Assembly (NCBI GenBank): GCA_038896535.1
Contig: JAWACY010000001.1
Location: 288,001 to 352,000 of the forward strand
Source of the DNA: Candidatus Anstonellales archaeon
GTDB lineage: Archaea > Micrarchaeota > Micrarchaeia > Anstonellales > J096
DNA length: 64,000 nt
Reading direction: 5' to 3'
Part shown: piece by piece, positions 1-64,000 of the stretch
How positions within the stretch are numbered: position 1 is the stretch's first letter
Layout: each line of letters starts with the position of its first letter
The notes under the pieces: generated by a model
What the model saw: only the letters and a program-made list of their open reading frames with translations
Database searches by the model: none
Told to the model about the DNA's origin: nothing
Translations under genes and position numbers: made by a program

Positions 1-720
1 TTTTGTTTTTTCTATTAATGCATAATCAACAGATATTGGGGCTATGTGCTTATACAGTTTTTCAATGTCATTCAATTGTTCTTTTTTTATCCCAGCATGT
101 TTTATTGCTTCATTTATAAATAATGATTTTTTAAACATGAACATTCCGCTGTTCCAAAATGCCCCTCTTTTTATTAATGAACCAGCAGTTTTTTTATCTG
201 GTTTTTCTATAAATTTTTTTATCTTGTAAAAATAGCTATTTATTTTCTCATTCTCCGGCATTATGTAGCCATATTCGCTACTAGGGTTTTTTGGTTTTAT
301 GCCAAAACAGACTATGTTGTTTTTTGCAATGCCATTTGCTTGTTTCAATTGCTCTGTTAAAGTTTTTGTATCACTTATATAATGATCAGATGGCATGACA
401 ATAACGTTCTCATTATCATCAATGTTCATCAACCCAAGCAAAATAGCGGGGAATGTGTTTTTTTGTTCTGGTTCAATGATAACGTTTGACATGTTAAAAT
501 CTTTACATATTTCATTTATCTGTGCCTTTGCTAGTAACTCTTGCTCTTTGTTTGTTATTATCAATACATTAGATTTTCTCATGAGCATCAATGCCCTTTT
601 CAATGTAAGCTGGAGAAGTGAAAGGCCATTAAAGAGCTTGATGAATTGCTTTGGCATTATTGTCCTGCTCAAAGGAAAAAGTCTTGTCCCGCTCCCGCCA
701 GCCAATATTATTGAGTGCAT
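1..720 (-). CDS. manC: Mannose-1-phosphate guanylyltransferase (3' end runs off the window)
   Basis: Not in ORF track. Manual translation from ATG at 720: MHSIILAGGSGTRLFPLSRTIMPKQF...EPEQKNTFPAI...MPSDH...YGYI...FIEKP...WNSGMF, the typical GMP-transferase motifs. Confidence 0.9.
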   Translation of the reverse strand, partial: MHSIILAGGSGTRLFPLSRTIMPKQFIKLFNGLSLLQLTLKRALMLMRKSNVLIITNKEQELLAKAQINEICKDFNMSNVIIEPEQKNTFPAILLGLMNIDDNENVIVMPSDHYISDTKTLTEQLKQANGIAKNNIVCFGIKPKNPSSEYGYIMPENEKINSYFYKIKKFIEKPDKKTAGSLIKRGAFWNSGMFMFKKSLFINEAIKHAGIKKEQLNDIEKLYKHIAPISVDYALIEKTK

Positions 721-767
721 AAAAAATTTTTAAGAAAAGATTAAAAAAGAGAATCATAAGTTTTTTT

Positions 768-1886
768 ATGGATGAGCTTGAAAGTGATAAGCAGGAAAAG
801 CAAGAAAGCCCAGAAGAACAAAGGCTTAAAAAGATAGGGCTATTGCCTGGAAGCCCAGTCTATCTAGGAGAGAAGAGTGAAGTAAAGCCAAAATTAATAG
901 TAATATCATATGATAAAAACTCATATTATGAAAATGTTATAGATATAAGAGAAAAAAGCGCATTTGAGAATGAACTCAAAAAACTGCTTAAAAAGAAGCC
1001 ATTTGTTAACTGGGTCATATTTATAGGAGTAAATAATATTGACATTCTTCAAAAATTAGGAGAATTTTTTAATTTGCATGCTTTAACAATTGAAGACATT
1101 GCCAACACACACCAAAGGCCGAAAATTGAATCCTATGATAATTATATTTACATCGTTGGCAAAATACTTGGTTATGAATCATTTGCAGAAGATATAAATC
1201 ATGAACAGATTAGCATTGTAATAAGTAAGAATACATTAATAAGCTTTCATGAAACAGAGCATCAAATTATAGAAACAATAAGACATAGAATAGAAAAAAA
1301 TAGAGGAGAAATAAGAAAAAGGCATGTTGATTATTTGGCTTATTCCATATTTGATGTCATGATAGATAAATATTTCGAATTACTTGAAAAATTAAGTGAA
1401 GTAATAGAAGAACTGGAAGAAGAAGTAATAAAAAATCCAAATATAGATATAATAATAAAAGTAGAGCAGATAAAAAGAAAGATCATTATGCTCAGGCGTA
1501 TTTTATGGCCTTCAAGAGAGGTAATAAATAAATTCTCTTCCCCAGATTTTACTTTTGTTAAGAAATCAACAAGATTTTATTTAAGAGATGTGCATGATCA
1601 CATCATACAAGTGCTCGAGACAATAGAAACATATAGGGATGTATTAGCTAGCATGATCGATATTTATTTATCATCTATAAATAATAAGATAAATGAAGTA
1701 ATTAAAGTGCTTACGATAATAACTACGATATTCATTCCATTAACATTTATAACAAGCGTTTATGGCATGAATTTTAAGTATATGCCAGAGTTAGAATGGC
1801 AATATGGCTATTATGCAGTTTGGGCAGTGCTATTTTTAATAGCTGTTTTTATGGTATTATTCTTTAAGAGGAAAGGTTGGTTATAA
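768..1886 (+). CDS. corA: CorA magnesium/cobalt transporter
   Basis: HALTIEDI..HQRPK, YLRDVHDH, C-terminal YGMNF..MPEL signature with two TM helices. Confidence 0.95.
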   Translation: MDELESDKQEKQESPEEQRLKKIGLLPGSPVYLGEKSEVKPKLIVISYDKNSYYENVIDIREKSAFENELKKLLKKKPFVNWVIFIGVNNIDILQKLGEFFNLHALTIEDIANTHQRPKIESYDNYIYIVGKILGYESFAEDINHEQISIVISKNTLISFHETEHQIIETIRHRIEKNRGEIRKRHVDYLAYSIFDVMIDKYFELLEKLSEVIEELEEEVIKNPNIDIIIKVEQIKRKIIMLRRILWPSREVINKFSSPDFTFVKKSTRFYLRDVHDHIIQVLETIETYRDVLASMIDIYLSSINNKINEVIKVLTIITTIFIPLTFITSVYGMNFKYMPELEWQYGYYAVWAVLFLIAVFMVLFFKRKGWL

Positions 1887-1913
1887 AAAAATATGGCTTT
1901 ATATTATATATAA

Positions 1914-1986
1914 GCTCCTGTAGTCTAGTGGACAAGGATGCCGGACTCTCACTCCGGCGACCCGGGTTCGAATCCCGGCAGGAGCA
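1914..1986 (+). tRNA. tRNA-Glu(CTC)
   Basis: Acceptor GCTCCTG/CAGGAGC, anticodon arm CCGGA-CT[CTC]AC-TCCGG, T-arm CCGGG-TTCGAAT-CCCGG; CCA not encoded. Confidence 0.95.
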
Positions 1987-2499
1987 CTATTTTTCCTTTA
2001 TTGATATCATGCAAGAGCCTTCTTTATATGTATTATCAACAAAAACCTCCAGTGCATTTTCATAAGATTGAGTAAGTGAACTATTGCCACCTTTTACTAT
2101 TATGCTATAGCATCCTGAATCTGATATTAATTTTATACATTCATTTATAGTGGCGTTTAACTCTCTCCCATTGCATGGAAAACTTGTACATTTATCTTGT
2201 ATTATTGCTATACAGTTGTTATTTTCCAATCCATAATAATCGATTCTTTTTTTTGGAAAAGCATTCATTGCAGATTGAAAATATGAAAGAGCGCAATTTA
2301 TTGAATTATCATCATTAATTCCATTTTTTTCAATCACTATGCATAAAGGCCTTTTTATGATATTTGTTTGCATTTCCTGTATTGATATATTTTTGCCCTT
2401 ATCTATCACAATGTTTTGTGCGTTCAGAAATAGCGTATGGTATATAAGAAAGATAGCAATAATAAACATAACTAGTGCAATAAGCCATTTATTAATCAT
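1987..2499 (-). CDS. Hypothetical membrane-anchored protein with several Cys
   Basis: 170-aa ORF with N-terminal hydrophobic helix; 4-nt gap to the upstream ORF. Confidence 0.7.
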   Translation of the reverse strand: MINKWLIALVMFIIAIFLIYHTLFLNAQNIVIDKGKNISIQEMQTNIIKRPLCIVIEKNGINDDNSINCALSYFQSAMNAFPKKRIDYYGLENNNCIAIIQDKCTSFPCNGRELNATINECIKLISDSGCYSIIVKGGNSSLTQSYENALEVFVDNTYKEGSCMISIKEK

Positions 2500-2503
2500 A
2501 ACA

Positions 2504-4546
2504 TCACTTTAAAGCAACCGACAAATAACATTTATTGTAATCATTTTCTGTTAAACTTGAATACAAAACTGGTTCTGCAATGAAATTACTATAAATTGAA
2601 CTTGGCTCTTTGATATCTAATATTACTGCATTAGCCTTTGTCATTGCTTGATTGCAAAGTTCCATTATTTGCTGACTTCCGTTTATTATGCATCTGCCGT
2701 CTTTTATTTCTACTACTTTAGCATTCAATACTTTTGCAATCTCATTACCGCATGCCTTTGCTTTCTCTGATTTTATTACAACGTAAGATGGCAGGTTTAG
2801 GTCAATTGCTTTTTTAAAATCACTTATTGACCCTTTATTAATAGCATAATCAAAAGTTAAGAAAGCCGAAACAGAGACGGAGATAAATAATATAATTGAT
2901 ATTAAGAGAATAAATACAAGGAAATAAATCCTTCCGCTCCTTTCCTTCTTCTTATCAATATTTTTTATACCAGCATAAAAGCCAACAATGGAAATCCATA
3001 ATAAGAATGATGCAAATGAAAGACCAATTAATAACGCATTTGTAATTGCCAATGTTTGTAATGCCTGTGTTTTTTGCTCAGGATTAGTTGGCATTAAGGG
3101 CGATATTGGCTTATAAAGTGCCCTGAAATAATTGATGAATGCATTTGTTATAACAACATTTAATGACGTCTTCTTCTGCGAGGCAAAAGACAGTAATGTT
3201 GATGAAAAGTTTGTATACTCACTCTTAAAAATGCTTAAAGAGTCTGGGCTCATTTTCCCTGTAATGGCATTGTTCAGACTTTTTCTTTTTTCAGTTATAG
3301 TCTGCTTTAACAGGGGGTCTGAAATGTCATTTATGTATGTAATATAAAGGGCTTCTGCCCTCTTTGTTTCCTCATCAAAGGCAGCAAGCTGTTCTTCATA
3401 ACTTTTTGTTTTATTTGAAATGAGATTTATGGTGTTAGTTAGATTTTTCACCATACTCTCTATATTAGTAAAATTGTTTGACTCCAATAAACTGCTTATG
3501 TTTGTCTTTAACTCATTGACAAGTGCAATGCTTGAGCTGTAATTTTTATCATCTATTCTTGAAGTAATGCTTTTTGTCCTGTTATAGAGTGAATCCCAAC
3601 CATTTAATATAGCATTAAGCTGATTGCTATATTTCAATCTCAATAACCTATTTTCTTTATTCCCAACTCTTTCATGGATTGATTGTATAAATGAGGCCTT
3701 TATACTATCAAAATCTTTTAAAGGTTTGGATGTGTTTATTACATAAGATAATTGTTTATCTATATTATCAAATGCAGTATTATTTATTATCAGCTCATCG
3801 CATATTCCATAACAAGTAGGACATTCGCTTATTTTTGGATTGCCATTTTCATCTCTTGGGTATCTAAATCTATTCTGTTTTAAGGCTTTAATGCTGTTGT
3901 TCATTGATTTGAGAGCATCATAAGCTTGGGCGTATGCTTGTCCTATAAGTAAAGGCTCTGTTATTGTTAATGCCTGCTTTATTGCTGAAATTTTTGAATC
4001 TATATTATAAGAATCGTTAAAGAATTCTTCTATATAAGGCATTATTGTTTTATAGTCATTGCATCCTATGGAACTTGAATATAACTGACATACAACAACA
4101 GCATATCTTTGGTAAACAGAAGAAAAACCAGCAGGATCTTGTGGGTTTGGTAAGTTCTCTCCCAAAACCTTCCTGCATCCAAGTTCTTCATTGCCAAGCC
4201 CATCTTGCCTGCTCTTATTCAGTGCATCCAGAGAAGTTGATATAAGAGAAACAATAGAACTTAAGTTAGTTGGATAGTATTTTTGCACATAAAAATTGTA
4301 TAATACCATTTCGATTTCTTCATCCTTATCTATTACAGATTCATTCTTAACTAACAAAGCAACCTTATTGTTTATATAAATAAAAGTATAAATGCTATTA
4401 TTATAAGTAAAGTTTTCCTGCTCTATTGTTGCATTCGTTTCATTATCAAGTAAATAATCACTAACGTTAAGTGCAAAAACAACGCCAAAGTTAAGTAAAA
4501 AGATACATAATAAAAGAAAAATACCAGCGTTTTTTATCATGAACAT
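2504..4546 (-). CDS. Large hypothetical exported/membrane protein
   Basis: 680 aa; signal peptide, many N-x-S/T sequons, helical ectodomain, TM segments near the C-terminus. Confidence 0.75.
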   Translation of the reverse strand: MFMIKNAGIFLLLCIFLLNFGVVFALNVSDYLLDNETNATIEQENFTYNNSIYTFIYINNKVALLVKNESVIDKDEEIEMVLYNFYVQKYYPTNLSSIVSLISTSLDALNKSRQDGLGNEELGCRKVLGENLPNPQDPAGFSSVYQRYAVVVCQLYSSSIGCNDYKTIMPYIEEFFNDSYNIDSKISAIKQALTITEPLLIGQAYAQAYDALKSMNNSIKALKQNRFRYPRDENGNPKISECPTCYGICDELIINNTAFDNIDKQLSYVINTSKPLKDFDSIKASFIQSIHERVGNKENRLLRLKYSNQLNAILNGWDSLYNRTKSITSRIDDKNYSSSIALVNELKTNISSLLESNNFTNIESMVKNLTNTINLISNKTKSYEEQLAAFDEETKRAEALYITYINDISDPLLKQTITEKRKSLNNAITGKMSPDSLSIFKSEYTNFSSTLLSFASQKKTSLNVVITNAFINYFRALYKPISPLMPTNPEQKTQALQTLAITNALLIGLSFASFLLWISIVGFYAGIKNIDKKKERSGRIYFLVFILLISIILFISVSVSAFLTFDYAINKGSISDFKKAIDLNLPSYVVIKSEKAKACGNEIAKVLNAKVVEIKDGRCIINGSQQIMELCNQAMTKANAVILDIKEPSSIYSNFIAEPVLYSSLTENDYNKCYLSVALK

Positions 4547-4588
4547 TATTTTAGTGATGTATTTAAAAATATATTTGAAAAACCATTT

Positions 4589-5857
4589 ATGCCAAGTAAA
4601 AGCTCAGACATGCAATTAGGCATAAAAAAGGATAGCATATTAAAAAATAAATTTATATCACTTGCAGTAGGTATTTTATGCATTTTAATTGTTTATTCTA
4701 TAATTCAAGCCAATTTATCTGGCATTGTGAAATTTATTTATTCTGTTTTAATATTGTATACAATTTCTCTCTATTACAAGCATGTTTATAAACTTGAATC
4801 GATATATGGTTTTTTATTATTAAGGAGCAATAAAGGGCTTTTTTTTATTCAGAAGTTTGCTTTGAAATATGCGAATTATATTAATGTTGTATCAGATGTT
4901 TATTATGCAATGCTTTTTGGCCTATCTTTTCTTTATTTTGCGAAATGGCTTGATATTGGGAAAAGAATTATATGCTTGCTAACAGCATTTATAATCCTCT
5001 TTTTATTGTCAATAACAGCCTTTATTGGAATTGCCTATTTTGTTAACTTTTCAGATTTCAAACCAACATTAAGCCAGCAATCAGCACAAACAGATTTATT
5101 GCCATTCGTATTTGTTATTGGCGGCATATTTTTTGGGATGATAATTATGCTTATTGATGGTGGTTATAAGACACTAATGCTGATAATACAAAAAATCTCT
5201 GGTCAGCATGTCATTGTAAAAGAGGGCGTAGCATTGATATTGCCTGGCATAAACATTCCGTTGTTTGAAGGTATTTTGGCATTAGTAGTCATATTAATTG
5301 TGCACGAATTCGCCCACGCAATAGTTGCGGTTGTGCACAGAATAAAATTAAAAAATACCGGCTTTGTATTCTTTGGTTCTTTGCCAGTTGGTGCTTTTGT
5401 TGAGCTTGATGAGAAAAAACTTTTTGCTAGTCCAAACAAAGCGCAAGTAAGAGTATTATCAGCAGGCATAGGAGCAAATATTTTAACAGCTATAATATTC
5501 ACTATATTCTTTCTTATATTCCTTATCTTAACTACTTCTTATACAATGATGGGATGTTATGCAAAGGATAGCGCCCCCTATATCGTATTAATAGATAAGG
5601 CAAATCCGTGCATAAAAGCCGGCCCATTGTCTATTATAAGAGTTTACCCAGACCAGATATTAAATTCAATATATAATTTCTTTGGGCTTGTTATTGCATT
5701 AAACGTTTTTGTTGGTCTTATGAATGCATTACCTCTTCCATTCTTTGACGGGGGCTATATAATTAAAGCGACAATAAATAATGATTTAATAAATAATGCA
5801 ATTATCGCTTTAGTATTAATAGGATTCATTATCCTCATAGTGCCGGCGTTTATATAA
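4589..5857 (+). CDS. Site-2 protease (peptidase M50)
   Basis: HEFAH zinc motif in a TM segment, GAFVE, AGIGAN, NALPLPFFDGG. Confidence 0.92.
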   Translation: MPSKSSDMQLGIKKDSILKNKFISLAVGILCILIVYSIIQANLSGIVKFIYSVLILYTISLYYKHVYKLESIYGFLLLRSNKGLFFIQKFALKYANYINVVSDVYYAMLFGLSFLYFAKWLDIGKRIICLLTAFIILFLLSITAFIGIAYFVNFSDFKPTLSQQSAQTDLLPFVFVIGGIFFGMIIMLIDGGYKTLMLIIQKISGQHVIVKEGVALILPGINIPLFEGILALVVILIVHEFAHAIVAVVHRIKLKNTGFVFFGSLPVGAFVELDEKKLFASPNKAQVRVLSAGIGANILTAIIFTIFFLIFLILTTSYTMMGCYAKDSAPYIVLIDKANPCIKAGPLSIIRVYPDQILNSIYNFFGLVIALNVFVGLMNALPLPFFDGGYIIKATINNDLINNAIIALVLIGFIILIVPAFI

Positions 5858-6712
5858 TTAAATTTTCTTTATTTTTGCAATGAAAAATGCCTCACTCTCA
5901 ACATGCCATGGGTATATTCTTTTTACATAATCCCTGCACATAAAGCCTTGCTCTCCTTTTTCACATTTTATTGGAAGTGAAAAATGCATGAGCTTGGCAT
6001 TGTCCCTTTTTTCAATTAAAAAATCAATGACATTTTCATTTTCTTCTGTTGTAATAGTGCATGTGCTGTAAACAAGTTCTCCATTTCTTTTCAGTGAATC
6101 AAAACATGACAATATCATTGCTTTTTGTATTTTTGACATTGTTTTTGGCAAATTTTTATTTATTTCTAATCTTTTCCAAGCATTTATATGACTTCCTAAA
6201 GCTGAACAAGGAGCATCTAGTAAACATTTTGTAAAATAATCCTTCCATGGCAATTTTTTTGCATCATATGAAGTTATACCAGTATTTACTATGCCAAGTC
6301 TTGATAATGTTGATATAAGTGCTCTGTGTCTGTTTTTTCTATCATTTGCTATTATTGCCCCTTCGTTTTTCATTAGTGCAGCCATATGACTTGTTTTACT
6401 ACCCGGGGAGGCTGTTGCATCCAATATTACATCAAATTTATTTAAAGATGAAAAAGCCAGTGGAACAAGACAGGATGAAAAGCTTTGAACATGAATAAGG
6501 CCAGCTTTAAATTCAGGTAATGCTCCAGGCTTAAAAGCGTTTATTGAAAATACATCTGGCAGAGGTGTTTTTTCTAATTCTACATCTTCTAATAAGTTCA
6601 ATAAGGCAGATGGGGTTATGGCTAATGTATTTACTCTTATATACTTTTTTAATGATGACAAGCATCTAATGATTGATTCTTCTAGCCCTTTTTCTAATGG
6701 TTCATAATTCAT
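5858..6712 (-). CDS. RsmB/NOL1/NOP2 family RNA m5C methyltransferase
   Basis: LDATASPGSKT, LLDAPCS, LVYSTCT...EENE. Confidence 0.92.
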   Translation of the reverse strand: MNYEPLEKGLEESIIRCLSSLKKYIRVNTLAITPSALLNLLEDVELEKTPLPDVFSINAFKPGALPEFKAGLIHVQSFSSCLVPLAFSSLNKFDVILDATASPGSKTSHMAALMKNEGAIIANDRKNRHRALISTLSRLGIVNTGITSYDAKKLPWKDYFTKCLLDAPCSALGSHINAWKRLEINKNLPKTMSKIQKAMILSCFDSLKRNGELVYSTCTITTEENENVIDFLIEKRDNAKLMHFSLPIKCEKGEQGFMCRDYVKRIYPWHVESEAFFIAKIKKI

Positions 6713-6826
6713 TAAAGTATTTTTGCAGCATCTGCTTTAAAACCTATTTTTGCATGCATGCTATAGCAAAATCGTTTTGACTTGCTTTGCCCCTCCTAAA
6801 TAATGCTGAATGTAATCATTAAGCAA

Positions 6827-7573
6827 TTACTGTATATAAGATGGCTTTTTTTTCCCTTCTTCCATATGCTCCCTTTGCTCTTTTATCTCTTTTTCTATTT
6901 TTTCTGTTATCTGCTTTATTTTCCTTGCTGCTTTGTCTATCTCACTGTAATCTATTTCAAATTTGAAATATTTTGACAAAATTTCAAGGACTCTTTTTGC
7001 AGCCATAGGATCAATAAATGAGCCGTGTGTTTCACCCATTATGCAAGTACCCTTTATTTTTCCTGCTAATGCTGGCAATAGACCAGCTAAACCAAGTATG
7101 GAGCCTTTTGCTTCACCATAAATAACGCCAAGTTTTGAAAAACTGTTAATATGTTCAATGTTATTCGAAGCCCCGAGAACATGTTCATTCCTTTCTAAAT
7201 TGCCGGTTGCATACCCCCCTATTGTTATTATTTCATTTATACCGACTTTTTTGCACAATTTTATTATGGCATTTGCAATTTCATATTGCCCTTCATTTGT
7301 TGGTGGTTGTATGTCACCAATAAGAAATATTAAATCTCTATCTTTAAGCCTTAAATGATAAAAGCTCAATTGCATTGGTTTTAATTTTCCCTTTTTTGTT
7401 ATCATGACCTGTGCTGGCAGCTTGTCTGATATTAAACGTCCTATTTTTTTTGCGCCCAATTTATCTACTATGTATTTTACTGTTATTCTGCCTACAAAAG
7501 CAACACCAGGCAAACCAACAATCAGGCTCGCATTTTTTTTTATAAGCCCTTTTTTAAATAATAATTTCATCAT
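6827..7573 (-). CDS. PAC2-family proteasome assembly chaperone
   Basis: IVGLPGVAFVG, GDIQP, ITIGGY, GETHG..DP.AA; lies downstream of nop10 as in many archaea. Confidence 0.88.
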   Translation of the reverse strand: MMKLLFKKGLIKKNASLIVGLPGVAFVGRITVKYIVDKLGAKKIGRLISDKLPAQVMITKKGKLKPMQLSFYHLRLKDRDLIFLIGDIQPPTNEGQYEIANAIIKLCKKVGINEIITIGGYATGNLERNEHVLGASNNIEHINSFSKLGVIYGEAKGSILGLAGLLPALAGKIKGTCIMGETHGSFIDPMAAKRVLEILSKYFKFEIDYSEIDKAARKIKQITEKIEKEIKEQREHMEEGKKKPSYIQ

Positions 7574-7574
7574 T

Positions 7575-7703
7575 TTACCACAAATAATATTTTGGGTTAA
7601 GTTTAAAAATAGGTGGCCCGGCCTTTTGTGTCTTTTTATTGCAATGCTCTAATTTAAGAGTATAAACGCCACAAACAACGCATTTTCTTATTTTTCTTTG
7701 CAT
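7575..7703 (-). CDS. nop10: Nop10 (H/ACA RNP / ribosome biogenesis protein), 42 aa
   Basis: Below ORF-track cutoff. Manual translation MQRKIRKCVVCGVYTLKLEHCNKKTQKAGPPIFKLNPKYYLW; CxxCGxYTLK and PP motifs; nop10-PAC2 gene order. Confidence 0.85.
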   Translation of the reverse strand: MQRKIRKCVVCGVYTLKLEHCNKKTQKAGPPIFKLNPKYYLW

Positions 7704-7816
7704 AAAAAATAAATAGAAATAAAAAATTAAAATGCTTTGGTTTTAACGGCTTTGTTGATTTAGTCTGACTTTATCAACATTTTTAAAACTTTATCAACAA
7801 ATAAATTTGTGGGATT

Positions 7817-8002
7817 GTGATTAGACAAAAATATCCCGTGAATAAATTTACCTTAAAAGTAAAGATTGGGTGCGATTATTACCCAGACTTTTATAAGAGA
7901 TGCACTAATATAGCCAAAATAATAAAGGTCAGTGAAAACAGCGAGGGCAAACAGTTAATCCAGAGTGAATTAAAGAAGAAGTTTGATATAAAGGGGTGGT
8001 AA
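7817..8002 (+). CDS. Small hypothetical ORF or gene remnant ahead of the methyltransferase
   Basis: 61 aa, GTG start, no recognisable motif. Confidence 0.3.
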   Translation: MIRQKYPVNKFTLKVKIGCDYYPDFYKRCTNIAKIIKVSENSEGKQLIQSELKKKFDIKGW

Positions 8003-8004
8003 AA

Positions 8005-9363
8005 ATGCAAAGTGGTGAAAAATTAAACCGCAGAATCTTTGGAATGCATTTTACCCCAATAGAAATATTTAATGAGTATATATTACCACAAATTAAAAGT
8101 GTTCTTTATAAGTATACATGGATTGATTTATTTTGTGGAGAAGGTAATTTAATTTTACCTATTTTAAATTTAATTCCTTATCAAGATAGACGATTATTTT
8201 TTAAGGAGCACATTTTATGCTATGATATAAGCAGTGATGCAGTAAATAAAGCAATTAATACTGCTATTAATTATGGAATACCAGAAGATTTAGCAAAGGA
8301 AAATATAAAAGTCAGAGACACATTAAAAGACTACCCTGAAATCAATAGCAAATACCCTGTATTTCATATTACAAATCCACCTTATCTTTATTTAGGTTAT
8401 ATAAGAAAACATAAAGAAGCTTCTAATAAATTAATATATTTTACAGGAATAAATAGAGGTTATCAGGATTTATATCAAATAGCATTAATTAATGATTTAA
8501 GGCATGGAATAAATAATATGATTTATATAATACCCTCTAACTTTTTATTTTCTGATTCGGGGGCTAATAAGATTAGAAAGGATTTTTTAAGGCATTATAA
8601 AATTAACAGTTGTTATATTTTTGAGAAAAAAATATTTAACTATACTGGAACTAATGTTTTAATAGTAAATTTTGAAAGAACTAATTTAGTCAATAGTAAG
8701 ATAGAGTTTAACGCATATAAAATAAACAGCCATATAGAAAAAAAGAAATATGTATTATATGAAATAAATAATTTTAAACCGAACAATGAATATTATGATT
8801 ATATAAAAAATAATTTTAAAAAAGACCATTTGAATGTTAAATTTTATCTTAATTATACGGAATTGGAAGAAAATAAAGGCAGTAATAAAGTCATACTTTT
8901 AAATTCAAAGAATTATAAACATGGGGTATATACAAAAGAAACCTTTTATGTTAATGATGCATTATATAAAAAAATAACCTCAAATCCTCTATTTGTTAGA
9001 ACTGTGGATACAGGATCTTTAAATGGTAAGGCTGGATTATATTTAATATATGATGAATTTGGAGCAGATGGTATTTTTGTAAAAGGTCAAACTTATAGAA
9101 CAAATCCCATACAGATATTCATAGAACCTGAAATTACAAAAAATGAGAGTTATAAATTAATGAAATTATTTAATAATATTTTAAATAATTTAAGAGATAA
9201 GACAGGCAGTGATTTTATGACTACATATAGATATGCAGACAACCCAAAGTATATAAGAAAATATTTAGGTCTAAAACAGGTCAAAGAGATATTAACAACT
9301 ATAAGTATTAAAGATTTGAGAAATACTCAGGAAGCAATAGAGCCGTCAAAACATTTTTATTAA
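8005..9363 (+). CDS. Amino-DNA methyltransferase (probably N6-adenine) of a type II R-M system
   Basis: HFTP, DLFCGEGNL (motif I), TNPPY (motif IV), FNYTGT; ATG at 8005 preceded by GGGGTGGT. Confidence 0.88.
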   Translation: MQSGEKLNRRIFGMHFTPIEIFNEYILPQIKSVLYKYTWIDLFCGEGNLILPILNLIPYQDRRLFFKEHILCYDISSDAVNKAINTAINYGIPEDLAKENIKVRDTLKDYPEINSKYPVFHITNPPYLYLGYIRKHKEASNKLIYFTGINRGYQDLYQIALINDLRHGINNMIYIIPSNFLFSDSGANKIRKDFLRHYKINSCYIFEKKIFNYTGTNVLIVNFERTNLVNSKIEFNAYKINSHIEKKKYVLYEINNFKPNNEYYDYIKNNFKKDHLNVKFYLNYTELEENKGSNKVILLNSKNYKHGVYTKETFYVNDALYKKITSNPLFVRTVDTGSLNGKAGLYLIYDEFGADGIFVKGQTYRTNPIQIFIEPEITKNESYKLMKLFNNILNNLRDKTGSDFMTTYRYADNPKYIRKYLGLKQVKEILTTISIKDLRNTQEAIEPSKHFY

Positions 9364-10091
9364 CCGCCTCATTTTTTATTTTTTCTAAATATGCATTATT
9401 TACCCAAGGTATTCCATCAATTATTGCAATTGTGCCTATTTCTGAACTGTCTTTTTTGGCAATATCTAATGCGACATTTAACTGATTTGTTTGTGTGCCA
9501 CCGCTATCAGTTATAAATTTTGCCTCACCAAAATAGGTTTTTCCATTTTTCTTAAATACTAAATCTAACCCTTTTTCTATATTGATTTTAAATTTTTCAC
9601 TGATATAATTCTTTAAAATTCTATCACTTCCATTTAAAAATTTTAAATCATTACCATTATAATTTTTAAAATCATTAATATCAATAAAACTATTTTTATA
9701 TCTTTTTTGTAACCATAACTTAAAGGAATTACTATATTGCCTACTTCCAGATTTTGGTGACCTAATTAATGTTTCTAAATCCTCAAAATTCATTCCTAAC
9801 AATATATCCCCTATAATTTTTACAACATCTAAATTATTTTTGAAAATATTATCGTATCTTAATATTGAAATATAGGGATTATCTATTGGAAATTTTTCTA
9901 AATTTAGGCATGCTTTTACTAATCCAATTGGATCTTTAGCATTGAAATAACTTTTAACATTTTCAATTTGTTCTTGATTAATGTCCCTAAAACTATTCAT
10001 ATTTATTGGATATATTTCCGTTAATTTTTTTTAAATATCCCTCATGAGATACTATATCCAGACTTTTTTGTATCCAATCAATTTTATTCAT
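9308..10091 (-). pseudogene. Type II restriction endonuclease (PD-(D/E)xK), frameshifted at an A8 tract
   Basis: GLDLVF...GEAKFITDSGGTQ catalytic-type motif. Upstream ATG at 10091 (MNKIDWIQKSLDIVSHEGYLKK) joins LTEIYPINMNSFR if the T8 run at 10025-10032 is T7. Confidence 0.7.
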
Positions 10092-10247
10092 TTTATCAAT
10101 CACTTTTATAATTAAGTTTATAAATTACTTTTGCTCATGCACTAATTCACCCCTTAACTCTCTTCGCGCATTCGCTAAATTATCCAGCTTCGCTCACTAT
10201 CGTGAAAGATGACACTGTGCAATCTCACTTTTTCAACAAAGTTGGTT

Positions 10248-10556
10248 TTAACCAAAGAGGCTTGCTAGGCCAGCAGCTGCTTCTTCTTCTTTCTTTTCCT
10301 CTTTTTCTGCTTTCTTCTCTTCTTTTGCCTCTGTAGCACTTGCTTGCACTGGAGCAGCAACAACTGCTGCCGTTGTTGCTTCTTTTAACAGTTCATCTAT
10401 GCTAATGCCCTTTACTGCCTCTGCCAAAACCTTTGCTTTAGCTTCATCTGCTTGTAAACCAGCAGCCTTTATAACACTCAATATTTTTTCAGCACTAACA
10501 TCTTGGCCAGCGCCATATAGCAAAAGAACTGCATGTAAATATGGGTCTATTTTCAT
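10248..10556 (-). CDS. rpl12: Ribosomal stalk protein P1/L12
   Basis: YLHAVLLL, Ala-rich hinge, acidic tail ending AAAGLASLFG. Confidence 0.95.
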   Translation of the reverse strand: MKIDPYLHAVLLLYGAGQDVSAEKILSVIKAAGLQADEAKAKVLAEAVKGISIDELLKEATTAAVVAAPVQASATEAKEEKKAEKEEKKEEEAAAGLASLFG

Positions 10557-10577
10557 TTAACCACCTTTTATTTCTTT

Positions 10578-11411
10578 TTATTGTGCCACCCTCTTCTCAA
10601 CAGCATAAGCTTCTCTTATACTCTTTATAAGCAAATCTTTTATAAATGTATCACTATAAATGTTGGCATTTACACTTGCATTTTTTGCCTGCCTAATAGC
10701 ATTTATCATAATCTCTTTTATTGATATTGTACTTGGATATGATGTATTTATACTGGCATTTCTAGCTTGTCTAATGGCATGAAATATGCCATCTGCTATC
10801 TGTTCTTTTGATATAGAAAGAACATCATTAGTGTATAAGATACCATCATAAGCAAAAGTAACATTTATCCCGACTTTAAATGGTTTTATTCCGAGCATTT
10901 GTAATGCTTGTGCCTTCTCTTGTGTTATTACCTCGCCTTTTTTAACGACAATAGAGTCTTTTGCAACAACAATTTTTCCTTTTTCTATTTTTACATTCAA
11001 TCCAGCAGCCTTTAATTGTGATAAAGCAGGTCCAGGCTGCAAATCAGTTTCTCCTGCAGGCACAATAATATCGAACGGTGCTATATCTCCAGGTTTTGCA
11101 CTGACCTCAAGCTTGTTTTCGTTAAGCCTTGTATATAAATTGTAGGGCTGAGCATCTGCCAAAATAATAGCAGCAGGGTAATTTATTTCTTCTTTAATGC
11201 CAACATTCATCAAAGCCTTTGTTATAACAGCTTTTTTTACTGCTTTCATATTGCCCTTTAGATCATGTTTAACTATGCCCCTTATTTTTTGTTGCAGAAC
11301 AGCTGGCGTCTTTCTCAAGTCAAGCAGCATAAATCCTTTATAATGCTTCATCTCTTTCAATAATGCTTCAACTTCTTGCATTTTTTCTTTTATAGATTTT
11401 CTTTCTTCCAT
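10578..11411 (-). CDS. rpl10: Ribosomal protein uL10 (P0)
   Basis: AKPGDIAP.DI.VPAG.T...PGP, LQMLGIKP; L1-L10-L12 order. Confidence 0.93.
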   Translation of the reverse strand: MEERKSIKEKMQEVEALLKEMKHYKGFMLLDLRKTPAVLQQKIRGIVKHDLKGNMKAVKKAVITKALMNVGIKEEINYPAAIILADAQPYNLYTRLNENKLEVSAKPGDIAPFDIIVPAGETDLQPGPALSQLKAAGLNVKIEKGKIVVAKDSIVVKKGEVITQEKAQALQMLGIKPFKVGINVTFAYDGILYTNDVLSISKEQIADGIFHAIRQARNASINTSYPSTISIKEIMINAIRQAKNASVNANIYSDTFIKDLLIKSIREAYAVEKRVAQ

Positions 11412-11431
11412 ATAACCACCTTTACATAAAC

Positions 11432-12052
11432 TTACATAACTCTTACTGGTTTGCCCATTGTTAATTTTACATAAATACTTCTTATATTACTCTGATTAAT
11501 CTTCTTTTTTACTGCATCTATTACCGCATTAACATTTTCAACAAGCACATCAATGTTTTGGTTTTCTGTGCCAACAAGGCCCTGTACTGTTGGCAAATTT
11601 TTTCCTTTTGTAGAGATTATTGTTAAATCCCCTGCTTGTTGGAGCTGCTTCTCATTTAGCAGTGGTTTTGGTGGCTTACCTCTTTGTCCTAATATTTTAC
11701 CCCATATTTTAGCTATATTTCCTATTACTTTTGGCGAAGCATAGAATAATGAATGTTTTGCAAGTTTCTTAAGCTCTTTTTGATCAATTTTTTCAGCTTC
11801 TTGCAAGGTCAGTGCTTTTATTTCAGGCATTTTTTTCTTTAATTCATAGACAACAGCATCTTCGCCCACAAAAATAACATTGTTTTTCTTACCCCTGTCT
11901 TTTAATTGTACTTCTATATTTAATCTATTCTCGGGTTTCGACATATCAAGACGCTTGAAATTAATAATGATCTCTAAGCTTTGTACAAATTTTCTTTTGC
12001 CTTTATACTCGAGAGCTTTTTCAATAGCTTCCTTTATTTTCTCATTTGTCAT
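11432..12052 (-). CDS. rpl1: Ribosomal protein uL1
   Basis: KRKFVQSLEIIINF, GKILGQRGK.P, YVKLTMG. Confidence 0.95.
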   Translation of the reverse strand: MTNEKIKEAIEKALEYKGKRKFVQSLEIIINFKRLDMSKPENRLNIEVQLKDRGKKNNVIFVGEDAVVYELKKKMPEIKALTLQEAEKIDQKELKKLAKHSLFYASPKVIGNIAKIWGKILGQRGKPPKPLLNEKQLQQAGDLTIISTKGKNLPTVQGLVGTENQNIDVLVENVNAVIDAVKKKINQSNIRSIYVKLTMGKPVRVM

Positions 12053-12058
12053 AATAAC

Positions 12059-12087
12059 ATCCTCCCACTAATAGTGGTATAGCGGAT
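12059..12087 (-). promoter_or_regulatory. Putative uL1 autoregulatory binding site covering the rpl1 Shine-Dalgarno
   Basis: Minus strand AUCC-GCUAUA-CCACUA-U-UAGUGG-GA-GGAU: two helices around a 6x2 internal loop (GCUAUA/GA), the architecture known for L1-binding mRNA sites. Confidence 0.7.
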
Positions 12088-12133
12088 TGATTAATTTATA
12101 AATAGCAATGCAATATTTTAAAAAACCAGCAGT

Positions 12134-12526
12134 TCAACTAATTTTTGAATCAATAAGCTTTGCCCTCATCTCACCAATTTTAAAAAGCAAGTAAAAACCA
12201 GTACTAACAGCAAACCAAGAGAATAGAGCAGTAAAAAATTTTCCAAATTCAGTTTTTGGCGTAATATCACCATAACCGACTGTTAATGCAGTTGCAGTAA
12301 CGAAATAAAAGGCATCAATGAATGTCATGTTTTCAAATGTTGTGTAAAACAATATTCCAATAATATAAACAAGTAAAAATAGTAATATTGGCTTTATTAA
12401 CTCCGCTCTACTTTTTAATAATAACTTACTTTTTAATAATAATTGCCTATTTAGTTGTTTTCTTACTTCCTTATTTCCTCTATTAATGATAACGCTACTA
12501 ACTTTATAACGCTTTTTTTTGTTCAT
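12134..12526 (-). CDS. Two-TM potassium channel pore protein
   Basis: DAFYF...TVGYGDITP.T..GK selectivity filter. Confidence 0.92.
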   Translation of the reverse strand: MNKKKRYKVSSVIINRGNKEVRKQLNRQLLLKSKLLLKSRAELIKPILLFLLVYIIGILFYTTFENMTFIDAFYFVTATALTVGYGDITPKTEFGKFFTALFSWFAVSTGFYLLFKIGEMRAKLIDSKIS

Positions 12527-12955
12527 TTAAACTACCATAACATCTATTTTTCTCTTATATGCATGCATGACTTTTGTATAATCCTGAAAATGCTCTATTA
12601 AATAAAGTTCAATCTCGTAGTTTTTGCTTTCTGTATTGGGCGAGGCATAAACTCTTATAGGCACTTCTTTTTTTGATAGAGGTTTTATTAAGCCGAGTTT
12701 TGCTATTGCTTTTTTATTGCTTAATGTCGGATCAAAACCCAAAATGCCAGGGCTCTTTATTAATGCCTCAATGGACACAAGCTTTTCTTTATCAGACCTA
12801 TTTTCTACTTTTACTATTATATCAAGTGTATTATCCTTACCTTTCACTATCCTTAAAGGCAGGAGCTTATATGTAAATGAAATATCTTCCATGTTTTTAA
12901 TCAATGGATATGATTTAAAAAACTTATCTATATTTTTTATGGAAGGTGATAGCAT
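12527..12955 (-). CDS. Hypothetical beta-sandwich-like protein
   Basis: 142-aa ORF abutting the channel gene; start may be the internal MEDISF. Confidence 0.65.
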   Translation of the reverse strand: MLSPSIKNIDKFFKSYPLIKNMEDISFTYKLLPLRIVKGKDNTLDIIVKVENRSDKEKLVSIEALIKSPGILGFDPTLSNKKAIAKLGLIKPLSKKEVPIRVYASPNTESKNYEIELYLIEHFQDYTKVMHAYKRKIDVMVV

Positions 12956-13100
12956 GCAACCATTCTATATGAAACCAAGAAAAGATGAAGAGGAAGAAGA
13001 AGATGAAGAAGAATGGGAAGACGAAGATGAAGAAGAATGGGAGGAAGAGGAAGAAGAAGAGGAAGAAGAAGATGAAGAAGAGTGGGAAGACGAAGAATAA
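12954..13100 (+). CDS. Extremely acidic 48-aa Glu/Asp/Trp peptide
   Basis: GGAAGGTGAT SD before ATG; MQPFYMKPRK followed only by D, E and W; mixed synonymous codons; tandem TAA TAA stop. Confidence 0.65.
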   Translation: MQPFYMKPRKDEEEEEDEEEWEDEDEEEWEEEEEEEEEEDEEEWEDEE

Positions 13101-13130
13101 TAAAAACTACAAAAACATGAATAATATAAG

Positions 13131-13204
13131 TGGACTCTGGGGGATTTGAACCCCCGGCCTCTCCATTGCGAATGGAGCGCTCTGCCAGTCTGAGCTAAGA
13201 GCCC
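13131..13204 (-). tRNA. tRNA-Ala(CGC)
   Basis: Acceptor GGGCTCT/AGAGTCC with G3:U70; anticodon arm CTCCA-TT[CGC]AA-TGGAG; T-loop TTCAAAT. Confidence 0.95.
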
Positions 13205-13411
13205 AATTTGTTTATTTTTTATCGCCAACCATTTTTATGATTTTTTTATGTATTATTGTTTTTATTATGCATTTGTTTTAAATTGTTATTTAATTGTTTA
13301 ATTTTTTATCTATCATTTAATTTTTAATTAGCATTTTTTACCTTTTTTAATGGCCTTTTAGAAGAGCGATAAGTTTATAAATGCAGAGATGAAAGATTTT
13401 AGGGTGGGCAT

Positions 13412-13747
13412 ATGAAAGAGAGAAAAATAAGGTTTATAACAAAAGAACAATTACTAGAAATCATAGAAAACAGAGAAAATGTTAAAATTGTTGAAGTACT
13501 TTCACATGAAGAATATAAAAGGGGGCATATTCCAGGGGCTATTAATATTCCACTAACTCAGATAGAAGAAAAGGCACCTGCATTATTGAGAAAAGACGAA
13601 AAGATTGTCGTTTATTGTGCCAGTTATGAGTGCCATGCCAGTACAAATGCAGCAAAAAAATTATTGAGTATGGGCTATAAAAAAGTCTTTGATTATAAAG
13701 GAGGAAAAAGAGATTGGATGTCAGCAGGTTTGGATATTGAACAATAA
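13412..13747 (+). CDS. Rhodanese-like domain protein
   Basis: EEYKRGHIPGAINIP, VVYCAS, YKGG..DW. Confidence 0.9.
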   Translation: MKERKIRFITKEQLLEIIENRENVKIVEVLSHEEYKRGHIPGAINIPLTQIEEKAPALLRKDEKIVVYCASYECHASTNAAKKLLSMGYKKVFDYKGGKRDWMSAGLDIEQ

Positions 13748-13758
13748 TGCAAAAGTCA

Positions 13759-14736
13759 TTACTTCCAATTTGGACATATTAAATAAAAAGATTCGAACGG
13801 CGTATAAATAAATGACAATAATTGGCTATTTGATATGACATCAATGATTACTTGTACATTTTGTGCATTTTCTTTTATTTTCTGATCTGAATCTTTTTCA
13901 AGGCTTACGATAACTTTTGCATTATCAATGTCTATCATTTTTAGCTTTATTATTTTTCCGTCATTAAATTTTATTTCTCTTTCTTTATATCCAAGTTCTA
14001 ATGATTCAAAAGGAAATAATTTAAGCACTCCAAGGCTATAAATTATTCTATTTATTGTCTTATAACGTTCATCAACGACAATAAGGTTTGCATAATCTTC
14101 TCTTAAAAAGAATAGTACATCAAATTGATCAAACCTTCTAGTAAACCACCTTGTCTTTATAATTTTTCTTATACATTGTTCGTATTTACATATATTGTAT
14201 TCATAACCATTGTTAACTGCAATGGGCGCATTGAATGTTGCAGCATAATAAAAAGCATTTCTTTTACCATAAAATACATGTATTTTTGCTGGATTTTCAT
14301 ATATTATGTAAAAACCTTGCTCAACTTCTTTTGTTGAGTGTATAAATACTATGTTTTTTATCCCTTCTCCAATCTTTAAATTTTCTGGCATTTTTTTATA
14401 TTCATCAAGCAGAGCAGAAGCAGTATTAGTAATAATAAAATCTTTTGATACATAAAAAGCACATAGCCTTTCTTTAAGCCAGCATTCTAAAAGTTTAGAA
14501 TGATCTGCCTCTGCTGTCTTTAATTTATCATCTTCCAGTTTTGATATAAAAACAGGCTCATTCGTATAAGCATCATTTAAGGGTTTTGAAATTCTTCTTT
14601 CGTATAAAGGCTTTTGCATGTGAAGAAATTTTATATTTGGCAAGCAGGAATTGAACATGGAAAAAATAAATGGCAAAGTAAGGGCCATGTTACTTATCTT
14701 TTTTGTTTTCATGTTATGCACATTTACTATACCCAC
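13759..14736 (-). CDS. Hypothetical protein
   Basis: 325-aa ORF directly downstream of nrdJb; basic then hydrophobic N-terminus ending in Cys. Confidence 0.6.
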   Translation of the reverse strand: MGIVNVHNMKTKKISNMALTLPFIFSMFNSCLPNIKFLHMQKPLYERRISKPLNDAYTNEPVFISKLEDDKLKTAEADHSKLLECWLKERLCAFYVSKDFIITNTASALLDEYKKMPENLKIGEGIKNIVFIHSTKEVEQGFYIIYENPAKIHVFYGKRNAFYYAATFNAPIAVNNGYEYNICKYEQCIRKIIKTRWFTRRFDQFDVLFFLREDYANLIVVDERYKTINRIIYSLGVLKLFPFESLELGYKEREIKFNDGKIIKLKMIDIDNAKVIVSLEKDSDQKIKENAQNVQVIIDVISNSQLLSFIYTPFESFYLICPNWK

Positions 14737-15334
14737 AGTCTGGGTTTAAGCACGTTTCACAGCCAGCTTCCAATTTCAATGTTTTTTGATTACATTTTGG
14801 ACAGAATTTTAATAAGTCATTTTCTATTTTTTTATTTTCTTCTTGTTGCAATACAATTGTTGGTAAAGGCATTTGTTTTATCTCTTTTTCTTCCCTTCTC
14901 TTTAAAATGCCAATATCATAGAAAAATTGTTCAAGTACATCTGCTATTTCAGCATACATTGATGGAATGTATTTTCCATTTTTGTAATAACCGCCATTTG
15001 GATCATATATACCTCTCAGCTCTTCGATTATGAATGTTGGGTCTTCGCTCCTTCTAAATATTGCTGATATTAACCTCGTAAGCATTGCATATTCAGCTGC
15101 CTTTGTTAAATCTTTGCTGTTTATGAAAATTTCAAAAGGCCTCCTTTTGCCGTTTTCATCTATGGTATAGCTCAATGATATGTATATTGCATAATTAACA
15201 AATGATGATTTTAGCTTGTATATTTTTGCATCAAGCATATATGGCCTTTCTTCCTTTTTTGCTTTTATAACCTCTGGCGTTTTTACCTTTACTAATTCTT
15301 TAACAAAAATTTGTTCTTCATCTAGTTCTATCAT
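14714..15334 (-). CDS. nrdJb: Class II ribonucleotide reductase small subunit (NrdJb/TSCPD-like with C-terminal Cys cluster)
   Basis: RPFEIFINSK, LTRLISAIFR, CPKC...GCETC..CGYSKC; start 15334 follows a GGTGGT SD. Confidence 0.82.
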   Translation of the reverse strand: MIELDEEQIFVKELVKVKTPEVIKAKKEERPYMLDAKIYKLKSSFVNYAIYISLSYTIDENGKRRPFEIFINSKDLTKAAEYAMLTRLISAIFRRSEDPTFIIEELRGIYDPNGGYYKNGKYIPSMYAEIADVLEQFFYDIGILKRREEKEIKQMPLPTIVLQQEENKKIENDLLKFCPKCNQKTLKLEAGCETCLNPDCGYSKCA

Positions 15335-15353
15335 AATACCACCAATATAAATG

Positions 15354-17864
15354 CTAACTTGCTTCTTTAAATATGCCATTTTTAATGCCATGATATAAAG
15401 TTATCAGTTTTCCAGAAGGCAAAACAAGTATTTCATCACCTTTTACTACATACTCTTTTCCATCAACATTTATCTTAAACTTTTTATCTTTAAACTCTTG
15501 GAATTCAGTCTTTTTACCGATAGTTGATAATATTGGAAATCTGCTTCCTTCTCTATAAACTGTTATGCCTTTCAACCTCTTTTTCCATGCTTGTATATAT
15601 ATTTCAGATATTGTTTCTGGTTCTATTTCCTCTGGCAGATTTACTGTTGAGCTTATGCTATGGTCAATGTATTTTTGTGCCGTGCTTTGTATTTCGACCC
15701 TCTTTATATAATCTATTGTATGGGCTGTTTTAAGCATATAAGAGGGAAGCAATTTTTTCAATTCCTCTTCTGTTGATTCTTGAGCTACATCTCCAAGGCC
15801 TTTCATGTCTAAATAAGCTTGTACTGTTGAATGGAATATTCTAAATATTTTATTATCAGCTATGCTTTCACTTCTCCTATTATAGTATAGAGCAAATATT
15901 GGCTCTATGCCCCCGCTTACGCCTATATAATTTTTTCCATTGTATTCAAAGCTTTTTATTGCATTGCTTATAGTGCCAGTCGGTGCTATGCTTAATATTG
16001 CTATATTTCTAAGCCCGTATTTTTTTATTATCTTCTTTGTTTCTTCAGTAAGTGCTTGTTTGAAAAATGGGTTTTTTGAATATGCGTCATAGTTAAATAT
16101 AGGACTTTGCCCCTTTTCATATGCTAATTTAGCTGAGCTTTGGTATGCTATGTTTGCAATTCTTTTCATTATTTCTTCTAATAAGTTTAATGCTTGTTCA
16201 GAATCATAAGCAATGCCCAACTCATTAAACATATCTGCAATGCCCATAACGCCTATGCCTTGCCTTCTTGTGCTTTTTGCTGCTTCTCTTTGTTTTTCAA
16301 GTGGATTTAAGTAAATGTTCCATTCTATTGCGTTATCTATTGCCCTTTGCAAAGTTTCAACAGCCCTTTCGAGTTTTTTCCAATCGATTTTTGCTTTTTC
16401 AGAATATGGGGAGATAACAAATCTGCTTAAATTAATACTTCCGAGGTTGCATGCCCCGCCATCTTCTAAAGGCACTTCTGCGCAAGGGTTAGTGCATATT
16501 ATAGGATTGCCAACATAATCACTAGGGCTATATTCTTTCATTACATCCCAGAAAATAATGCCAGGCTCTGCTGTTTTATAATTTCCTTCAATGATCATGT
16601 TCCATATTTTTCTTGCTTTGACAAGCCTTTTTATGATTCCGCATTCATTGCTAGAGAAAAATAATAGAAAGTCTCCTGCCTGTCTTATTGCAAAATCAAA
16701 TTCAAAGTTTGTCTCTATTATATAATCGCCATAAATATCTCTTTTGTATGCATCTTTTAGTTCATTTTCATTTATGCTATATCCGTAATCAGATAAGAAT
16801 TCATTGATTTCCTGTATTGTTTTTGCTTGGAATATAAGCTCATAATTGTTAATATTTTTGCTCGGCATTTTATCGCTATAATGTAATTTACCATCCTGCT
16901 TCATATCCATGATCTTTCCTTTTTCATATTTTTTATATACCAAGTATGCATTTCCATAATTATTTTGCTCCACAACTGCATTCATGAATTCATCAGTAAT
17001 TTTTATACTAATGTTAGCAAACCTAACTTGTGTGTTCTCAACAACTATTGTTTTTATCTTTTCAAGTAAATCTTTTTGTATGTCAGTTGTCCATGATATC
17101 TGATTTATTATCTGGTTTGATACCCAATTTGGTTCATGCTTGACTTTTATGAATCTCTCTATGTCGGGATGTTTAACATGTATTGTGAGCATCAATGCCC
17201 CTCTTCTCCCGCTTTGTCCTATAAGTCCTGTTGTTAAGCTGTATAGCTCCATAAAACTTACTGCCCCAGTGCTTTTGTCAGCAGCATTATGCACTATGCT
17301 ATCAGCAGGCCTTAATGGTGTTATGTCAATGCCTATTCCGCCGCCATAGCTATAAGTCCTTGCTGCTTCATAAGCTGCTTTGTATATGCTTTCTATATTA
17401 TCCTCTTCAATTGCAGTAACAAAGCAGTTTGCCAATGTCTTTAATCTATATAGATCGCCTGCCCCGGCTATTATTCTCCCTCCAGGAAGCCACAAGCCAT
17501 CAAAAAGTTCAATATAAAATCTCTCAGCCCATGCCATTGCTTTCTCCTCATCTTCAACTGCAGCAAGAAAAGCGGCTAATCTTATAAAAACGTCTTCTGG
17601 CCTCTTTTCTATGATATTTTCTTCAAGGTCTTTTAGGAAGTATTTTTTCTTATATATATTAATAGCAAGTTCATTATTTCCCAAATAATCTGGATGAGAG
17701 GGCAGCATATTGCTCATTAATTTCTCTCTTAAATAAACATAAAGTTTTTTATACATCTCAAGGAATTTTTGTGGCACTTTATCATGGAGTTTTCCCTTAT
17801 AAGAAAACATATGCTCTATTTCATCTGGCAAAATCTTTTCATTAATCTTCAATGCTTGTTCCAT
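15354..17864 (-). CDS. nrdJa: Adenosylcobalamin-dependent (class II) ribonucleotide reductase, large subunit
   Basis: PGGRI, ANCFV, GGGIG, RRGALM, TNPCAE, ACNLGSINL, APTGTIS, SSTVNLP, KGITVYR. Confidence 0.9.
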   Translation of the reverse strand: MEQALKINEKILPDEIEHMFSYKGKLHDKVPQKFLEMYKKLYVYLREKLMSNMLPSHPDYLGNNELAINIYKKKYFLKDLEENIIEKRPEDVFIRLAAFLAAVEDEEKAMAWAERFYIELFDGLWLPGGRIIAGAGDLYRLKTLANCFVTAIEEDNIESIYKAAYEAARTYSYGGGIGIDITPLRPADSIVHNAADKSTGAVSFMELYSLTTGLIGQSGRRGALMLTIHVKHPDIERFIKVKHEPNWVSNQIINQISWTTDIQKDLLEKIKTIVVENTQVRFANISIKITDEFMNAVVEQNNYGNAYLVYKKYEKGKIMDMKQDGKLHYSDKMPSKNINNYELIFQAKTIQEINEFLSDYGYSINENELKDAYKRDIYGDYIIETNFEFDFAIRQAGDFLLFFSSNECGIIKRLVKARKIWNMIIEGNYKTAEPGIIFWDVMKEYSPSDYVGNPIICTNPCAEVPLEDGGACNLGSINLSRFVISPYSEKAKIDWKKLERAVETLQRAIDNAIEWNIYLNPLEKQREAAKSTRRQGIGVMGIADMFNELGIAYDSEQALNLLEEIMKRIANIAYQSSAKLAYEKGQSPIFNYDAYSKNPFFKQALTEETKKIIKKYGLRNIAILSIAPTGTISNAIKSFEYNGKNYIGVSGGIEPIFALYYNRRSESIADNKIFRIFHSTVQAYLDMKGLGDVAQESTEEELKKLLPSYMLKTAHTIDYIKRVEIQSTAQKYIDHSISSTVNLPEEIEPETISEIYIQAWKKRLKGITVYREGSRFPILSTIGKKTEFQEFKDKKFKINVDGKEYVVKGDEILVLPSGKLITLYHGIKNGIFKEAS

Positions 17865-17957
17865 AAAACCACCAAACCATTTTATAATTAAATAGTTAAA
17901 AATCTTTTGCTATTCTTTTGCTATTTTTTATTTTTTTTATTTTTTCTTTCATTAATA

Positions 17958-18461
17958 TCAATTTAATCTGTTTAATCTCGCTATTATAGAGCCCTGAATT
18001 GAAAAGCCGTCATTATTGCAGTTATTTTCTATGCAAGGGCTATAATAAATTATGATTTTCATTGATACAATATCCCTTGCACTTATGTTCAATTTTCCAG
18101 TTTTTGATATTAAAAATGGGCTATCTGCTTCTATTAAACCATTATTGTTTATCTCATTATTATTTATTATTAAATAACCGCCCTCATGGAATATTGTTAT
18201 ATTTGTTATATTTATCTTATGCCCAAAGTTATTAGTCAAATTTATAATAATATTTTCTTCTATGCCAGAGCCAGTCTTTTTTGCTGATACAAAAAATCCA
18301 TTGCATATAACCTGCTTTGGGAATATACACTGCTCTGGTATTGTTGGGGAAAATGATGTTGAATAAAATGCCAATATTGCGATAATAATCACTAAAGCTG
18401 CAATTGCCCATCCATATGTCATTAAATATTCAACTGCTGCTTGGCCCATTCTTTTTTGCAT
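17958..18461 (-). CDS. Type IV pilin-like protein with class III signal peptide
   Basis: KRMG/QAAVEYLMTYGWAI: basic leader, G-Q cleavage, Glu at +5, hydrophobic helix. Confidence 0.82.
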   Translation of the reverse strand: MQKRMGQAAVEYLMTYGWAIAALVIIIAILAFYSTSFSPTIPEQCIFPKQVICNGFFVSAKKTGSGIEENIIINLTNNFGHKINITNITIFHEGGYLIINNNEINNNGLIEADSPFLISKTGKLNISARDIVSMKIIIYYSPCIENNCNNDGFSIQGSIIARLNRLN

Positions 18462-18509
18462 AATGAAATATTAGCATTGTTTTTTAATTATTTACTTACA
18501 AATAAATTA

Positions 18510-19406
18510 ATGAATGCGATCTTAATGAGATATGAAGAGCTAAGCAGGAAACAAAAAGAGGATGTTGTTGCTCTATATAATAGAAAATGGGCTTCAAGGG
18601 AAGTATTAAAAAAAGCTCAAAGTAAAACACAAACATTTGGCGAGAAAGCATTATCTGAAATGCTAGGCATAAAATTACTTGAAAAGAATGTGCAATATTT
18701 TGATGAGCGCTCTTTGTATTTTCCTGAAGGCCAGCTTGTTGCTGTGGAAAATGGGGAAATAAAAGCTGCTTTAACAACAATTCCATCTATACTTGATATA
18801 GCATCATTGCTTGAGAAGCAAGAAAATGCATATAATAGATTGCATGAATATGAAAATATCTATGACTTTAGGAATGATCTTAATAAAGAGAGAGTAATAT
18901 ATTGCATATCAATAATAGGGGAAGATGCTTATGCTAAAATGTTACTTAATGAAATAAGGAATATTGGCTTAAATATTGGTTTTTTTGTAATGCCATTTAG
19001 TGCACCAAGAAGTTTAAGATTTTATTTTGACAGAAAACCAGAAGAATGGGAAGTGAAAAAATACTTATATACAACAAGAAAAATGAACGAGCAAGAATTT
19101 TATAAATGGCAACAAATAAAAAAAGCACTAATAGAAAAGCTTTATCATAAATTTATAAAGAAACCGGATAACATATTTTTGACTTCTGAATTTTTTAAAT
19201 GGTTTTATGACTCATATGGAAAAGAGCCAACATTAAGGGATGTTATGATTTATTTTGATGAGAGACCAATTGACTTTACATTAGCTTTTCATATGATGAA
19301 AGGAGCAAATTTGTTTTATTTCAATGGCCGGCCAGTTATATTAAAAAATTCAAGGCCAGAAGATGTTATGGCGCACGGCTATAACATGTTGCTTATATAT
19401 GATTAA
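18510..19406 (+). CDS. GNAT-fold protein (YkwB-like)
   Basis: FPEGQLVAVENGEI and D..LAFH..KGA...NSRPED...GY..L motifs recalled from this GNAT subgroup. Confidence 0.55.
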   Translation: MNAILMRYEELSRKQKEDVVALYNRKWASREVLKKAQSKTQTFGEKALSEMLGIKLLEKNVQYFDERSLYFPEGQLVAVENGEIKAALTTIPSILDIASLLEKQENAYNRLHEYENIYDFRNDLNKERVIYCISIIGEDAYAKMLLNEIRNIGLNIGFFVMPFSAPRSLRFYFDRKPEEWEVKKYLYTTRKMNEQEFYKWQQIKKALIEKLYHKFIKKPDNIFLTSEFFKWFYDSYGKEPTLRDVMIYFDERPIDFTLAFHMMKGANLFYFNGRPVILKNSRPEDVMAHGYNMLLIYD

Positions 19407-19408
19407 AA

Positions 19409-19481
19409 TGGGAGAGCCCGGATTTGAACCGGGATCACAAGCTCCCAAAGCTCGCAGGCTACCAGATTACCCCACTCTCCC
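19409..19481 (-). tRNA. tRNA-Pro(TGG)
   Basis: Acceptor GGGAGAG/CTCTCCC, anticodon arm CGAGC-TT[TGG]GA-GCTTG, T-arm CCCGG-TTCAAAT-CCGGG. Confidence 0.95.
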
Positions 19482-19599
19482 TTTTACTTTTTAATTTATC
19501 AATACATTTTTTATATTATAATGCTTTTGTTTTTAATTTAATATAACTGCAATAGCATTTTCAATAACATTTTTAAAATCTACTTATATAAATATTAAT

Positions 19600-20313
19600 A
19601 TGAAAGACTATGAAGCGCAAAATAAATTTTATAATGAGAAAGTTCTGAGTAAATTTACTTCTTTGTTAGTGCAGCATTACAATATGGATGAAAAAGAAGC
19701 TAGCATAAGATCTGAAAAGCTGTTTAAGTTATTTAGCGATTGGGCTGGAGCAAATTGCATTGGGCTTAGTTTTTTTATTTCAATATCATATCACCAAAGA
19801 CAAATTATAATAGCGCATTTTGTTGATGAGAAAATAAATATAAAAGAAGAAGAAAAATCAAAATTCATCCATTTTATGTTAGAATCCTTGAGCTTTTTGA
19901 ACAGTAAAGAGAAATCAATGCTTAGCAATGAAGAAGTTAAAAAAGGAGGAAATAAAAATCATTTAATTGATGATGCCAAGCAATTTTATTCTATATTGAA
20001 AACAAGATTAAGTGATGAAGAGGCAAAAGCAATAACAGATGAGTTGGAAGCTTGGACAAAAAGAATAGGCATAAAAATTGACTGGCTTGTAAGAAGGCCC
20101 ATAAATGAAATAAGGACATTTATTAATGCATTTATGAATAATTCTTATCCGTTCGGCATAAAAGATGCAAGGGATAGAGAAGAATATTATGAAGTAATAA
20201 TACATGCAATAAGCAACATGAAAAAAGAATTGCTAAGTGAAGTAAATAAAGTAATAAGAACAGAAGGTAATAATGAAAAAGGAACAGTTGAAAAGGAACA
20301 GTTGAAGAGATAA
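19600..20313 (+). CDS. Hypothetical helical protein
   Basis: 237-aa ORF, no motif recognised. Confidence 0.65.
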   Translation: MKDYEAQNKFYNEKVLSKFTSLLVQHYNMDEKEASIRSEKLFKLFSDWAGANCIGLSFFISISYHQRQIIIAHFVDEKINIKEEEKSKFIHFMLESLSFLNSKEKSMLSNEEVKKGGNKNHLIDDAKQFYSILKTRLSDEEAKAITDELEAWTKRIGIKIDWLVRRPINEIRTFINAFMNNSYPFGIKDARDREEYYEVIIHAISNMKKELLSEVNKVIRTEGNNEKGTVEKEQLKR

Positions 20314-20565
20314 AGAAATTAAAGAGATAAAGAAATTAGATATATGGGGTTAAATATATTGGTTAATATTGTTTGGCATAAAACATAGAGAGCATAAGGG
20401 CATGTTGCTATGTTGTGAGACAATTATCTGCAAAAGAGAAAATTAAATAAAAAATAAAAATGAGAATAAAAAGGGATGATAAATAATAAAGGCAAATGAA
20501 GCCCATATTTTTATCTTTTTTTGTCTTAATCTTATCTTATCTGTTTTAATCTTATTTACTCTTAT

Positions 20566-21090
20566 TTACTCAGTAGTCTGTGTTACTGGCTTCAATGATA
20601 ACTTACTTTCATAACTTTTTATTAAAGCAAATCCGGCATCAAAGTCCAGTGTGCAAAGAACCAATTTAACGTTTCCTCTGCTGGTTTCTATTACTAATGC
20701 TTGGCCAACCTTTATCTCTGTTTTCACTGGAGGTAAGCCAGACTCATTGTCATAAACAAATGCTGTTATATGCTCTTTCTTTGTTGAAAAATCTTCATTG
20801 CTCATACCAAGTTTCAATTGTGCATCATTATTGAGATTTGTTTCATAAAATCCAGGTATTTTGAATGCAACCATATTCTTTTCAGATAAATCAACAACCT
20901 TTTCTTCTCCTTTTTGATATACAATTACAGGGCATTCGTTCTTAGCATTTTGAATATCTAACCTTGGCCCGCATGTGTAAACAAGAGCTAATAATGGCAA
21001 AAGTAAATTAAATCTCTTTCCATTATTCTCACTAGTTTTACTTTTATTATCTTGCTTAACAATATCAAAGTTTAATCTGCTTATTTTCAT
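20566..21090 (-). CDS. Hypothetical exported (lipoprotein-like) protein
   Basis: Hydrophobic stretch ending LVYTCG; GGTGGA SD; likely cotranscribed with the upstream ORF. Confidence 0.65.
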   Translation of the reverse strand: MKISRLNFDIVKQDNKSKTSENNGKRFNLLLPLLALVYTCGPRLDIQNAKNECPVIVYQKGEEKVVDLSEKNMVAFKIPGFYETNLNNDAQLKLGMSNEDFSTKKEHITAFVYDNESGLPPVKTEIKVGQALVIETSRGNVKLVLCTLDFDAGFALIKSYESKLSLKPVTQTTE

Positions 21091-21100
21091 TATTCCACCT

Positions 21101-22897
21101 CTATTCAGTTATTCTAGCATATAATCTTATTCTATCTATTCCTATAGCCCCATTTTGATTTGATGTGCTGAATTCAACATAATCAACTTGTGATTGGAAA
21201 GGCAAGCCATTTGCAATGCCAGGAGTTAATAATACTTCTTCTCCAAGAACAGCGAAAACTCCTGATTTGCCTTCTGGATCTTGTCTTGTCCTTGCATCTA
21301 GTAATGCTATTCTTATTTGCTTGCCAAAAACATCAATATCTGCTGGCATAGAATCAACGCTAAACCAGACAGCAGGGCTTATCATTCCATTTCTTTCAAA
21401 TGTGGCTTTAACCCATGTGTCGTTATTGTAATGTAAAACATCTTCAACCCTAACTACGATGTCTTCATATACAAATGGCTGTGATTCTGTTGCAATTGAT
21501 ACTGCCTTTAATTCATAAAACCTTGCTGATAAAGATGCTTGTGATGTTGTATCAACACTGTATAACATATAATCTTTTCCAAATAGCCTATAAGTAAATG
21601 CTGCTGATTTTAGCAATATATTTACTTGCTCATCTCTTTTATTTATTGCCGATATTGTATTTGTCAATGGTTGATTAAATTGTATATCGACATAAGCAAC
21701 ATCAGATACAGGGCTTACTTTGACAAAGCTCAAGCTTGGAGAAAATGCATTATAATAGTAAGTATTGCCAATATACTTAGGGAACCAAGTAAATGAATTA
21801 TTGTATTGCTCAATCATCATTCCAGCACTGTTTTGTAGTGTCAATGAATCTCTATTGAATATAACTCCATCATTTACACTAAGAACAGTTGCGCAATAAA
21901 TGAACTCATTATAAAGTCTGGTAAAGCACTCTCTGCTGCCCTCTTCTAATCTTGAGTATGTCCTCTGCAATGTTTCTGATAAAAGTTCTAATGTTGCTGC
22001 TGAATAATATGTTGTCGATACTTCTGAAACCCTTAATGCATATGGGCTTTGTCCTATTATGTCACTAACAACATACCACCTGCCTTGATAAACAGATTGC
22101 TGTGATAAAGGATCATAAACCTTTGTTGTTTGAGTTATTGCTGATGCTGGATCTGCAAAAGAAAGCTCTATTGCTAATGGGTTGTATGGAGCAACAAATA
22201 CTGCAAAGTATTGCCTAGTATTGCATCCATACAATGAAAAGAAATCATTTAATGGCGTTGTTTGAGAAATATCAGAGTATTTAAGTATTGGCATGCCCCT
22301 TGGGTTTATGTCTTCAAATGTTAAATCGCATCCATCAACGTTTATGCTTGAATCCAAATTTACTGTCGTTGTATTTACTAATGAATAGCCACCAGATGAG
22401 CTTCCAGATGAACTTCCTCCTGAAGAGCTTCCTGAAGAACTGCCAGAAGAACTGCCAGAAGAGCTGCCAGAAGAGCTGCCAGATGAAGAGCTGCTAGATG
22501 AGCCACCAGATGAGCTTCCAGATGAACTTCCTGAGGAACTGCTTGAAGAACTCCCCCCTGAAGAGCTGCTAGATGCGCCTCCAGATGAGCTTGAGCTTCC
22601 GGAACCAGAAGAAGATTGGCCTGGTTGTCCATTATCAACTAATAATAATTTTTCTGCATTATTTTGTGGTTGTAATTCTTTTCTTCCACAAGAGCTTGTA
22701 AGCGTTAGAAAACCAAGAAAAGCCCCTAAAGCTAAACCCTTAGCCCATTTTTTTATTCCATTATTTTTGCCATTTCCTTTATCATGTTTAAAAGAAGCGC
22801 TAAAGCCCCTATTTTCACTATTGCCCCTATCTTCACTATTTTCTATATTGTCACTAAATAATAAATTTGATTTATTTGTTTTATTTTTAAAAACCAT
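21101..22897 (-). CDS. Exported beta-rich protein with long Ser/Gly linker
   Basis: TM/lipobox-like LTLTSSCG, about 78-residue S/G tract, beta-rich C-terminal region. Confidence 0.75.
   Translation of the reverse strand: MVFKNKTNKSNLLFSDNIENSEDRGNSENRGFSASFKHDKGNGKNNGIKKWAKGLALGAFLGFLTLTSSCGRKELQPQNNAEKLLLVDNGQPGQSSSGSGSSSSSGGASSSSSGGSSSSSSSGSSSGSSSGGSSSSSSSGSSSGSSSGSSSGSSSGSSSGGSSSGSSSGGYSLVNTTTVNLDSSINVDGCDLTFEDINPRGMPILKYSDISQTTPLNDFFSLYGCNTRQYFAVFVAPYNPLAIELSFADPASAITQTTKVYDPLSQQSVYQGRWYVVSDIIGQSPYALRVSEVSTTYYSAATLELLSETLQRTYSRLEEGSRECFTRLYNEFIYCATVLSVNDGVIFNRDSLTLQNSAGMMIEQYNNSFTWFPKYIGNTYYYNAFSPSLSFVKVSPVSDVAYVDIQFNQPLTNTISAINKRDEQVNILLKSAAFTYRLFGKDYMLYSVDTTSQASLSARFYELKAVSIATESQPFVYEDIVVRVEDVLHYNNDTWVKATFERNGMISPAVWFSVDSMPADIDVFGKQIRIALLDARTRQDPEGKSGVFAVLGEEVLLTPGIANGLPFQSQVDYVEFSTSNQNGAIGIDRIRLYARITE
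22388..22620 (-). repeat. Coding low-complexity Ser/Gly repeat
   Basis: Tandem 12-mers such as GAAGAACTGCCA and GAAGAGCTGCCA on the + strand, encoding SGSS/SSSG. Confidence 0.9.
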
Positions 22898-22993
22898 GTT
22901 ATTATTTATGGATGGAAATATTTAAAAATGTTTGTGTTATTAAAGTTGGATTAAAAGATACCTTTTTAAAATTATCGTTATAACAATATTTTC

Positions 22994-24634
22994 ATGAATG
23001 GCTCAAAACTATTGTTTATCAAAACAATTTTATTAGTGATAGCAATTGTAAATATAGGGTTTAGCACAGTTATAATAAATTTTGTTCAACCAACTCCGAC
23101 GAATGATAATTTAAATAATATACCAACAGTGAATGTAAGTGCAACAACAGATAACGGGGCAATAAGTGTAATAGAAGCTTATGTTAATGATGTGCTTGTA
23201 AAGAGATGTTTGAATACAAATACATGCTATGTTTTGCCTGATGAAACTGGGGTTAATATAACAAGCACTGGTTTTATTAATTATAAATTTACCGCCATAA
23301 CAACAGCAGCAGAGAGTAAAACAATAAGCAAATCATTCTTTATAGATAAAGTGGCCCCAGATATAAAGTTTAGTTTCCCAACCCCAAATGAAAATGCAGT
23401 AGTTAATGGGACAATAACAATAAATGCAGAAGGAAAAGACAATAGTGCGGGCACAGGCATTGCGAATGTATCCATATTTATTGATGGTAATTTATTGACT
23501 CAATGCATTAATAATGATCCTTTTGCTCCACCCTCATTAGCTTGCAATGTAACAATAAATACTGCACAATATAATGATGGTAATCATACAATAAATGTTA
23601 TTGCATATGACGTTGTAGGTAATACTGGGACAAAAACAAGAATAATTAATTTTGATAATAATCTGCCATTTATTACATTTTCTCCACCAACTCCATCAAA
23701 TAATTCTGCATTCAGTATTGGAGCTATTTTAGTCATAAATGCAACATCAACATCACAAGATTTGAGGAGCATCGATATTTTTATAGACAATAATCTTGTG
23801 TATTCATGCAATGCCATTATTTGCGCTTATTCTTGGAACACTACAAGTTTTGCTGCAGGGCAACACAGCTTTTATGCAAGCGCAACAGATAATTATGGAA
23901 ATGTTAATAATACTGAAACTAGGTTTATAACACTTTCTCAATCAACTGGAGGAACTGGAGGAGGCGGTGGAAGCAGTGGAGGAAGCATTGGAAGTGGAAA
24001 TAATAATGGAGAGAGCGGCATAATGCTTATAGTAACAAACAAATTATGCCCAGAAAATAAGATACAATTCAAAGTAAAAGACATAAATGGCACTAGCATA
24101 GCAAATGCTGAGATAAGAGTAACTAAAAAAGGCTCAGTAATTCCAGATACATTCCTTACAGATAATAATGGCATTGCTTATTATACAATAAAAGAAAATG
24201 CAACATATTCAGTAAGTGTAAATGCAAATGGTTATAGCAGCAAAACCTTTGAGCTGAGCATTTCATTATGCAGTTTAGAAGAGAAAAATGAGACAATAGG
24301 GGAATTTTTGAATGCAACAGTCAATAAAAGCATAAATGAAAGCACGAATGAGAGCAAAAATGAGAGTAAGGAAAATACATCGGAGAATAAGCTAGAAGGA
24401 AAAAATGAAACAAATAGCAATACTAATGTTGGCATTAAAGAAAATTTATCAGAAGTCAGGAATGAAACGAACAATGAAGAGAATAAAGAAAGAATAAGCA
24501 GTAATGCTGGTAATAACATTGGCTTTAACTTTTCTGGAGTAGTAGATACAATAAAGACATTAGCATTGTTTGCAGTGCCAATTGCAGTTTTGTTTGTTGC
24601 AAGAGCTTTGTTCAGAAGGTTTATAATGCCCTGA
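22994..24634 (+). CDS. Cell-surface protein with tandem Ig-like domains and C-terminal TM anchor
   Basis: Signal peptide; three repeats of F..PTP.....IN....IF(I/V)DG.L...C; Gly/Ser linker; Asn/Glu-rich stalk; C-terminal TM plus basic tail. Confidence 0.8.
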   Translation: MNGSKLLFIKTILLVIAIVNIGFSTVIINFVQPTPTNDNLNNIPTVNVSATTDNGAISVIEAYVNDVLVKRCLNTNTCYVLPDETGVNITSTGFINYKFTAITTAAESKTISKSFFIDKVAPDIKFSFPTPNENAVVNGTITINAEGKDNSAGTGIANVSIFIDGNLLTQCINNDPFAPPSLACNVTINTAQYNDGNHTINVIAYDVVGNTGTKTRIINFDNNLPFITFSPPTPSNNSAFSIGAILVINATSTSQDLRSIDIFIDNNLVYSCNAIICAYSWNTTSFAAGQHSFYASATDNYGNVNNTETRFITLSQSTGGTGGGGGSSGGSIGSGNNNGESGIMLIVTNKLCPENKIQFKVKDINGTSIANAEIRVTKKGSVIPDTFLTDNNGIAYYTIKENATYSVSVNANGYSSKTFELSISLCSLEEKNETIGEFLNATVNKSINESTNESKNESKENTSENKLEGKNETNSNTNVGIKENLSEVRNETNNEENKERISSNAGNNIGFNFSGVVDTIKTLALFAVPIAVLFVARALFRRFIMP

Positions 24635-25766
24635 CAATTTCTCTAATGTCATCAGCTCTTTTATCTAAATATGAAATACATTCTTTTATTTTTTTATCGT
24701 GTTTTTTTGTGAACGCCCCATTATTTATAATGTTTTGATTATTTATTGATACTTGTTTTATATTCTTTTTATTTCCATTATATATTAAATTATTGTAAGG
24801 GTCATAAAATGGCACATTATTTATTGACAGTTCAAAAATGACATTAGCGTTTGCATTGCATGTAGCAGAATAAAAAAGTTCTTTTAAATCTGGTAATGAA
24901 GCATCCCAATACCTATGTTTTTGTAATAATGCAGCAAGCTTTAATTCATTAAACATATCAAGTGCATTATTGCTAGCCACAGAATCTGTGCCTATGGCAA
25001 TGTTAGCATTATATTTCTGAAATTCATGCAATGGGCATATGCCGCCAGTAGCGAGTTTTAAATTACTTGTAGGGCAATGCACAATCAATGCCTTTTTTTC
25101 AGCAAGCAATTTTATCTCTCTTAATGTTACCCATGAAGCATGAGCCAAAACAGTATTGCTATCTATAACGCCCAAGTCAAGTAAAAATTCAGCAGGCCTT
25201 TTTTTGAATTTTTGTAATGAATATACAAGCTCTTCTCTTGTTTCTGCTAAATGTATGTGCAATAATGTGCTATGTTCTTTTGCGATTTCATAAGCTTCTT
25301 TGATAAGCTCTTTATCTGCTTTATATATTGAATGCAATGCTATGCATGGTTTTACATGCTTATATTTTTTATTCAAAAATGTTTTTGCTTTTTTTAAGTC
25401 ATTTGATAGGGCAACATCATAGCAAACATAACCATTTATCCCTACATCTTCTGCTGCTTTTGCTATTTGCTCAACATGTTTCCAATACATATCGTTAAAA
25501 AGCACTACCCCGCTCTCTATCATTTCATAAAAACCAATTAAAGAGCTGTAATAAATGTCCCTTTCATTAAGCTGCTCTTCAATAGGCCAAACAATATTTT
25601 TAAGCCAGTCATGTAAGTTTAGGTTTTCAGCTATCCCTCTAAGCAATGTCATGGCAACATGAGTATGAGCATTATAAAAACCTGGAAATAATAAAATTCT
25701 ATCATCTTTAGCATTATTGCTTTTTCTTTTTACCCAATCCTTTTTTTCTCTTATATAGACAAGCAT
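24621..25766 (-). CDS. Amidohydrolase, MTA/SAH deaminase-like
   Basis: PGFYNAHTH, HIHLAET, LAH, HCPTSNLKL, GTD..SNN. Confidence 0.88.
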   Translation of the reverse strand: MLVYIREKKDWVKRKSNNAKDDRILLFPGFYNAHTHVAMTLLRGIAENLNLHDWLKNIVWPIEEQLNERDIYYSSLIGFYEMIESGVVLFNDMYWKHVEQIAKAAEDVGINGYVCYDVALSNDLKKAKTFLNKKYKHVKPCIALHSIYKADKELIKEAYEIAKEHSTLLHIHLAETREELVYSLQKFKKRPAEFLLDLGVIDSNTVLAHASWVTLREIKLLAEKKALIVHCPTSNLKLATGGICPLHEFQKYNANIAIGTDSVASNNALDMFNELKLAALLQKHRYWDASLPDLKELFYSATCNANANVIFELSINNVPFYDPYNNLIYNGNKKNIKQVSINNQNIINNGAFTKKHDKKIKECISYLDKRADDIREIVRAL

Positions 25767-25814
25767 AAAATAAAAAATAAAATGATTTTTTAAAATCTTC
25801 CTATAAATGCCTTT

Positions 25815-26069
25815 TTATATTTGCTCTGGTAAATCTATATCGCTGCTATTATTTGCTATAACATCTGGGCTTGGCACTTCTTCTATTGGCACTTCTTCTA
25901 TTTGCTGTTGTATTGATATATTTTCAGGCAACTCTATGGCACTATTATTGTCTATAACAACTTCAGGATTTGGCAGAACTTCTTGTTGCATAGGCTTGAA
26001 AAATAGCAATGCAAACAATGCAATTAATGCCAATGCCCCTATTATAGCAATAATTAATTTCGTATCCAT
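25815..26069 (-). CDS. Small single-TM protein with acidic Pro-rich tail
   Basis: 84 aa with N-terminal TM. Confidence 0.65.
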   Translation of the reverse strand: MDTKLIIAIIGALALIALFALLFFKPMQQEVLPNPEVVIDNNSAIELPENISIQQQIEEVPIEEVPSPDVIANNSSDIDLPEQI

Positions 26070-26086
26070 TTGCTCACTCTTATAGC

Positions 26087-26899
26087 CTATTCATTAGATT
26101 CATTTTTCTCTTTTTCTGATTCATTTGCCTTCTCTCTTGTTTCTTTTCTTATCTCTATTATATCTTTCCTTATTTCCTTCAATTCTTTTACTATTTCATT
26201 TGGCTCTTTTTGTTCTGCTGTATTTATCACTGATTCGATCCTTGATATTATCTCTGCTTTGCCTGGAAACTCTGGTCTTGCTTGTAATCTCTCTAAATAA
26301 AGGGCTGCAACATGTTTTAATGCAAGTCTTGCATGTATTTTTGCCCCCTCTCTTACAGCGTCTTTAACTTCGCCATAAACTGCTCTGAGCTCTTCTAAAG
26401 ATGATGCTGCTTCGACTCTTGCCTTTAATGCCTCTAATTTATTTATCTCTTCTTCGCTTGCATTAACACTCTGTAATCTCTCTTCAAGCTTTGATATTGC
26501 TGTTAAAACAAGCTCCTTTGTTCTATTTAAATACATGCTGCAGTTCCCTTGTTTTTCACAAAGCCCCTTTGCTTCTTTCCATTTTTCTTTTACCTCCTCA
26601 TACTTCTCTTTTGTCTCTTTTAATTTATCTATGACTCTTAAAACCTGCATGCCTTTTATGGATTTTGCCCATTCTGCCCTTACTTGGCCAGATTTTTCTA
26701 TTGTTTTTGCTTGCTCGCTGATATTTTTCCCTAATGCAATATTACTTGCACTTTTGCTCTCATTCGTGCTCTTATTAACTGCCTCATTGCTCGTTGGTGT
26801 TTTCACTACTTCATTCATGCCTGCATTTTCTGCTGCATTTGCAAAAACAAAACCAAGCAAAAGCAATGCAGCAAAAAATGAAAAAATTGCCTTTTTCAT
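26087..26899 (-). CDS. Exported helical/coiled-coil protein
   Basis: Signal peptide, Glu/Lys-rich helices, GGTGA SD. Confidence 0.75.
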   Translation of the reverse strand: MKKAIFSFFAALLLLGFVFANAAENAGMNEVVKTPTSNEAVNKSTNESKSASNIALGKNISEQAKTIEKSGQVRAEWAKSIKGMQVLRVIDKLKETKEKYEEVKEKWKEAKGLCEKQGNCSMYLNRTKELVLTAISKLEERLQSVNASEEEINKLEALKARVEAASSLEELRAVYGEVKDAVREGAKIHARLALKHVAALYLERLQARPEFPGKAEIISRIESVINTAEQKEPNEIVKELKEIRKDIIEIRKETREKANESEKEKNESNE

Positions 26900-26976
26900 T
26901 TTATCACCAAAATTTCAATGCTTGAAATTATATTTAAATAAATATTTTACCATAGTTTCAAAATATGAAACTGTCA

Positions 26977-27549
26977 TTAAATTATGCCCAGTTTTTTACA
27001 TCTATCAATAACATTATCGCTAAGCCTTATAAGATTCATTCTTGTGCTTCTATCAACAATAATAAGCCCCTTTTTTTCTAATTTTTCAACAAGCCTAGTC
27101 ATATCAACTTTATTTAAGTTTAATTCTTTTCTTAAATGAAATTGATATGCTTGGCCTTTATTTATTAAAAGCTGTCTGAAAAATTCTTTCTCTTTACCAG
27201 AAAGAAGAAACAATGCATCATCAACAACAAATTCTGCTCTTTTCTCAAAAAAATAAAAGCACAACGCAAAACCTATTATAAAACTTAATATGGATATTGC
27301 AATAAAACCAAATATGTTATATGATTCATTTTGTTTATTTATCTCTAATAATAACTTCAAATCTTCCTTTGACAATGTATCTATAATTTCTGGTTGAATA
27401 TCAAACTTTTTTGACAATGAATCAATATAAAGGGTTGCAGTTATTACAAATAATAAAAATAGCATAATGAGCAAAAATATTGCATATCTTTCTTTTTTTG
27501 GGATATTATTCGCCAGACTATTTATTAAATTTCTTATTTTAGATACCAT
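26977..27549 (-). CDS. Membrane-anchored winged-HTH (MarR-like) protein
   Basis: Two TM helices then L...EK......G...Q..L...LNLNKV.MTRLVEKLEKKGLI. Confidence 0.78.
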   Translation of the reverse strand: MVSKIRNLINSLANNIPKKERYAIFLLIMLFLLFVITATLYIDSLSKKFDIQPEIIDTLSKEDLKLLLEINKQNESYNIFGFIAISILSFIIGFALCFYFFEKRAEFVVDDALFLLSGKEKEFFRQLLINKGQAYQFHLRKELNLNKVDMTRLVEKLEKKGLIIVDRSTRMNLIRLSDNVIDRCKKLGII

Positions 27550-27601
27550 AATTAAATTTATATGTTGGGTTTTTAAACCCTTCTATTACTAAATTTATAA
27601 C

Positions 27602-28195
27602 ATGACAAAAGAACGTTTTGAAAATTCCTATTGTAGAAAAGTTATTTTGACAAGGGGCAAGGCAATTTCAATGATAAATGAGTTTTTTGTTGGATTTGAC
27701 GCTCCATATAAAGCATGGATATTCTCTAAATATAAGGATTTAGAAAAAAATGCAGACCTTGAAAGCTTGAGGAATTTTTTAGCAACTATGGAAATATTAA
27801 AAAGGCAGGGAAAGAAAAGCTTATATAATTACTTTTTAACTGGCCTTTATGTAGCTATCCCATTGGCAAAGCATGATAAAAAAATTGGCAGTGCATTTAT
27901 TGAAACATTGGAAAATTGCATGAAATGTAGTGCAAACAATAATATATTGGGCATTTGCATAGAAAACTTATTGGAGAATAAAAACCTTGATCATTCAAAA
28001 AATGAACTTGCTGGCATAATAAAAGTAGCATGTGAAACATTGAGCTTCATACTTGAGCAGCAAGAAGGAAGAAGAAAAAATATGCTTGTTTTATTTTATA
28101 ATATTCTAAAAAATGATGAACCGAAGCTATTATTGCAAAATATTGAAAGCATAAACATTACAGCGATGAGGAAATTAAAATCGCAATTCATTTAA
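27602..28195 (+). CDS. Hypothetical helical protein
   Basis: 197-aa ORF, no motif recognised. Confidence 0.6.
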   Translation: MTKERFENSYCRKVILTRGKAISMINEFFVGFDAPYKAWIFSKYKDLEKNADLESLRNFLATMEILKRQGKKSLYNYFLTGLYVAIPLAKHDKKIGSAFIETLENCMKCSANNNILGICIENLLENKNLDHSKNELAGIIKVACETLSFILEQQEGRRKNMLVLFYNILKNDEPKLLLQNIESINITAMRKLKSQFI

Positions 28196-28313
28196 GAGAA
28201 AAAATGCAAAGATCAAATAATAAGGCAAAAGGATTTGTTGTTACTTTTATTGATAGCAGAGCAGATATTTTTGTTATATAAATTTTAATATAAATTTTAT
28301 TTGATAACAATTT

Positions 28314-29429
28314 TTATTTCATACCAGATATTAAGACTTCCCTTACATTGTGAATGTGCCAATTTATTCTAGTTTTTCTTATCTTCCCTATCGTTATTTT
28401 TATATTTTTAAACCCTAAATCAGCCATAATATTAGCTATATCATTATCTATTTCAATACTCATGTTATGAATAAGTGCATTGCTAACATTATAGTAAATT
28501 TTACCACCTTTTTTTAATACCCTGTAAGCTTCATTAAAGAATTCTTTTGTTGCTTTAAGATAGGCATTAACAATCATTTCCTTATGCTCACCATAACTTC
28601 CTTTACCAGATAAAAACGATGGAAAAAGGGCCTTTCTAAGCTTTTTTGATGCATACTTATCTAATGTTAAAACAGCAAGTTCAATGCTATAAATTTTTGA
28701 ATAATCGACGTTGTTTATATATGGCGGGGAAGTTATTATAGTAGAAAACATGTCATTATTGAATGGCATATCTCTTGCATCGCCCAGATATGGCTTTGCT
28801 TTATAACATATTTTTCCAAGCTTTTCCTTTTCAGCTGTTATTTTCAAATCTTTTATCATTTTCTTTGCTTGCATTCTGTAAGCTTTATAAAAATCTGCAA
28901 CATTTTTTCTTTTATCAATCTTTAATACCCCTCCATCTTTTCTTATGTATGTTATAATAGGCAGTATTGATATCAAGCATAACAGAGCAAGTGCTTTTGC
29001 CTTTTCTAAATATTCTATTGCTTTTCTTGCTCTAAAAAAAGGCCTTATATTTCTTAAAGGCATTATGTCATAGAAACTAAAAAGCTCTGAATCAACATAT
29101 AGCTCATCTTTAAAATTTTTTAATTCATTTATAAAATGCTCAAATTCATCTATTTCTTCAATTTCATGTTTTGATGTTTTTGTTTTTGTAATGAAATATG
29201 ACAGCTCACTTATGTCAAGGCCATAACTATCTATGCAGCGTTCATTACAAGCGAGTAATGTTGTGCCAGAGCCCATAAATGGGTCTAACACTGGCTCTTT
29301 TATTTCTATAAAATCAAAAAGCCTTGGGGAAAAGCCCTCTTTATAATAAAACCACCTATGAACAGGCATGTTTTTTGCTTCTTCAAAAGAAAAGTATTTG
29401 CCAATTTCAAAATTATTTTCTATAAGCAT
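28314..29429 (-). CDS. Orphan DNA methyltransferase (probably N4-cytosine)
   Basis: PVHRWFYYKEGFS, LDPFMGSGTT (motif I), ITSPPY (motif IV). Confidence 0.85.
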   Translation of the reverse strand: MLIENNFEIGKYFSFEEAKNMPVHRWFYYKEGFSPRLFDFIEIKEPVLDPFMGSGTTLLACNERCIDSYGLDISELSYFITKTKTSKHEIEEIDEFEHFINELKNFKDELYVDSELFSFYDIMPLRNIRPFFRARKAIEYLEKAKALALLCLISILPIITYIRKDGGVLKIDKRKNVADFYKAYRMQAKKMIKDLKITAEKEKLGKICYKAKPYLGDARDMPFNNDMFSTIITSPPYINNVDYSKIYSIELAVLTLDKYASKKLRKALFPSFLSGKGSYGEHKEMIVNAYLKATKEFFNEAYRVLKKGGKIYYNVSNALIHNMSIEIDNDIANIMADLGFKNIKITIGKIRKTRINWHIHNVREVLISGMK

Positions 29430-29443
29430 GCTATCACTATTTT

Positions 29444-30064
29444 TTATTCAAGCCTTACAGCAATTGTTAATCTATAAACCCTTTTTCCCTGTTTTGCAGT
29501 ATGTAGTTTTCTTGATAATTTATAATTTTTTATACCAATGTTCGTTATTAAATTTAATAAAGCTTTAGAGCTTCCAACATATATGTTTATGCCCTCTTTA
29601 ATTTCTTCTATTTTTGATATGAATGTATGCCTTTTAAGCATTTTTATTATCATATTCGCAAATTGCTCTTGCTTTTCCTTTTCGCCCCTTATTTGCAATA
29701 TGCCCTCATAATAACTTCCCTTCTTCTTTAAACATTCATGGCATGTTACATAATTAAAATTAATGTTTATTGGCATTGTGTATTCAAAGTCCCCTTTTTC
29801 TCCTTCTATAACAATTATGGCCTCTTTGTTATTTATATCAACATATGCCTCTTTGAAATTACCTTTTATTTTTTTCGCTATCAAGCTTTCGAGCCCATTT
29901 ATTGTGAGTTGCTGCCATTTGTTATTAATGAAATATTTTCCGCAATTCTTGCACTGTTTTATATCAATAGATTTTGGCATTTTTACTTCTGGGACATAAC
30001 AAGAAGTGCAAAAAAGCCCAATTTCAGTTTCTTTTCCGCATTTAATACATTTTTCCATAAGCAA
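29444..30064 (-). CDS. nmd3: NMD3-family ribosome biogenesis protein
   Basis: Four CxxC pairs and [10 protein letters not shown]. Confidence 0.88.
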
Positions 30065-32012
30065 GCTTCCTCAAAAGGTTATTTTTTTCTTTAGAATCTT
30101 TCAATATGATTTTTAATACATCTTTTATATTATGTGCTGCATGTACTTTTATTTTTTTCTTTAATTTCTCACTCAAATCTTTTAAGTTGCTCGCAGGTAT
30201 TATAAGTTCTTTTGCACCTATTTCTATTGCTGCCTCTGCTTTAGCATTAATGCCACCAACAGGTAAAACATTGCCCCTAACATCCAGAGAACCAGTTAAT
30301 GCAACATCCTGCTTTATTGGCACTTGAGTAAAAGCAGATAATACTGCAACAGCAACGCTCACACTTGCTGAATCGCCCTCTACTCCTTCATATGTTTGCA
30401 AAAATTGAACATGTATATCTTTTTTTACTATACTTGTTCCTATGTATTTTTTTATTATTGCAGAAACATTTTGCACAGCTTCTTTTGCGATTGACCCAAG
30501 TTTTCCAGTTGCTATTATTCTTCCTTCAACTTCGCTGGCTGATGGCGTTACTTCAGCAACAATTGGAAGTGCAATGCCTTTATTCGTGTTTCCAATAACA
30601 GCAAGGCCATTTGCTCTTCCTACTTCATAACCTTTTGTGTATATTACCTGATATTCCTTTTTTCTCTTTACATACTCATCAGCTATTTGTGCTTCAACTG
30701 CTTTTGCTGCGCTCCTTGCTTTTATGACATGCTCTTTTTCAACATATTTGCTGCCTTCTTTTACAGCAATGTCTCCAGCAGCTCTTACAAGGCCCCCAAG
30801 TTCTCTTAAATTAAGGCTTAACCTTCCTTTTCTGCCTGCCATTAACCTCGCTTGTTCTATTATTTCAAGCACAGCATCTCTTGTGAAATGCGGGATCTTG
30901 CCATCTTTTTTTACTTCCTGCGCTACAAACCTAGCAAGCTTCTCCCAGTTTTCTTTATTATCATCCATGTCTGTTTCCATAAAAACCTCATATCCATTGC
31001 CTCTTATTCTGCTTCTCAATGCCGGATGTAAAGCCCTTAAATCCATTTCATTACCAGCAGCAACAAGTATGAAATCACAAGGTGCTGGTTGCGTTTTTAC
31101 TAATGCTCCAGAACTCATTTCACTCTGTCCGGTTATGCTATATTGCTTCTCTTGCATTGCTGTTAAAAGTTCTTGTTGCCAATTAAGCTTTAAAGATGCT
31201 ATTTCGTCAATAAAAAGCACACCCTTATGTGCTTTATGTATTGCTCCTGCTTCAACTCTTAAATGTGCTGGCGTTCCTAGCCCACCACTTTGCAAAGGAT
31301 CATGTTTAACATCCCCCAATAATGCCCCTGCCTTTGCTCCAGTCGCATCTATGAACGGCGCTTGTTTTTTGCCAGTGTTGTCAACAATGAGCTTTGGCTT
31401 TATTGTTTCAAATTGCATTGGCCTGGCACTGCTCAATAGAGAGTAAAATAAGTAAAGTAAGCCAAACGCAAACAACGCTGATAATAAAAACCATCTAGCA
31501 TTATTATCTATGTTAAAGAAAAATAGCCCGACACCTATTAAAAAAAGCAATAATAAAATAAGTCCAGTAGGTAAGCCCTGTTTTTTATCCTGCCTTTGTG
31601 AAGATGCTTTTATTATCCTTCTACCAAGGCCTTCCTGTAAAATGTCAGGTAATTCATCTTTTTTATGTATTAATATTTTTCCTATTTCATCTTTTGTATA
31701 TGCTTGGAAAAGCTCTGGATTTTTAATTAAATATTCCCTATCTGGATATGTTTTAACGCTTTTTATGATAGGCTCATTTTCCATAATATTGTTTGGATAT
31801 GCCAGCAAATCCTCAAGCTCTGTTTTTGGTAATAACTCTGCCATTCCTTGTGCCAGCATACTTTTTCCTGTTCCAGGAGGCCCTATTAAAAGCACATGCC
31901 TTCTTTGCTTTGCTGCTAATTTTATTATCTCAACTGCTCTTTCTTGTCCTATAACTTGATCTATTATTTTTGAGGGCACTTCTATTTCTTCTGTTGTTTT
32001 GAATTTCAGCAT
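30042..32012 (-). CDS. lonB: Archaeal membrane-anchored Lon protease
   Basis: [10 protein letters not shown] insertion in the AAA domain, LFIDEI, EGDSAS catalytic Ser. Confidence 0.96.
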
Positions 32013-32054
32013 ATAATAAATTTTCTATAAATTATTTTTTAAACTTACTGCATT

Positions 32055-32266
32055 GTACATATAAGATAAGGTTAGCTCCTTCTTCACAAAGTTAATAATA
32101 GGGGCTGGATGTTTGTAAGAAGGCGCACATATAAGGGCATTGCCTTCTTACCTGGAAGATTGTAAGAAGGCATGTATATAAGCCAATTTGCCTTCTTCCC
32201 ACAGGTAATAATAGGGGCGGGATGTTTGTAAGAAGGCGCGTATAATAGGGTTAGCGCCTTCTTACC
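32055..32266. repeat. Array of palindromic units GTAAGAAGGC-N17/18-GCCTTCTTAC (three complete plus one half unit)
   Basis: Arms at 32115-32124/32142-32151, 32162-32171/32190-32199 and 32228-32239/32254-32265; 34-bp direct repeat at 32093-32126 and 32206-32239 with one mismatch. Confidence 0.9.
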
Positions 32267-32301
32267 CTCTATTTTAAAACTTTTAGTTGAATATTTCTGG
32301 C

Positions 32302-33423
32302 ATGAAAGAAGTACATAAATTGACATGGGCTTTTTGGGCGTTGGAAAAAGATAAAATAATAGATATAATAATACTAATAAGGGTTTTGTCTATAAGCCTT
32401 GTTTCGATATTTTTACCAGCATATTTTTTAAAAGATTTTTCAATTGATGCATTTATCTATTATTTTGCTGGTTATGCACTTGCAGGCTTGACAGCAGTTT
32501 ATTCCATTTCATATTTAGTAAAAAGCAAAATGAATGATAAAGCAATGCTTATTTCTGTTTTGTGTTTTGCTCTTGGCATGATCTTTATGCAGCAAAAGAG
32601 TTATGCTGCAATATTTATAGCTTCATTCCTGCTTGCTGTTGCAGAAAGGGCATTTTGGATACCGTTTCATTATATATATTCACTTACAGTTGATAAAAAA
32701 GAAAAGGCATATGCCATTATAAATAGCATTGTATATTTAGCCCCATTTTTAAGTCCTTTAATAGGGCTTTTAATAGTCGATTTTTTTGGTTTTGATTCTC
32801 TTTTCACATTTGCACTCATTTTTTATAGTTTGAATATAATATTGTATAAATTTACAAATCTAAAAATAAGAAAGAAATTTAATATAAAGCCAGTTTTAAG
32901 GTTTGATGGGCTTTATTTTGCTGATGTGTTAAAGACAAATGTCCTTGGTTTAATATGGCCTACAATGCTCTTAATATTCGGTTGGGAATTAAAAGACATC
33001 ATATTTCTTTTTTCAGTTTGTTATTTAATATCTGGTTTGATATCATTATTTAATGCACAGTATTTAAATGCAAAAATAAGAACAACGCTAAGCCCAAAGC
33101 TTGCTTTTGTGCATAGCCTATCAATATTATTAAGAGCATTTCCAGCACCTTTAATAAATGGCATATCAGCTTTGATTGGTTTTTCTGCTAATGTTATTTT
33201 TGATTCTCATTATATGGCTTACTTTTACAGCAGGGCAAAAAATAATATATCAGAAGTAATTAATAGAGAGCTTAACATTGCATTTGGTTATATATTCTTA
33301 TTTTTATCTTCTTTCATATTTAGCATTTTTACATATGAAACATTTGTTTTCCTAATGTTGCTAACTGCAATTGGCTCCATGTATGTCTCAGTATTTTTCA
33401 CAAAGCATGAATATAAGGAATAA
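32302..33423 (+). CDS. MFS-like transporter
   Basis: About 12 hydrophobic segments; AFWIPFH and SPLIGLLI...GF resemble MFS motifs. Confidence 0.72.
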   Translation: MKEVHKLTWAFWALEKDKIIDIIILIRVLSISLVSIFLPAYFLKDFSIDAFIYYFAGYALAGLTAVYSISYLVKSKMNDKAMLISVLCFALGMIFMQQKSYAAIFIASFLLAVAERAFWIPFHYIYSLTVDKKEKAYAIINSIVYLAPFLSPLIGLLIVDFFGFDSLFTFALIFYSLNIILYKFTNLKIRKKFNIKPVLRFDGLYFADVLKTNVLGLIWPTMLLIFGWELKDIIFLFSVCYLISGLISLFNAQYLNAKIRTTLSPKLAFVHSLSILLRAFPAPLINGISALIGFSANVIFDSHYMAYFYSRAKNNISEVINRELNIAFGYIFLFLSSFIFSIFTYETFVFLMLLTAIGSMYVSVFFTKHEYKE

Positions 33424-33443
33424 TGTAAAGTATTTTTTCATTT

Positions 33444-34826
33444 TTATTTCTTTTTAATTGACGCTAAAAGAGATTTTATTTTTTTCCTTGTTTTTTCTAT
33501 CTCAGCATTTAACATTTCATGCTCCTGCTCAATATCTGTTATTTTACTATTTAATTGTTCTTCTATCTGCTCAAGCTTTTCTGCGTATGATTCAAAAGCT
33601 TTTATTGCAATCTTATTTATTTCTTTTTCATAAGCCTCTCTATACTTATTCATACTGCTCTCTAATTCAGAAACATCATTTCTGTATTTCAATGCAATAT
33701 CCTCTATCAATTTTTCTACTTTTTCTGTTTCATCTAATTTTTTCTTAAGCCTCTCTTCAAGGCCGCCCTTTTTATCCATCTGCTCAACAATATGCCCGAG
33801 CCTTTGTTCCATTTGCTTTTTCTCATCTGCTAAACGTGAAATTGCGTCAGAGGTCTTAACCATCAAATTTGCTATTTCATCAAATTGTAATGATAATTTT
33901 GCAAGCATTCTTTCATGTTCTTTAATTGCTTTATCTATCTCTTGTATTGAATCTTTTATTGTTTTTATCTCTCCATTTACTTTTTTCATTTCTTCAGAGA
34001 AGGAATCGAGCTCATTCTTCAGAAGCATTTTATAATCTCTAATGCCATTTTTTATTGATTCAATATTATTTGCCTGCCCTTTTATAAGATTTTGAAGCTC
34101 AGTTAAAGATAAGCGATTTTCTTTATTAGTAATCTTTTTTAGCAAATCTAATGAATGCAATGCTTCTTCTTTCAATAATGACAATTTCTTCTGCGCTTCA
34201 AGCATTGAGTCTATTACAGCATTAACTTCTGCTTCAGCTTCATTATAAATTTGTTTTGCCTTTACTTTTTCTAAATATTCTCTTTTTGCTAAAAGTTCAT
34301 GTAATACTGCTTGCTGTTTCTCTATCTCCTTTATTATTTCTTTTACATGCCCTGCTTTTGCTTCCTGCTTTTCCCTAACTTTCCCTACATTTTCTTGTTC
34401 TTTGCTTCTATATAAGCCCTTGCCATGCTTTTCTTGACTGCGTTTTATTTTCTGGCCGTTTTTTATTTCTCCAGCGATGTTAATATTGCCGTATTCTTTT
34501 TCTTGCATTTTTGTTTGTTCCTTAATCTCATTTTTTATGATTTCTTGATTTATTGCTTGCTTGGCACTTTCTTGAATTTGTTCTTCGCTTATTCTTGGCT
34601 TATCTTCTTCTTCAAAGTTATCGTGTTCAAGAAGCCATATAGCATATTTCTTGGTAAATTTATACTCTATTTTTACATACCCCTCTTCGCTTAAAATCTG
34701 AAGCCAGTAATTAACTTTTAATGGGTCCATGTTTAGATGTGCAGCAATGTCTTCAATGCTTGCCCTCTTCTCTTTTGCAATATACTTTATTAATTTATCA
34801 ACATCAGTATTTATGGAAATCTCCAT
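33444..34826 (-). CDS. Winged-HTH plus long coiled-coil protein
   Basis: N-terminal TDVDKLI...SIEDIA..L......WLQILSEEGYVKIEY, followed by about 300 aa of heptad-like sequence. Confidence 0.75.
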   Translation of the reverse strand: MEISINTDVDKLIKYIAKEKRASIEDIAAHLNMDPLKVNYWLQILSEEGYVKIEYKFTKKYAIWLLEHDNFEEEDKPRISEEQIQESAKQAINQEIIKNEIKEQTKMQEKEYGNINIAGEIKNGQKIKRSQEKHGKGLYRSKEQENVGKVREKQEAKAGHVKEIIKEIEKQQAVLHELLAKREYLEKVKAKQIYNEAEAEVNAVIDSMLEAQKKLSLLKEEALHSLDLLKKITNKENRLSLTELQNLIKGQANNIESIKNGIRDYKMLLKNELDSFSEEMKKVNGEIKTIKDSIQEIDKAIKEHERMLAKLSLQFDEIANLMVKTSDAISRLADEKKQMEQRLGHIVEQMDKKGGLEERLKKKLDETEKVEKLIEDIALKYRNDVSELESSMNKYREAYEKEINKIAIKAFESYAEKLEQIEEQLNSKITDIEQEHEMLNAEIEKTRKKIKSLLASIKKK

Positions 34827-34838
34827 GAAACCACCAAA

Positions 34839-35384
34839 TTAAGATGCAAATCCTATGTCTTTATCTTTTATCAATATTTTCCATGTTCCAGATAATTTTT
34901 TGCTTGCTTTTCTATATGCTTCTTGTACAACAGGAATAAATTGCTTATATGTATAAACAGAAAAAACAGGCTGCCCTTGCCTTATTAGTGCTGCTTTATG
35001 TGTTGGTTTACCAAATGCTCTTCTCATACCTTTACTTATTCTATCTGCTCCGGCGCCAGCAACCATCCTGTTTTCCCTTATAATATGATGCGGATATGGT
35101 CTGACTCTAAAAAAGTATTTGCCGCTTGCGCCCTTCTCAAGCTGTCTAACAACAGTTTGCCTTGATGCTTCTAAGGCATTATCCCTATGGTAATATGTCT
35201 GCTCTGCAACAAGCTCTATTAAAACTTCATAATTTTGCTTAACGCCTGTTTGGAATTGGTGTAAATGTTGATGTGGCTCTGTTTTGACATAATTTTTACT
35301 CATGTTGCTTTTGCTTTTTCTTGTATATGGCACTTTATCAACATCTCTAAATGTTCTTGCGGGTCTTATTGGCATAATTACCAC
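34839..35384 (-). CDS. rpl10e: Ribosomal protein uL16 (L10e)
   Basis: ALEASR, YPHHIIREN...GAGADRIS.GMRRAFGKP. Confidence 0.96.
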   Translation of the reverse strand: MVIMPIRPARTFRDVDKVPYTRKSKSNMSKNYVKTEPHQHLHQFQTGVKQNYEVLIELVAEQTYYHRDNALEASRQTVVRQLEKGASGKYFFRVRPYPHHIIRENRMVAGAGADRISKGMRRAFGKPTHKAALIRQGQPVFSVYTYKQFIPVVQEAYRKASKKLSGTWKILIKDKDIGFAS

Positions 35385-35402
35385 CTATAATAGATTATAT
35401 AT

Positions 35403-35978
35403 GTGAAGCATACATATTTTAAATATAACGAAACATTAACATTTCATATGAGAAGGCATTTGCACATGCACATGTTCAAAAAAGTACATAATAAAAATAA
35501 ATTATTACTCTTTTTATTCATTTTTATCATTGCCCTTGTTAATGGCTGCTTAGTAAGGAAAGACCTAGTCTTAGCAAGAAATTGCAATGCCCTTGATGGC
35601 ACTGACAAGCTTGATTGCTATTATGAGAAGGCACTTTACCACACTTTTGATGGAGAATACAATGCAGCATTTCAGCAATGTCAACAGATAAGCGCTGGTT
35701 TTGGTGGTGGCCTAACATCAATAAAACAGGTTTTCTCTGGAGTTGATGAAGCTTATTACAATAAATGCGTAACAAATATAGCAGTTGTAAGCTTAAATGA
35801 TAGTTGGTGCTCCCAAACGAAATCAGGAACAATTACTGGCATATTCACTTCTATCATAGATTTACATAAAGAAGAATGTCTATCTGCTGTTAGAGAGGAA
35901 ATAAGAAAAAGGTCTGGTATGGCAAGCATGAGTAATATGTGGGAATGCATTTTAAACCCCTACAGTAGGAGTTGTTGA
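35403..35978 (+). CDS. Hypothetical exported Cys-rich protein
   Basis: TM ending LVNGC, spaced Cys; true start probably a downstream ATG. Confidence 0.65.
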   Translation: MKHTYFKYNETLTFHMRRHLHMHMFKKVHNKNKLLLFLFIFIIALVNGCLVRKDLVLARNCNALDGTDKLDCYYEKALYHTFDGEYNAAFQQCQQISAGFGGGLTSIKQVFSGVDEAYYNKCVTNIAVVSLNDSWCSQTKSGTITGIFTSIIDLHKEECLSAVREEIRKRSGMASMSNMWECILNPYSRSC

Positions 35979-36239
35979 AATAAGAAAAGTAATAACATAA
36001 CAAACTAATAATTAAAAGCTAAGCTAATAATTAAAAACTCTTACTTGAAAATACATATATGGGACAAAAGGGACAAACTAAAAGGGAAGGGGAAAAAGAA
36101 AAGCTTGGTGTATTTGGGAGAAAAATGTAAAAAAGTTTATGATGCAAGTTCTTAATGCAAGTTTAAGGCAAAAGGCCACTTAGACTTAAAAAAGCTGATA
36201 TTGGCTTACTTATAATGTTTAATTTTAATGTTTATAATT

Positions 36240-36863
36240 TTATTCTCCTTCTAATTCAAGCCTCTCAAAATATGATATTGGCACTTTAAATTCGTCATAT
36301 GATTTAATTTTTCCTTCTTTTAAAAGCATCTCCCTTACAAAAAGCCAGAAAAATACTGCAAGGCTTTTTCTGCCTTTATTGTTCATTGGTATTACATAAT
36401 TTATTCCATTAGCACTATTATCAGTATCAACAAGCCCTATAATAGGAATTTTCATATAACTCGCCTCTTTTATTGCTTCTCTTTCGCTTCTAGGATCGCA
36501 TACTATCACAATGCTTGGCTCTCTAAATTGTTTTGCCTCAGGATTTGTGAAAGTACCAGGAATGAACCTTTTTGATACAATATCAATCTTTGGCAAAAAC
36601 TTCTGCGCTTTTTTAGCAGCATTTGTTGCATAAACCCTTGTTGCTATTATGCATATTTCTTCTTGTTTATAATTTTTTAATTCATTTATTGCATCTCTTA
36701 TCCCATTATCTATTGCTTTCATATCTATTATGTATATTCCATCTTTCCTTTTTTTGTATATGAATTTTATTGTATCTGCATTTCTTAACTTTGTCCCTAT
36801 ATGAATGCCTGATTCAAGGTATTTCTCAACAGGCAATAAAAGCCCAGAAGTTTCTTCTTCCAT
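36240..36863 (-). CDS. rps2: Ribosomal protein uS2
   Basis: YLESGIHIGTK, RFIPGTFTNP, DTDN, NNKGRKSL. Confidence 0.96.
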   Translation of the reverse strand: MEEETSGLLLPVEKYLESGIHIGTKLRNADTIKFIYKKRKDGIYIIDMKAIDNGIRDAINELKNYKQEEICIIATRVYATNAAKKAQKFLPKIDIVSKRFIPGTFTNPEAKQFREPSIVIVCDPRSEREAIKEASYMKIPIIGLVDTDNSANGINYVIPMNNKGRKSLAVFFWLFVREMLLKEGKIKSYDEFKVPISYFERLELEGE

Positions 36864-36888
36864 TTTATCCCTCTTATTTTATCTTTAA

Positions 36889-36978
36889 TGGGGCCGCCGA
36901 GATTTTCAGGCTTATACCTTTTGAACTCGGATCACAGGCACCCCAAGCCTGCAGGCTTCCAGGTTACCCCACGGCCCC
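36889..36978 (-). tRNA. tRNA-Pro(GGG) with a 17-nt intron in the T-loop (59/60)
   Basis: Acceptor GGGGCCG/CGGCCCC; anticodon arm CAGGC-TT[GGG]GT-GCCTG; removing 36903-36919 restores CCGAG-TTCAAAT-CTCGG. Confidence 0.92.
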
Positions 36979-36994
36979 TTTCTCTTCTTTCTTA

Positions 36995-37192
36995 TCATTC
37001 TCTTATGTAAGGTATTATATCATCCATTAGCTCTACATGGCCTAAGAACATTCTTCTGCAACAATATCTCTTTATGCCAAGATCATCAAAAACTTGTTCT
37101 GGTTTTTCTCCAGCATTTACTTTTTCTTTATAATGCTTCCACAGATGTGCTAAAACCTTTCCACAAGAAAAACATCTTACAGGAAATTCCAT
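36995..37192 (-). CDS. rpoN: RNA polymerase subunit Rpo10 (N)
   Basis: [16 protein letters not shown]. Confidence 0.97.
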
Positions 37193-37209
37193 GAAACCAC
37201 CTATATAAA

Positions 37210-37677
37210 TTACCTATAGCTTTTCTGGAACCTTGCCCTTGCTTTTCTGCCTTTGTATTTCTTTGGCTCAACCCTTCTCGTATCTTCAACAACAAGCGAT
37301 TTATCAATGTTATAATATGTTTTAAGTAATTCATTATCATTAAGATATTCGGATATGCCAACTGCTATTGCTCTTCTTGCTGCTTGTATTTGCCCCATTA
37401 AGCCGCCGCCCTTTGCATTAACTACAATATCTAAATTTTCTTCATTAGCTTTTGGAGCTAATATTAATGGCTCTAATAACATATGTTTCAAATACTCATT
37501 TTCAATTGCATCTGCAGAAATGCCATTAAAAATAAGCCTTGTTTTCTTGCCCTTTTTTATTCTGGCTATTGCTATAGCCCTTTTTCTCTTTCCCCTAGCT
37601 ACAACAACCCTTACTTGGCCCTTTTTTTCTTTATCCTTTATATTTTTTGCCCTGACATTTTTTGTACTCCTAACCAT
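37210..37677 (-). CDS. rps9: Ribosomal protein uS9
   Basis: [31 protein letters not shown]. Confidence 0.97.
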
Positions 37678-37678
37678 T

Positions 37679-38089
37679 TTATCCCTTCCATCCTAAATAT
37701 GAGCATAAATCTGCCATTGTTATGTAATTTTTTAATTCTTTCATTGCCTCATCTACCTTTGTGCCTTGAACATTTAAAGGATTGCCTATATAAACCTTTA
37801 ACCTCTTGAAAGCTTGCCTTCCTTTTGCTTTCTTTCTTGGCAACATTCCTCTTATAATGCGCCTTAATAAAAGGTTTGGCACTTTCGGCCATTTTGGACT
37901 TTTTTCTGGATTTTGTTTTGTTTGCAAATTCCTTCTTGTTTTATATTTTCTTATTATGTATTCCTTATTTCCAGATATTAATGCTTTTTCAGCATTTATA
38001 ATTACAACCTGCTCTCCATTTAGCAATGCCTTTGCAACCTTGCTTGCAAGCCTTCCCAATACAGCATTTTCCGCATCTATTACCAGCAT
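37679..38089 (-). CDS. rpl13: Ribosomal protein uL13
   Basis: IDAENAVLGRLAS, IRGMLP, RLKVYIG. Confidence 0.97.
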   Translation of the reverse strand: MLVIDAENAVLGRLASKVAKALLNGEQVVIINAEKALISGNKEYIIRKYKTRRNLQTKQNPEKSPKWPKVPNLLLRRIIRGMLPRKKAKGRQAFKRLKVYIGNPLNVQGTKVDEAMKELKNYITMADLCSYLGWKG

Positions 38090-38097
38090 GTCACCAC

Positions 38098-38439
38098 CTA
38101 TACTATTATCATTACATCTTGAAAATTTTTTATCTCATTATGGGCTTGTTTTATCGATATTGCCTTTCCTCCAATGTTTTCTATCCCCTGCTTTGCTTTT
38201 TTACTATAAGAAAAAGCAGCCACAACAATCTTTTTTGTTAATGTTCCATTACCAAGCACTTTTCCTGGCACTATGACAGTTTTTCCTTCTTCTACAAATT
38301 TTTCTATCTTCTCCAAGTTAACAACGACCCTCTTTCTTCTAGGCTTTTCAATTAGCTTCAATACTGCTCTCCAAAAAGGCCTTTTATCCTTTTTTAGAGT
38401 ATTTATTGTGTCCAATAATTCAGCATTTTCAATATTCAT
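38098..38439 (-). CDS. rpl18e: Ribosomal protein eL18
   Basis: VNLEKI, VIVPGKVLGNG, VAAFSYS. Confidence 0.96.
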   Translation of the reverse strand: MNIENAELLDTINTLKKDKRPFWRAVLKLIEKPRRKRVVVNLEKIEKFVEEGKTVIVPGKVLGNGTLTKKIVVAAFSYSKKAKQGIENIGGKAISIKQAHNEIKNFQDVMIIV

Positions 38440-38520
38440 TTTATCACCAATACACGCGCAGTGCGCTCGCTCCTTGTAAAAGGAACTGAATAATAGTATT
38501 AATAAAAGGTATTAAAAATG

Positions 38521-39780
38521 TTATGCAAAAATTACTTTAAGCCAGAATAACGGACTTGTCAGCATTTTTCTGTAATTAAGTCCCTCTTGGTCTGTCAATG
38601 TGCTTGATATGAAATCTCTTATATCTTTATTTCTTATTGCCTTGTCTATTATCATGTTTAAAAGGAATTTATGTCTTCCAAGCCTTTGCAATTTATACAT
38701 TGTTTGCAATTCATCATCCAAATGCTTTCTTAAAAGCTCGTCATAAAGCTTCAGCGTGTTTGAAGAAAAATCCTGTTTTTTAAATGCTTGCTCTATTGCT
38801 ATGCTTGCAAGTTTTCCTGAAAGCAATGCATTGCCAACACCTTCTCCTGTGAATGGGTCTATTAAACAACAAGCATCTCCAACAAGCAAATAGCCATTCC
38901 CATATCCCTTTCTTCTCTTACTCCCTAATGGCAAGCCCCATCCAATTGGCTGTTCCAAAGGCTTTGCATTCTTAAATCTATGAGCAACAATCTCATTATT
39001 TATTGCTTTTGCTAGCTCTGCCTTTAAATCAATCCTTTTTTTCTTTATCTCTTTTGTTATCATACCAATGCCAACATTTGCCATTTTATTTGGCAATGGA
39101 AAGATCCAGAAATAGCCAGGCAATATGTTGTCCATAAAATGTAATTCTATTTTATCTTCCATTCCTTCAACGCCTTGCCAATATTGCCTCAAAGCAATAA
39201 CATGATGCTCATCATCTATCTTTTCTGCATCTGTTTTTGCAGCAACAATGCTGCTTGCTCCATCAGCACCAATAACAACGTTTGCATATATATCTTTTAC
39301 CCCATCCTTTGTTTGTGCCTTTAAACCAATAACATTGCCTTTATCATCTTTTAATACATCAATAACACTTGCTTCTTCAATAACATCGCAATTTTCCTTT
39401 ACAGCATTGAACAAGTGATTGTCCCCTATAAAACGCCTGACAATATAACCAGCCGGGCCATTTTTGTTATTTTTATTTTCAACCTTCAATATTTTTCCTT
39501 TTGGAGAGCTAAATATTACGCCATTAATATCAAAATGCTCCTCTTTTTCATATGCTTTTAACAAGCCCAGCTCATTCAATATTTTTACTGATTTCCCGCC
39601 AACAGCATCTCCACAAACTTTATCCCTTGGGAATTTTCTTTTTTCTATCACTATTACTCTATATCCTTTTTTTGCTAAAAATAATGCACTTGAACTTCCA
39701 GCAGGCCCTGAGCCAGCTATTGCTACATCATATTTTTTATTTTCCATATTACCATCCATATAAGAGATGTAAAAAAACAT
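38521..39780 (-). CDS. Geranylgeranyl reductase family FAD oxidoreductase
   Basis: GSGPAGS, FPRDKVCGD, PGYFWIFP, LVGDA..IDPFTGEG; likely start near 39747-39759. Confidence 0.9.
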   Translation of the reverse strand: MFFYISYMDGNMENKKYDVAIAGSGPAGSSSALFLAKKGYRVIVIEKRKFPRDKVCGDAVGGKSVKILNELGLLKAYEKEEHFDINGVIFSSPKGKILKVENKNNKNGPAGYIVRRFIGDNHLFNAVKENCDVIEEASVIDVLKDDKGNVIGLKAQTKDGVKDIYANVVIGADGASSIVAAKTDAEKIDDEHHVIALRQYWQGVEGMEDKIELHFMDNILPGYFWIFPLPNKMANVGIGMITKEIKKKRIDLKAELAKAINNEIVAHRFKNAKPLEQPIGWGLPLGSKRRKGYGNGYLLVGDACCLIDPFTGEGVGNALLSGKLASIAIEQAFKKQDFSSNTLKLYDELLRKHLDDELQTMYKLQRLGRHKFLLNMIIDKAIRNKDIRDFISSTLTDQEGLNYRKMLTSPLFWLKVIFA

Positions 39781-39806
39781 TTAAAAATTTGAATGCACAT
39801 TTATTT

Positions 39807-40010
39807 ATGCCTTTTTCAATAGGATTGACATTTACTTTTATAGGGGAATTTATGCTTGCAGTTGCTATATATTTAGTGCACGGAAAATTGCTACAAGAGA
39901 AAAGGCTGGATAAAAAGGTTTTTATGGAACTGTATAAAGAAGAAATAATAACTATTATAGCAATACTATTTTTATTATCCGGCTATATAATGCAGATATT
40001 TGACATATGA
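39807..40010 (+). CDS. Small two-TM membrane protein
   Basis: MPFSIGLTF...GEFMLAVA...VH...E...D; the 3' part of the tracked ORF 39552-40010. Confidence 0.6.
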   Translation: MPFSIGLTFTFIGEFMLAVAIYLVHGKLLQEKRLDKKVFMELYKEEIITIIAILFLLSGYIMQIFDI

Positions 40011-40083
40011 ATAGAGAATATAACTCAATGACAGCTGGCCATTAAAAAAGAGGAATATGCCTTGCTATTAGATAAGTAATTTT

Positions 40084-42552
40084 TTAGCAACCCATATCAA
40101 TAAGAGTTTGTTTATCTACTTGCATTCTTCTTGCAGTATTACATAAATTTGTTTTCCAATCACCAGAATAACAATCTTTGCATTCTTTATAAAATGCTGC
40201 ATATAATTTACCAGCTTCTATAGCATCTTTATAATTTGGTAAGTTCAATGCATTTAAAAAAGAAGCAAAATCAGATTGCATGCATGCACTGTTAGATAAT
40301 TTATAAGTGCTGCTGCTAGTGCTTGTACTTCCAGAACTGCCAGTGTTTATTGTTGTTGAACCAACTGAGCTTCTTGAGCCAGTTGAGCCAGTTGAGCTTG
40401 TTGAACTTGTTGAACCAGTTGAGCTTGATAATGTACAGCAAAGATTTCTTGTAGTTATTGACATTTTATCGCAGTTTCCACCAGATTTTAATATATCATC
40501 AAAAATATCAGCAAGTTGAATACTATTTATATTTACTATGCCCATTGCAGTGAGTAAAGCAGTCAATTGCCTTTTTTCTGATTCTGTTGTAGCAAAGCTC
40601 ATTGCTGAAGCTTTTTGATCTGCTTTATTATATGCTTGTTCAAATTTCATTAATAAAATGCATATGCCATCATTTATATCGAATGGGTTATATTCACTGC
40701 CCATGCATTTTTTCACATTATCTGGAAAGCTTGCGTAATCTGATGGTTTATAATCAAAGCTAAAAATACCCAAGCCATCTATTTTGCAAGCATTCCCCGC
40801 ATTACTATTTGTTGAATCGCAATTTGTTCCATATTTTATTGTAATGCTTCCTTGACAGCCAGCTTTTTTATATGCATCATTTAATTGATTTATTAAATTA
40901 TTATCAACATTTATGCCCTTTGAATTATTATAGCTTATGAAGCATGCATCGCCTTTGCTTTTATAATATGCTATTGCTCTTGCTACAACTCCATCAATTT
41001 CATTTGCATCAGCAGCAACATAAACCGCATCAGTAGCTTTGCAAGCATTGCTGTTTATGTTAGAAGAAAGCCCCTTAATAATGGGTGTCGGCTCAGAGAA
41101 ATCAATGCAAAAACTACATTTGTATATAGTTGGCGATTTTGAGCTTATATTTATAATTTCTGGCAAAATTTCTGGTTTAACAACGCTTTTTACTGAATAA
41201 TCCTGTATAGGGAATACAAAAGAGCATAAATCTGCATTATCAGCATTATACCTCAATGCCGGCAATACATTGCCATTTTTATAATCATTCCCTCCAGTAA
41301 TGTTGCTCCCTCCAGTATAGTATTTACTACAAAGGTCAAACCAGACATTAAATCTATATTTTGCATCTTCTATATTTCCTGTTGTTTTATTATAGAGAGT
41401 TAAAGCACAATTATCGCAATCAAAAATGGAGGTTGATTCAAAAAATGGCTGTGGTGCAAATCCCAAAAGGCCTTCTCTAATCAAAGCTGGAAGTATTGTA
41501 AATAACTGCTCGTAAATGGCAACATAATCATTATCACCATAAACACATCTATCTGTTTTTGGCAGATAAACATAATATATGAAAGATGATTTATTGAATT
41601 CTTTATTGATAAATGATATTAATGGCAATACTTCCTGTATCATTATTGCATCTCCACCACAGAATCCATTATCATCTTTTGTTCTACTAAATCTTGAGTC
41701 AATGCCAAAAGCAAAGCCATCTATAGAATTAAGAACTTGTTGATTGCTTGCATAGTTCGATTTATTTAAATAAAATCTTCTGTTTTCATATATCTCATCA
41801 AGAGATATTGATAAGAAAACGCTGCAATTAGGGCAAGCATTTTTTATATCAAGAACTTGTTTCATTACTTTATTGAATGTTGCTTGCTCTTTTTTAGGAT
41901 TTATTTCTGTAGCTACAAAAACTGGACCAAGGCCATTAATTGACTTTGCTATATCAAAAGCATTATCATTTGCAGGAGGGCTTCCATAATAATTTGTATC
42001 TAAGCCATCTTTATTATAGAATGCAAAAAAAGGTATCACATTTGCAGAAAGCATGCAGCCAATATTCTGTTTCGTGCCCAAAGGTCTTGCATAGCCATTA
42101 TTATCCCCAGTTATAAATCTTACTGAATATGTATAGCTATAATTGCAGTAAGCATTTGCTTCATTAAAATCTATTATTTTTGGGCCTTGCGCAAGCCCAA
42201 AAGGCCTTGCTCTTGTTTTTGTTCTGTTTAGTTCTTCCAAAAATTTTTTTACATCACTAAGATTTGAGGCATTCATTGTGAGAAAAGAACAATTTCCATT
42301 TACAAGAGATGTATCAGTAAAAAAGAAAAACCTCCTTGCAGTTTTATTGGTACAAGCGAATAAATAACATAAATTATCAGATGTGGGTTGAGCAATAGAA
42401 ACATTTAAATTATCATAGATTGTTTGTGCTAAATAATTTTCTCCAAATAGCCTTGCTTCTCCTTCTATTGTTGTACAACCGAATAAAAATAATAATAGAA
42501 TAATTACCGAATATTGCAATTTATTCATAACATTCATAATGATTTTACCCAT
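40084..42552 (-). CDS. Large exported Cys-rich protein with glycoside-hydrolase-like N-terminal half and degenerate SLT/lysozyme-like domain
   Basis: LFLFGC N-terminus; AADANEID..VARAIAYYKS...GLGIF...NPFDINDGI pattern; Ser/Thr/Gly tract. Confidence 0.6.
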   Translation of the reverse strand: MGKIIMNVMNKLQYSVIILLLFLFGCTTIEGEARLFGENYLAQTIYDNLNVSIAQPTSDNLCYLFACTNKTARRFFFFTDTSLVNGNCSFLTMNASNLSDVKKFLEELNRTKTRARPFGLAQGPKIIDFNEANAYCNYSYTYSVRFITGDNNGYARPLGTKQNIGCMLSANVIPFFAFYNKDGLDTNYYGSPPANDNAFDIAKSINGLGPVFVATEINPKKEQATFNKVMKQVLDIKNACPNCSVFLSISLDEIYENRRFYLNKSNYASNQQVLNSIDGFAFGIDSRFSRTKDDNGFCGGDAIMIQEVLPLISFINKEFNKSSFIYYVYLPKTDRCVYGDNDYVAIYEQLFTILPALIREGLLGFAPQPFFESTSIFDCDNCALTLYNKTTGNIEDAKYRFNVWFDLCSKYYTGGSNITGGNDYKNGNVLPALRYNADNADLCSFVFPIQDYSVKSVVKPEILPEIINISSKSPTIYKCSFCIDFSEPTPIIKGLSSNINSNACKATDAVYVAADANEIDGVVARAIAYYKSKGDACFISYNNSKGINVDNNLINQLNDAYKKAGCQGSITIKYGTNCDSTNSNAGNACKIDGLGIFSFDYKPSDYASFPDNVKKCMGSEYNPFDINDGICILLMKFEQAYNKADQKASAMSFATTESEKRQLTALLTAMGIVNINSIQLADIFDDILKSGGNCDKMSITTRNLCCTLSSSTGSTSSTSSTGSTGSRSSVGSTTINTGSSGSTSTSSSTYKLSNSACMQSDFASFLNALNLPNYKDAIEAGKLYAAFYKECKDCYSGDWKTNLCNTARRMQVDKQTLIDMGC

Positions 42553-42736
42553 AATGATATTTAAAAGTTAAAAATAAAAAACCAACTTAAATAAACATAA
42601 ATTAAATAAACACGGTCAGAAGGATTTAAAAGTTATTGAAAACATTTAAAAAAGTTATTGTAAAAGATAATGATAAGAACATTTAAAAACACTTTCTATT
42701 TATTATATAAATAAAGAGAAAAATAGAGGTAGGAGC

Positions 42737-43456
42737 ATGGGCAGGAGAAAAATAAAATTTAATGCTGTCGAGGATAATGTTATTAAAAAATTAAATGAAC
42801 GCCAAACAGCATTAAAGCAGAATAACAATCAATTAACATTTGCTAAGCTTGCTGAGCAGTTATTGAAGATTCAAGGGCAAGCAAAGCAGGCTTATAAAAA
42901 CCACGGCAGAGCAGAATTGTCAAAATTTGGTCTTTTGACATTGCAAGAAGCATATGATATGCTAAGGCAAAATGGAATAAATATAACATTTAGAGCATTC
43001 TCAGGCAGGATAGAGAGAAAAACTATACCAACAATAATAATAGGAAAAAGAAGATACTTATCAAAGGATGTTGTTGCACACATGATAGATCTGAATAACA
43101 AATTTTACAAAATAAGAGAAGCTTATGAGTTATATAGTTCAGTCAAACCAATCAATTTCAGAGCGTTTTTGGGCAGAATAGAAAAAGGAGCAATCCCTTC
43201 AGTAAAAATAGGGCATACAAAATACATTCCAAAAGAGGTTATAGAAACATTTTTGCATGTTGGAAAGAATTATTATACAGTAAAAGAGGTTGTTGATGAA
43301 TTGAGAAAGTTAGGGGTAAATATTAAAAGAGCGACAATTGAAAGAAGGCTTGACAGGGGCTCAATACCATTCCATAAAATAGGAGGAAAAAGATACATAC
43401 ACAAAGATGTTGCTAATGAATTAATAAATTATGAATTATCAAAACAGAAGAAATAA
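42737..43456 (+). CDS. DNA-binding protein with three tandem excisionase/MerR-like (HTH_17) domains
   Basis: Three repeats of (T/K)..EA/EV...(I/L).(R/K)G.IP..(K/I)IG..(R/K)Y(I/L).K(D/E)V; GAGGTAGGAG SD. Confidence 0.8.
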   Translation: MGRRKIKFNAVEDNVIKKLNERQTALKQNNNQLTFAKLAEQLLKIQGQAKQAYKNHGRAELSKFGLLTLQEAYDMLRQNGINITFRAFSGRIERKTIPTIIIGKRRYLSKDVVAHMIDLNNKFYKIREAYELYSSVKPINFRAFLGRIEKGAIPSVKIGHTKYIPKEVIETFLHVGKNYYTVKEVVDELRKLGVNIKRATIERRLDRGSIPFHKIGGKRYIHKDVANELINYELSKQKK

Positions 43457-43532
43457 GTTTATGTGTTATAAAATTACTTCTTGGCTTCTTTTCTTGGGCT
43501 GAAATTACTAATGGCAATTAATATATTTATGT

Positions 43533-43790
43533 TTAATATTCAAAATCTGGTTCTATTTTCATCCAAGTGCCATTTATAAATGCCCATAATGTCTTAGTAG
43601 TTGAGTCATAAACAAGGTTTTGTTTGTTTGCTATTTCTATGCCTCTGTCTATCTCTATGAATGGATATCTATAAGCCCATGAAAATTTCTCTCTAAAGAT
43701 GTTTGGCTCTATTAAGGCTAATCTTTTTGTTTCTTCTTTTCTCCTCTCGCAGTATGCAATAACTTCCTCAATCTCATTTTTTGGAGGCAT
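43533..43790 (-). CDS. Small hypothetical protein
   Basis: 85-aa ORF with plausible globular composition. Confidence 0.65.
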   Translation of the reverse strand: MPPKNEIEEVIAYCERRKEETKRLALIEPNIFREKFSWAYRYPFIEIDRGIEIANKQNLVYDSTTKTLWAFINGTWMKIEPDFEY

Positions 43791-43837
43791 AATAATATAA
43801 TAGAAAGCTTTTTATAAATAAATGATTAAATAAGATT

Positions 43838-44674
43838 ATGGTAACTCAAAAAACAGCATTTTATGCATCAATTGGTTTAGGCATATTTGGTGTTTTTGCA
43901 GCGCTTGCAGCTGGAGGAGGAATAATAACAATCATAGGCCTGTTTTTTGCAGCTCTTGGGATAATAGGAAGTGTAGCATTCTATAAATATGGTTACATGT
44001 TAGTTCCATGGCTTACGCAACAAACAAAAACTGTATTCATTACTTCTGATGGATATGAAATACCTCCAAGCCAGGATGTAATAATAAAAAAAGGTGAGAA
44101 TGGAGTTTATTATGCAACAGCATTCCTCGGATTAAGACTTTATCAATCTGCTGTTGAAATGACAGAAGAGCAGTTAAGAGCTTATAACACGCTTTTTGAA
44201 CGGGCTATGTCTGGATTTAAAAAAGTTGTGAAAATTGGCTATATAATGCATGCTGTTGATATAGCAGAAAAGAAAAGAGATTTAGAAAGTAAAAAGGCAG
44301 AGGCACAATTAAGATTGCAAAGAGAAAGAGAAAAGACTGAGCCAGATCCATTAAGGATTGAAAGGTTTGAAAGAGAAGTATCATATTGGAGTGCACAAAT
44401 AGATAAATTAACAAGGGGGCTAAGGCCAATGAAAGTTGTTTTGTATGCAATGACAACAGATGCTGGAATAACAAGAGATGAAGCAATAGCAAGAGTAAAT
44501 AATAATGTGTCTGAGCTAAGAACATTATTGAGCAATTCATTGAATTGCGAAGTTGTAAGGCTTGTTGCTGATGAGATGATGACTGCTTTTGAGTGGGAGA
44601 GATTTTTGCCTTTAACACCAGAAGATATAGAAGCAAGGGTTGAACTTGAAAAATCAGGGGGTATGCAAATATGA
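43838..44674 (+). CDS. Two-TM plus coiled-coil protein coupled to the ATPase (VirB3/PrgI plus VirB4 N-terminal-like)
   Basis: Two N-terminal TMs, alpha/beta region with helical hairpin; ATGA overlap with the ATPase. Confidence 0.6.
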   Translation: MVTQKTAFYASIGLGIFGVFAALAAGGGIITIIGLFFAALGIIGSVAFYKYGYMLVPWLTQQTKTVFITSDGYEIPPSQDVIIKKGENGVYYATAFLGLRLYQSAVEMTEEQLRAYNTLFERAMSGFKKVVKIGYIMHAVDIAEKKRDLESKKAEAQLRLQREREKTEPDPLRIERFEREVSYWSAQIDKLTRGLRPMKVVLYAMTTDAGITRDEAIARVNNNVSELRTLLSNSLNCEVVRLVADEMMTAFEWERFLPLTPEDIEARVELEKSGGMQI

Positions 44675-46254
44675 CAGCAGCAAAGGTTCCTGCAGGTAAG
44701 CTTACAATAACTGAAACAACAAATGTTGAAATTGGAAGGAGAAATATTTTGCATCATCCACCAGAGCCACCGCCAGAGTTTATCATGGCAGATATAACAA
44801 ACGGCATATATATAGGCAGAACAGCTGAATTAAATGCTCCATTCTTTTGGGCTCCAAAGTTTACAACAAACCCGCATATAGCTATTGTAGGTATTTCTGG
44901 TAGCGGAAAATCATACTTCATAAAGACTTTCCTTGTTAGAGCAAGCTTTGTCTGGAATGCTAATGCAATAATAGTTGATTGGGCTGGAGAATATAAAGAT
45001 TGGGTCTTAGAGACCGGAGGGAAGTTAATAGCATTGGGTAAGGGCAATAATCTTAACTTGCTTGATCTTGGAGGGATGAGGCCATATGACAGGATAAAGC
45101 AAGTCATGAGAACTCTGGAGTTGCTTACAGATATTGCCCAGTATCCTGAACAAAAAAGATTGACAGAACAAGCAATAGAAGAAGCATATGTAAGAGCAAA
45201 ATTTAAACTTGATTCAAGAGAGCAAAAAGATGAGCTTGGAAATGTACTTGAGCCACCAACATTAAAAGATGTTGTCAAAATACTTGAGGAATTAAGGCAA
45301 ACAGGAGCTTATGAATACCCATCTGAGCTTGAAAATTCTATTCATAGGCTGAAGCAGTTTACAAGACAAGGGGAAGATTATTTCGCGCAAAAGAGCACAA
45401 TAAATTTAGATGAAATTGTTTCCTCTGGCTTGGTTGACCTTGATTTAACTGGCTTGCCAGATGAAACAATGAGGGCTTTGGGAGCATTAACAGTTTTACA
45501 ATTTATTAAAGAAAGAATGCGTCTTGAAGGCGCGCAAGAAGTTAAAGGCATAAAGCTTATAACAGTTGTTGATGAGGCATGGAAAATTGCAGGAGAAGAA
45601 AATTCTGACATAGTCATGATAGTAAGAGAGGGAAGAAAATATAACTTTTCTTTGATTGTTGCGAGCCAAAACCCAACCGATATTAGTAAGAGCATATTTA
45701 GCAATGTTGGCACGACATTTATATTAAAAACTAAATTCGAAACATTTCTCGATTATTTGCAAGGCAGCTTGAGATTTAGCAATTACATGAGAGAAAAAAT
45801 CATGCAGTTTGGCGTTGGGCAAGCCTGCGTTAACATGGCTTTTCATGTTCCATTGCAGTTTTCACAAACATTCATAATAAATAAAATCGAAGGCGAAGAG
45901 CCTATTAAAGATTTCTTCTTAACATTCGAAGGAATAGAAGGTGTTACTATGGGATTTGCAATATCAATAAAGAAAAATGAATTTAGAGATACGCTAAGAA
46001 AAAAGCTTGGGTTAAATGAAGAAGAAGTACAAGCAATAACAGCAAAATTTGAAAAATTATCTAGGAGAATGAATGTTGTTGATTTTGTTATCGAGCTAGA
46101 GCTAAAAAATGCACAGAGGAAAAGAATAGTAGATTTGCTCAAAGAATGGGGTGTTGACGATGCAACAATTATTAATATATTCACAAAAGTTGATTTTAAG
46201 AAAAGCGGTCAAAAAGGCAGCTTGCCAGTAAGGCTCTTAGTTAAAAAAGAATAA
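44671..46254 (+). CDS. VirB4/HerA/FtsK-superfamily ATPase
   Basis: NPHIAIVGISGSGKS (Walker A), IVDWAGEY, VVDEAW (Walker B), REGRKY, ASQNPTD. Confidence 0.88.
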   Translation: MTAAKVPAGKLTITETTNVEIGRRNILHHPPEPPPEFIMADITNGIYIGRTAELNAPFFWAPKFTTNPHIAIVGISGSGKSYFIKTFLVRASFVWNANAIIVDWAGEYKDWVLETGGKLIALGKGNNLNLLDLGGMRPYDRIKQVMRTLELLTDIAQYPEQKRLTEQAIEEAYVRAKFKLDSREQKDELGNVLEPPTLKDVVKILEELRQTGAYEYPSELENSIHRLKQFTRQGEDYFAQKSTINLDEIVSSGLVDLDLTGLPDETMRALGALTVLQFIKERMRLEGAQEVKGIKLITVVDEAWKIAGEENSDIVMIVREGRKYNFSLIVASQNPTDISKSIFSNVGTTFILKTKFETFLDYLQGSLRFSNYMREKIMQFGVGQACVNMAFHVPLQFSQTFIINKIEGEEPIKDFFLTFEGIEGVTMGFAISIKKNEFRDTLRKKLGLNEEEVQAITAKFEKLSRRMNVVDFVIELELKNAQRKRIVDLLKEWGVDDATIINIFTKVDFKKSGQKGSLPVRLLVKKE

Positions 46255-46269
46255 AGGAAAGGTGGTAAA

Positions 46270-46776
46270 ATGGATTTAGATATAATAACTGGAAAAGAAG
46301 TTAATAAAGGATATAGAGTTAAAGAAGACATTGTAATAAGAACTATTGCATGGATTAAAAAGAAAGCAGGCTTATATCAGGGAAATAATTTATATGTTGC
46401 AGAAGAATCGCTTGAAGAATACAAAAAAAGAAGGAGCAGGTTTGAGAGATACGCAATTTTTGGCACTATTTTTGTTTTTGTAGTGCTTGTTTTTTCTATC
46501 TTACTCCCAATTACTTCAGGGGATTATCAAAAGATTATTTCAAATATTGTTGCAGTCTTAGGCCTTACTTTTGTTACTTTCTTTCTTGTATTATTCTCTT
46601 ACATGCCAGCAATAGAAGATAAAATAACAATAATAAGGGAAGAAAAGAAAAAGGAGGAGAAAGAAAATAAAGAGGCTGATGAATTAAAAAAAGAGGCCAA
46701 AGAAAGGGAAATTAAAGAGAAAGAGGAGAAAAAAGATATAAAAGAGAAGAAAACATATAAGAGGAGAAAGAAATAG
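46270..46776 (+). CDS. Two-TM membrane protein with charged tail
   Basis: GGTGGT SD; two TMs; Lys/Glu-rich C-terminus. Confidence 0.75.
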   Translation: MDLDIITGKEVNKGYRVKEDIVIRTIAWIKKKAGLYQGNNLYVAEESLEEYKKRRSRFERYAIFGTIFVFVVLVFSILLPITSGDYQKIISNIVAVLGLTFVTFFLVLFSYMPAIEDKITIIREEKKKEEKENKEADELKKEAKEREIKEKEEKKDIKEKKTYKRRKK

Positions 46777-46785
46777 GTTGATTGA

Positions 46786-47490
46786 ATGGAGCCAGAAATA
46801 ATAACATTAACATTAAAAGTAATTAAGCAAGCAAATATTAACGATGTTTATAATGTAATATCTTCATTATCAGGATTTAAGATATATAAAACACAGAAAG
46901 CTGTTTATGTAGCAATTGTTGAGAAAGAAGATGTTGAAAAAAGGCCTACGAAATTTATTATTGTCGAATTTTTGCAGGATTCAATAAATATGCATTTTAC
47001 CGTTTCAGAAGATGAAAGTTCTTCTATAAGAAAGCTCGAAGTAATTTCGAAAGCCCTGCCAATAATAGAACTTGTTTTAGATAGCTATTCATTGTCAATC
47101 AAGCCCTTATTATCAATCGTTGATTCTGCACTTACTGAAATGTTGCATAAATTTACGAGAGAGATGAAAGATGTATTAATAGAGAACGATAGACTTAGGG
47201 ATAAAATAGTAGAGCAAAGCAGCAAAATAAAAAGGCAGGAAGAGCAAATTAAAGAACTGACTTCAAAGCTTTATGAAATAAACTCAGAAAATGCTGAATT
47301 AAGGCTTAAGCTTGGCAAATATGAAAAGCCGAGCCAAGAGGCATTAGAATCAATGTTGATGGATTGGATTAAAGAGCACGGCGGCACGATAGATATAGCT
47401 GAATTCTCCAGAATAAACAATGTTCCTATTTCAAGGATTGAAGATACTCTTAACGGGCTTGTTAATAAAGGTTTCATAAAGCCGCTGTGA
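46786..47490 (+). CDS. Coiled-coil protein with C-terminal winged helix
   Basis: Heptad region then WIKEHGGTIDIAEFS..NNVP..RIED.LN.LVNKGFI. Confidence 0.72.
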   Translation: MEPEIITLTLKVIKQANINDVYNVISSLSGFKIYKTQKAVYVAIVEKEDVEKRPTKFIIVEFLQDSINMHFTVSEDESSSIRKLEVISKALPIIELVLDSYSLSIKPLLSIVDSALTEMLHKFTREMKDVLIENDRLRDKIVEQSSKIKRQEEQIKELTSKLYEINSENAELRLKLGKYEKPSQEALESMLMDWIKEHGGTIDIAEFSRINNVPISRIEDTLNGLVNKGFIKPL

Positions 47491-47494
47491 TATC

Positions 47495-49999
47495 ATGGCA
47501 AAAAGATTTGCTATAAATAAAGATTATAAGTATATAAAGAATTTTAAAATTGCGCAAAGGTCTTTTATTGATAATTTATTGGATCAATTTAAAACAAAAA
47601 AACCAAAGCAAGAGAAAGTAAAAGAAATAAAAGAAAAAGTGCAAGTAAAAGGTATTGACATAATGCTAATGAAGGCACTTCCACTATTGATATTTTTGGG
47701 TTTAATAGGTTATTTTTATATAACATTCCAAAACATCACTGCATCATTGGCAGAACAACCAGTAATTGGAGAAGAAAAAATAAAATTTCCAGAGATAAGG
47801 AAAGCACTTTTTATTGATTATGGGGCCAGAGATAATAGGATATATGCTGCTCTTATAAACCTATACCTTCCTGAAGAAAAGATATACACTATTCATCTAT
47901 CTAGAATGATAAGACCATTTACAGGCAATATTTTCATTTACTCAGATGATATATACCCAAAAACAGAAGATACATTAAAATTCATAGAAACTCTTGAAAA
48001 AGAGCTAAATAACAAAGGTTTTGTTGTCCAGAGAATTTATTCAAAAGAGCAGTTAAATTACATTGACAGCAACAGCATTTTTGTTTTGCCTTCTGATAAG
48101 TTACCTGCAAATATAGAGAATTATTTTGATAAGATGAGTGAGAAGGGCATAACAATATTAATAATAAGCTCTACTCCAACAAATGAGCAGATAGAACTTG
48201 GTATAAGGGATATAACATCTTACTGGGCATCAAAAGATATTAGATTTATTCCATCAACATTTAAACCATCTGGCATGAAAATGTATCAAGCTTTTTATTA
48301 TGTTGACAAAGCATCTTTGATAAATGGAGGGGCTTCATATATACTGACTAAAGGTGGGGATGAATTTATTTTTATTCCAGGCTCTGTTGGGGATACAATA
48401 ACAAACCATTGGAGAAACAGCCAAGAAGCTGCTCTGGATACAGCAAATATAATAATTGAGTTCGTAAAAGGGTTAAGGGAATATAAAAAGGAAGAAGGAG
48501 AAAGATTAGTCCCGGATGAAATATTATATAATTTACCTAATGGAAGCCATTATGTATTAATTGAAAACAATGATAAAAATAAAAGTGCCCTTAATGTTTT
48601 ATTAACAGCAGATTTAGATGGCAATACATTTTTTTACAAGCCTTTGACTGTTGTTAAAGATTATAATGGCTACATTTATCCTAATGAGCCAATGCCAATA
48701 TTGCCATTTTATGTCAGGAATGTGCCAATTGTATTTGAATACCTCCCAGATCCTGAGCAGGCATTATTTTCATCAATAGGATTAAAATTAGTAAATGCAA
48801 ACAATCAAGTTGTTGATAATGTGACATTAGCACAAGGAAGCCAAGTTCCACTTAATAGCATATCAACAGTTCAATATATAAATAAGGATTTAAATGATAC
48901 TAGGTATTTAATAGAACTTGTTGATTTAAGAAAAAACACTGTTTATTCAAGATCTGTATTAGAACTTGGAACTCTTGAAATAAGGCCAGAGCCTAAATTT
49001 GATGAAGGCAAGATAACATTTTATTTTGAAATAGCAGGAAGGCCGACAAAAGTTGGTAATGTTGTTTTATCTTTGGTTGGTGGTGATTTTACTGCTGGAA
49101 CTAGAAATAGCGATAGGATAACAATAGATATGTCAGGTTATTATGGAGGAGCAATACCAGCAGGCAATTATACTTTTAAGTTTTCAATAGAGGGGCTTGG
49201 GCAAAGAGAAGTAAATATATATAATCCCCCAAAAATAGGCATATCAAGGCTTTTTAGCATAGAAAGAATGGCATTAATTTTAATTGCAGGCATTATATAT
49301 GCTGTTGGCATGATGGTAAAAAGAGCAGAAGAATTGCCATACAATATAGATATCCCAGATTTTGCCCCAGTTGAATACACAACATTGGAGTTAAGCAAGG
49401 AAGAAATAAAGAAGGCATTTGAAGTAATAAGCGATTATTATAAATGGAAATACATACCGTTAAGGCTTGAAGAGATAAAGAGGGGCATATCAATGATGCT
49501 AGGCAGAAAAGACCTTGTCATTAATGATTTTAATCTTGAAATTGTTTTGGGTAATCTTGAAAGAGACGGAATAGTAAAAGAGGAATCTGGATTTTATGTA
49601 TTAACAGAATGGCTGAAATCTGGTTTTACAATACAGCAATTGATAGCATTTAGGTTGATAAGGGATGCTGCAATAGCACATGCTTTGCCATTCAAAAATA
49701 TAACAAGGGCCCTTCCACATACCAAGGTTACATTTCCATGGCAGGAGATGTGGATTTATTTATACAGCTCATTAGATAAAGAAAGGATAACTGATGCAAT
49801 ATTAAATAATGTCGGAAAAACAGAAGCATTGCAAATAATACTTGTTCCAGATGAAAGGGAAGCATATACATTTCACACACTTTTAAGCAGTGGGCGGAAG
49901 AAAGATTCTCTTATTAAAGCTTATATAGATAATGGCATTATATTTTTATTCACGACACAAGAATTAATAGATAAGATAGAACAACTTAGTTTGTCATAA
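47495..49999 (+). CDS. Large membrane protein (two TMs, big extracellular region, cytoplasmic wHTH-like tail)
   Basis: 834 aa; TMs near residues 60-80 and about 590-610; last gene of the ATPase operon. Confidence 0.75.
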   Translation: MAKRFAINKDYKYIKNFKIAQRSFIDNLLDQFKTKKPKQEKVKEIKEKVQVKGIDIMLMKALPLLIFLGLIGYFYITFQNITASLAEQPVIGEEKIKFPEIRKALFIDYGARDNRIYAALINLYLPEEKIYTIHLSRMIRPFTGNIFIYSDDIYPKTEDTLKFIETLEKELNNKGFVVQRIYSKEQLNYIDSNSIFVLPSDKLPANIENYFDKMSEKGITILIISSTPTNEQIELGIRDITSYWASKDIRFIPSTFKPSGMKMYQAFYYVDKASLINGGASYILTKGGDEFIFIPGSVGDTITNHWRNSQEAALDTANIIIEFVKGLREYKKEEGERLVPDEILYNLPNGSHYVLIENNDKNKSALNVLLTADLDGNTFFYKPLTVVKDYNGYIYPNEPMPILPFYVRNVPIVFEYLPDPEQALFSSIGLKLVNANNQVVDNVTLAQGSQVPLNSISTVQYINKDLNDTRYLIELVDLRKNTVYSRSVLELGTLEIRPEPKFDEGKITFYFEIAGRPTKVGNVVLSLVGGDFTAGTRNSDRITIDMSGYYGGAIPAGNYTFKFSIEGLGQREVNIYNPPKIGISRLFSIERMALILIAGIIYAVGMMVKRAEELPYNIDIPDFAPVEYTTLELSKEEIKKAFEVISDYYKWKYIPLRLEEIKRGISMMLGRKDLVINDFNLEIVLGNLERDGIVKEESGFYVLTEWLKSGFTIQQLIAFRLIRDAAIAHALPFKNITRALPHTKVTFPWQEMWIYLYSSLDKERITDAILNNVGKTEALQIILVPDEREAYTFHTLLSSGRKKDSLIKAYIDNGIIFLFTTQELIDKIEQLSLS

Positions 50000-50419
50000 A
50001 TTCATATAACCAACAAAAACAAACTTCTTTGGAAGCTTCTTGTGAAGGGGAAAAAGAAAAGCTGGGCTTAGTTAATAGAAAAGAATAAAAAATAAAAGAA
50101 GAGTTAAGATTAAGAAGAGCAGAAATTATAATAAAACAAAACAAAGACAAAATATCAAGTGAAAACAAACAAAAGAAATACAAGCTAAATTAAGCGCAAC
50201 AAAAGATGAAGAAGAGAAAAATACATTAAGGATAATAGTAATAATAGAATGTAAATCCGAAGAAGAAATTCCAAAAGCCTTAAAAGAGTTAATGAAAAAC
50301 TTCAATGAAAATCTTATAGAAGATAAAAAAAGACAATCTTGATGAAGAGAAATTAAAAGCCATAATAAAAGTCATTGAAAATTATTATCAAAATATATTG
50401 AGCTTCTATATTCCTTGTG
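50000..50419 (+). pseudogene. Possible decayed coding remnant
   Basis: About 420 nt of purine-rich Glu/Lys-codon-like sequence broken by stops in an otherwise gene-dense region. Confidence 0.35.
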
Positions 50420-50468
50420 ATGTAATTGTGATGTTGTGATTTAATGTTGTGATTTAATTGTGACGTAA
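50415..50468. repeat. Five tandem TTGTGA-containing repeats
   Basis: ttgtgatgtaa-ttgtgatg-ttgtgatttaatg-ttgtgatttaa-ttgtgacgtaa. Confidence 0.8.
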
Positions 50469-50549
50469 TCCGAAATTATAAATTATATAAATTATAAAAA
50501 TAAAAACAGCATATAAATAATTAAAAACCATTATTTGGGAATACATACA

Positions 50550-51194
50550 ATGCTGGCTAACAACTTATTGTCAATTGATCTGGCAGCAAAAGAAAATAAT
50601 ATAACTGGCATTGCATATTTTGAAAAATGTGGAGATAAATTTCTTGCTAGGACATTATTTGCTAAAACATTAAGCATTTATACAGATGAAGAAATAAAAA
50701 GCATTGCAAAGCATTTCAAATATGTTTTTATTGATGCTCCATTGTCATTACCAAAAGGAAGAAAAAGCATAGATAAAAAGGAAAATATACATTTTAGGAT
50801 ATGTGATATGAAATTAAGGGCTCTTGGAATAAAATTTTTTCCAATAACGCTTTCTGGCATGAGGGCATTAACAAAGAGAGGGTTAAAAATAAAGCATGAA
50901 CTAAATAAGCTTGGCTGCATTTGTTATGAAATATATCCTGGAGCAAGTTATGATATGCTTGGACTAAAGAGAAAAATGATAAAAGAACAAATTGATTTTT
51001 ATAACAAAATAGGCATAAAACACAGTATTTCAAATCAGCATGAAAGCGATGCATTAATGGGCCTAATAACCGCATTGCTTTTTATAAAGGGCAAAGCAAA
51101 AGTGCTTGATGGTGAGGATGGGGCAATAATATTGCCAAGTAAAAAATTCAATGCAGAAGAAATTAAAGCAGTAATTTATAACACAAATGAATAG
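50550..51194 (+). CDS. DUF429-like RNase H-fold nuclease
   Basis: SIDLAA...TG, FIDAPLSLP, R.CD, EIYPGA, HESDA. Confidence 0.82.
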   Translation: MLANNLLSIDLAAKENNITGIAYFEKCGDKFLARTLFAKTLSIYTDEEIKSIAKHFKYVFIDAPLSLPKGRKSIDKKENIHFRICDMKLRALGIKFFPITLSGMRALTKRGLKIKHELNKLGCICYEIYPGASYDMLGLKRKMIKEQIDFYNKIGIKHSISNQHESDALMGLITALLFIKGKAKVLDGEDGAIILPSKKFNAEEIKAVIYNTNE

Positions 51195-51250
51195 AAGCCG
51201 GATAGTAAAAAGATAGTAAAAAATAAAAATACTCCATATTAATAGATTTT

Positions 51251-52225
51251 ATGGCAAATATTAAATCAAACAAGATTTTATTTATATCCTTCGTTATATT
51301 TATTTTTTTATTCGGCTGTGTCGAGCAGGTAAAAAAACAAAGAACTATTGAGATCCCTGAATCATATAACATAAATATAACAAGCGAGTATGAAGAAATA
51401 AATAAAGTAAAGCTCCCAATATTGCCAACTGAAGAAAATGGGAGTATAAATTTAGAGCAAATAGCAAATTATACAAAAGATGAAAATGCTACATTAAACA
51501 TTGTATTTTTTAACATTGGGCCTGATCAAAGGCTTGACCTTATTTCAAAAGGAGATTTTGATGTTGCCATTGTTTCTATTAATGCAGATAAGATAGATGA
51601 AGCAAGTGCCTTGCTTAAGTCAAAAGCTGATGATATTGAAATACTTATCCTGCCGTATGCAAAAACCGCTGTTGATAGTTTAAAAATAAAAAATAAGATA
51701 GATGTTGCAAAAATAATAGTGCCAGATTATGAATTGCTTAATATAACATCGCCAAATGTTGAAAAAATGAAATCTGGAGATAATATAAAAGAAAATGGAA
51801 TAACAATCACTTTTATTACCCCATTTAAAGGCGCATTTTCTGGCTATGAAAATAACGCGCTTTCATTTTATCTTAATGATAGGAACTTTTCAATATTTTT
51901 TGGCAATGATATTGTTGAAGGAGCAATAGGAAAAATTGTATCAAGCAATTTAGCATTGAAAACAGATGTTGTTGTTATGCCATCCTATGGAAAAGGAGAA
52001 GCATCAGGCCAATATATGGGCCTTTTCATTGATAGGGCAAATCCAAAAAGTGCTGTATTTGAAGGCATGGGCATAGATTTAAATAGAATTGAACAAAATG
52101 ATTCTAGAGTTGGAATAATAAACAAGCTTTTGTTAAAGAACATAAATCTTTATTTTGTTGGCAATAATAAGAACGTTTTGATATCATATAATGGGAACAT
52201 GTATAATGTAAATGAGAATAATTAG
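51251..52225 (+). CDS. Exported ComEC/Rec2-type metallo-beta-lactamase-fold protein lacking metal ligands
   Basis: LFGC N-terminus; FFNIG, ENNALSF, SIFFGND, LKTDVV, P..AV scaffold motifs; no HxHxDH. Confidence 0.62.
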   Translation: MANIKSNKILFISFVIFIFLFGCVEQVKKQRTIEIPESYNINITSEYEEINKVKLPILPTEENGSINLEQIANYTKDENATLNIVFFNIGPDQRLDLISKGDFDVAIVSINADKIDEASALLKSKADDIEILILPYAKTAVDSLKIKNKIDVAKIIVPDYELLNITSPNVEKMKSGDNIKENGITITFITPFKGAFSGYENNALSFYLNDRNFSIFFGNDIVEGAIGKIVSSNLALKTDVVVMPSYGKGEASGQYMGLFIDRANPKSAVFEGMGIDLNRIEQNDSRVGIINKLLLKNINLYFVGNNKNVLISYNGNMYNVNENN

Positions 52226-52234
52226 GGTAATAGT

Positions 52235-52972
52235 ATGAAAAATATAAGTAATAATATAAATAACAGCAGAAGTGATAAGATGAAGAACAAGGGGAAATAT
52301 ATGGAAAGCGTTGTCATTTCTCTTGGCGGTAGTGTAATAAACCCTGGAAAACCTGATACAAAAAAAATTTTATCACTTGCAAATATATTTAATTCATTTA
52401 AAGGTAAAATGGCTATAACAACTGGTGGGGGGAGCTATGCCAGGATATATGCAGATTGCATAAGAGAGATAAGCAAAAATGAATTTTTTGCTGATGAAAT
52501 AGGCATATTAGAAACAAGGCAAAATGCCATGCTTGTAATACCAGCATTAAAAAATGCCTGCCCTTATGTAGTGCAAGATTTTAGAGAAGCAATATCGCTA
52601 TTGAATACTTATAATATTGTTGTGATGGGCGGCTTTATGCCAGGCATAACAACAGATGCAGTTGCTGTTATGCTTGCAGAAGTTATAAAAGCAAAAAGGC
52701 TTGTAAATATAAGTAATATAAATGGCATTTATGACAGGCCACCAAATGAAAAAGGGGCAAAGAAGCTTGATAAGTTATCATTGCAAGAATTGCTAGAACT
52801 TGCTTATGAATATGATAAAAGAAAAGCAGGCACACACTTTATTTTTGATGTGCTTGCTTGCAAACTTGCTTTAAGGGCTGGTATAGAAATACATTTTGTC
52901 TCATCAGAAGAAGAGGAAGTTAGAAATGCATTGAATGGCAGAAAACATAATGGCAGCATAGCCTATGCTTAG
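52235..52972 (+). CDS. pyrH: Uridylate kinase
   Basis: VISLGGSV, GGGSYARIY, GI..TR.NA, PGITTDAVA; start possibly 52301. Confidence 0.93.
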   Translation: MKNISNNINNSRSDKMKNKGKYMESVVISLGGSVINPGKPDTKKILSLANIFNSFKGKMAITTGGGSYARIYADCIREISKNEFFADEIGILETRQNAMLVIPALKNACPYVVQDFREAISLLNTYNIVVMGGFMPGITTDAVAVMLAEVIKAKRLVNISNINGIYDRPPNEKGAKKLDKLSLQELLELAYEYDKRKAGTHFIFDVLACKLALRAGIEIHFVSSEEEEVRNALNGRKHNGSIAYA

Positions 52973-53056
52973 GAGTCAATTTTTTCATAATGGCAAATAG
53001 AAAATTAAAAATTAAATAAAAAATCAAACTTAAAAAAATAAATAAACACTAAAATA

Positions 53057-53932
53057 TTAAACGCATTGTCTTTTTACTACATCACATACATAACCTTTTT
53101 GACAATCATTATCTGTATTGCATCTTCCTGGTTTTGCTGTGCATAGTTTTGTTTGCTGATTGCAGTATTCCCATTCTTTACAGTTTGCATCTGTATTACA
53201 ATAGCCCCTTTTTGGTACACATACATGTTTTGTTGAATCGCAATACTCCCATGTATTGCACTGACTTGATGAATCGCAATAGCCAGGCAATGGAGCACAT
53301 TTTTTATTGTTTGTATTACAATACTGCCAATCCTCGCAATTACTGTCATCATTACAAAATCCTGGTTTTGGTACGCAAGTATTAGTTTTATTATTGCAAA
53401 ATTCATATGCATAGCAATCCTTGTCATTAAAGCATCTGCCAGGAATTGGGAAACATTTATTGTTGCTGCAATATTGCCAGGAAGCATTGCAATCTAAATC
53501 ACTATTGCAAAATCCGGGTTTAACTTTACATACATGAGATGTCTGATCGCATACTTCATTTTGTTTACACTCAGCATCATTGTTACAGAATCCCTGAGCT
53601 GTAATGCATAGGTGGTTTGATAAATTACATTCTTGCCAATTTTCACAATCAGAACTTGTTTGGCAGAATCCCTTTTTAGGAATACAGTAATTTCCTTTAT
53701 TGCATTCTTGCCAATTTTCACAATCAGAATTTGAAAAACACCTCCCAGGCAATGGCTGACATATGCCTTTATCTTTATTACATTGTTGCCATGCTTTACA
53801 ATCAGCATCATTTGAGCACTTAATTATATTTTGCCCTGAGCTAGAAGTGCAACCATAAAAGAATAATAAGAATGAGAATAGTATTATTGTTAAAAAAGCA
53901 TGGTATTTATTGAAAGCATTATATATATCCAT
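53057..53932 (-). CDS. Exported protein with ten tandem 4-Cys repeats
   Basis: FFYGC N-terminus, then repeats of G(F/R/Y)C....(D)C..W..C.....C.P.P, 25-26 aa each. Confidence 0.85.
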   Translation of the reverse strand: MDIYNAFNKYHAFLTIILFSFLLFFYGCTSSSGQNIIKCSNDADCKAWQQCNKDKGICQPLPGRCFSNSDCENWQECNKGNYCIPKKGFCQTSSDCENWQECNLSNHLCITAQGFCNNDAECKQNEVCDQTSHVCKVKPGFCNSDLDCNASWQYCSNNKCFPIPGRCFNDKDCYAYEFCNNKTNTCVPKPGFCNDDSNCEDWQYCNTNNKKCAPLPGYCDSSSQCNTWEYCDSTKHVCVPKRGYCNTDANCKEWEYCNQQTKLCTAKPGRCNTDNDCQKGYVCDVVKRQCV

Positions 53933-54022
53933 CTTATCCCTATTTATTATCCATTTTCCATTTTATATTAATTTTTTAATTTTTATATTAATTTATCCAC
54001 TCCCTTTTCTACCTTTTTGATC

Positions 54023-54379
54023 TTACTTTTTTGATCTCTTTGCCCTTTTAACTTTTTTTGCTTTTTTCTTCTGTTTTTCTGCCTTAACTTCTTCTAACTT
54101 CTCTTCTATTAAAGGCTGCCCTTCAACTTCTTCTTTTTTATGCTCTTCCCCTTTTTCATATTTTGCACATTCTTCACATGTATTTCTGCCAACCGCAGCA
54201 TAAACAGGGCAATAGCCAAATAAGCCTGTAAGCACAAGGGCCAATGAAATAATAACAAGCAAACCAAAGCTCCAGCTAGGCAGCTCAGCAGCTTTTCCCA
54301 TCGTTATTAAAAATAAAAAAAGCCCGATAGTAAATCTTAATATCCTTTCACTTATTCCTACATTGTGCATGTAATTCAT
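54023..54379 (-). CDS. DUF2892 (YgaP-like) membrane protein
   Basis: NVG..ER..R..IG, LTGLFGYCPVY..VG.NTC. Confidence 0.85.
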   Translation of the reverse strand: MNYMHNVGISERILRFTIGLFLFLITMGKAAELPSWSFGLLVIISLALVLTGLFGYCPVYAAVGRNTCEECAKYEKGEEHKKEEVEGQPLIEEKLEEVKAEKQKKKAKKVKRAKRSKK

Positions 54380-54461
54380 TTTACCACCTAAAAATTATTT
54401 AAGATTTGTTTTTTAAATTTTTGCCTTCTTTGCAATTGCAATGAAAAGATGAGAAGCAATT

Positions 54462-55310
54462 TTAACCTTCTATTATCTCAGCACTCATTGTCGTTGTTTC
54501 ATTACTATATATGACAAGCATGTCATCTTTTTGCATTAATAGTGTTATAACCTTTCCATTAAATTTTTTGTAATAAGTAAATGTCTCCCCATTTTTGATT
54601 TTTTCTGTTTGATTCTTGCTTGTTAAAAATAACTCAACATTATTATCAAATTTTAATTTTACTAATGCAGGGCCATTTAATGGCAACCCAACTATCAAAT
54701 ATCTGTTTTCATAAATATTAAATGATAGTACATTAACAAATGTTTTATTAAGATATATTGTTGTTATATAACACAATTGCTTTCCGCATGCTATACCAAC
54801 TCCGAGCTTTGTAAAGTTATTGCTCAACATTGTTTCTCTGTGTTTTTCACTGTTTAGCCAGCCATCTATTGTTTTGTTCACAAGATCTTTATTAAATGTC
54901 ACTAATGCCAAGTTTTCTCCTGCCAGTGAATATGAAATATTTGCTTCTTTTAATCTGTAATCAACGTTTCTGCCTTCTTTATCATAATGGTCAAAAAAGC
55001 CTTCTTCAAGCATTTTTTGGCTGTATGCTCTTGCAACATAGCTCTGCCTTAAATCATATTCAAGATATGTTTTATTATAGTGCTTTCTTATGTCATTTAT
55101 GGCATGAAATATATCTAATTCAAGCTGCGATGGCGAAAAATTTAAGTTATAATTAATTGCATTTTCCATTCTTTTTTCTTCAATACCATCTAAATTTTTT
55201 GTATAAAAGCAACCATATGATGCTATGCCATATAATATTGCAAGTATAAAAAGAAAAACAACTCCATTATTCCTATTATTTGATTTTTTTTGTTTCATAT
55301 CAACCCTCAA
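54462..55310 (-). CDS. CAP/SCP domain exported protein
   Basis: IN.IR, A..YS..M...FFDH, GENLA, GWLNS..HR..ML, GVGI. Confidence 0.88.
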   Translation of the reverse strand: MRVDMKQKKSNNRNNGVVFLFILAILYGIASYGCFYTKNLDGIEEKRMENAINYNLNFSPSQLELDIFHAINDIRKHYNKTYLEYDLRQSYVARAYSQKMLEEGFFDHYDKEGRNVDYRLKEANISYSLAGENLALVTFNKDLVNKTIDGWLNSEKHRETMLSNNFTKLGVGIACGKQLCYITTIYLNKTFVNVLSFNIYENRYLIVGLPLNGPALVKLKFDNNVELFLTSKNQTEKIKNGETFTYYKKFNGKVITLLMQKDDMLVIYSNETTTMSAEIIEG

Positions 55311-56325
55311 TTTTAAATCTCAACATTGCTGCTATACCTTTCATGCCTTTTAATTTTTCCCCCCATTCATGGCTAGTACTTATTATATGTATTTTTGCTT
55401 TATTTTTTTGCTCTGCCTCTTTTAATAAATTTTTTATTTCATTATCTGCAAGGAGTTTGTCTATAACAATGATATAGCTTATTGCATTATAATCTATTGC
55501 CTTTTTTATATTTTCTTTTCCATAAACAGCGAGCCCATCATTTTTGTATATACTTAAAAGTGTTTCATTCACCAATTTTGCTTCTTTTATTAGCCTCGCT
55601 TCCCCTATAACAGAATCTATAATGCCAGCATCCAGCAGCTCTTTTATTGAGCTTACCTCGGCATAACTAGCATCAGCAATCTTTGTTTTGTAGCCATTAT
55701 TTTTAATTATTTCATTTGCTTTTTCTTTCTCAAAACCAGGGCCAGCAATTATTATTATTGCCTGCTTATCCAATGACTGTATTATTTCTTTATATTTTTT
55801 TTCTTTTATTCTTTCTATTTCTTTTTCATCCCATTTTTTTCCTGCTGGTAAATCAATCTCAAATTTTTCTTCAAATCCATATGGGGTTATATCTATTATC
55901 AATGCCTTTCTTTCATCAATAAGCAAAAGCTGCGCTGCTTTTCTTCTAGAATCCTCAAGAGCATTTTTTATTACATTTATTTCATAATCCCTCCATTCTT
56001 TTTTTTCTATTGTTAATACATAATCTTCTGTTATCTCTATGCTATGATGTTTCCCTCTTTGTATGAATTCTTCTGGCTTGCCATCTATGATAATGCCAGT
56101 AACCCTTAATGATATTGGCCTTTGTTTAAAATCTATTTTTTCTGCTTCTATCTTGACGAATATTGGCTTTCTCTCTTCTTCTCCATTAAATTTTACTGCC
56201 CTGAAGCTTTGCCCTGATAGTATATCATGAGCATTTAGTATTTTTGATAAATACCATAAATCTTGTGCACTCTCAATTTTTATTTTTATGATTCCATGTT
56301 TTTTGTCTTCATTCAATATTTTCAT
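55300..56325 (-). CDS. pelA: Pelota (mRNA surveillance/ribosome rescue)
   Basis: DLWYL, LRVTG, GKHHSI, AGPGF.K, GIAAMLRF. Confidence 0.93.
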   Translation of the reverse strand: MKILNEDKKHGIIKIKIESAQDLWYLSKILNAHDILSGQSFRAVKFNGEEERKPIFVKIEAEKIDFKQRPISLRVTGIIIDGKPEEFIQRGKHHSIEITEDYVLTIEKKEWRDYEINVIKNALEDSRRKAAQLLLIDERKALIIDITPYGFEEKFEIDLPAGKKWDEKEIERIKEKKYKEIIQSLDKQAIIIIAGPGFEKEKANEIIKNNGYKTKIADASYAEVSSIKELLDAGIIDSVIGEARLIKEAKLVNETLLSIYKNDGLAVYGKENIKKAIDYNAISYIIVIDKLLADNEIKNLLKEAEQKNKAKIHIISTSHEWGEKLKGMKGIAAMLRFKIEG

Positions 56326-56332
56326 TTTATCA

Positions 56333-56929
56333 CTATTTCATAGCTATGCTGACCCACCATTCGCTGCTTTGCTTTTTTATTATATATTTTGCATATAAAT
56401 AGCCTATAACAAGCCCGCCTAAATGAGCAGCAGATGCTATACCAGAATTTATGTTAAATGTGCTCAGAAATTCAAGGATAAACCAAAATATTACTGCTTG
56501 CTTCATTCTCATAGGCATAAACCATATAAAGATCACAAGGTTTGGAAAAAACACTGCTGTTGCCCCCATTATGCCAAAAACTGCTCCGCTTGCTCCTAAT
56601 GCTGGCAAGCCCGGGTTTATGTTAAGCAATGTAGCTAAGTAATAGAATAGAGAGCCAGAAATTCCAGAAAGCAAGAATATTTTTATTATTTCTATTGGCC
56701 CCACCCTTTTTTCAAGGATTGACCCAAAAAGTATGAAAGCATAAAGATTAAGGAAAAGATGCAAAAAGCCAGCATGCAAGAAAATTGATGTAATAAACCT
56801 CCATGGCTCATTTATTGCATTGCTTGGAAGGAAATAAAGTGATTCTGTAAAATTTGGAATAATGATTTGAGCTATGAATGCAATGAAAATTGTGATGGAT
56901 ATTAATAAAACTGCATTATAGTAAGCCAT
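56333..56929 (-). CDS. Rhomboid intramembrane serine protease
   Basis: WRFITSIFLH, HL..N, GASGA, AHLGG. Confidence 0.94.
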   Translation of the reverse strand: MAYYNAVLLISITIFIAFIAQIIIPNFTESLYFLPSNAINEPWRFITSIFLHAGFLHLFLNLYAFILFGSILEKRVGPIEIIKIFLLSGISGSLFYYLATLLNINPGLPALGASGAVFGIMGATAVFFPNLVIFIWFMPMRMKQAVIFWFILEFLSTFNINSGIASAAHLGGLVIGYLYAKYIIKKQSSEWWVSIAMK

Positions 56930-56963
56930 AAATCATATTTACATAATAATTTTATTAACCTAT

Positions 56964-57524
56964 CTATTTATTTCTGCTCGGCATTTGCCTTGATCTTGCA
57001 AACCCTCCGTTTTCCTCATCTAATTTTATAACAAGATTTTTTGCAATGCTTCTTGCTGTCCCTTGAAATTTTTCTCTTATGCTGTCATCTAATAAACTCT
57101 TGCTCATTAAATGTTCCAGCAGTTTTAAAATATTTAGCCAATCCCCACTTTCCTTATTCTTTTTTATTATATTAGATAAAATTTTATGAAAAGCATCTAT
57201 TGCGGCAATTCTTAATTCTTCTTCTATATCTTTACTTACAATTATTTTTTCCAATGCTTGAATATTGCCATCTTGCCTTGCAAGCTTAATACTCTGGATT
57301 GCGCATTCCTTTCTTACTTTATATACTATATTTTCATCAATGCCAATTTTACTGCATATAAATTTATTTGTTATTACATTATTACCAGTTGCAATATTAA
57401 CAAGTTCTTCTACAAATCTTTGTTGCTCAGCAATTTCCATAGCCCTTAAGAGTGCATCTCTCCTTATCTCTTCTTCTTCATGGAAAGTCGCAATAAACAG
57501 CAAATCATAAAATTTGGTTATCAT
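56964..57524 (-). CDS. Hypothetical helical-repeat protein
   Basis: EE.R..A repeats resemble HEAT-like units; GGTGA SD. Confidence 0.6.
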   Translation of the reverse strand: MITKFYDLLFIATFHEEEEIRRDALLRAMEIAEQQRFVEELVNIATGNNVITNKFICSKIGIDENIVYKVRKECAIQSIKLARQDGNIQALEKIIVSKDIEEELRIAAIDAFHKILSNIIKKNKESGDWLNILKLLEHLMSKSLLDDSIREKFQGTARSIAKNLVIKLDEENGGFARSRQMPSRNK

Positions 57525-57592
57525 TGTTTCACCATGCTACTTAATTATTTATAACAAACATTTTTAAAGCCTTGCTAATAAAGAAGTGCCAT

Positions 57593-59347
57593 ATGGAAAT
57601 TATAATAGCTGAAAAGCCAAGAGTTGCTATGAAGATTGCAAATGCTCTTGGAAAAGCAAAAAAGAAGCTTTATAAAAAAAAGGCCCCATATTATGAGCTA
57701 GATCATAGCATAATAATGCCTGCAGTTGGCCATTTATTTTCATTATCTAGCAATGCTGGGAGCGATTATCCTGTTTTTGATGTGCAATGGAAGAAGGTTT
57801 ATGAGATAAATAAAAAGTATTATTATGTTAAGCCATACATAGAGAATTTTGAGGCAAATAAAGAGAAAGCAGATAATATTATTGTTGCAACAGATTACGA
57901 TAATGAGGGCAGCTTAATAGGTTATAATATAGCAAGGTTCATATTTACTGGTAAGAAAGTAGAGAGAATGAAATTTTCAACATTAACCGCAAATGAATTG
58001 AAAAAGGCATATAATGAAAGAGGAGATTTTGATTATGGCAATGCTATTGCTGGAGAAACTAGGCATATCGTTGACTGGTTTTATGGCATAAATTTAAGCA
58101 GGGCATTGATGTCATCTTTAAGAAAGGCAGGTAAATACAGAGTTATGAGCATAGGCAGGGTTCAAGGTCCGACATTGGCTCTGGCTGTTGGTAGGGAAAA
58201 CGAAATATTGAGCTTTAAGCCAGAGGACTATTACCTATTATTTTTATACGCTAAAAATGCTGAATTTTCATTTGGCAAGCATATAAAAAGCAAGGAAGAG
58301 GCAGAGAGAATATTTAATGCTATTGGGAATTATGGGATAATAAATGATGTTGATATAAAGAAATTGGAAATAAGGCCATTGCCAGCATTTGATTTAACTT
58401 CATTGCAAGTTGATGCTTATAGAATATTTAAAATCTCTCCATCAAAAACGTTGCAGATTGCCCAATTGTTATATGAATCTTCTTTAATCTCATATCCAAG
58501 GACAAGCTCTCAACAACTGCCTCCATCTATTGGTTATAGGAACATACTTGAGAGCATTGCAAAACATAATGATAGTTATAGCAAGCTTGTAAGCAAAATA
58601 CTTGAAAAGCAGAAGTTGTGGCCAAGCCAAGGCAAAAAGACAGATCAAGCGCATCCAGCGATATATCCAACTGGCCAGAAGCCGGATAAACTGAGTGAGG
58701 AAGAAAGGAAAATTTATGAGCTTATATTGAGAAGGTTTATTGCTGCATTTATGGACAGTGCAATTAAGGTTGAGACAAATGTTCTGCTAGAGTCTAATGG
58801 CATTTTATTCAAAGCTGAAGGCGTTAAAATAGAGGAGCAAGGCTGGTTAAAGGCAGTTAAAGGGCTTTATGATTTAAAGGAAAAAGCCATAGCAGATTTT
58901 AAAAAAGGCGAGAAAGTAAGAATAGATGATAAGAAGATTGTAAAAGAAAGGACAAAACCACCAGCTAGGTATAATGAAGCAAGCCTTATAAAAGAGCTGG
59001 AAAAAAGAGGCCTAGGCACAAAAGCAACAAGAGCTGTTATAGTTTCAACGCTTTTTTTGAGGAAATACTTGTTTAAGCAAAAAGATGGAATACACGTTTC
59101 TGCTCTTGGCATAGCTGTTTACAGAACACTTGCAGACCATGTGCCTAATATATTAAATGAGAGTTTAACAAGAGAAATAGAAGAGGATTTAGAAGAGATA
59201 GCAAAAGACCCAAATAAAAAAGATGCAGTAATAGAGAAAGCAAAAGCAATAATAACTGACGCATGCAAAGCATTTAAAGAAAGAGAATTAGAGATCGGGA
59301 CTACTTTCTTCGATGCTATAAGGAGTATGAGGGTCTTCTCTAAATAA
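57593..59347 (+). CDS. topA: Type IA DNA topoisomerase
   Basis: IIAEKP, AVGHL, ATDYD.EG, GRVQGPTL, ISYPRT (catalytic Tyr), GLGTKATR. Confidence 0.95.
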   Translation: MEIIIAEKPRVAMKIANALGKAKKKLYKKKAPYYELDHSIIMPAVGHLFSLSSNAGSDYPVFDVQWKKVYEINKKYYYVKPYIENFEANKEKADNIIVATDYDNEGSLIGYNIARFIFTGKKVERMKFSTLTANELKKAYNERGDFDYGNAIAGETRHIVDWFYGINLSRALMSSLRKAGKYRVMSIGRVQGPTLALAVGRENEILSFKPEDYYLLFLYAKNAEFSFGKHIKSKEEAERIFNAIGNYGIINDVDIKKLEIRPLPAFDLTSLQVDAYRIFKISPSKTLQIAQLLYESSLISYPRTSSQQLPPSIGYRNILESIAKHNDSYSKLVSKILEKQKLWPSQGKKTDQAHPAIYPTGQKPDKLSEEERKIYELILRRFIAAFMDSAIKVETNVLLESNGILFKAEGVKIEEQGWLKAVKGLYDLKEKAIADFKKGEKVRIDDKKIVKERTKPPARYNEASLIKELEKRGLGTKATRAVIVSTLFLRKYLFKQKDGIHVSALGIAVYRTLADHVPNILNESLTREIEEDLEEIAKDPNKKDAVIEKAKAIITDACKAFKERELEIGTTFFDAIRSMRVFSK

Positions 59348-60073
59348 ATTAAAGAGCTTTGCTACTAAGCTGTTTTTTCTTGAAAAATGCTTTAGGATAT
59401 TGAATTTTTTTCTATTGCTTTTTGACCCATCTTTTATTTTATAAATGCTTATTTCATCTTCATTTATTTCTAAAAATCCAATATAAGCATCTATATTGTT
59501 AATTAAATAATGAACAGCCCTTTCTTTGTCATTTTTTGGAAACATGCTGCTAAATGTTTCATAAAATTCATTTATAGCCCCGGCATCTGCTATTGGATAA
59601 GCCAGCATGTATCTTGATTCATCTTTGCTGAATATAAAATATTTTCTCAATGCAGCCATATGCTGTGCTATTTGCTTTAAATATTGATTCAAGCAATAAA
59701 TATCGCCCCTTTTCATTCTCTCTATTCTTGACCTTATATCATAACTGCTTTTTACTTCTATAAAAGTGCCTTTTAACTGGCCGATCTCATTTTTTTCTTC
59801 TAATATCATTATATCTATTATCCCTATATTTCCAGCCCCTCCATTATTATTAGAGTGCAGTGTTAAACAAACTTCCATTGCTGTAATGAATGGCTCCCTC
59901 GATAATATAAAAGGATTTTCATACAAGAAATGCTTTATTAATCTGTGTAAAGGTTTTTCATTTGTATGCTTTATTCCCTGTCCTTGGAATGTTCTTACTT
60001 CTCCATTATTTGCTATTAAACCAGCCCTTTCTCCCTTCCATGTTATTAATAACTCGTTATGATTGCCCTCCAT
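59288..60073 (-). CDS. Putative PD-(D/E)xK nuclease-fold protein
   Basis: E....GIIDI....FIEVKS....Q...(H) pattern. Confidence 0.55.
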   Translation of the reverse strand: MEGNHNELLITWKGERAGLIANNGEVRTFQGQGIKHTNEKPLHRLIKHFLYENPFILSREPFITAMEVCLTLHSNNNGGAGNIGIIDIMILEEKNEIGQLKGTFIEVKSSYDIRSRIERMKRGDIYCLNQYLKQIAQHMAALRKYFIFSKDESRYMLAYPIADAGAINEFYETFSSMFPKNDKERAVHYLINNIDAYIGFLEINEDEISIYKIKDGSKSNRKKFNILKHFSRKNSLVAKLFNLFREDPHTPYSIEESSPDL

Positions 60074-60109
60074 TAAAATAATTTAATTAGAAAGGTTTTT
60101 ATATATAAT

Positions 60110-60568
60110 ATGTTTAATATTTTTATGCAAGCGAAACTCGTAATTAAATCTGTATTTGAGCATGGCCAGCAAATACCAAAAGAGTATACATGCGAAGGCA
60201 GGAACATAAGCCCAAAACTCATTATACAGGGTTTAGATGAAAAAGTCAAGTCAATTGCAATAATAATGGACGACCCTGATGCGCCTATGGGAACTTTTGT
60301 ACATTGGGTCGTATGGGACTTGCCTCCAGGCAATGTTGAAGAAGGAACAAAAAAAGGCGTTAATGGCATTACGAGTTTTAACAGGCTCGGATATGGGGGG
60401 CCATGTCCACCAAAAGGGCATGGCAAGCATAGGTATTATTTTAAAGTTTATGGACTTGATAAAAAGCTCGGGCTGAAGGAAGGGCTGAGAAAAGAGGAAT
60501 TATTAAAAGCAATGGAGGGACATGTCATTGCATATGGAGAGCTGATGGGAACATATGAAAGAAAATGA
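60110..60568 (+). CDS. YbhB/YbcL (PEBP) family protein
   Basis: YTCEG.NISP, DDPDAP.GTFVHW, YGGPCPP..HRY.F. Confidence 0.93.
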   Translation: MFNIFMQAKLVIKSVFEHGQQIPKEYTCEGRNISPKLIIQGLDEKVKSIAIIMDDPDAPMGTFVHWVVWDLPPGNVEEGTKKGVNGITSFNRLGYGGPCPPKGHGKHRYYFKVYGLDKKLGLKEGLRKEELLKAMEGHVIAYGELMGTYERK

Positions 60569-60959
60569 CATAAAAGGAAAAGACAATGTTATTGCTGTTG
60601 TTGGAGCAAGCAGAGAGCATTATAAGTATGGGTTTAAAGTTTTTTACACATTGCTTGTGAATGGCTTTAATGTTTATCCGGTAAATCCAAATGCTGATTT
60701 TATAGCTGGCAAGAAGTGTTATGCATCAATAAGGGATATTCCAGAAAAGCCAGATATTGTAATAACAGTCACAAAGCCAGAGGTTACTGAAAAAATTATT
60801 GATGATTTAAAAGGAATGAAAATAAAAGTTTTTTGGATGCAGCCAGGGAGTGAAAGCAAAGGAGCAATAGAAAAATGCAAAAAACTGAATATAAATTATA
60901 GTGCAGGAAAATGCTATATAAAGGATGAGCTTAAAATAGATTTTGCTGTGATAGAATGA
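60555..60959 (+). CDS. CoA-binding domain protein (YccU-like)
   Basis: IAVVGAS, VYPVNP, WMQPG. Confidence 0.9.
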   Translation: MKENDIKGKDNVIAVVGASREHYKYGFKVFYTLLVNGFNVYPVNPNADFIAGKKCYASIRDIPEKPDIVITVTKPEVTEKIIDDLKGMKIKVFWMQPGSESKGAIEKCKKLNINYSAGKCYIKDELKIDFAVIE

Positions 60960-61474
60960 AAAAAGCAACATTTGCTGGTGGCTGCTTTTGGTGTATGGAA
61001 TATGCATTTAGCAAAATCCAAGGCATTGTTGATATAAAAGTTGGTTATGCAAATTGTAGAATAAGAAATCCAAATTATGAGAGCGTTAGCAAAGGCAATA
61101 CGGGATGTTATGAAGCAGTGCAAATAACTTATGATGAAAATAAGCTAAGCTATGAAACATTGCTGGATGTTTTCTGGCATAATATAAATCCAGAAGATGA
61201 TGAAGGCCAATTTTCAGATAAGGGGGAGCAATATAGAACTGCTATTTTTTGGCATAGCCAAGAGCAGAGACAAAAAGCAATAGAATCAAAAAATGCACTG
61301 CTCAAAAAAGGAATATTTAATGAAATAAGAACAAAAATCATAAAATTTAAGAATTTCTATATTGCAGAGGATTACCATCAAGCATATTATAGGAAAAATC
61401 CAATAAGGTTTTTTGTTTATGAATCATTATCTGGAAGAAAAGCATTTATTGAGAAAGTTTGGGGCAAGCATTAA
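60956..61474 (+). CDS. msrA: Peptide methionine sulfoxide reductase A
   Basis: FAGGCFWC, GQF.D.G.QYR, AEDYHQ.YY. Confidence 0.95.
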   Translation: MKKATFAGGCFWCMEYAFSKIQGIVDIKVGYANCRIRNPNYESVSKGNTGCYEAVQITYDENKLSYETLLDVFWHNINPEDDEGQFSDKGEQYRTAIFWHSQEQRQKAIESKNALLKKGIFNEIRTKIIKFKNFYIAEDYHQAYYRKNPIRFFVYESLSGRKAFIEKVWGKH

Positions 61475-61485
61475 TTGCTAGCATG

Positions 61486-62547
61486 TTAAGATTTTTTGAA
61501 TGGCTCTAAAATATCATCATAGCTAAGGCCTAATCTTTCTTTATAATTTTTGTTTAAAAGATACCTAGCTATTTCACTTATCTCCTCCCTGCTTTTTTCT
61601 ATCAATGTTCTTTTCCCCATATCTTTTAATAATATTGATTTTGCTAATGAATGTCCATCATTATTATTTATTTCCAATTCTGTTTCTAAGAATAACTTCG
61701 GGTCAGAAAAGGCAAGTTCTGCTAGGTAGCTTCTATATTCCCCAAATATTCCAGTATGCCTATCAAAGATAAGAAAATCAAAAGCATGTTGCAGTTCATG
61801 CTGTAAAATTGGCTCAAATCTAACTTTGCCAGTAGGAAAAATTATTATATTGATATGCCAATCATTTTTAGCAGTTAAGCCCACTTCAATACAATCTTTA
61901 GCTGGGTAAGAGCTAAACATATAAGCAGCCATTATATTTATTGCTCCAAGTTTTTTATACTTATTAAAAAAGCCGACTCTCAGCTTATACTCATATGGTT
62001 GGTTATCATAATAAATGCCAAATTTGAATAAATCTTCATATAGATTAATTTTTCCCATATAATCATTTAAGTCAATAAAATAGTTGTCTAATATTGAATC
62101 AAGTTTATGCTTTTTTCTTAACAAACTTTTATTTTTTGGCTTTAATGCAAGAGAAATATTAATAATGAGGTAATTTAACATTAATTCTTTAATTAGTGAT
62201 AATGCTTTTTCATCTTTAATAATTTTTTTTAATCTTTCTTGAATGACTTCATATAATTTTTTTTCATTGGGTTTAATTTCGTCAAAATTATTAATGTCAA
62301 TATCCTGCCTTTTTGTCATATGCTTAATTGTAGCAAAAAATCTTGATAATAAGTTAATGTCCCCAATATTTCTTAAAAAATAAAAATAAGCCTTAGGCTT
62401 TGATGACCTTTTTATTGTTTCAAGAACTTTTTCTTCTAATTTTTTAAAGGCCCGCCTGCCCCTTTCAGTTTTACTTTGCATTTTAGATAATGGCTTTTTA
62501 TAGAATGATTCATTTACAATGTTATATAGGCTAAGCTTGGCTCGCAT
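61486..62547 (-). CDS. Hypothetical protein with HExxH zincin-like motif
   Basis: ILQHELQHAFD followed by GEYRSYLAE. Confidence 0.6.
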   Translation of the reverse strand: MRAKLSLYNIVNESFYKKPLSKMQSKTERGRRAFKKLEEKVLETIKRSSKPKAYFYFLRNIGDINLLSRFFATIKHMTKRQDIDINNFDEIKPNEKKLYEVIQERLKKIIKDEKALSLIKELMLNYLIINISLALKPKNKSLLRKKHKLDSILDNYFIDLNDYMGKINLYEDLFKFGIYYDNQPYEYKLRVGFFNKYKKLGAINIMAAYMFSSYPAKDCIEVGLTAKNDWHINIIIFPTGKVRFEPILQHELQHAFDFLIFDRHTGIFGEYRSYLAELAFSDPKLFLETELEINNNDGHSLAKSILLKDMGKRTLIEKSREEISEIARYLLNKNYKERLGLSYDDILEPFKKS

Positions 62548-63166
62548 ATTTCTCCCCTACCATTTTTTCAAATTCATTTAACTTATGTTTTATTTTTTCA
62601 ATCACTTCAGCATAATGTTTTCTTGGCACTACATTCAAAAGATTTAGAACAATTTTTTCTGCGCATAAGGCCAATATTTCCTCATACACTATTATGGCAA
62701 TTTCTTTTTCTTTTAATTCATTTATATTTTGATCAGTGCCAAGTTTTGAAATTGAAAAATTAAACCTTCCTTTGTTTTTTGCACACCCTATATGAAATGT
62801 TTCATGCATCAATAAAGCAATAAAACTAAAGTCATTTTCAATTACATTATTTATGCCTTGCTTTGTTATTACTATTTCATAAAGATTTTTTCTTTCTGCT
62901 TTTCTTCTTGAATTATTATATACATTAAAATATGACAACTCATTAGTTATTGCATTATTTACATTAATAATATTTGCCTGCCCTGCTATAAGGCCGTAAA
63001 TGCTCATTCCCTCTATAAGAAGATATTTTGCTTTTTTTAGTTCTTTATTTATTGTTTCTTTTATGCTGTCTTCATTAACCCTTATTTTTAACTCTAACTC
63101 TGGCTTGTATTCAAAGTGTTTTTTTATTATGCCCCTTGCTTTTTGCTCAAGTAAAAGCAATTCCAT
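62531..63166 (-). CDS. Hypothetical protein with HExxH zincin-like motif
   Basis: LLMHETFHIG followed by EEILA. Confidence 0.58.
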   Translation of the reverse strand: MELLLLEQKARGIIKKHFEYKPELELKIRVNEDSIKETINKELKKAKYLLIEGMSIYGLIAGQANIINVNNAITNELSYFNVYNNSRRKAERKNLYEIVITKQGINNVIENDFSFIALLMHETFHIGCAKNKGRFNFSISKLGTDQNINELKEKEIAIIVYEEILALCAEKIVLNLLNVVPRKHYAEVIEKIKHKLNEFEKMVGEKYASQA

Positions 63167-63227
63167 TTTCCCAATCCCAGAATTATTCTTATCATGCCTT
63201 TTTTAAATTTATCTATGTTTATAAATT

Positions 63228-64000
63228 ATGCTTGTTTTTAATCATTGGGCTTACAAAATCGCTGAAAAGATAATGAGAGAAAAGCCAGATGGAAAAATAG
63301 TCATAACATCTGGCATAACAACTTCTGGCCCTGCACATTTAGGCACTGTAATAGAAGGGCTTATGCCAAATACAATAAAAAAAGTGCTTTTAGAATACAA
63401 AAGAGATGTGGATTTCTATTTTATTGCTGACATAATGGATGCTTTTGATTCTGTGCCAAGAGATTTGATGCAATTTAAAGAATTTCTTGAACCACATTTA
63501 GGAAAACCGCTTGCCTTTGTGCCTGATCCATTTTCATGCCATGATAGCTATGCAGAGCATTTTTTACAAGAAGCACTTTATGTATTTAATGCCTTTGGCA
63601 TAAATCCAATTGTTAAAAGGGCGCATGAGTTATACAAGCAAGGAGCATTTGAGAAACAAACTATAATATTAATTAACAATTTTGAGCGCGTTAAAGAGAT
63701 TGTTGAAAAAACATCTGGCAGAACATTGGGCAAGGATTGGCATGTTATCATGCCAGTATGCGAAAAATGTGGAAAAATAGCTACAACGACAATAACCAAA
63801 TGGGATAAAGAAGGAAATTATGAATACATATGTAATAAAGATGTTGGCTATACAAAAGGCTGTAATTATGAAGGCAAAAGTAATATAAAATATGGAAATT
63901 ATAAATTACAATGGCGTTTGCACTGGCCTAGTTGGCACTATTATTTTAATACAACAGCAGAAGGGGGCGGGCTCGATCATTTTACAAAAGGCGGGAGTTG
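63228..64000 (+). CDS. lysS: Class I lysyl-tRNA synthetase (3' end runs off the window)
   Basis: Not in ORF track. Manual translation MLVFNHWAYKIAEKI...SGITTSGPAHLG...ADIMD...PDPF...CEKCGK...KLQWRLHWP..W. Confidence 0.93.
   Translation, partial: MLVFNHWAYKIAEKIMREKPDGKIVITSGITTSGPAHLGTVIEGLMPNTIKKVLLEYKRDVDFYFIADIMDAFDSVPRDLMQFKEFLEPHLGKPLAFVPDPFSCHDSYAEHFLQEALYVFNAFGINPIVKRAHELYKQGAFEKQTIILINNFERVKEIVEKTSGRTLGKDWHVIMPVCEKCGKIATTTITKWDKEGNYEYICNKDVGYTKGCNYEGKSNIKYGNYKLQWRLHWPSWHYYFNTTAEGGGLDHFTKGGS

Follow-up and report, generated by a model that had tools for sequence, protein, structure and literature searches.

A five-gene operon in the genome of this Candidatus Anstonellales archaeon forms a conserved, vertically inherited module in which a VirB4/CedB-type motor is split between two proteins, and the module is a strong candidate for an apparatus that moves large molecules across the envelope of these symbionts. 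The operon occupies positions 43838-49999 on the + strand of the window (i.e., the whole 64,000-nucleotide stretch of DNA that was analyzed), and we found no published description of it in the literature. The features discussed here are as follows:

40084-42552, - strand: protein with a hydrophobic N-terminus ending in LFGC
42737-43456, upstream of the operon: triple HTH_17/excisionase-type repeat protein, three repeats visible in the sequence
43811..43820, + strand: TATA-box-like TTTATAAATA, read directly from the sequence, 18-27 nt 5' of the first ATG
43838-44674, + strand: 278-aa protein gene, first ORF of the operon
44671-46254, + strand: 527-aa ATPase gene, start overlapping the upstream stop by 4 nt
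46270-46776, + strand: 168-aa protein gene, third ORF of the operon
46786-47490, + strand: 234-aa protein gene, fourth ORF of the operon
47495-49999, + strand: 834-aa membrane protein gene, fifth ORF of the operon

A conserved chromosomal operon

The core ORFs were confirmed in the sequence, with junctions of -4, +15, +9 and +4 nt, in agreement with the tight coupling described in the first-pass annotation. A TATA-like box precedes only the first gene, which has no Shine-Dalgarno-like motif upstream, and the box probably serves as promoter for an operon transcript with a short leader or none. Shine-Dalgarno-like motifs lie upstream of the ATPase (GGGGGT), 168-aa (AGGTGG) and 234-aa (GAGGAG) genes. 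The GC content of the operon (0.28-0.36, against 0.24-0.37 over the whole window) bears out the host-like composition noted earlier.

Across 60 loci around ATPase orthologues, the partner genes were adjacent in 57 (278-aa), 60 (168-aa), 58 (234-aa) and 56 (834-aa) cases, and because this gene order recurs in 56-60 of the 60 related loci, the coupling of the five genes is far beyond chance. The ATPase was present in 41/41 genomes of the order and in 177/201 genomes sampled across the phylum Micrarchaeota (175/199 without two unpublished genomes, G216 and G061, that the count takes in). In 24 of the 201 sampled genomes, whole families among them, it was not detected, and the module is hence not indispensable to every Micrarchaeote; three high-quality genomes lacking the ATPase also lacked the 834-aa family. 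Order-wide identity in the same relatives was 57%-80% for the ATPase, compared with 54%-72% for LonB and 31%-58% for aRF1, and it dropped with taxonomic distance; the mean column identity in an alignment of 57 ATPase orthologues was 65%. The ATPase is thus conserved to the same degree as LonB. The module is under strong purifying selection, and it is chromosomal and vertically inherited rather than mobile, as had been proposed.

Flanking genes had also been put forward as members of the apparatus, but none of 20 related loci carried any of them next to the operon, so the expected synteny held for the five genes and not for their surroundings; in other genomes, the operon neighbors vary and are housekeeping genes. 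The upstream gene does encode the triple Xis-like DNA-binding protein that was described, and it is kept as a single-copy gene in 21/21 relatives, but it is located elsewhere in those genomes, which gives no support to its membership in the operon. For the divergent protein (40084-42552), annotated as exported and SLT-like, export is plausible given the hydrophobic N-terminus, whereas no SLT or other family was recovered (best Pfam match DUF515, E 0.048; nothing in the PDB). Two downstream labels were not upheld: the putative DUF429-like nuclease (50535-51194) reached E 0.094 and 12.9 bits against a Pfam cut-off of 23, with nothing in the PDB, and the putative ComEC-MBL-like protein (51251-52225) had no support for a ComEC/MBL fold in Pfam, NCBIfam or PDB.

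A split motor and its membrane partners

Judging by its sequence, the 527-aa protein belongs to the FtsK-HerA superfamily as an ATPase of CedB/VirB4 type. It comprises the ATPase domain only, plus a C-terminal tail of roughly 120 aa, with its Walker A motif (GSGKS, residue 77) and a DEAWK motif (residue 301), and it exceeded the Pfam cut-offs for DUF87 (1e-13), AAA_10 (1.4e-11) and the TraG P-loop domain (7.9e-11). The best NCBIfam model was CedB (81.2 bits), ahead of VirB4_plasma (78.1), CedD (63.6) and HerA models (31-41), all of these scores being far below cut-offs (e.g., 81 versus 700 for CedB and 64 versus 600 for CedD). VirB4, TraC and CD1110 models also matched the domain, and the start of the protein coincides with the start of the ATPase domain in VirB4, CedB and TraC models (CedB 250-538, TraC 427-737). 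A phylogenetic tree separated the module ATPases from HerA-type and full-length VirB4-type proteins (support 95/90) and placed the ATPase outside its own lineage's HerA-type group, a position that does not contradict the first-pass proposal. When PDB sequences were compared with the ATPase profile, HerA chains (48-54 bits) ranked above the single VirB4 chain found (40 bits), and the HerA model recovered this ATPase as the sole gene in the genome; the separate HerA-type genes of relatives scored 150-190 bits on HerA models, versus 31-41 for the module ATPase.

The 278-aa protein is the "front half" of the split VirB4/CedB-type motor. It consists of an N-terminal hairpin of two membrane helices followed by a soluble domain (residues 69-269), the fold of which matches TrwK 219-384, the distal half of the N-terminal domain of VirB4; in TrwK this whole domain spans residues 15-400, as described in PMC9259494. 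The strength of this match lies in its coverage and not in its Z score, which in a wide fold search exceeded that of unrelated helical-hairpin rows by a small margin (9.3 versus 8.8). No counterpart was located for the preceding half of the VirB4 N-domain (about 15-218), and no sequence-level match was found between the 278-aa protein and TrsD-bearing/monoderm T4SS proteins. An Atlas search linked it to Bacillota clusters with PF26593 (TraC-like; score 0.80), which serves as a lead only. Together, the results uphold the earlier proposal: the five genes make up one conserved unit, with a VirB4/CedB-like ATPase and its small membrane partner at the core.

The 168-, 234- and 834-aa proteins are orphans of no known family. 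Two TM-like windows were detected in each of the 278-, 168- and 834-aa proteins, the maximum for any operon protein. In the 168-aa protein they lie at 57-75 and 87-105, between a small cytoplasmic N-domain and a charged, K/E-rich tail; its Pfam and NCBIfam matches were all below cut-offs and on the membrane part, with no T4SS_pilin match in Pfam. An alignment of 45 orthologues revealed a conserved CxxC...C..C pattern, and in most of the family the N-domain is a Zn-ribbon-like motif rich in Cys; the copy in the window has no Cys. The cytoplasmic 234-aa protein starts with an alpha/beta-type domain, continues with a coiled coil at about 115-190 and ends in a winged helix, consistent with the coiled-coil/wHTH architecture in the first-pass annotation. 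Winged-helix matches included TrmB (E 7e-4), CdvB (E 6.7e-5) and the CdvB winged helix in PDB 2xvc (E 0.002), and PF04157 (EAP30/Vps36) was touched by 43/59 family members (E <= 0.05, best 5.2e-6), so that the domain seems closer to the protein-binding CdvB/ESCRT-II kind than to a known DNA binder. A weak ZapB-type coiled-coil similarity was also seen.

The 834-aa protein, the signature partner of the module, has a basic cytoplasmic N-terminus (pI 10.0), a first TM-like window (49-67), an ectodomain of ~500 aa, a second TM-like window (583-601) and a conserved cytoplasmic C-domain of ~230 aa. Per-block conservation was highest at residues 601-760 (0.46-0.57, versus 0.23-0.43 in the ectodomain). 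The ectodomain carries 2.05 N-glycosylation sequons per 100 aa, compared with 0.45 in the C-domain, and sequon density was greater in the ectodomain in 49/57 orthologues. No consistent Pfam match was found among the 57 members, nor a PDB match or a usable Atlas match; at E <= 1e-3, the family covers 504 clusters in a set of 1.84 billion representatives.

In other Micrarchaeota, genes for 278-like, ATPase and 234-like proteins also stay side by side in a paralogous second module. The 234-aa paralogue adjoins the paralogous ATPase in 6/8 second-module loci, and hence the 234-aa protein travels with the motor. That module is accompanied by a 5-6-TM protein and by a small protein that has two TM helices and weakly matches T4SS_pilin; it is not present in this genome, where the module genes are single-copy only.

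Relationship to known translocation systems

We compared the module with Ced of Sulfolobales (CedA, CedA1, CedA2, CedB, CedD and CedE) and Ted of Thermoproteales (TedA, TedB and TedC). Like these, it is archaeal, chromosomal and not mobile, with a membrane-tethered ATPase that has a HerA-like core and a VirB4-like N-domain. Unlike them, it is lineage-wide and highly conserved, its operon has no VirB6-like CedA/TedA and no VirB2-like pilin, and its 168-, 234- and 834-aa partners are without counterpart there. We know of no DNA-damage response for the Micrarchaeota module. In Ced, according to PMC11868833, CedB and CedD carry parts of the VirB4-like N-domain on HerA-clade ATPase domains, sharing it out between two proteins, and both are required for DNA import. 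The module differs in that its N-domain part sits on a protein without any ATPase.

The two N-terminal helices of the 278-aa protein provide an anchor as the two TM helices of VirB3 do for VirB4 in the R388 system (TrwM and TrwK) described in PMC9259494, and its soluble domain superposes on TrwK, although the module motor is divided between N-domain and ATPase domain. In contrast to T4SSs, no VirB2, B5, B6, B8, B11 or D4 was found, and the module is not plasmid-borne (best plasmid tblastn matches only about 23% identical). In the monoderm-type T4SS with TrsD (pGO1 class) and in the chromosomal T4SS of Patescibacteria, too, a separate VirB4-N-related protein is encoded beside the VirB4 gene. 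As described in PMC12102498, chromosomal T4SS genes, TrsD among them, are widespread in Patescibacteria, which are ultra-small and depend on hosts, and one epibiont has them on its list of essential genes. Patescibacteria, however, belong to another domain of life and also retain VirB3/PrgI, VirB6 and VirB2-like genes. By description, the module also recalls the "SPEARE" giant proteins of Nanohaloarchaeota, likewise DPANN symbionts, which according to PMC10266531 bring together the same set of modules (an ectodomain rich in Ig repeats, a TM segment, a coiled coil and an ATPase of the VirB4/TraG-like type). There, however, a single giant chain carries them all, together with about 75 Ig-like repeats, compared with five proteins and a 500-aa ectodomain here.

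Possible functions of the module

Our preferred explanation, held tentatively, is that the five genes encode an ATP-driven polymer-translocation (or subunit-extrusion) complex at the envelope, with DNA import the most likely cargo route. A VirB4/CedB-type hexameric ATPase would power the membrane complex, its usual single chain divided in two: the membrane anchor and the distal half of the VirB4 N-domain come from the 278-aa protein, and the ATPase from the 527-aa protein. The 234-aa protein would be a fixed cytoplasmic partner of the motor, while the 168- and 834-aa proteins would add four membrane helices per protomer. The 834-aa protein would also contribute a large, probably glycosylated ectodomain that reaches the cell surface, and the motor probably docks on its conserved C-domain in the cytoplasm. 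ATP hydrolysis would then push a polymer across the membrane assembly or extrude a subunit from it, the favored cargo being, as in Ced, imported DNA, whether from the surroundings or from the host. The chromosomal T4SS of Patescibacteria and the giant proteins of Nanohaloarchaeota serve as precedents here too. That the five proteins make one complex is highly probable, and translocation of a macromolecule by that complex is reasonably likely, while DNA as cargo with import as direction is somewhat doubtful. The operon lacks genes for a VirB6/CedA-like channel, a pilin, a coupling protein, a nuclease or any further DNA-handling function, and none of its proteins has more than two TM-like windows; the resemblance of the 234-aa winged helix to protein-binding domains and the PDB ranking of HerA also weigh against the preferred explanation, as do the small Z margin of the TrwK match and the sampled genomes in which the module was not found. 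Moreover, the more Ced-like gene set accompanies the paralogous module, and for that reason the present one may do something else.

The same complex could instead export proteins or effectors into or onto the host, or hold a contact site, with the 834-aa ectodomain as adhesin or conduit. This is rather unlikely, although a large ectodomain that evolves fast, is rich in sequons and is joined to a conserved domain in the cytoplasm, the protein-binding type of winged helix and the precedents in other ultra-small symbionts (PMC12102498; PMC10266531) are in its favor, as are giant ORFs of 2942-4596 aa in other Micrarchaeota that weakly match the module ATPase; nothing linked to the operon is a candidate for an effector, a signal or a channel component, its neighbors are variable housekeeping genes, and the closest curated ATPase model is a DNA importer. 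A further alternative, which we regard as improbable, is that the motor pulls a membrane-embedded subunit (the 168- or 834-aa protein) into a filament, sheath or S-layer-linked structure, much as PMC9259494 proposes that VirB4 levers pilins from the membrane. The small size, two TM helices and constant presence of the 168-aa protein would suit such a subunit, and the module works here without its pilin-bearing paralogue, but the Zn-ribbon-like N-domain and long charged tail are unlike VirB2/CedA1 pilins, the T4SS_pilin model did not match, and a VirB6-like platform is not present.

That the complex is an intracellular DNA motor, acting like HerA/FtsK in chromosome segregation, division or repair and using its membrane partners as no more than an anchor, is very unlikely. 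The HerA chains among the best PDB matches, the lack of another HerA-model gene in this genome, the CdvB- and ZapB-type similarities of the 234-aa protein and the housekeeping-level conservation of the ATPase are consistent with it; against these stand the VirB4 rather than HerA N-domain fold of the 278-aa partner, the bit scores and tree that set the module apart from HerA-type genes, the absence of NurA, Mre11 and Rad50 among the ORFs scanned in the window, and a 500-aa ectodomain that has no place there. Finally, the VirB4-kind ATPase and the upstream excisionase-family HTH protein might recall a remnant of an integrated conjugative element, an idea that is close to refuted by vertical inheritance across the phylum and by host-like composition. 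The HTH protein is a conserved gene found elsewhere in relatives, the whole genome (91% complete) yielded no integrase, no relaxase, no coupling protein and no match to the TrbL/VirB6 family, and neither att-like flanking repeats around the operon nor a tRNA within 20 kb was found.

To return to the preferred translocation complex, DNA uptake, if true, would suit nucleotide-poor symbionts.

Conservation and genomic setting of the operon

The operon lies on the chromosome of a 0.75 Mb genome (five contigs, 91% complete), in a window of approximately 31% GC overall that also carries further archaeal housekeeping genes (LonB, NMD3, aRF1 and a topoisomerase). Its five plus-strand ORFs, with junctions of -4, +15, +9 and +4 nt, tally exactly with the first-pass annotation. 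This stretch was present in six DNA sequencing runs (hot-spring metagenomes), with no RNA run among those listed, and an Rfam scan of positions 39800-52600 gave no match. The features concerned are:

36.2-38.4 kb: ribosomal proteins L13, S9, S2 and L18e, near the operon
38.5-39.8 kb: geranylgeranyl reductase, near the operon
40084-42552, minus strand: 822-aa protein
42737-43456, plus strand: triple HTH_17/excisionase-type gene
18-27 nt before the first ATG of the operon, plus strand: TATA-like TTTATAAATA, read from the sequence
43838-49999, plus strand: operon encoding 278-, 527- (ATPase), 168-, 234- and 834-aa proteins, in this order
50000-50534: A-rich spacer of 535 nt, directly 3' of the operon
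50535-51194: ORF
51251-52225, plus strand: ORF
53057-53932, minus strand: 291-aa Cys-rich protein

Short motifs precede the second, third and fourth genes (GGGGGT, AGGTGG and GAGGAG, respectively), and together with the putative promoter they appear to form the pattern usual in archaeal operons whose first gene is leaderless. The spacer contains several TATA-like runs ahead of the next gene, without a plus-strand ORF of at least 25 aa or an Rfam match.

Synteny was assessed in 20 loci, each a 20-kb region around an ATPase ortholog, taken from genus-mates out to other orders of the phylum, where BLASTP placed the ATPase, 234-aa and 834-aa genes in the same order in all 20; the 278-aa gene was missed in two loci, as was the 168-aa gene. 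Extending this set to 60 loci (40 more) with HMMs bore out the expectation that the operon would be syntenic in related genomes, with partners adjoining the ATPase gene in 56 to 60 loci.

Adjacency of partner genes to the ATPase gene in 60 Micrarchaeota loci
278-aa gene: adjacent in 57/60; misses, one locus cut by a contig end and two with an unrelated upstream gene
168-aa gene: adjacent in 60/60; no misses
234-aa gene: adjacent in 58/60; misses, loci L052 and L060
834-aa gene: adjacent in 56/60; misses, two loci cut short, L052 and L060

The 834-aa gene is located elsewhere in both genomes behind L052 and L060. None of the flanking genes shared this linkage: they had been put forward as possible members of the system, and this was not upheld, as no window flank adjoined the operon in any of the 20 loci first fetched. 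Operon neighbors in relatives are instead housekeeping genes, such as those for a GT4 glycosyltransferase, topoisomerase VI B, adenylosuccinate lyase and TFE-alpha. The five genes are hence one conserved unit without the flanks. The triple-HTH gene is single-copy and kept in 21 of 21 relatives (38-51% identity), on other contigs or distant from the operon, and in two genus-mates it adjoins a homolog of the 822-aa protein, which indicates that the two upstream genes are a conserved pair of their own that adjoins the operon by chance here. The 822-aa protein and the one encoded at 51251-52225 both have a hydrophobic start ending in a lipobox-like LFGC, and neither had a family or PDB match; the former is rich in Cys and contains a Ser/Thr/Gly linker around residue 700. 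Further downstream, the 291-aa protein contains four DUF5885 stretches and a Dickkopf_N-like region, and the repeats in the protein have their counterpart in 35-nt direct repeats within the gene.

An ATPase ortholog was found in all 41 genomes of the order (this one counted) at 57-80% identity. In the same 40 relatives, identities were 54-72% for LonB and 31-58% for aRF1, and the match to LonB indicates that the motor is under housekeeping-grade constraint. Across the phylum, the ATPase was detected at E ≤1e-20 in 177 of 201 sampled genomes (134 of 152 high-quality genomes), including the unpublished G216 and G061, both positive and used for no other result. At this threshold, it was not found in families f16 (0/6), f20 (0/4), or f22-f25 and f28 (0/1 each), and f17 had it in no more than 2 of 10 genomes. 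In three high-quality genomes from ATPase-poor families, there was neither an ATPase relative (E ≤1e-3) nor an 834-aa homolog, indicating that the module is present or absent as a whole. Mean column identity was highest for the ATPase (65%), followed by the 278- and 234-aa proteins (42-43%), the 834-aa protein (27%) and the 168-aa protein (24%). The best 80 loci by ATPase alignment were saturated by Micrarchaeota, and the 834-aa profile matched 504 clusters (E ≤1e-3) among 1.84 billion representatives, a small family.

The ATPase and its 278-aa partner

The 527-aa ATPase scored above Pfam cut-offs for DUF87 (52.3 bits, cut-off 23.2), AAA_10 (44.5, 27.5) and the TraG P-loop domain (41.7, 25.8), and its Walker motifs (GSGKS at 77 and DEAWK at 301) are both among the invariant columns of 57 orthologs. 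An RPPEPP-type peptide at the N-terminus of the ATPase is likewise invariant. Judged by these gathering scores and by Walker A and B, it classes as a P-loop ATPase of the FtsK-HerA superfamily. Scores against curated models were far lower than required for family membership. The best such model for the ATPase and its paralogs was NCBIfam CedB (NF041017; 81.2 bits, cut-off 700), while others included mycoplasma VirB4 (NF045975; 78.1, 590), CedD (NF053655; 63.6, 600), the VirB4-family models NF045971 (62.3, 325), TraC-F (55.4, 567) and TIGR00929 (43.2, 643.1), and HerA models (31-41 bits, cut-offs 800-970). NCBIfam matches begin at approximately residue 45 to 65 of the ATPase and fall on the ATPase halves of the models, and the protein hence lacks an N-domain. 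In profile searches of the PDB, HerA chains scored higher (48-54 bits) than the sole VirB4 chain found (40 bits), leaving the ATPase core alone ambiguous between HerA and VirB4. CedB and CedD are described as similarly mixed, with HerA-clade ATPase domains and VirB4-like N-domain parts (PMC11868833).

For comparison, ten other superfamily members were taken from relatives, seven HerA-type and three full-length VirB4-type; the HerA-type proteins scored 150-190 bits on HerA models, apart from a single one at 67 bits. Maximum-likelihood analysis of 34 rows united the operon ATPases in one group (support 99/99), which joined the paralogs (95/90), splitting from the seven HerA-type rows. Operon ATPases and paralogs together lie outside both the HerA-type and VirB4-type groups; with three groups, the tree does not show which of the other two is nearer, and its branches are long. 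Grouping with repair HerA, an outcome that the first-pass annotation had named as telling against its reading, was not seen. One reservation is that the HerA model matches no gene in this genome other than this ATPase. None of the repair partners NurA, Mre11 or Rad50 was found among the ORFs scanned in the window. Low HerA scores, the tree split and this lack of repair partners among the scanned ORFs led us to reject a HerA double-strand-break repair helicase.

Several variations on the ATPase were observed in other genomes. In another micrarchaeote (L073:5585-8728, minus strand), the ortholog carries an intein with a LAGLIDADG-type endonuclease directly after the Walker A GKS, and 10 of 12 longer relatives (P0271-P0280) bear inteins, some apparently more than one (up to 1654 aa). 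Giant frames of 2942-4596 aa in other Micrarchaeota weakly match the ATPase core (G111:C1:781269-794939, G029:C6:9088-9525 and G036:C15:88674-89015) and are reminiscent of nanohaloarchaeal giant VirB4-bearing proteins. An extra ORF of approximately 100 aa directly follows the ATPase gene in 19 of 60 loci (e.g., L021:11018-11314, plus strand). In the two genome matches listed (G031:C5:40026-40277 and G037:C10:27391-27666), such ORFs are 39-40% identical to ATPase tail residues 422-514, and the tail accordingly gives the impression of a small, mobile helical domain able to be copied out as a gene of its own.

No sequence match was obtained for the 278-aa protein in Pfam (including a scan of 57 members), NCBIfam or PDB profiles. 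Nonetheless, its AlphaFold2 model was confident (pLDDT 88.4), and the first eight rows of a Foldseek search against the PDB were all TrwK, the VirB4 of plasmid R388, with the soluble domain (69-269) matching TrwK residues 219-384. The case from this model for a VirB4-type N-domain fold is good but not overwhelming, with a small Z margin. As the TrwK N-domain is reported to span residues 15-400 (PMC9259494), the match corresponds to its distal half, adjoining the ATPase domain. By analogy, membrane anchoring, which VirB3 provides in R388, may here fall to the two helices at the N-terminus of the 278-aa protein. A search of the Atlas led from the 278-aa protein to PF26593 TraC-like clusters (score 0.80) as a pointer only toward TrsD, and Pfam analysis of 57 members returned nothing. 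In 23 of the 60 loci, the 278-aa gene has another gene like it directly upstream.

The VirB4-type N-domain and the ATPase domain thus reside on two ORFs overlapping by 4 nt rather than on one polypeptide. Fusion of the N-domain to the ATPase was found in none of the 12 longer ATPase relatives, and the 278-aa family yielded no longer relatives (weak evidence overall). On these grounds, the motor is a VirB4/CedB-type ATPase in two pieces, predicted to be membrane-tethered and, by its motifs, catalytically intact.

Further partners and a paralogous module

The 168-aa protein is predicted to have a small cytoplasmic N-domain, two TM helices with a conserved Y-x-P after the second, and a charged tail; it had no T4SS_pilin match in Pfam. 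Its N-domain carries a Cys-rich, Zn-ribbon-like CxxC...C..C pattern in most orthologs. The copy in this genome (46270-46776, plus strand) has lost all motif cysteines (0 Cys), with the rest of the N-domain conserved. The 234-aa protein consists of an N-domain without family match, a coiled coil and, at the C-terminus, a winged helix, which resembles both CdvB (2xvc, E 0.002; NCBIfam CdvB, E 6.7e-5) and ESCRT-II (43 of 59 members match PF04157 at E ≤0.05). These weak similarities point to a winged helix of a protein-binding rather than DNA-binding kind. A survey of ESCRT proteins (PMC10936438) makes no mention of this lineage, HerA or VirB4.

In the 834-aa protein, a basic N-terminus is followed by two TM helices approximately 500 residues apart and a C-terminal domain, which is the best conserved part. 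Across 57 orthologs, the middle part has 4.5 times the N-glycosylation sequon density of the C-domain, fitting a topology with the N-terminus inside, an ectodomain outside and the C-terminus inside. No consistent Pfam family was found among 57 members, and PDB profile searches with this family and the 278-aa family gave nothing below E 0.06. Its Atlas model had a pLDDT of 0.54, an Atlas search returned nothing usable, and hhalign probabilities were 5% against the 234-aa family and 0.5% against the ATPase.

A second ATPase with 32-49% identity occurs in about half of the order's genomes. Among eight paralogous loci (L074-L081), a 278-like gene flanks the paralog in six and a 234-like gene in six, and 168-like and 834-like genes never do, indicating that the triad of 278-aa protein, ATPase and 234-aa protein is a duplicated motor unit rather than the whole operon being duplicated. 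Just upstream in three of the eight lie genes for a 5-6-TM protein (~300-360 aa) and for a 2-TM protein of only 81-86 aa; one of the latter, from the paralogous module of another genome, weakly matched PF18895 T4SS_pilin (E 0.0016). From these predicted proteins, the paralogous module resembles a set of the Ced type, channel and pilin included, while in the module studied here the motor triad is paired with the 168- and 834-aa proteins. Each triad gene is single-copy in this genome, the second module being missing here and in its genus, and the module must hence work without the second one.

Relation to known systems and possible function

The systems that come closest are Ced/Ted, VirB3-VirB4 from the type IV secretion systems (T4SSs) of bacteria, the TrsD-bearing monoderm-type T4SS, which is chromosomal and widespread in Patescibacteria as described in PMC12102498, and, as regards modular make-up, the nanohaloarchaeal giant proteins, reported to fuse an ectodomain, TM segment, VirB4/TraG-like ATPase and coiled coil (PMC10266531). 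In Ced/Ted, CedA/TedA is a polytopic VirB6-like channel, whereas no operon protein here has more than two TM-like windows. CedA1/TedC is a VirB2-like pilin, for which the 168-aa protein gives a mixed picture, combining two TM helices with a cytoplasmic N-domain and charged tail. The motor of CedB/CedD is, moreover, divided at a different place. The module falls below all curated cut-offs, has no recognized VirB6- or VirB2-like part in the operon, and includes three partners without relatives. On these grounds, it is classed as a probable variant distinct from each of them. The MoxR-based "novel secretion system", as outlined by Makarova et al. (2015, PMC5898192), is a different system. No published description of the operon was found in the main text of open-access literature on DPANN or Micrarchaeota with VirB4, HerA or type IV secretion.

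The operon comprises a two-piece motor, a fixed cytoplasmic partner and another two membrane proteins (one of them bearing a large domain predicted to face outward), vertically inherited and strongly constrained. The five proteins probably form one complex, in which the ATPase ring would offer docking sites both to the 234-aa protein and to the 834-aa protein's conserved cytoplasmic domain. If it acts like VirB4 and CedB, this ring would carry a polymer or membrane subunit through the membrane. Judging by DPANN genomes in general, these symbionts would have to scavenge nucleotides, and this need, together with CedB being the nearest curated model, leads us to favor DNA import, tentatively and by analogy, as the function.

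The alternatives differ widely in probability. Export or host contact is a serious rival to DNA import, itself of rather low probability. Assembly of a surface structure is also a serious rival, held with considerable doubt. An intracellular HerA-like role is unlikely; HerA chains do lead the PDB profile matches, but the tree places the ATPase apart from HerA-type proteins. A mobile-element remnant is very unlikely, VirB4-type motor notwithstanding. The first-pass annotation had seen no relaxase, coupling protein or integrase, and this holds for the whole 91%-complete genome, in which PF03432, PF02534 and PF00589 match nothing. No att-like repeat brackets the region either, the matches being short, imperfect or intragenic only. 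PF04610 (TrbL/VirB6) also matched nothing in the genome, a model that may miss CedA-like proteins. A conjugative plasmid or integrative conjugative element was accordingly rejected, given the lack of relaxase, coupling protein, integrase and att sites in a module that is vertical and phylum-wide.

DPANN archaea draw nucleotides, lipids and proteins from hosts by means still to be established, and to our knowledge, no dedicated acquisition apparatus is known for Micrarchaeota. We suggest, as one possibility, that the operon could be the core of a phylum-wide envelope machine taking DNA or other macromolecules from hosts. It may represent an archaeal counterpart of the T4SS on which Patescibacteria depend for epibiotic growth, with a split VirB4-type motor and a novel membrane and ectodomain scaffold (the 834- and 168-aa proteins) replacing VirB6 and VirB2. 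Such a module, which is without mobile-element features, would show that a VirB4-type motor is workable with a membrane scaffold unrelated to VirB6/VirB2, and its divided N-domain would be a third, independent-looking case beside CedB/CedD and TrsD. Found in most of the phylum, conserved at the grade of LonB and based on the kind of motor behind conjugation and archaeal DNA import, the module offers five concrete targets for studying uptake in Micrarchaeota.
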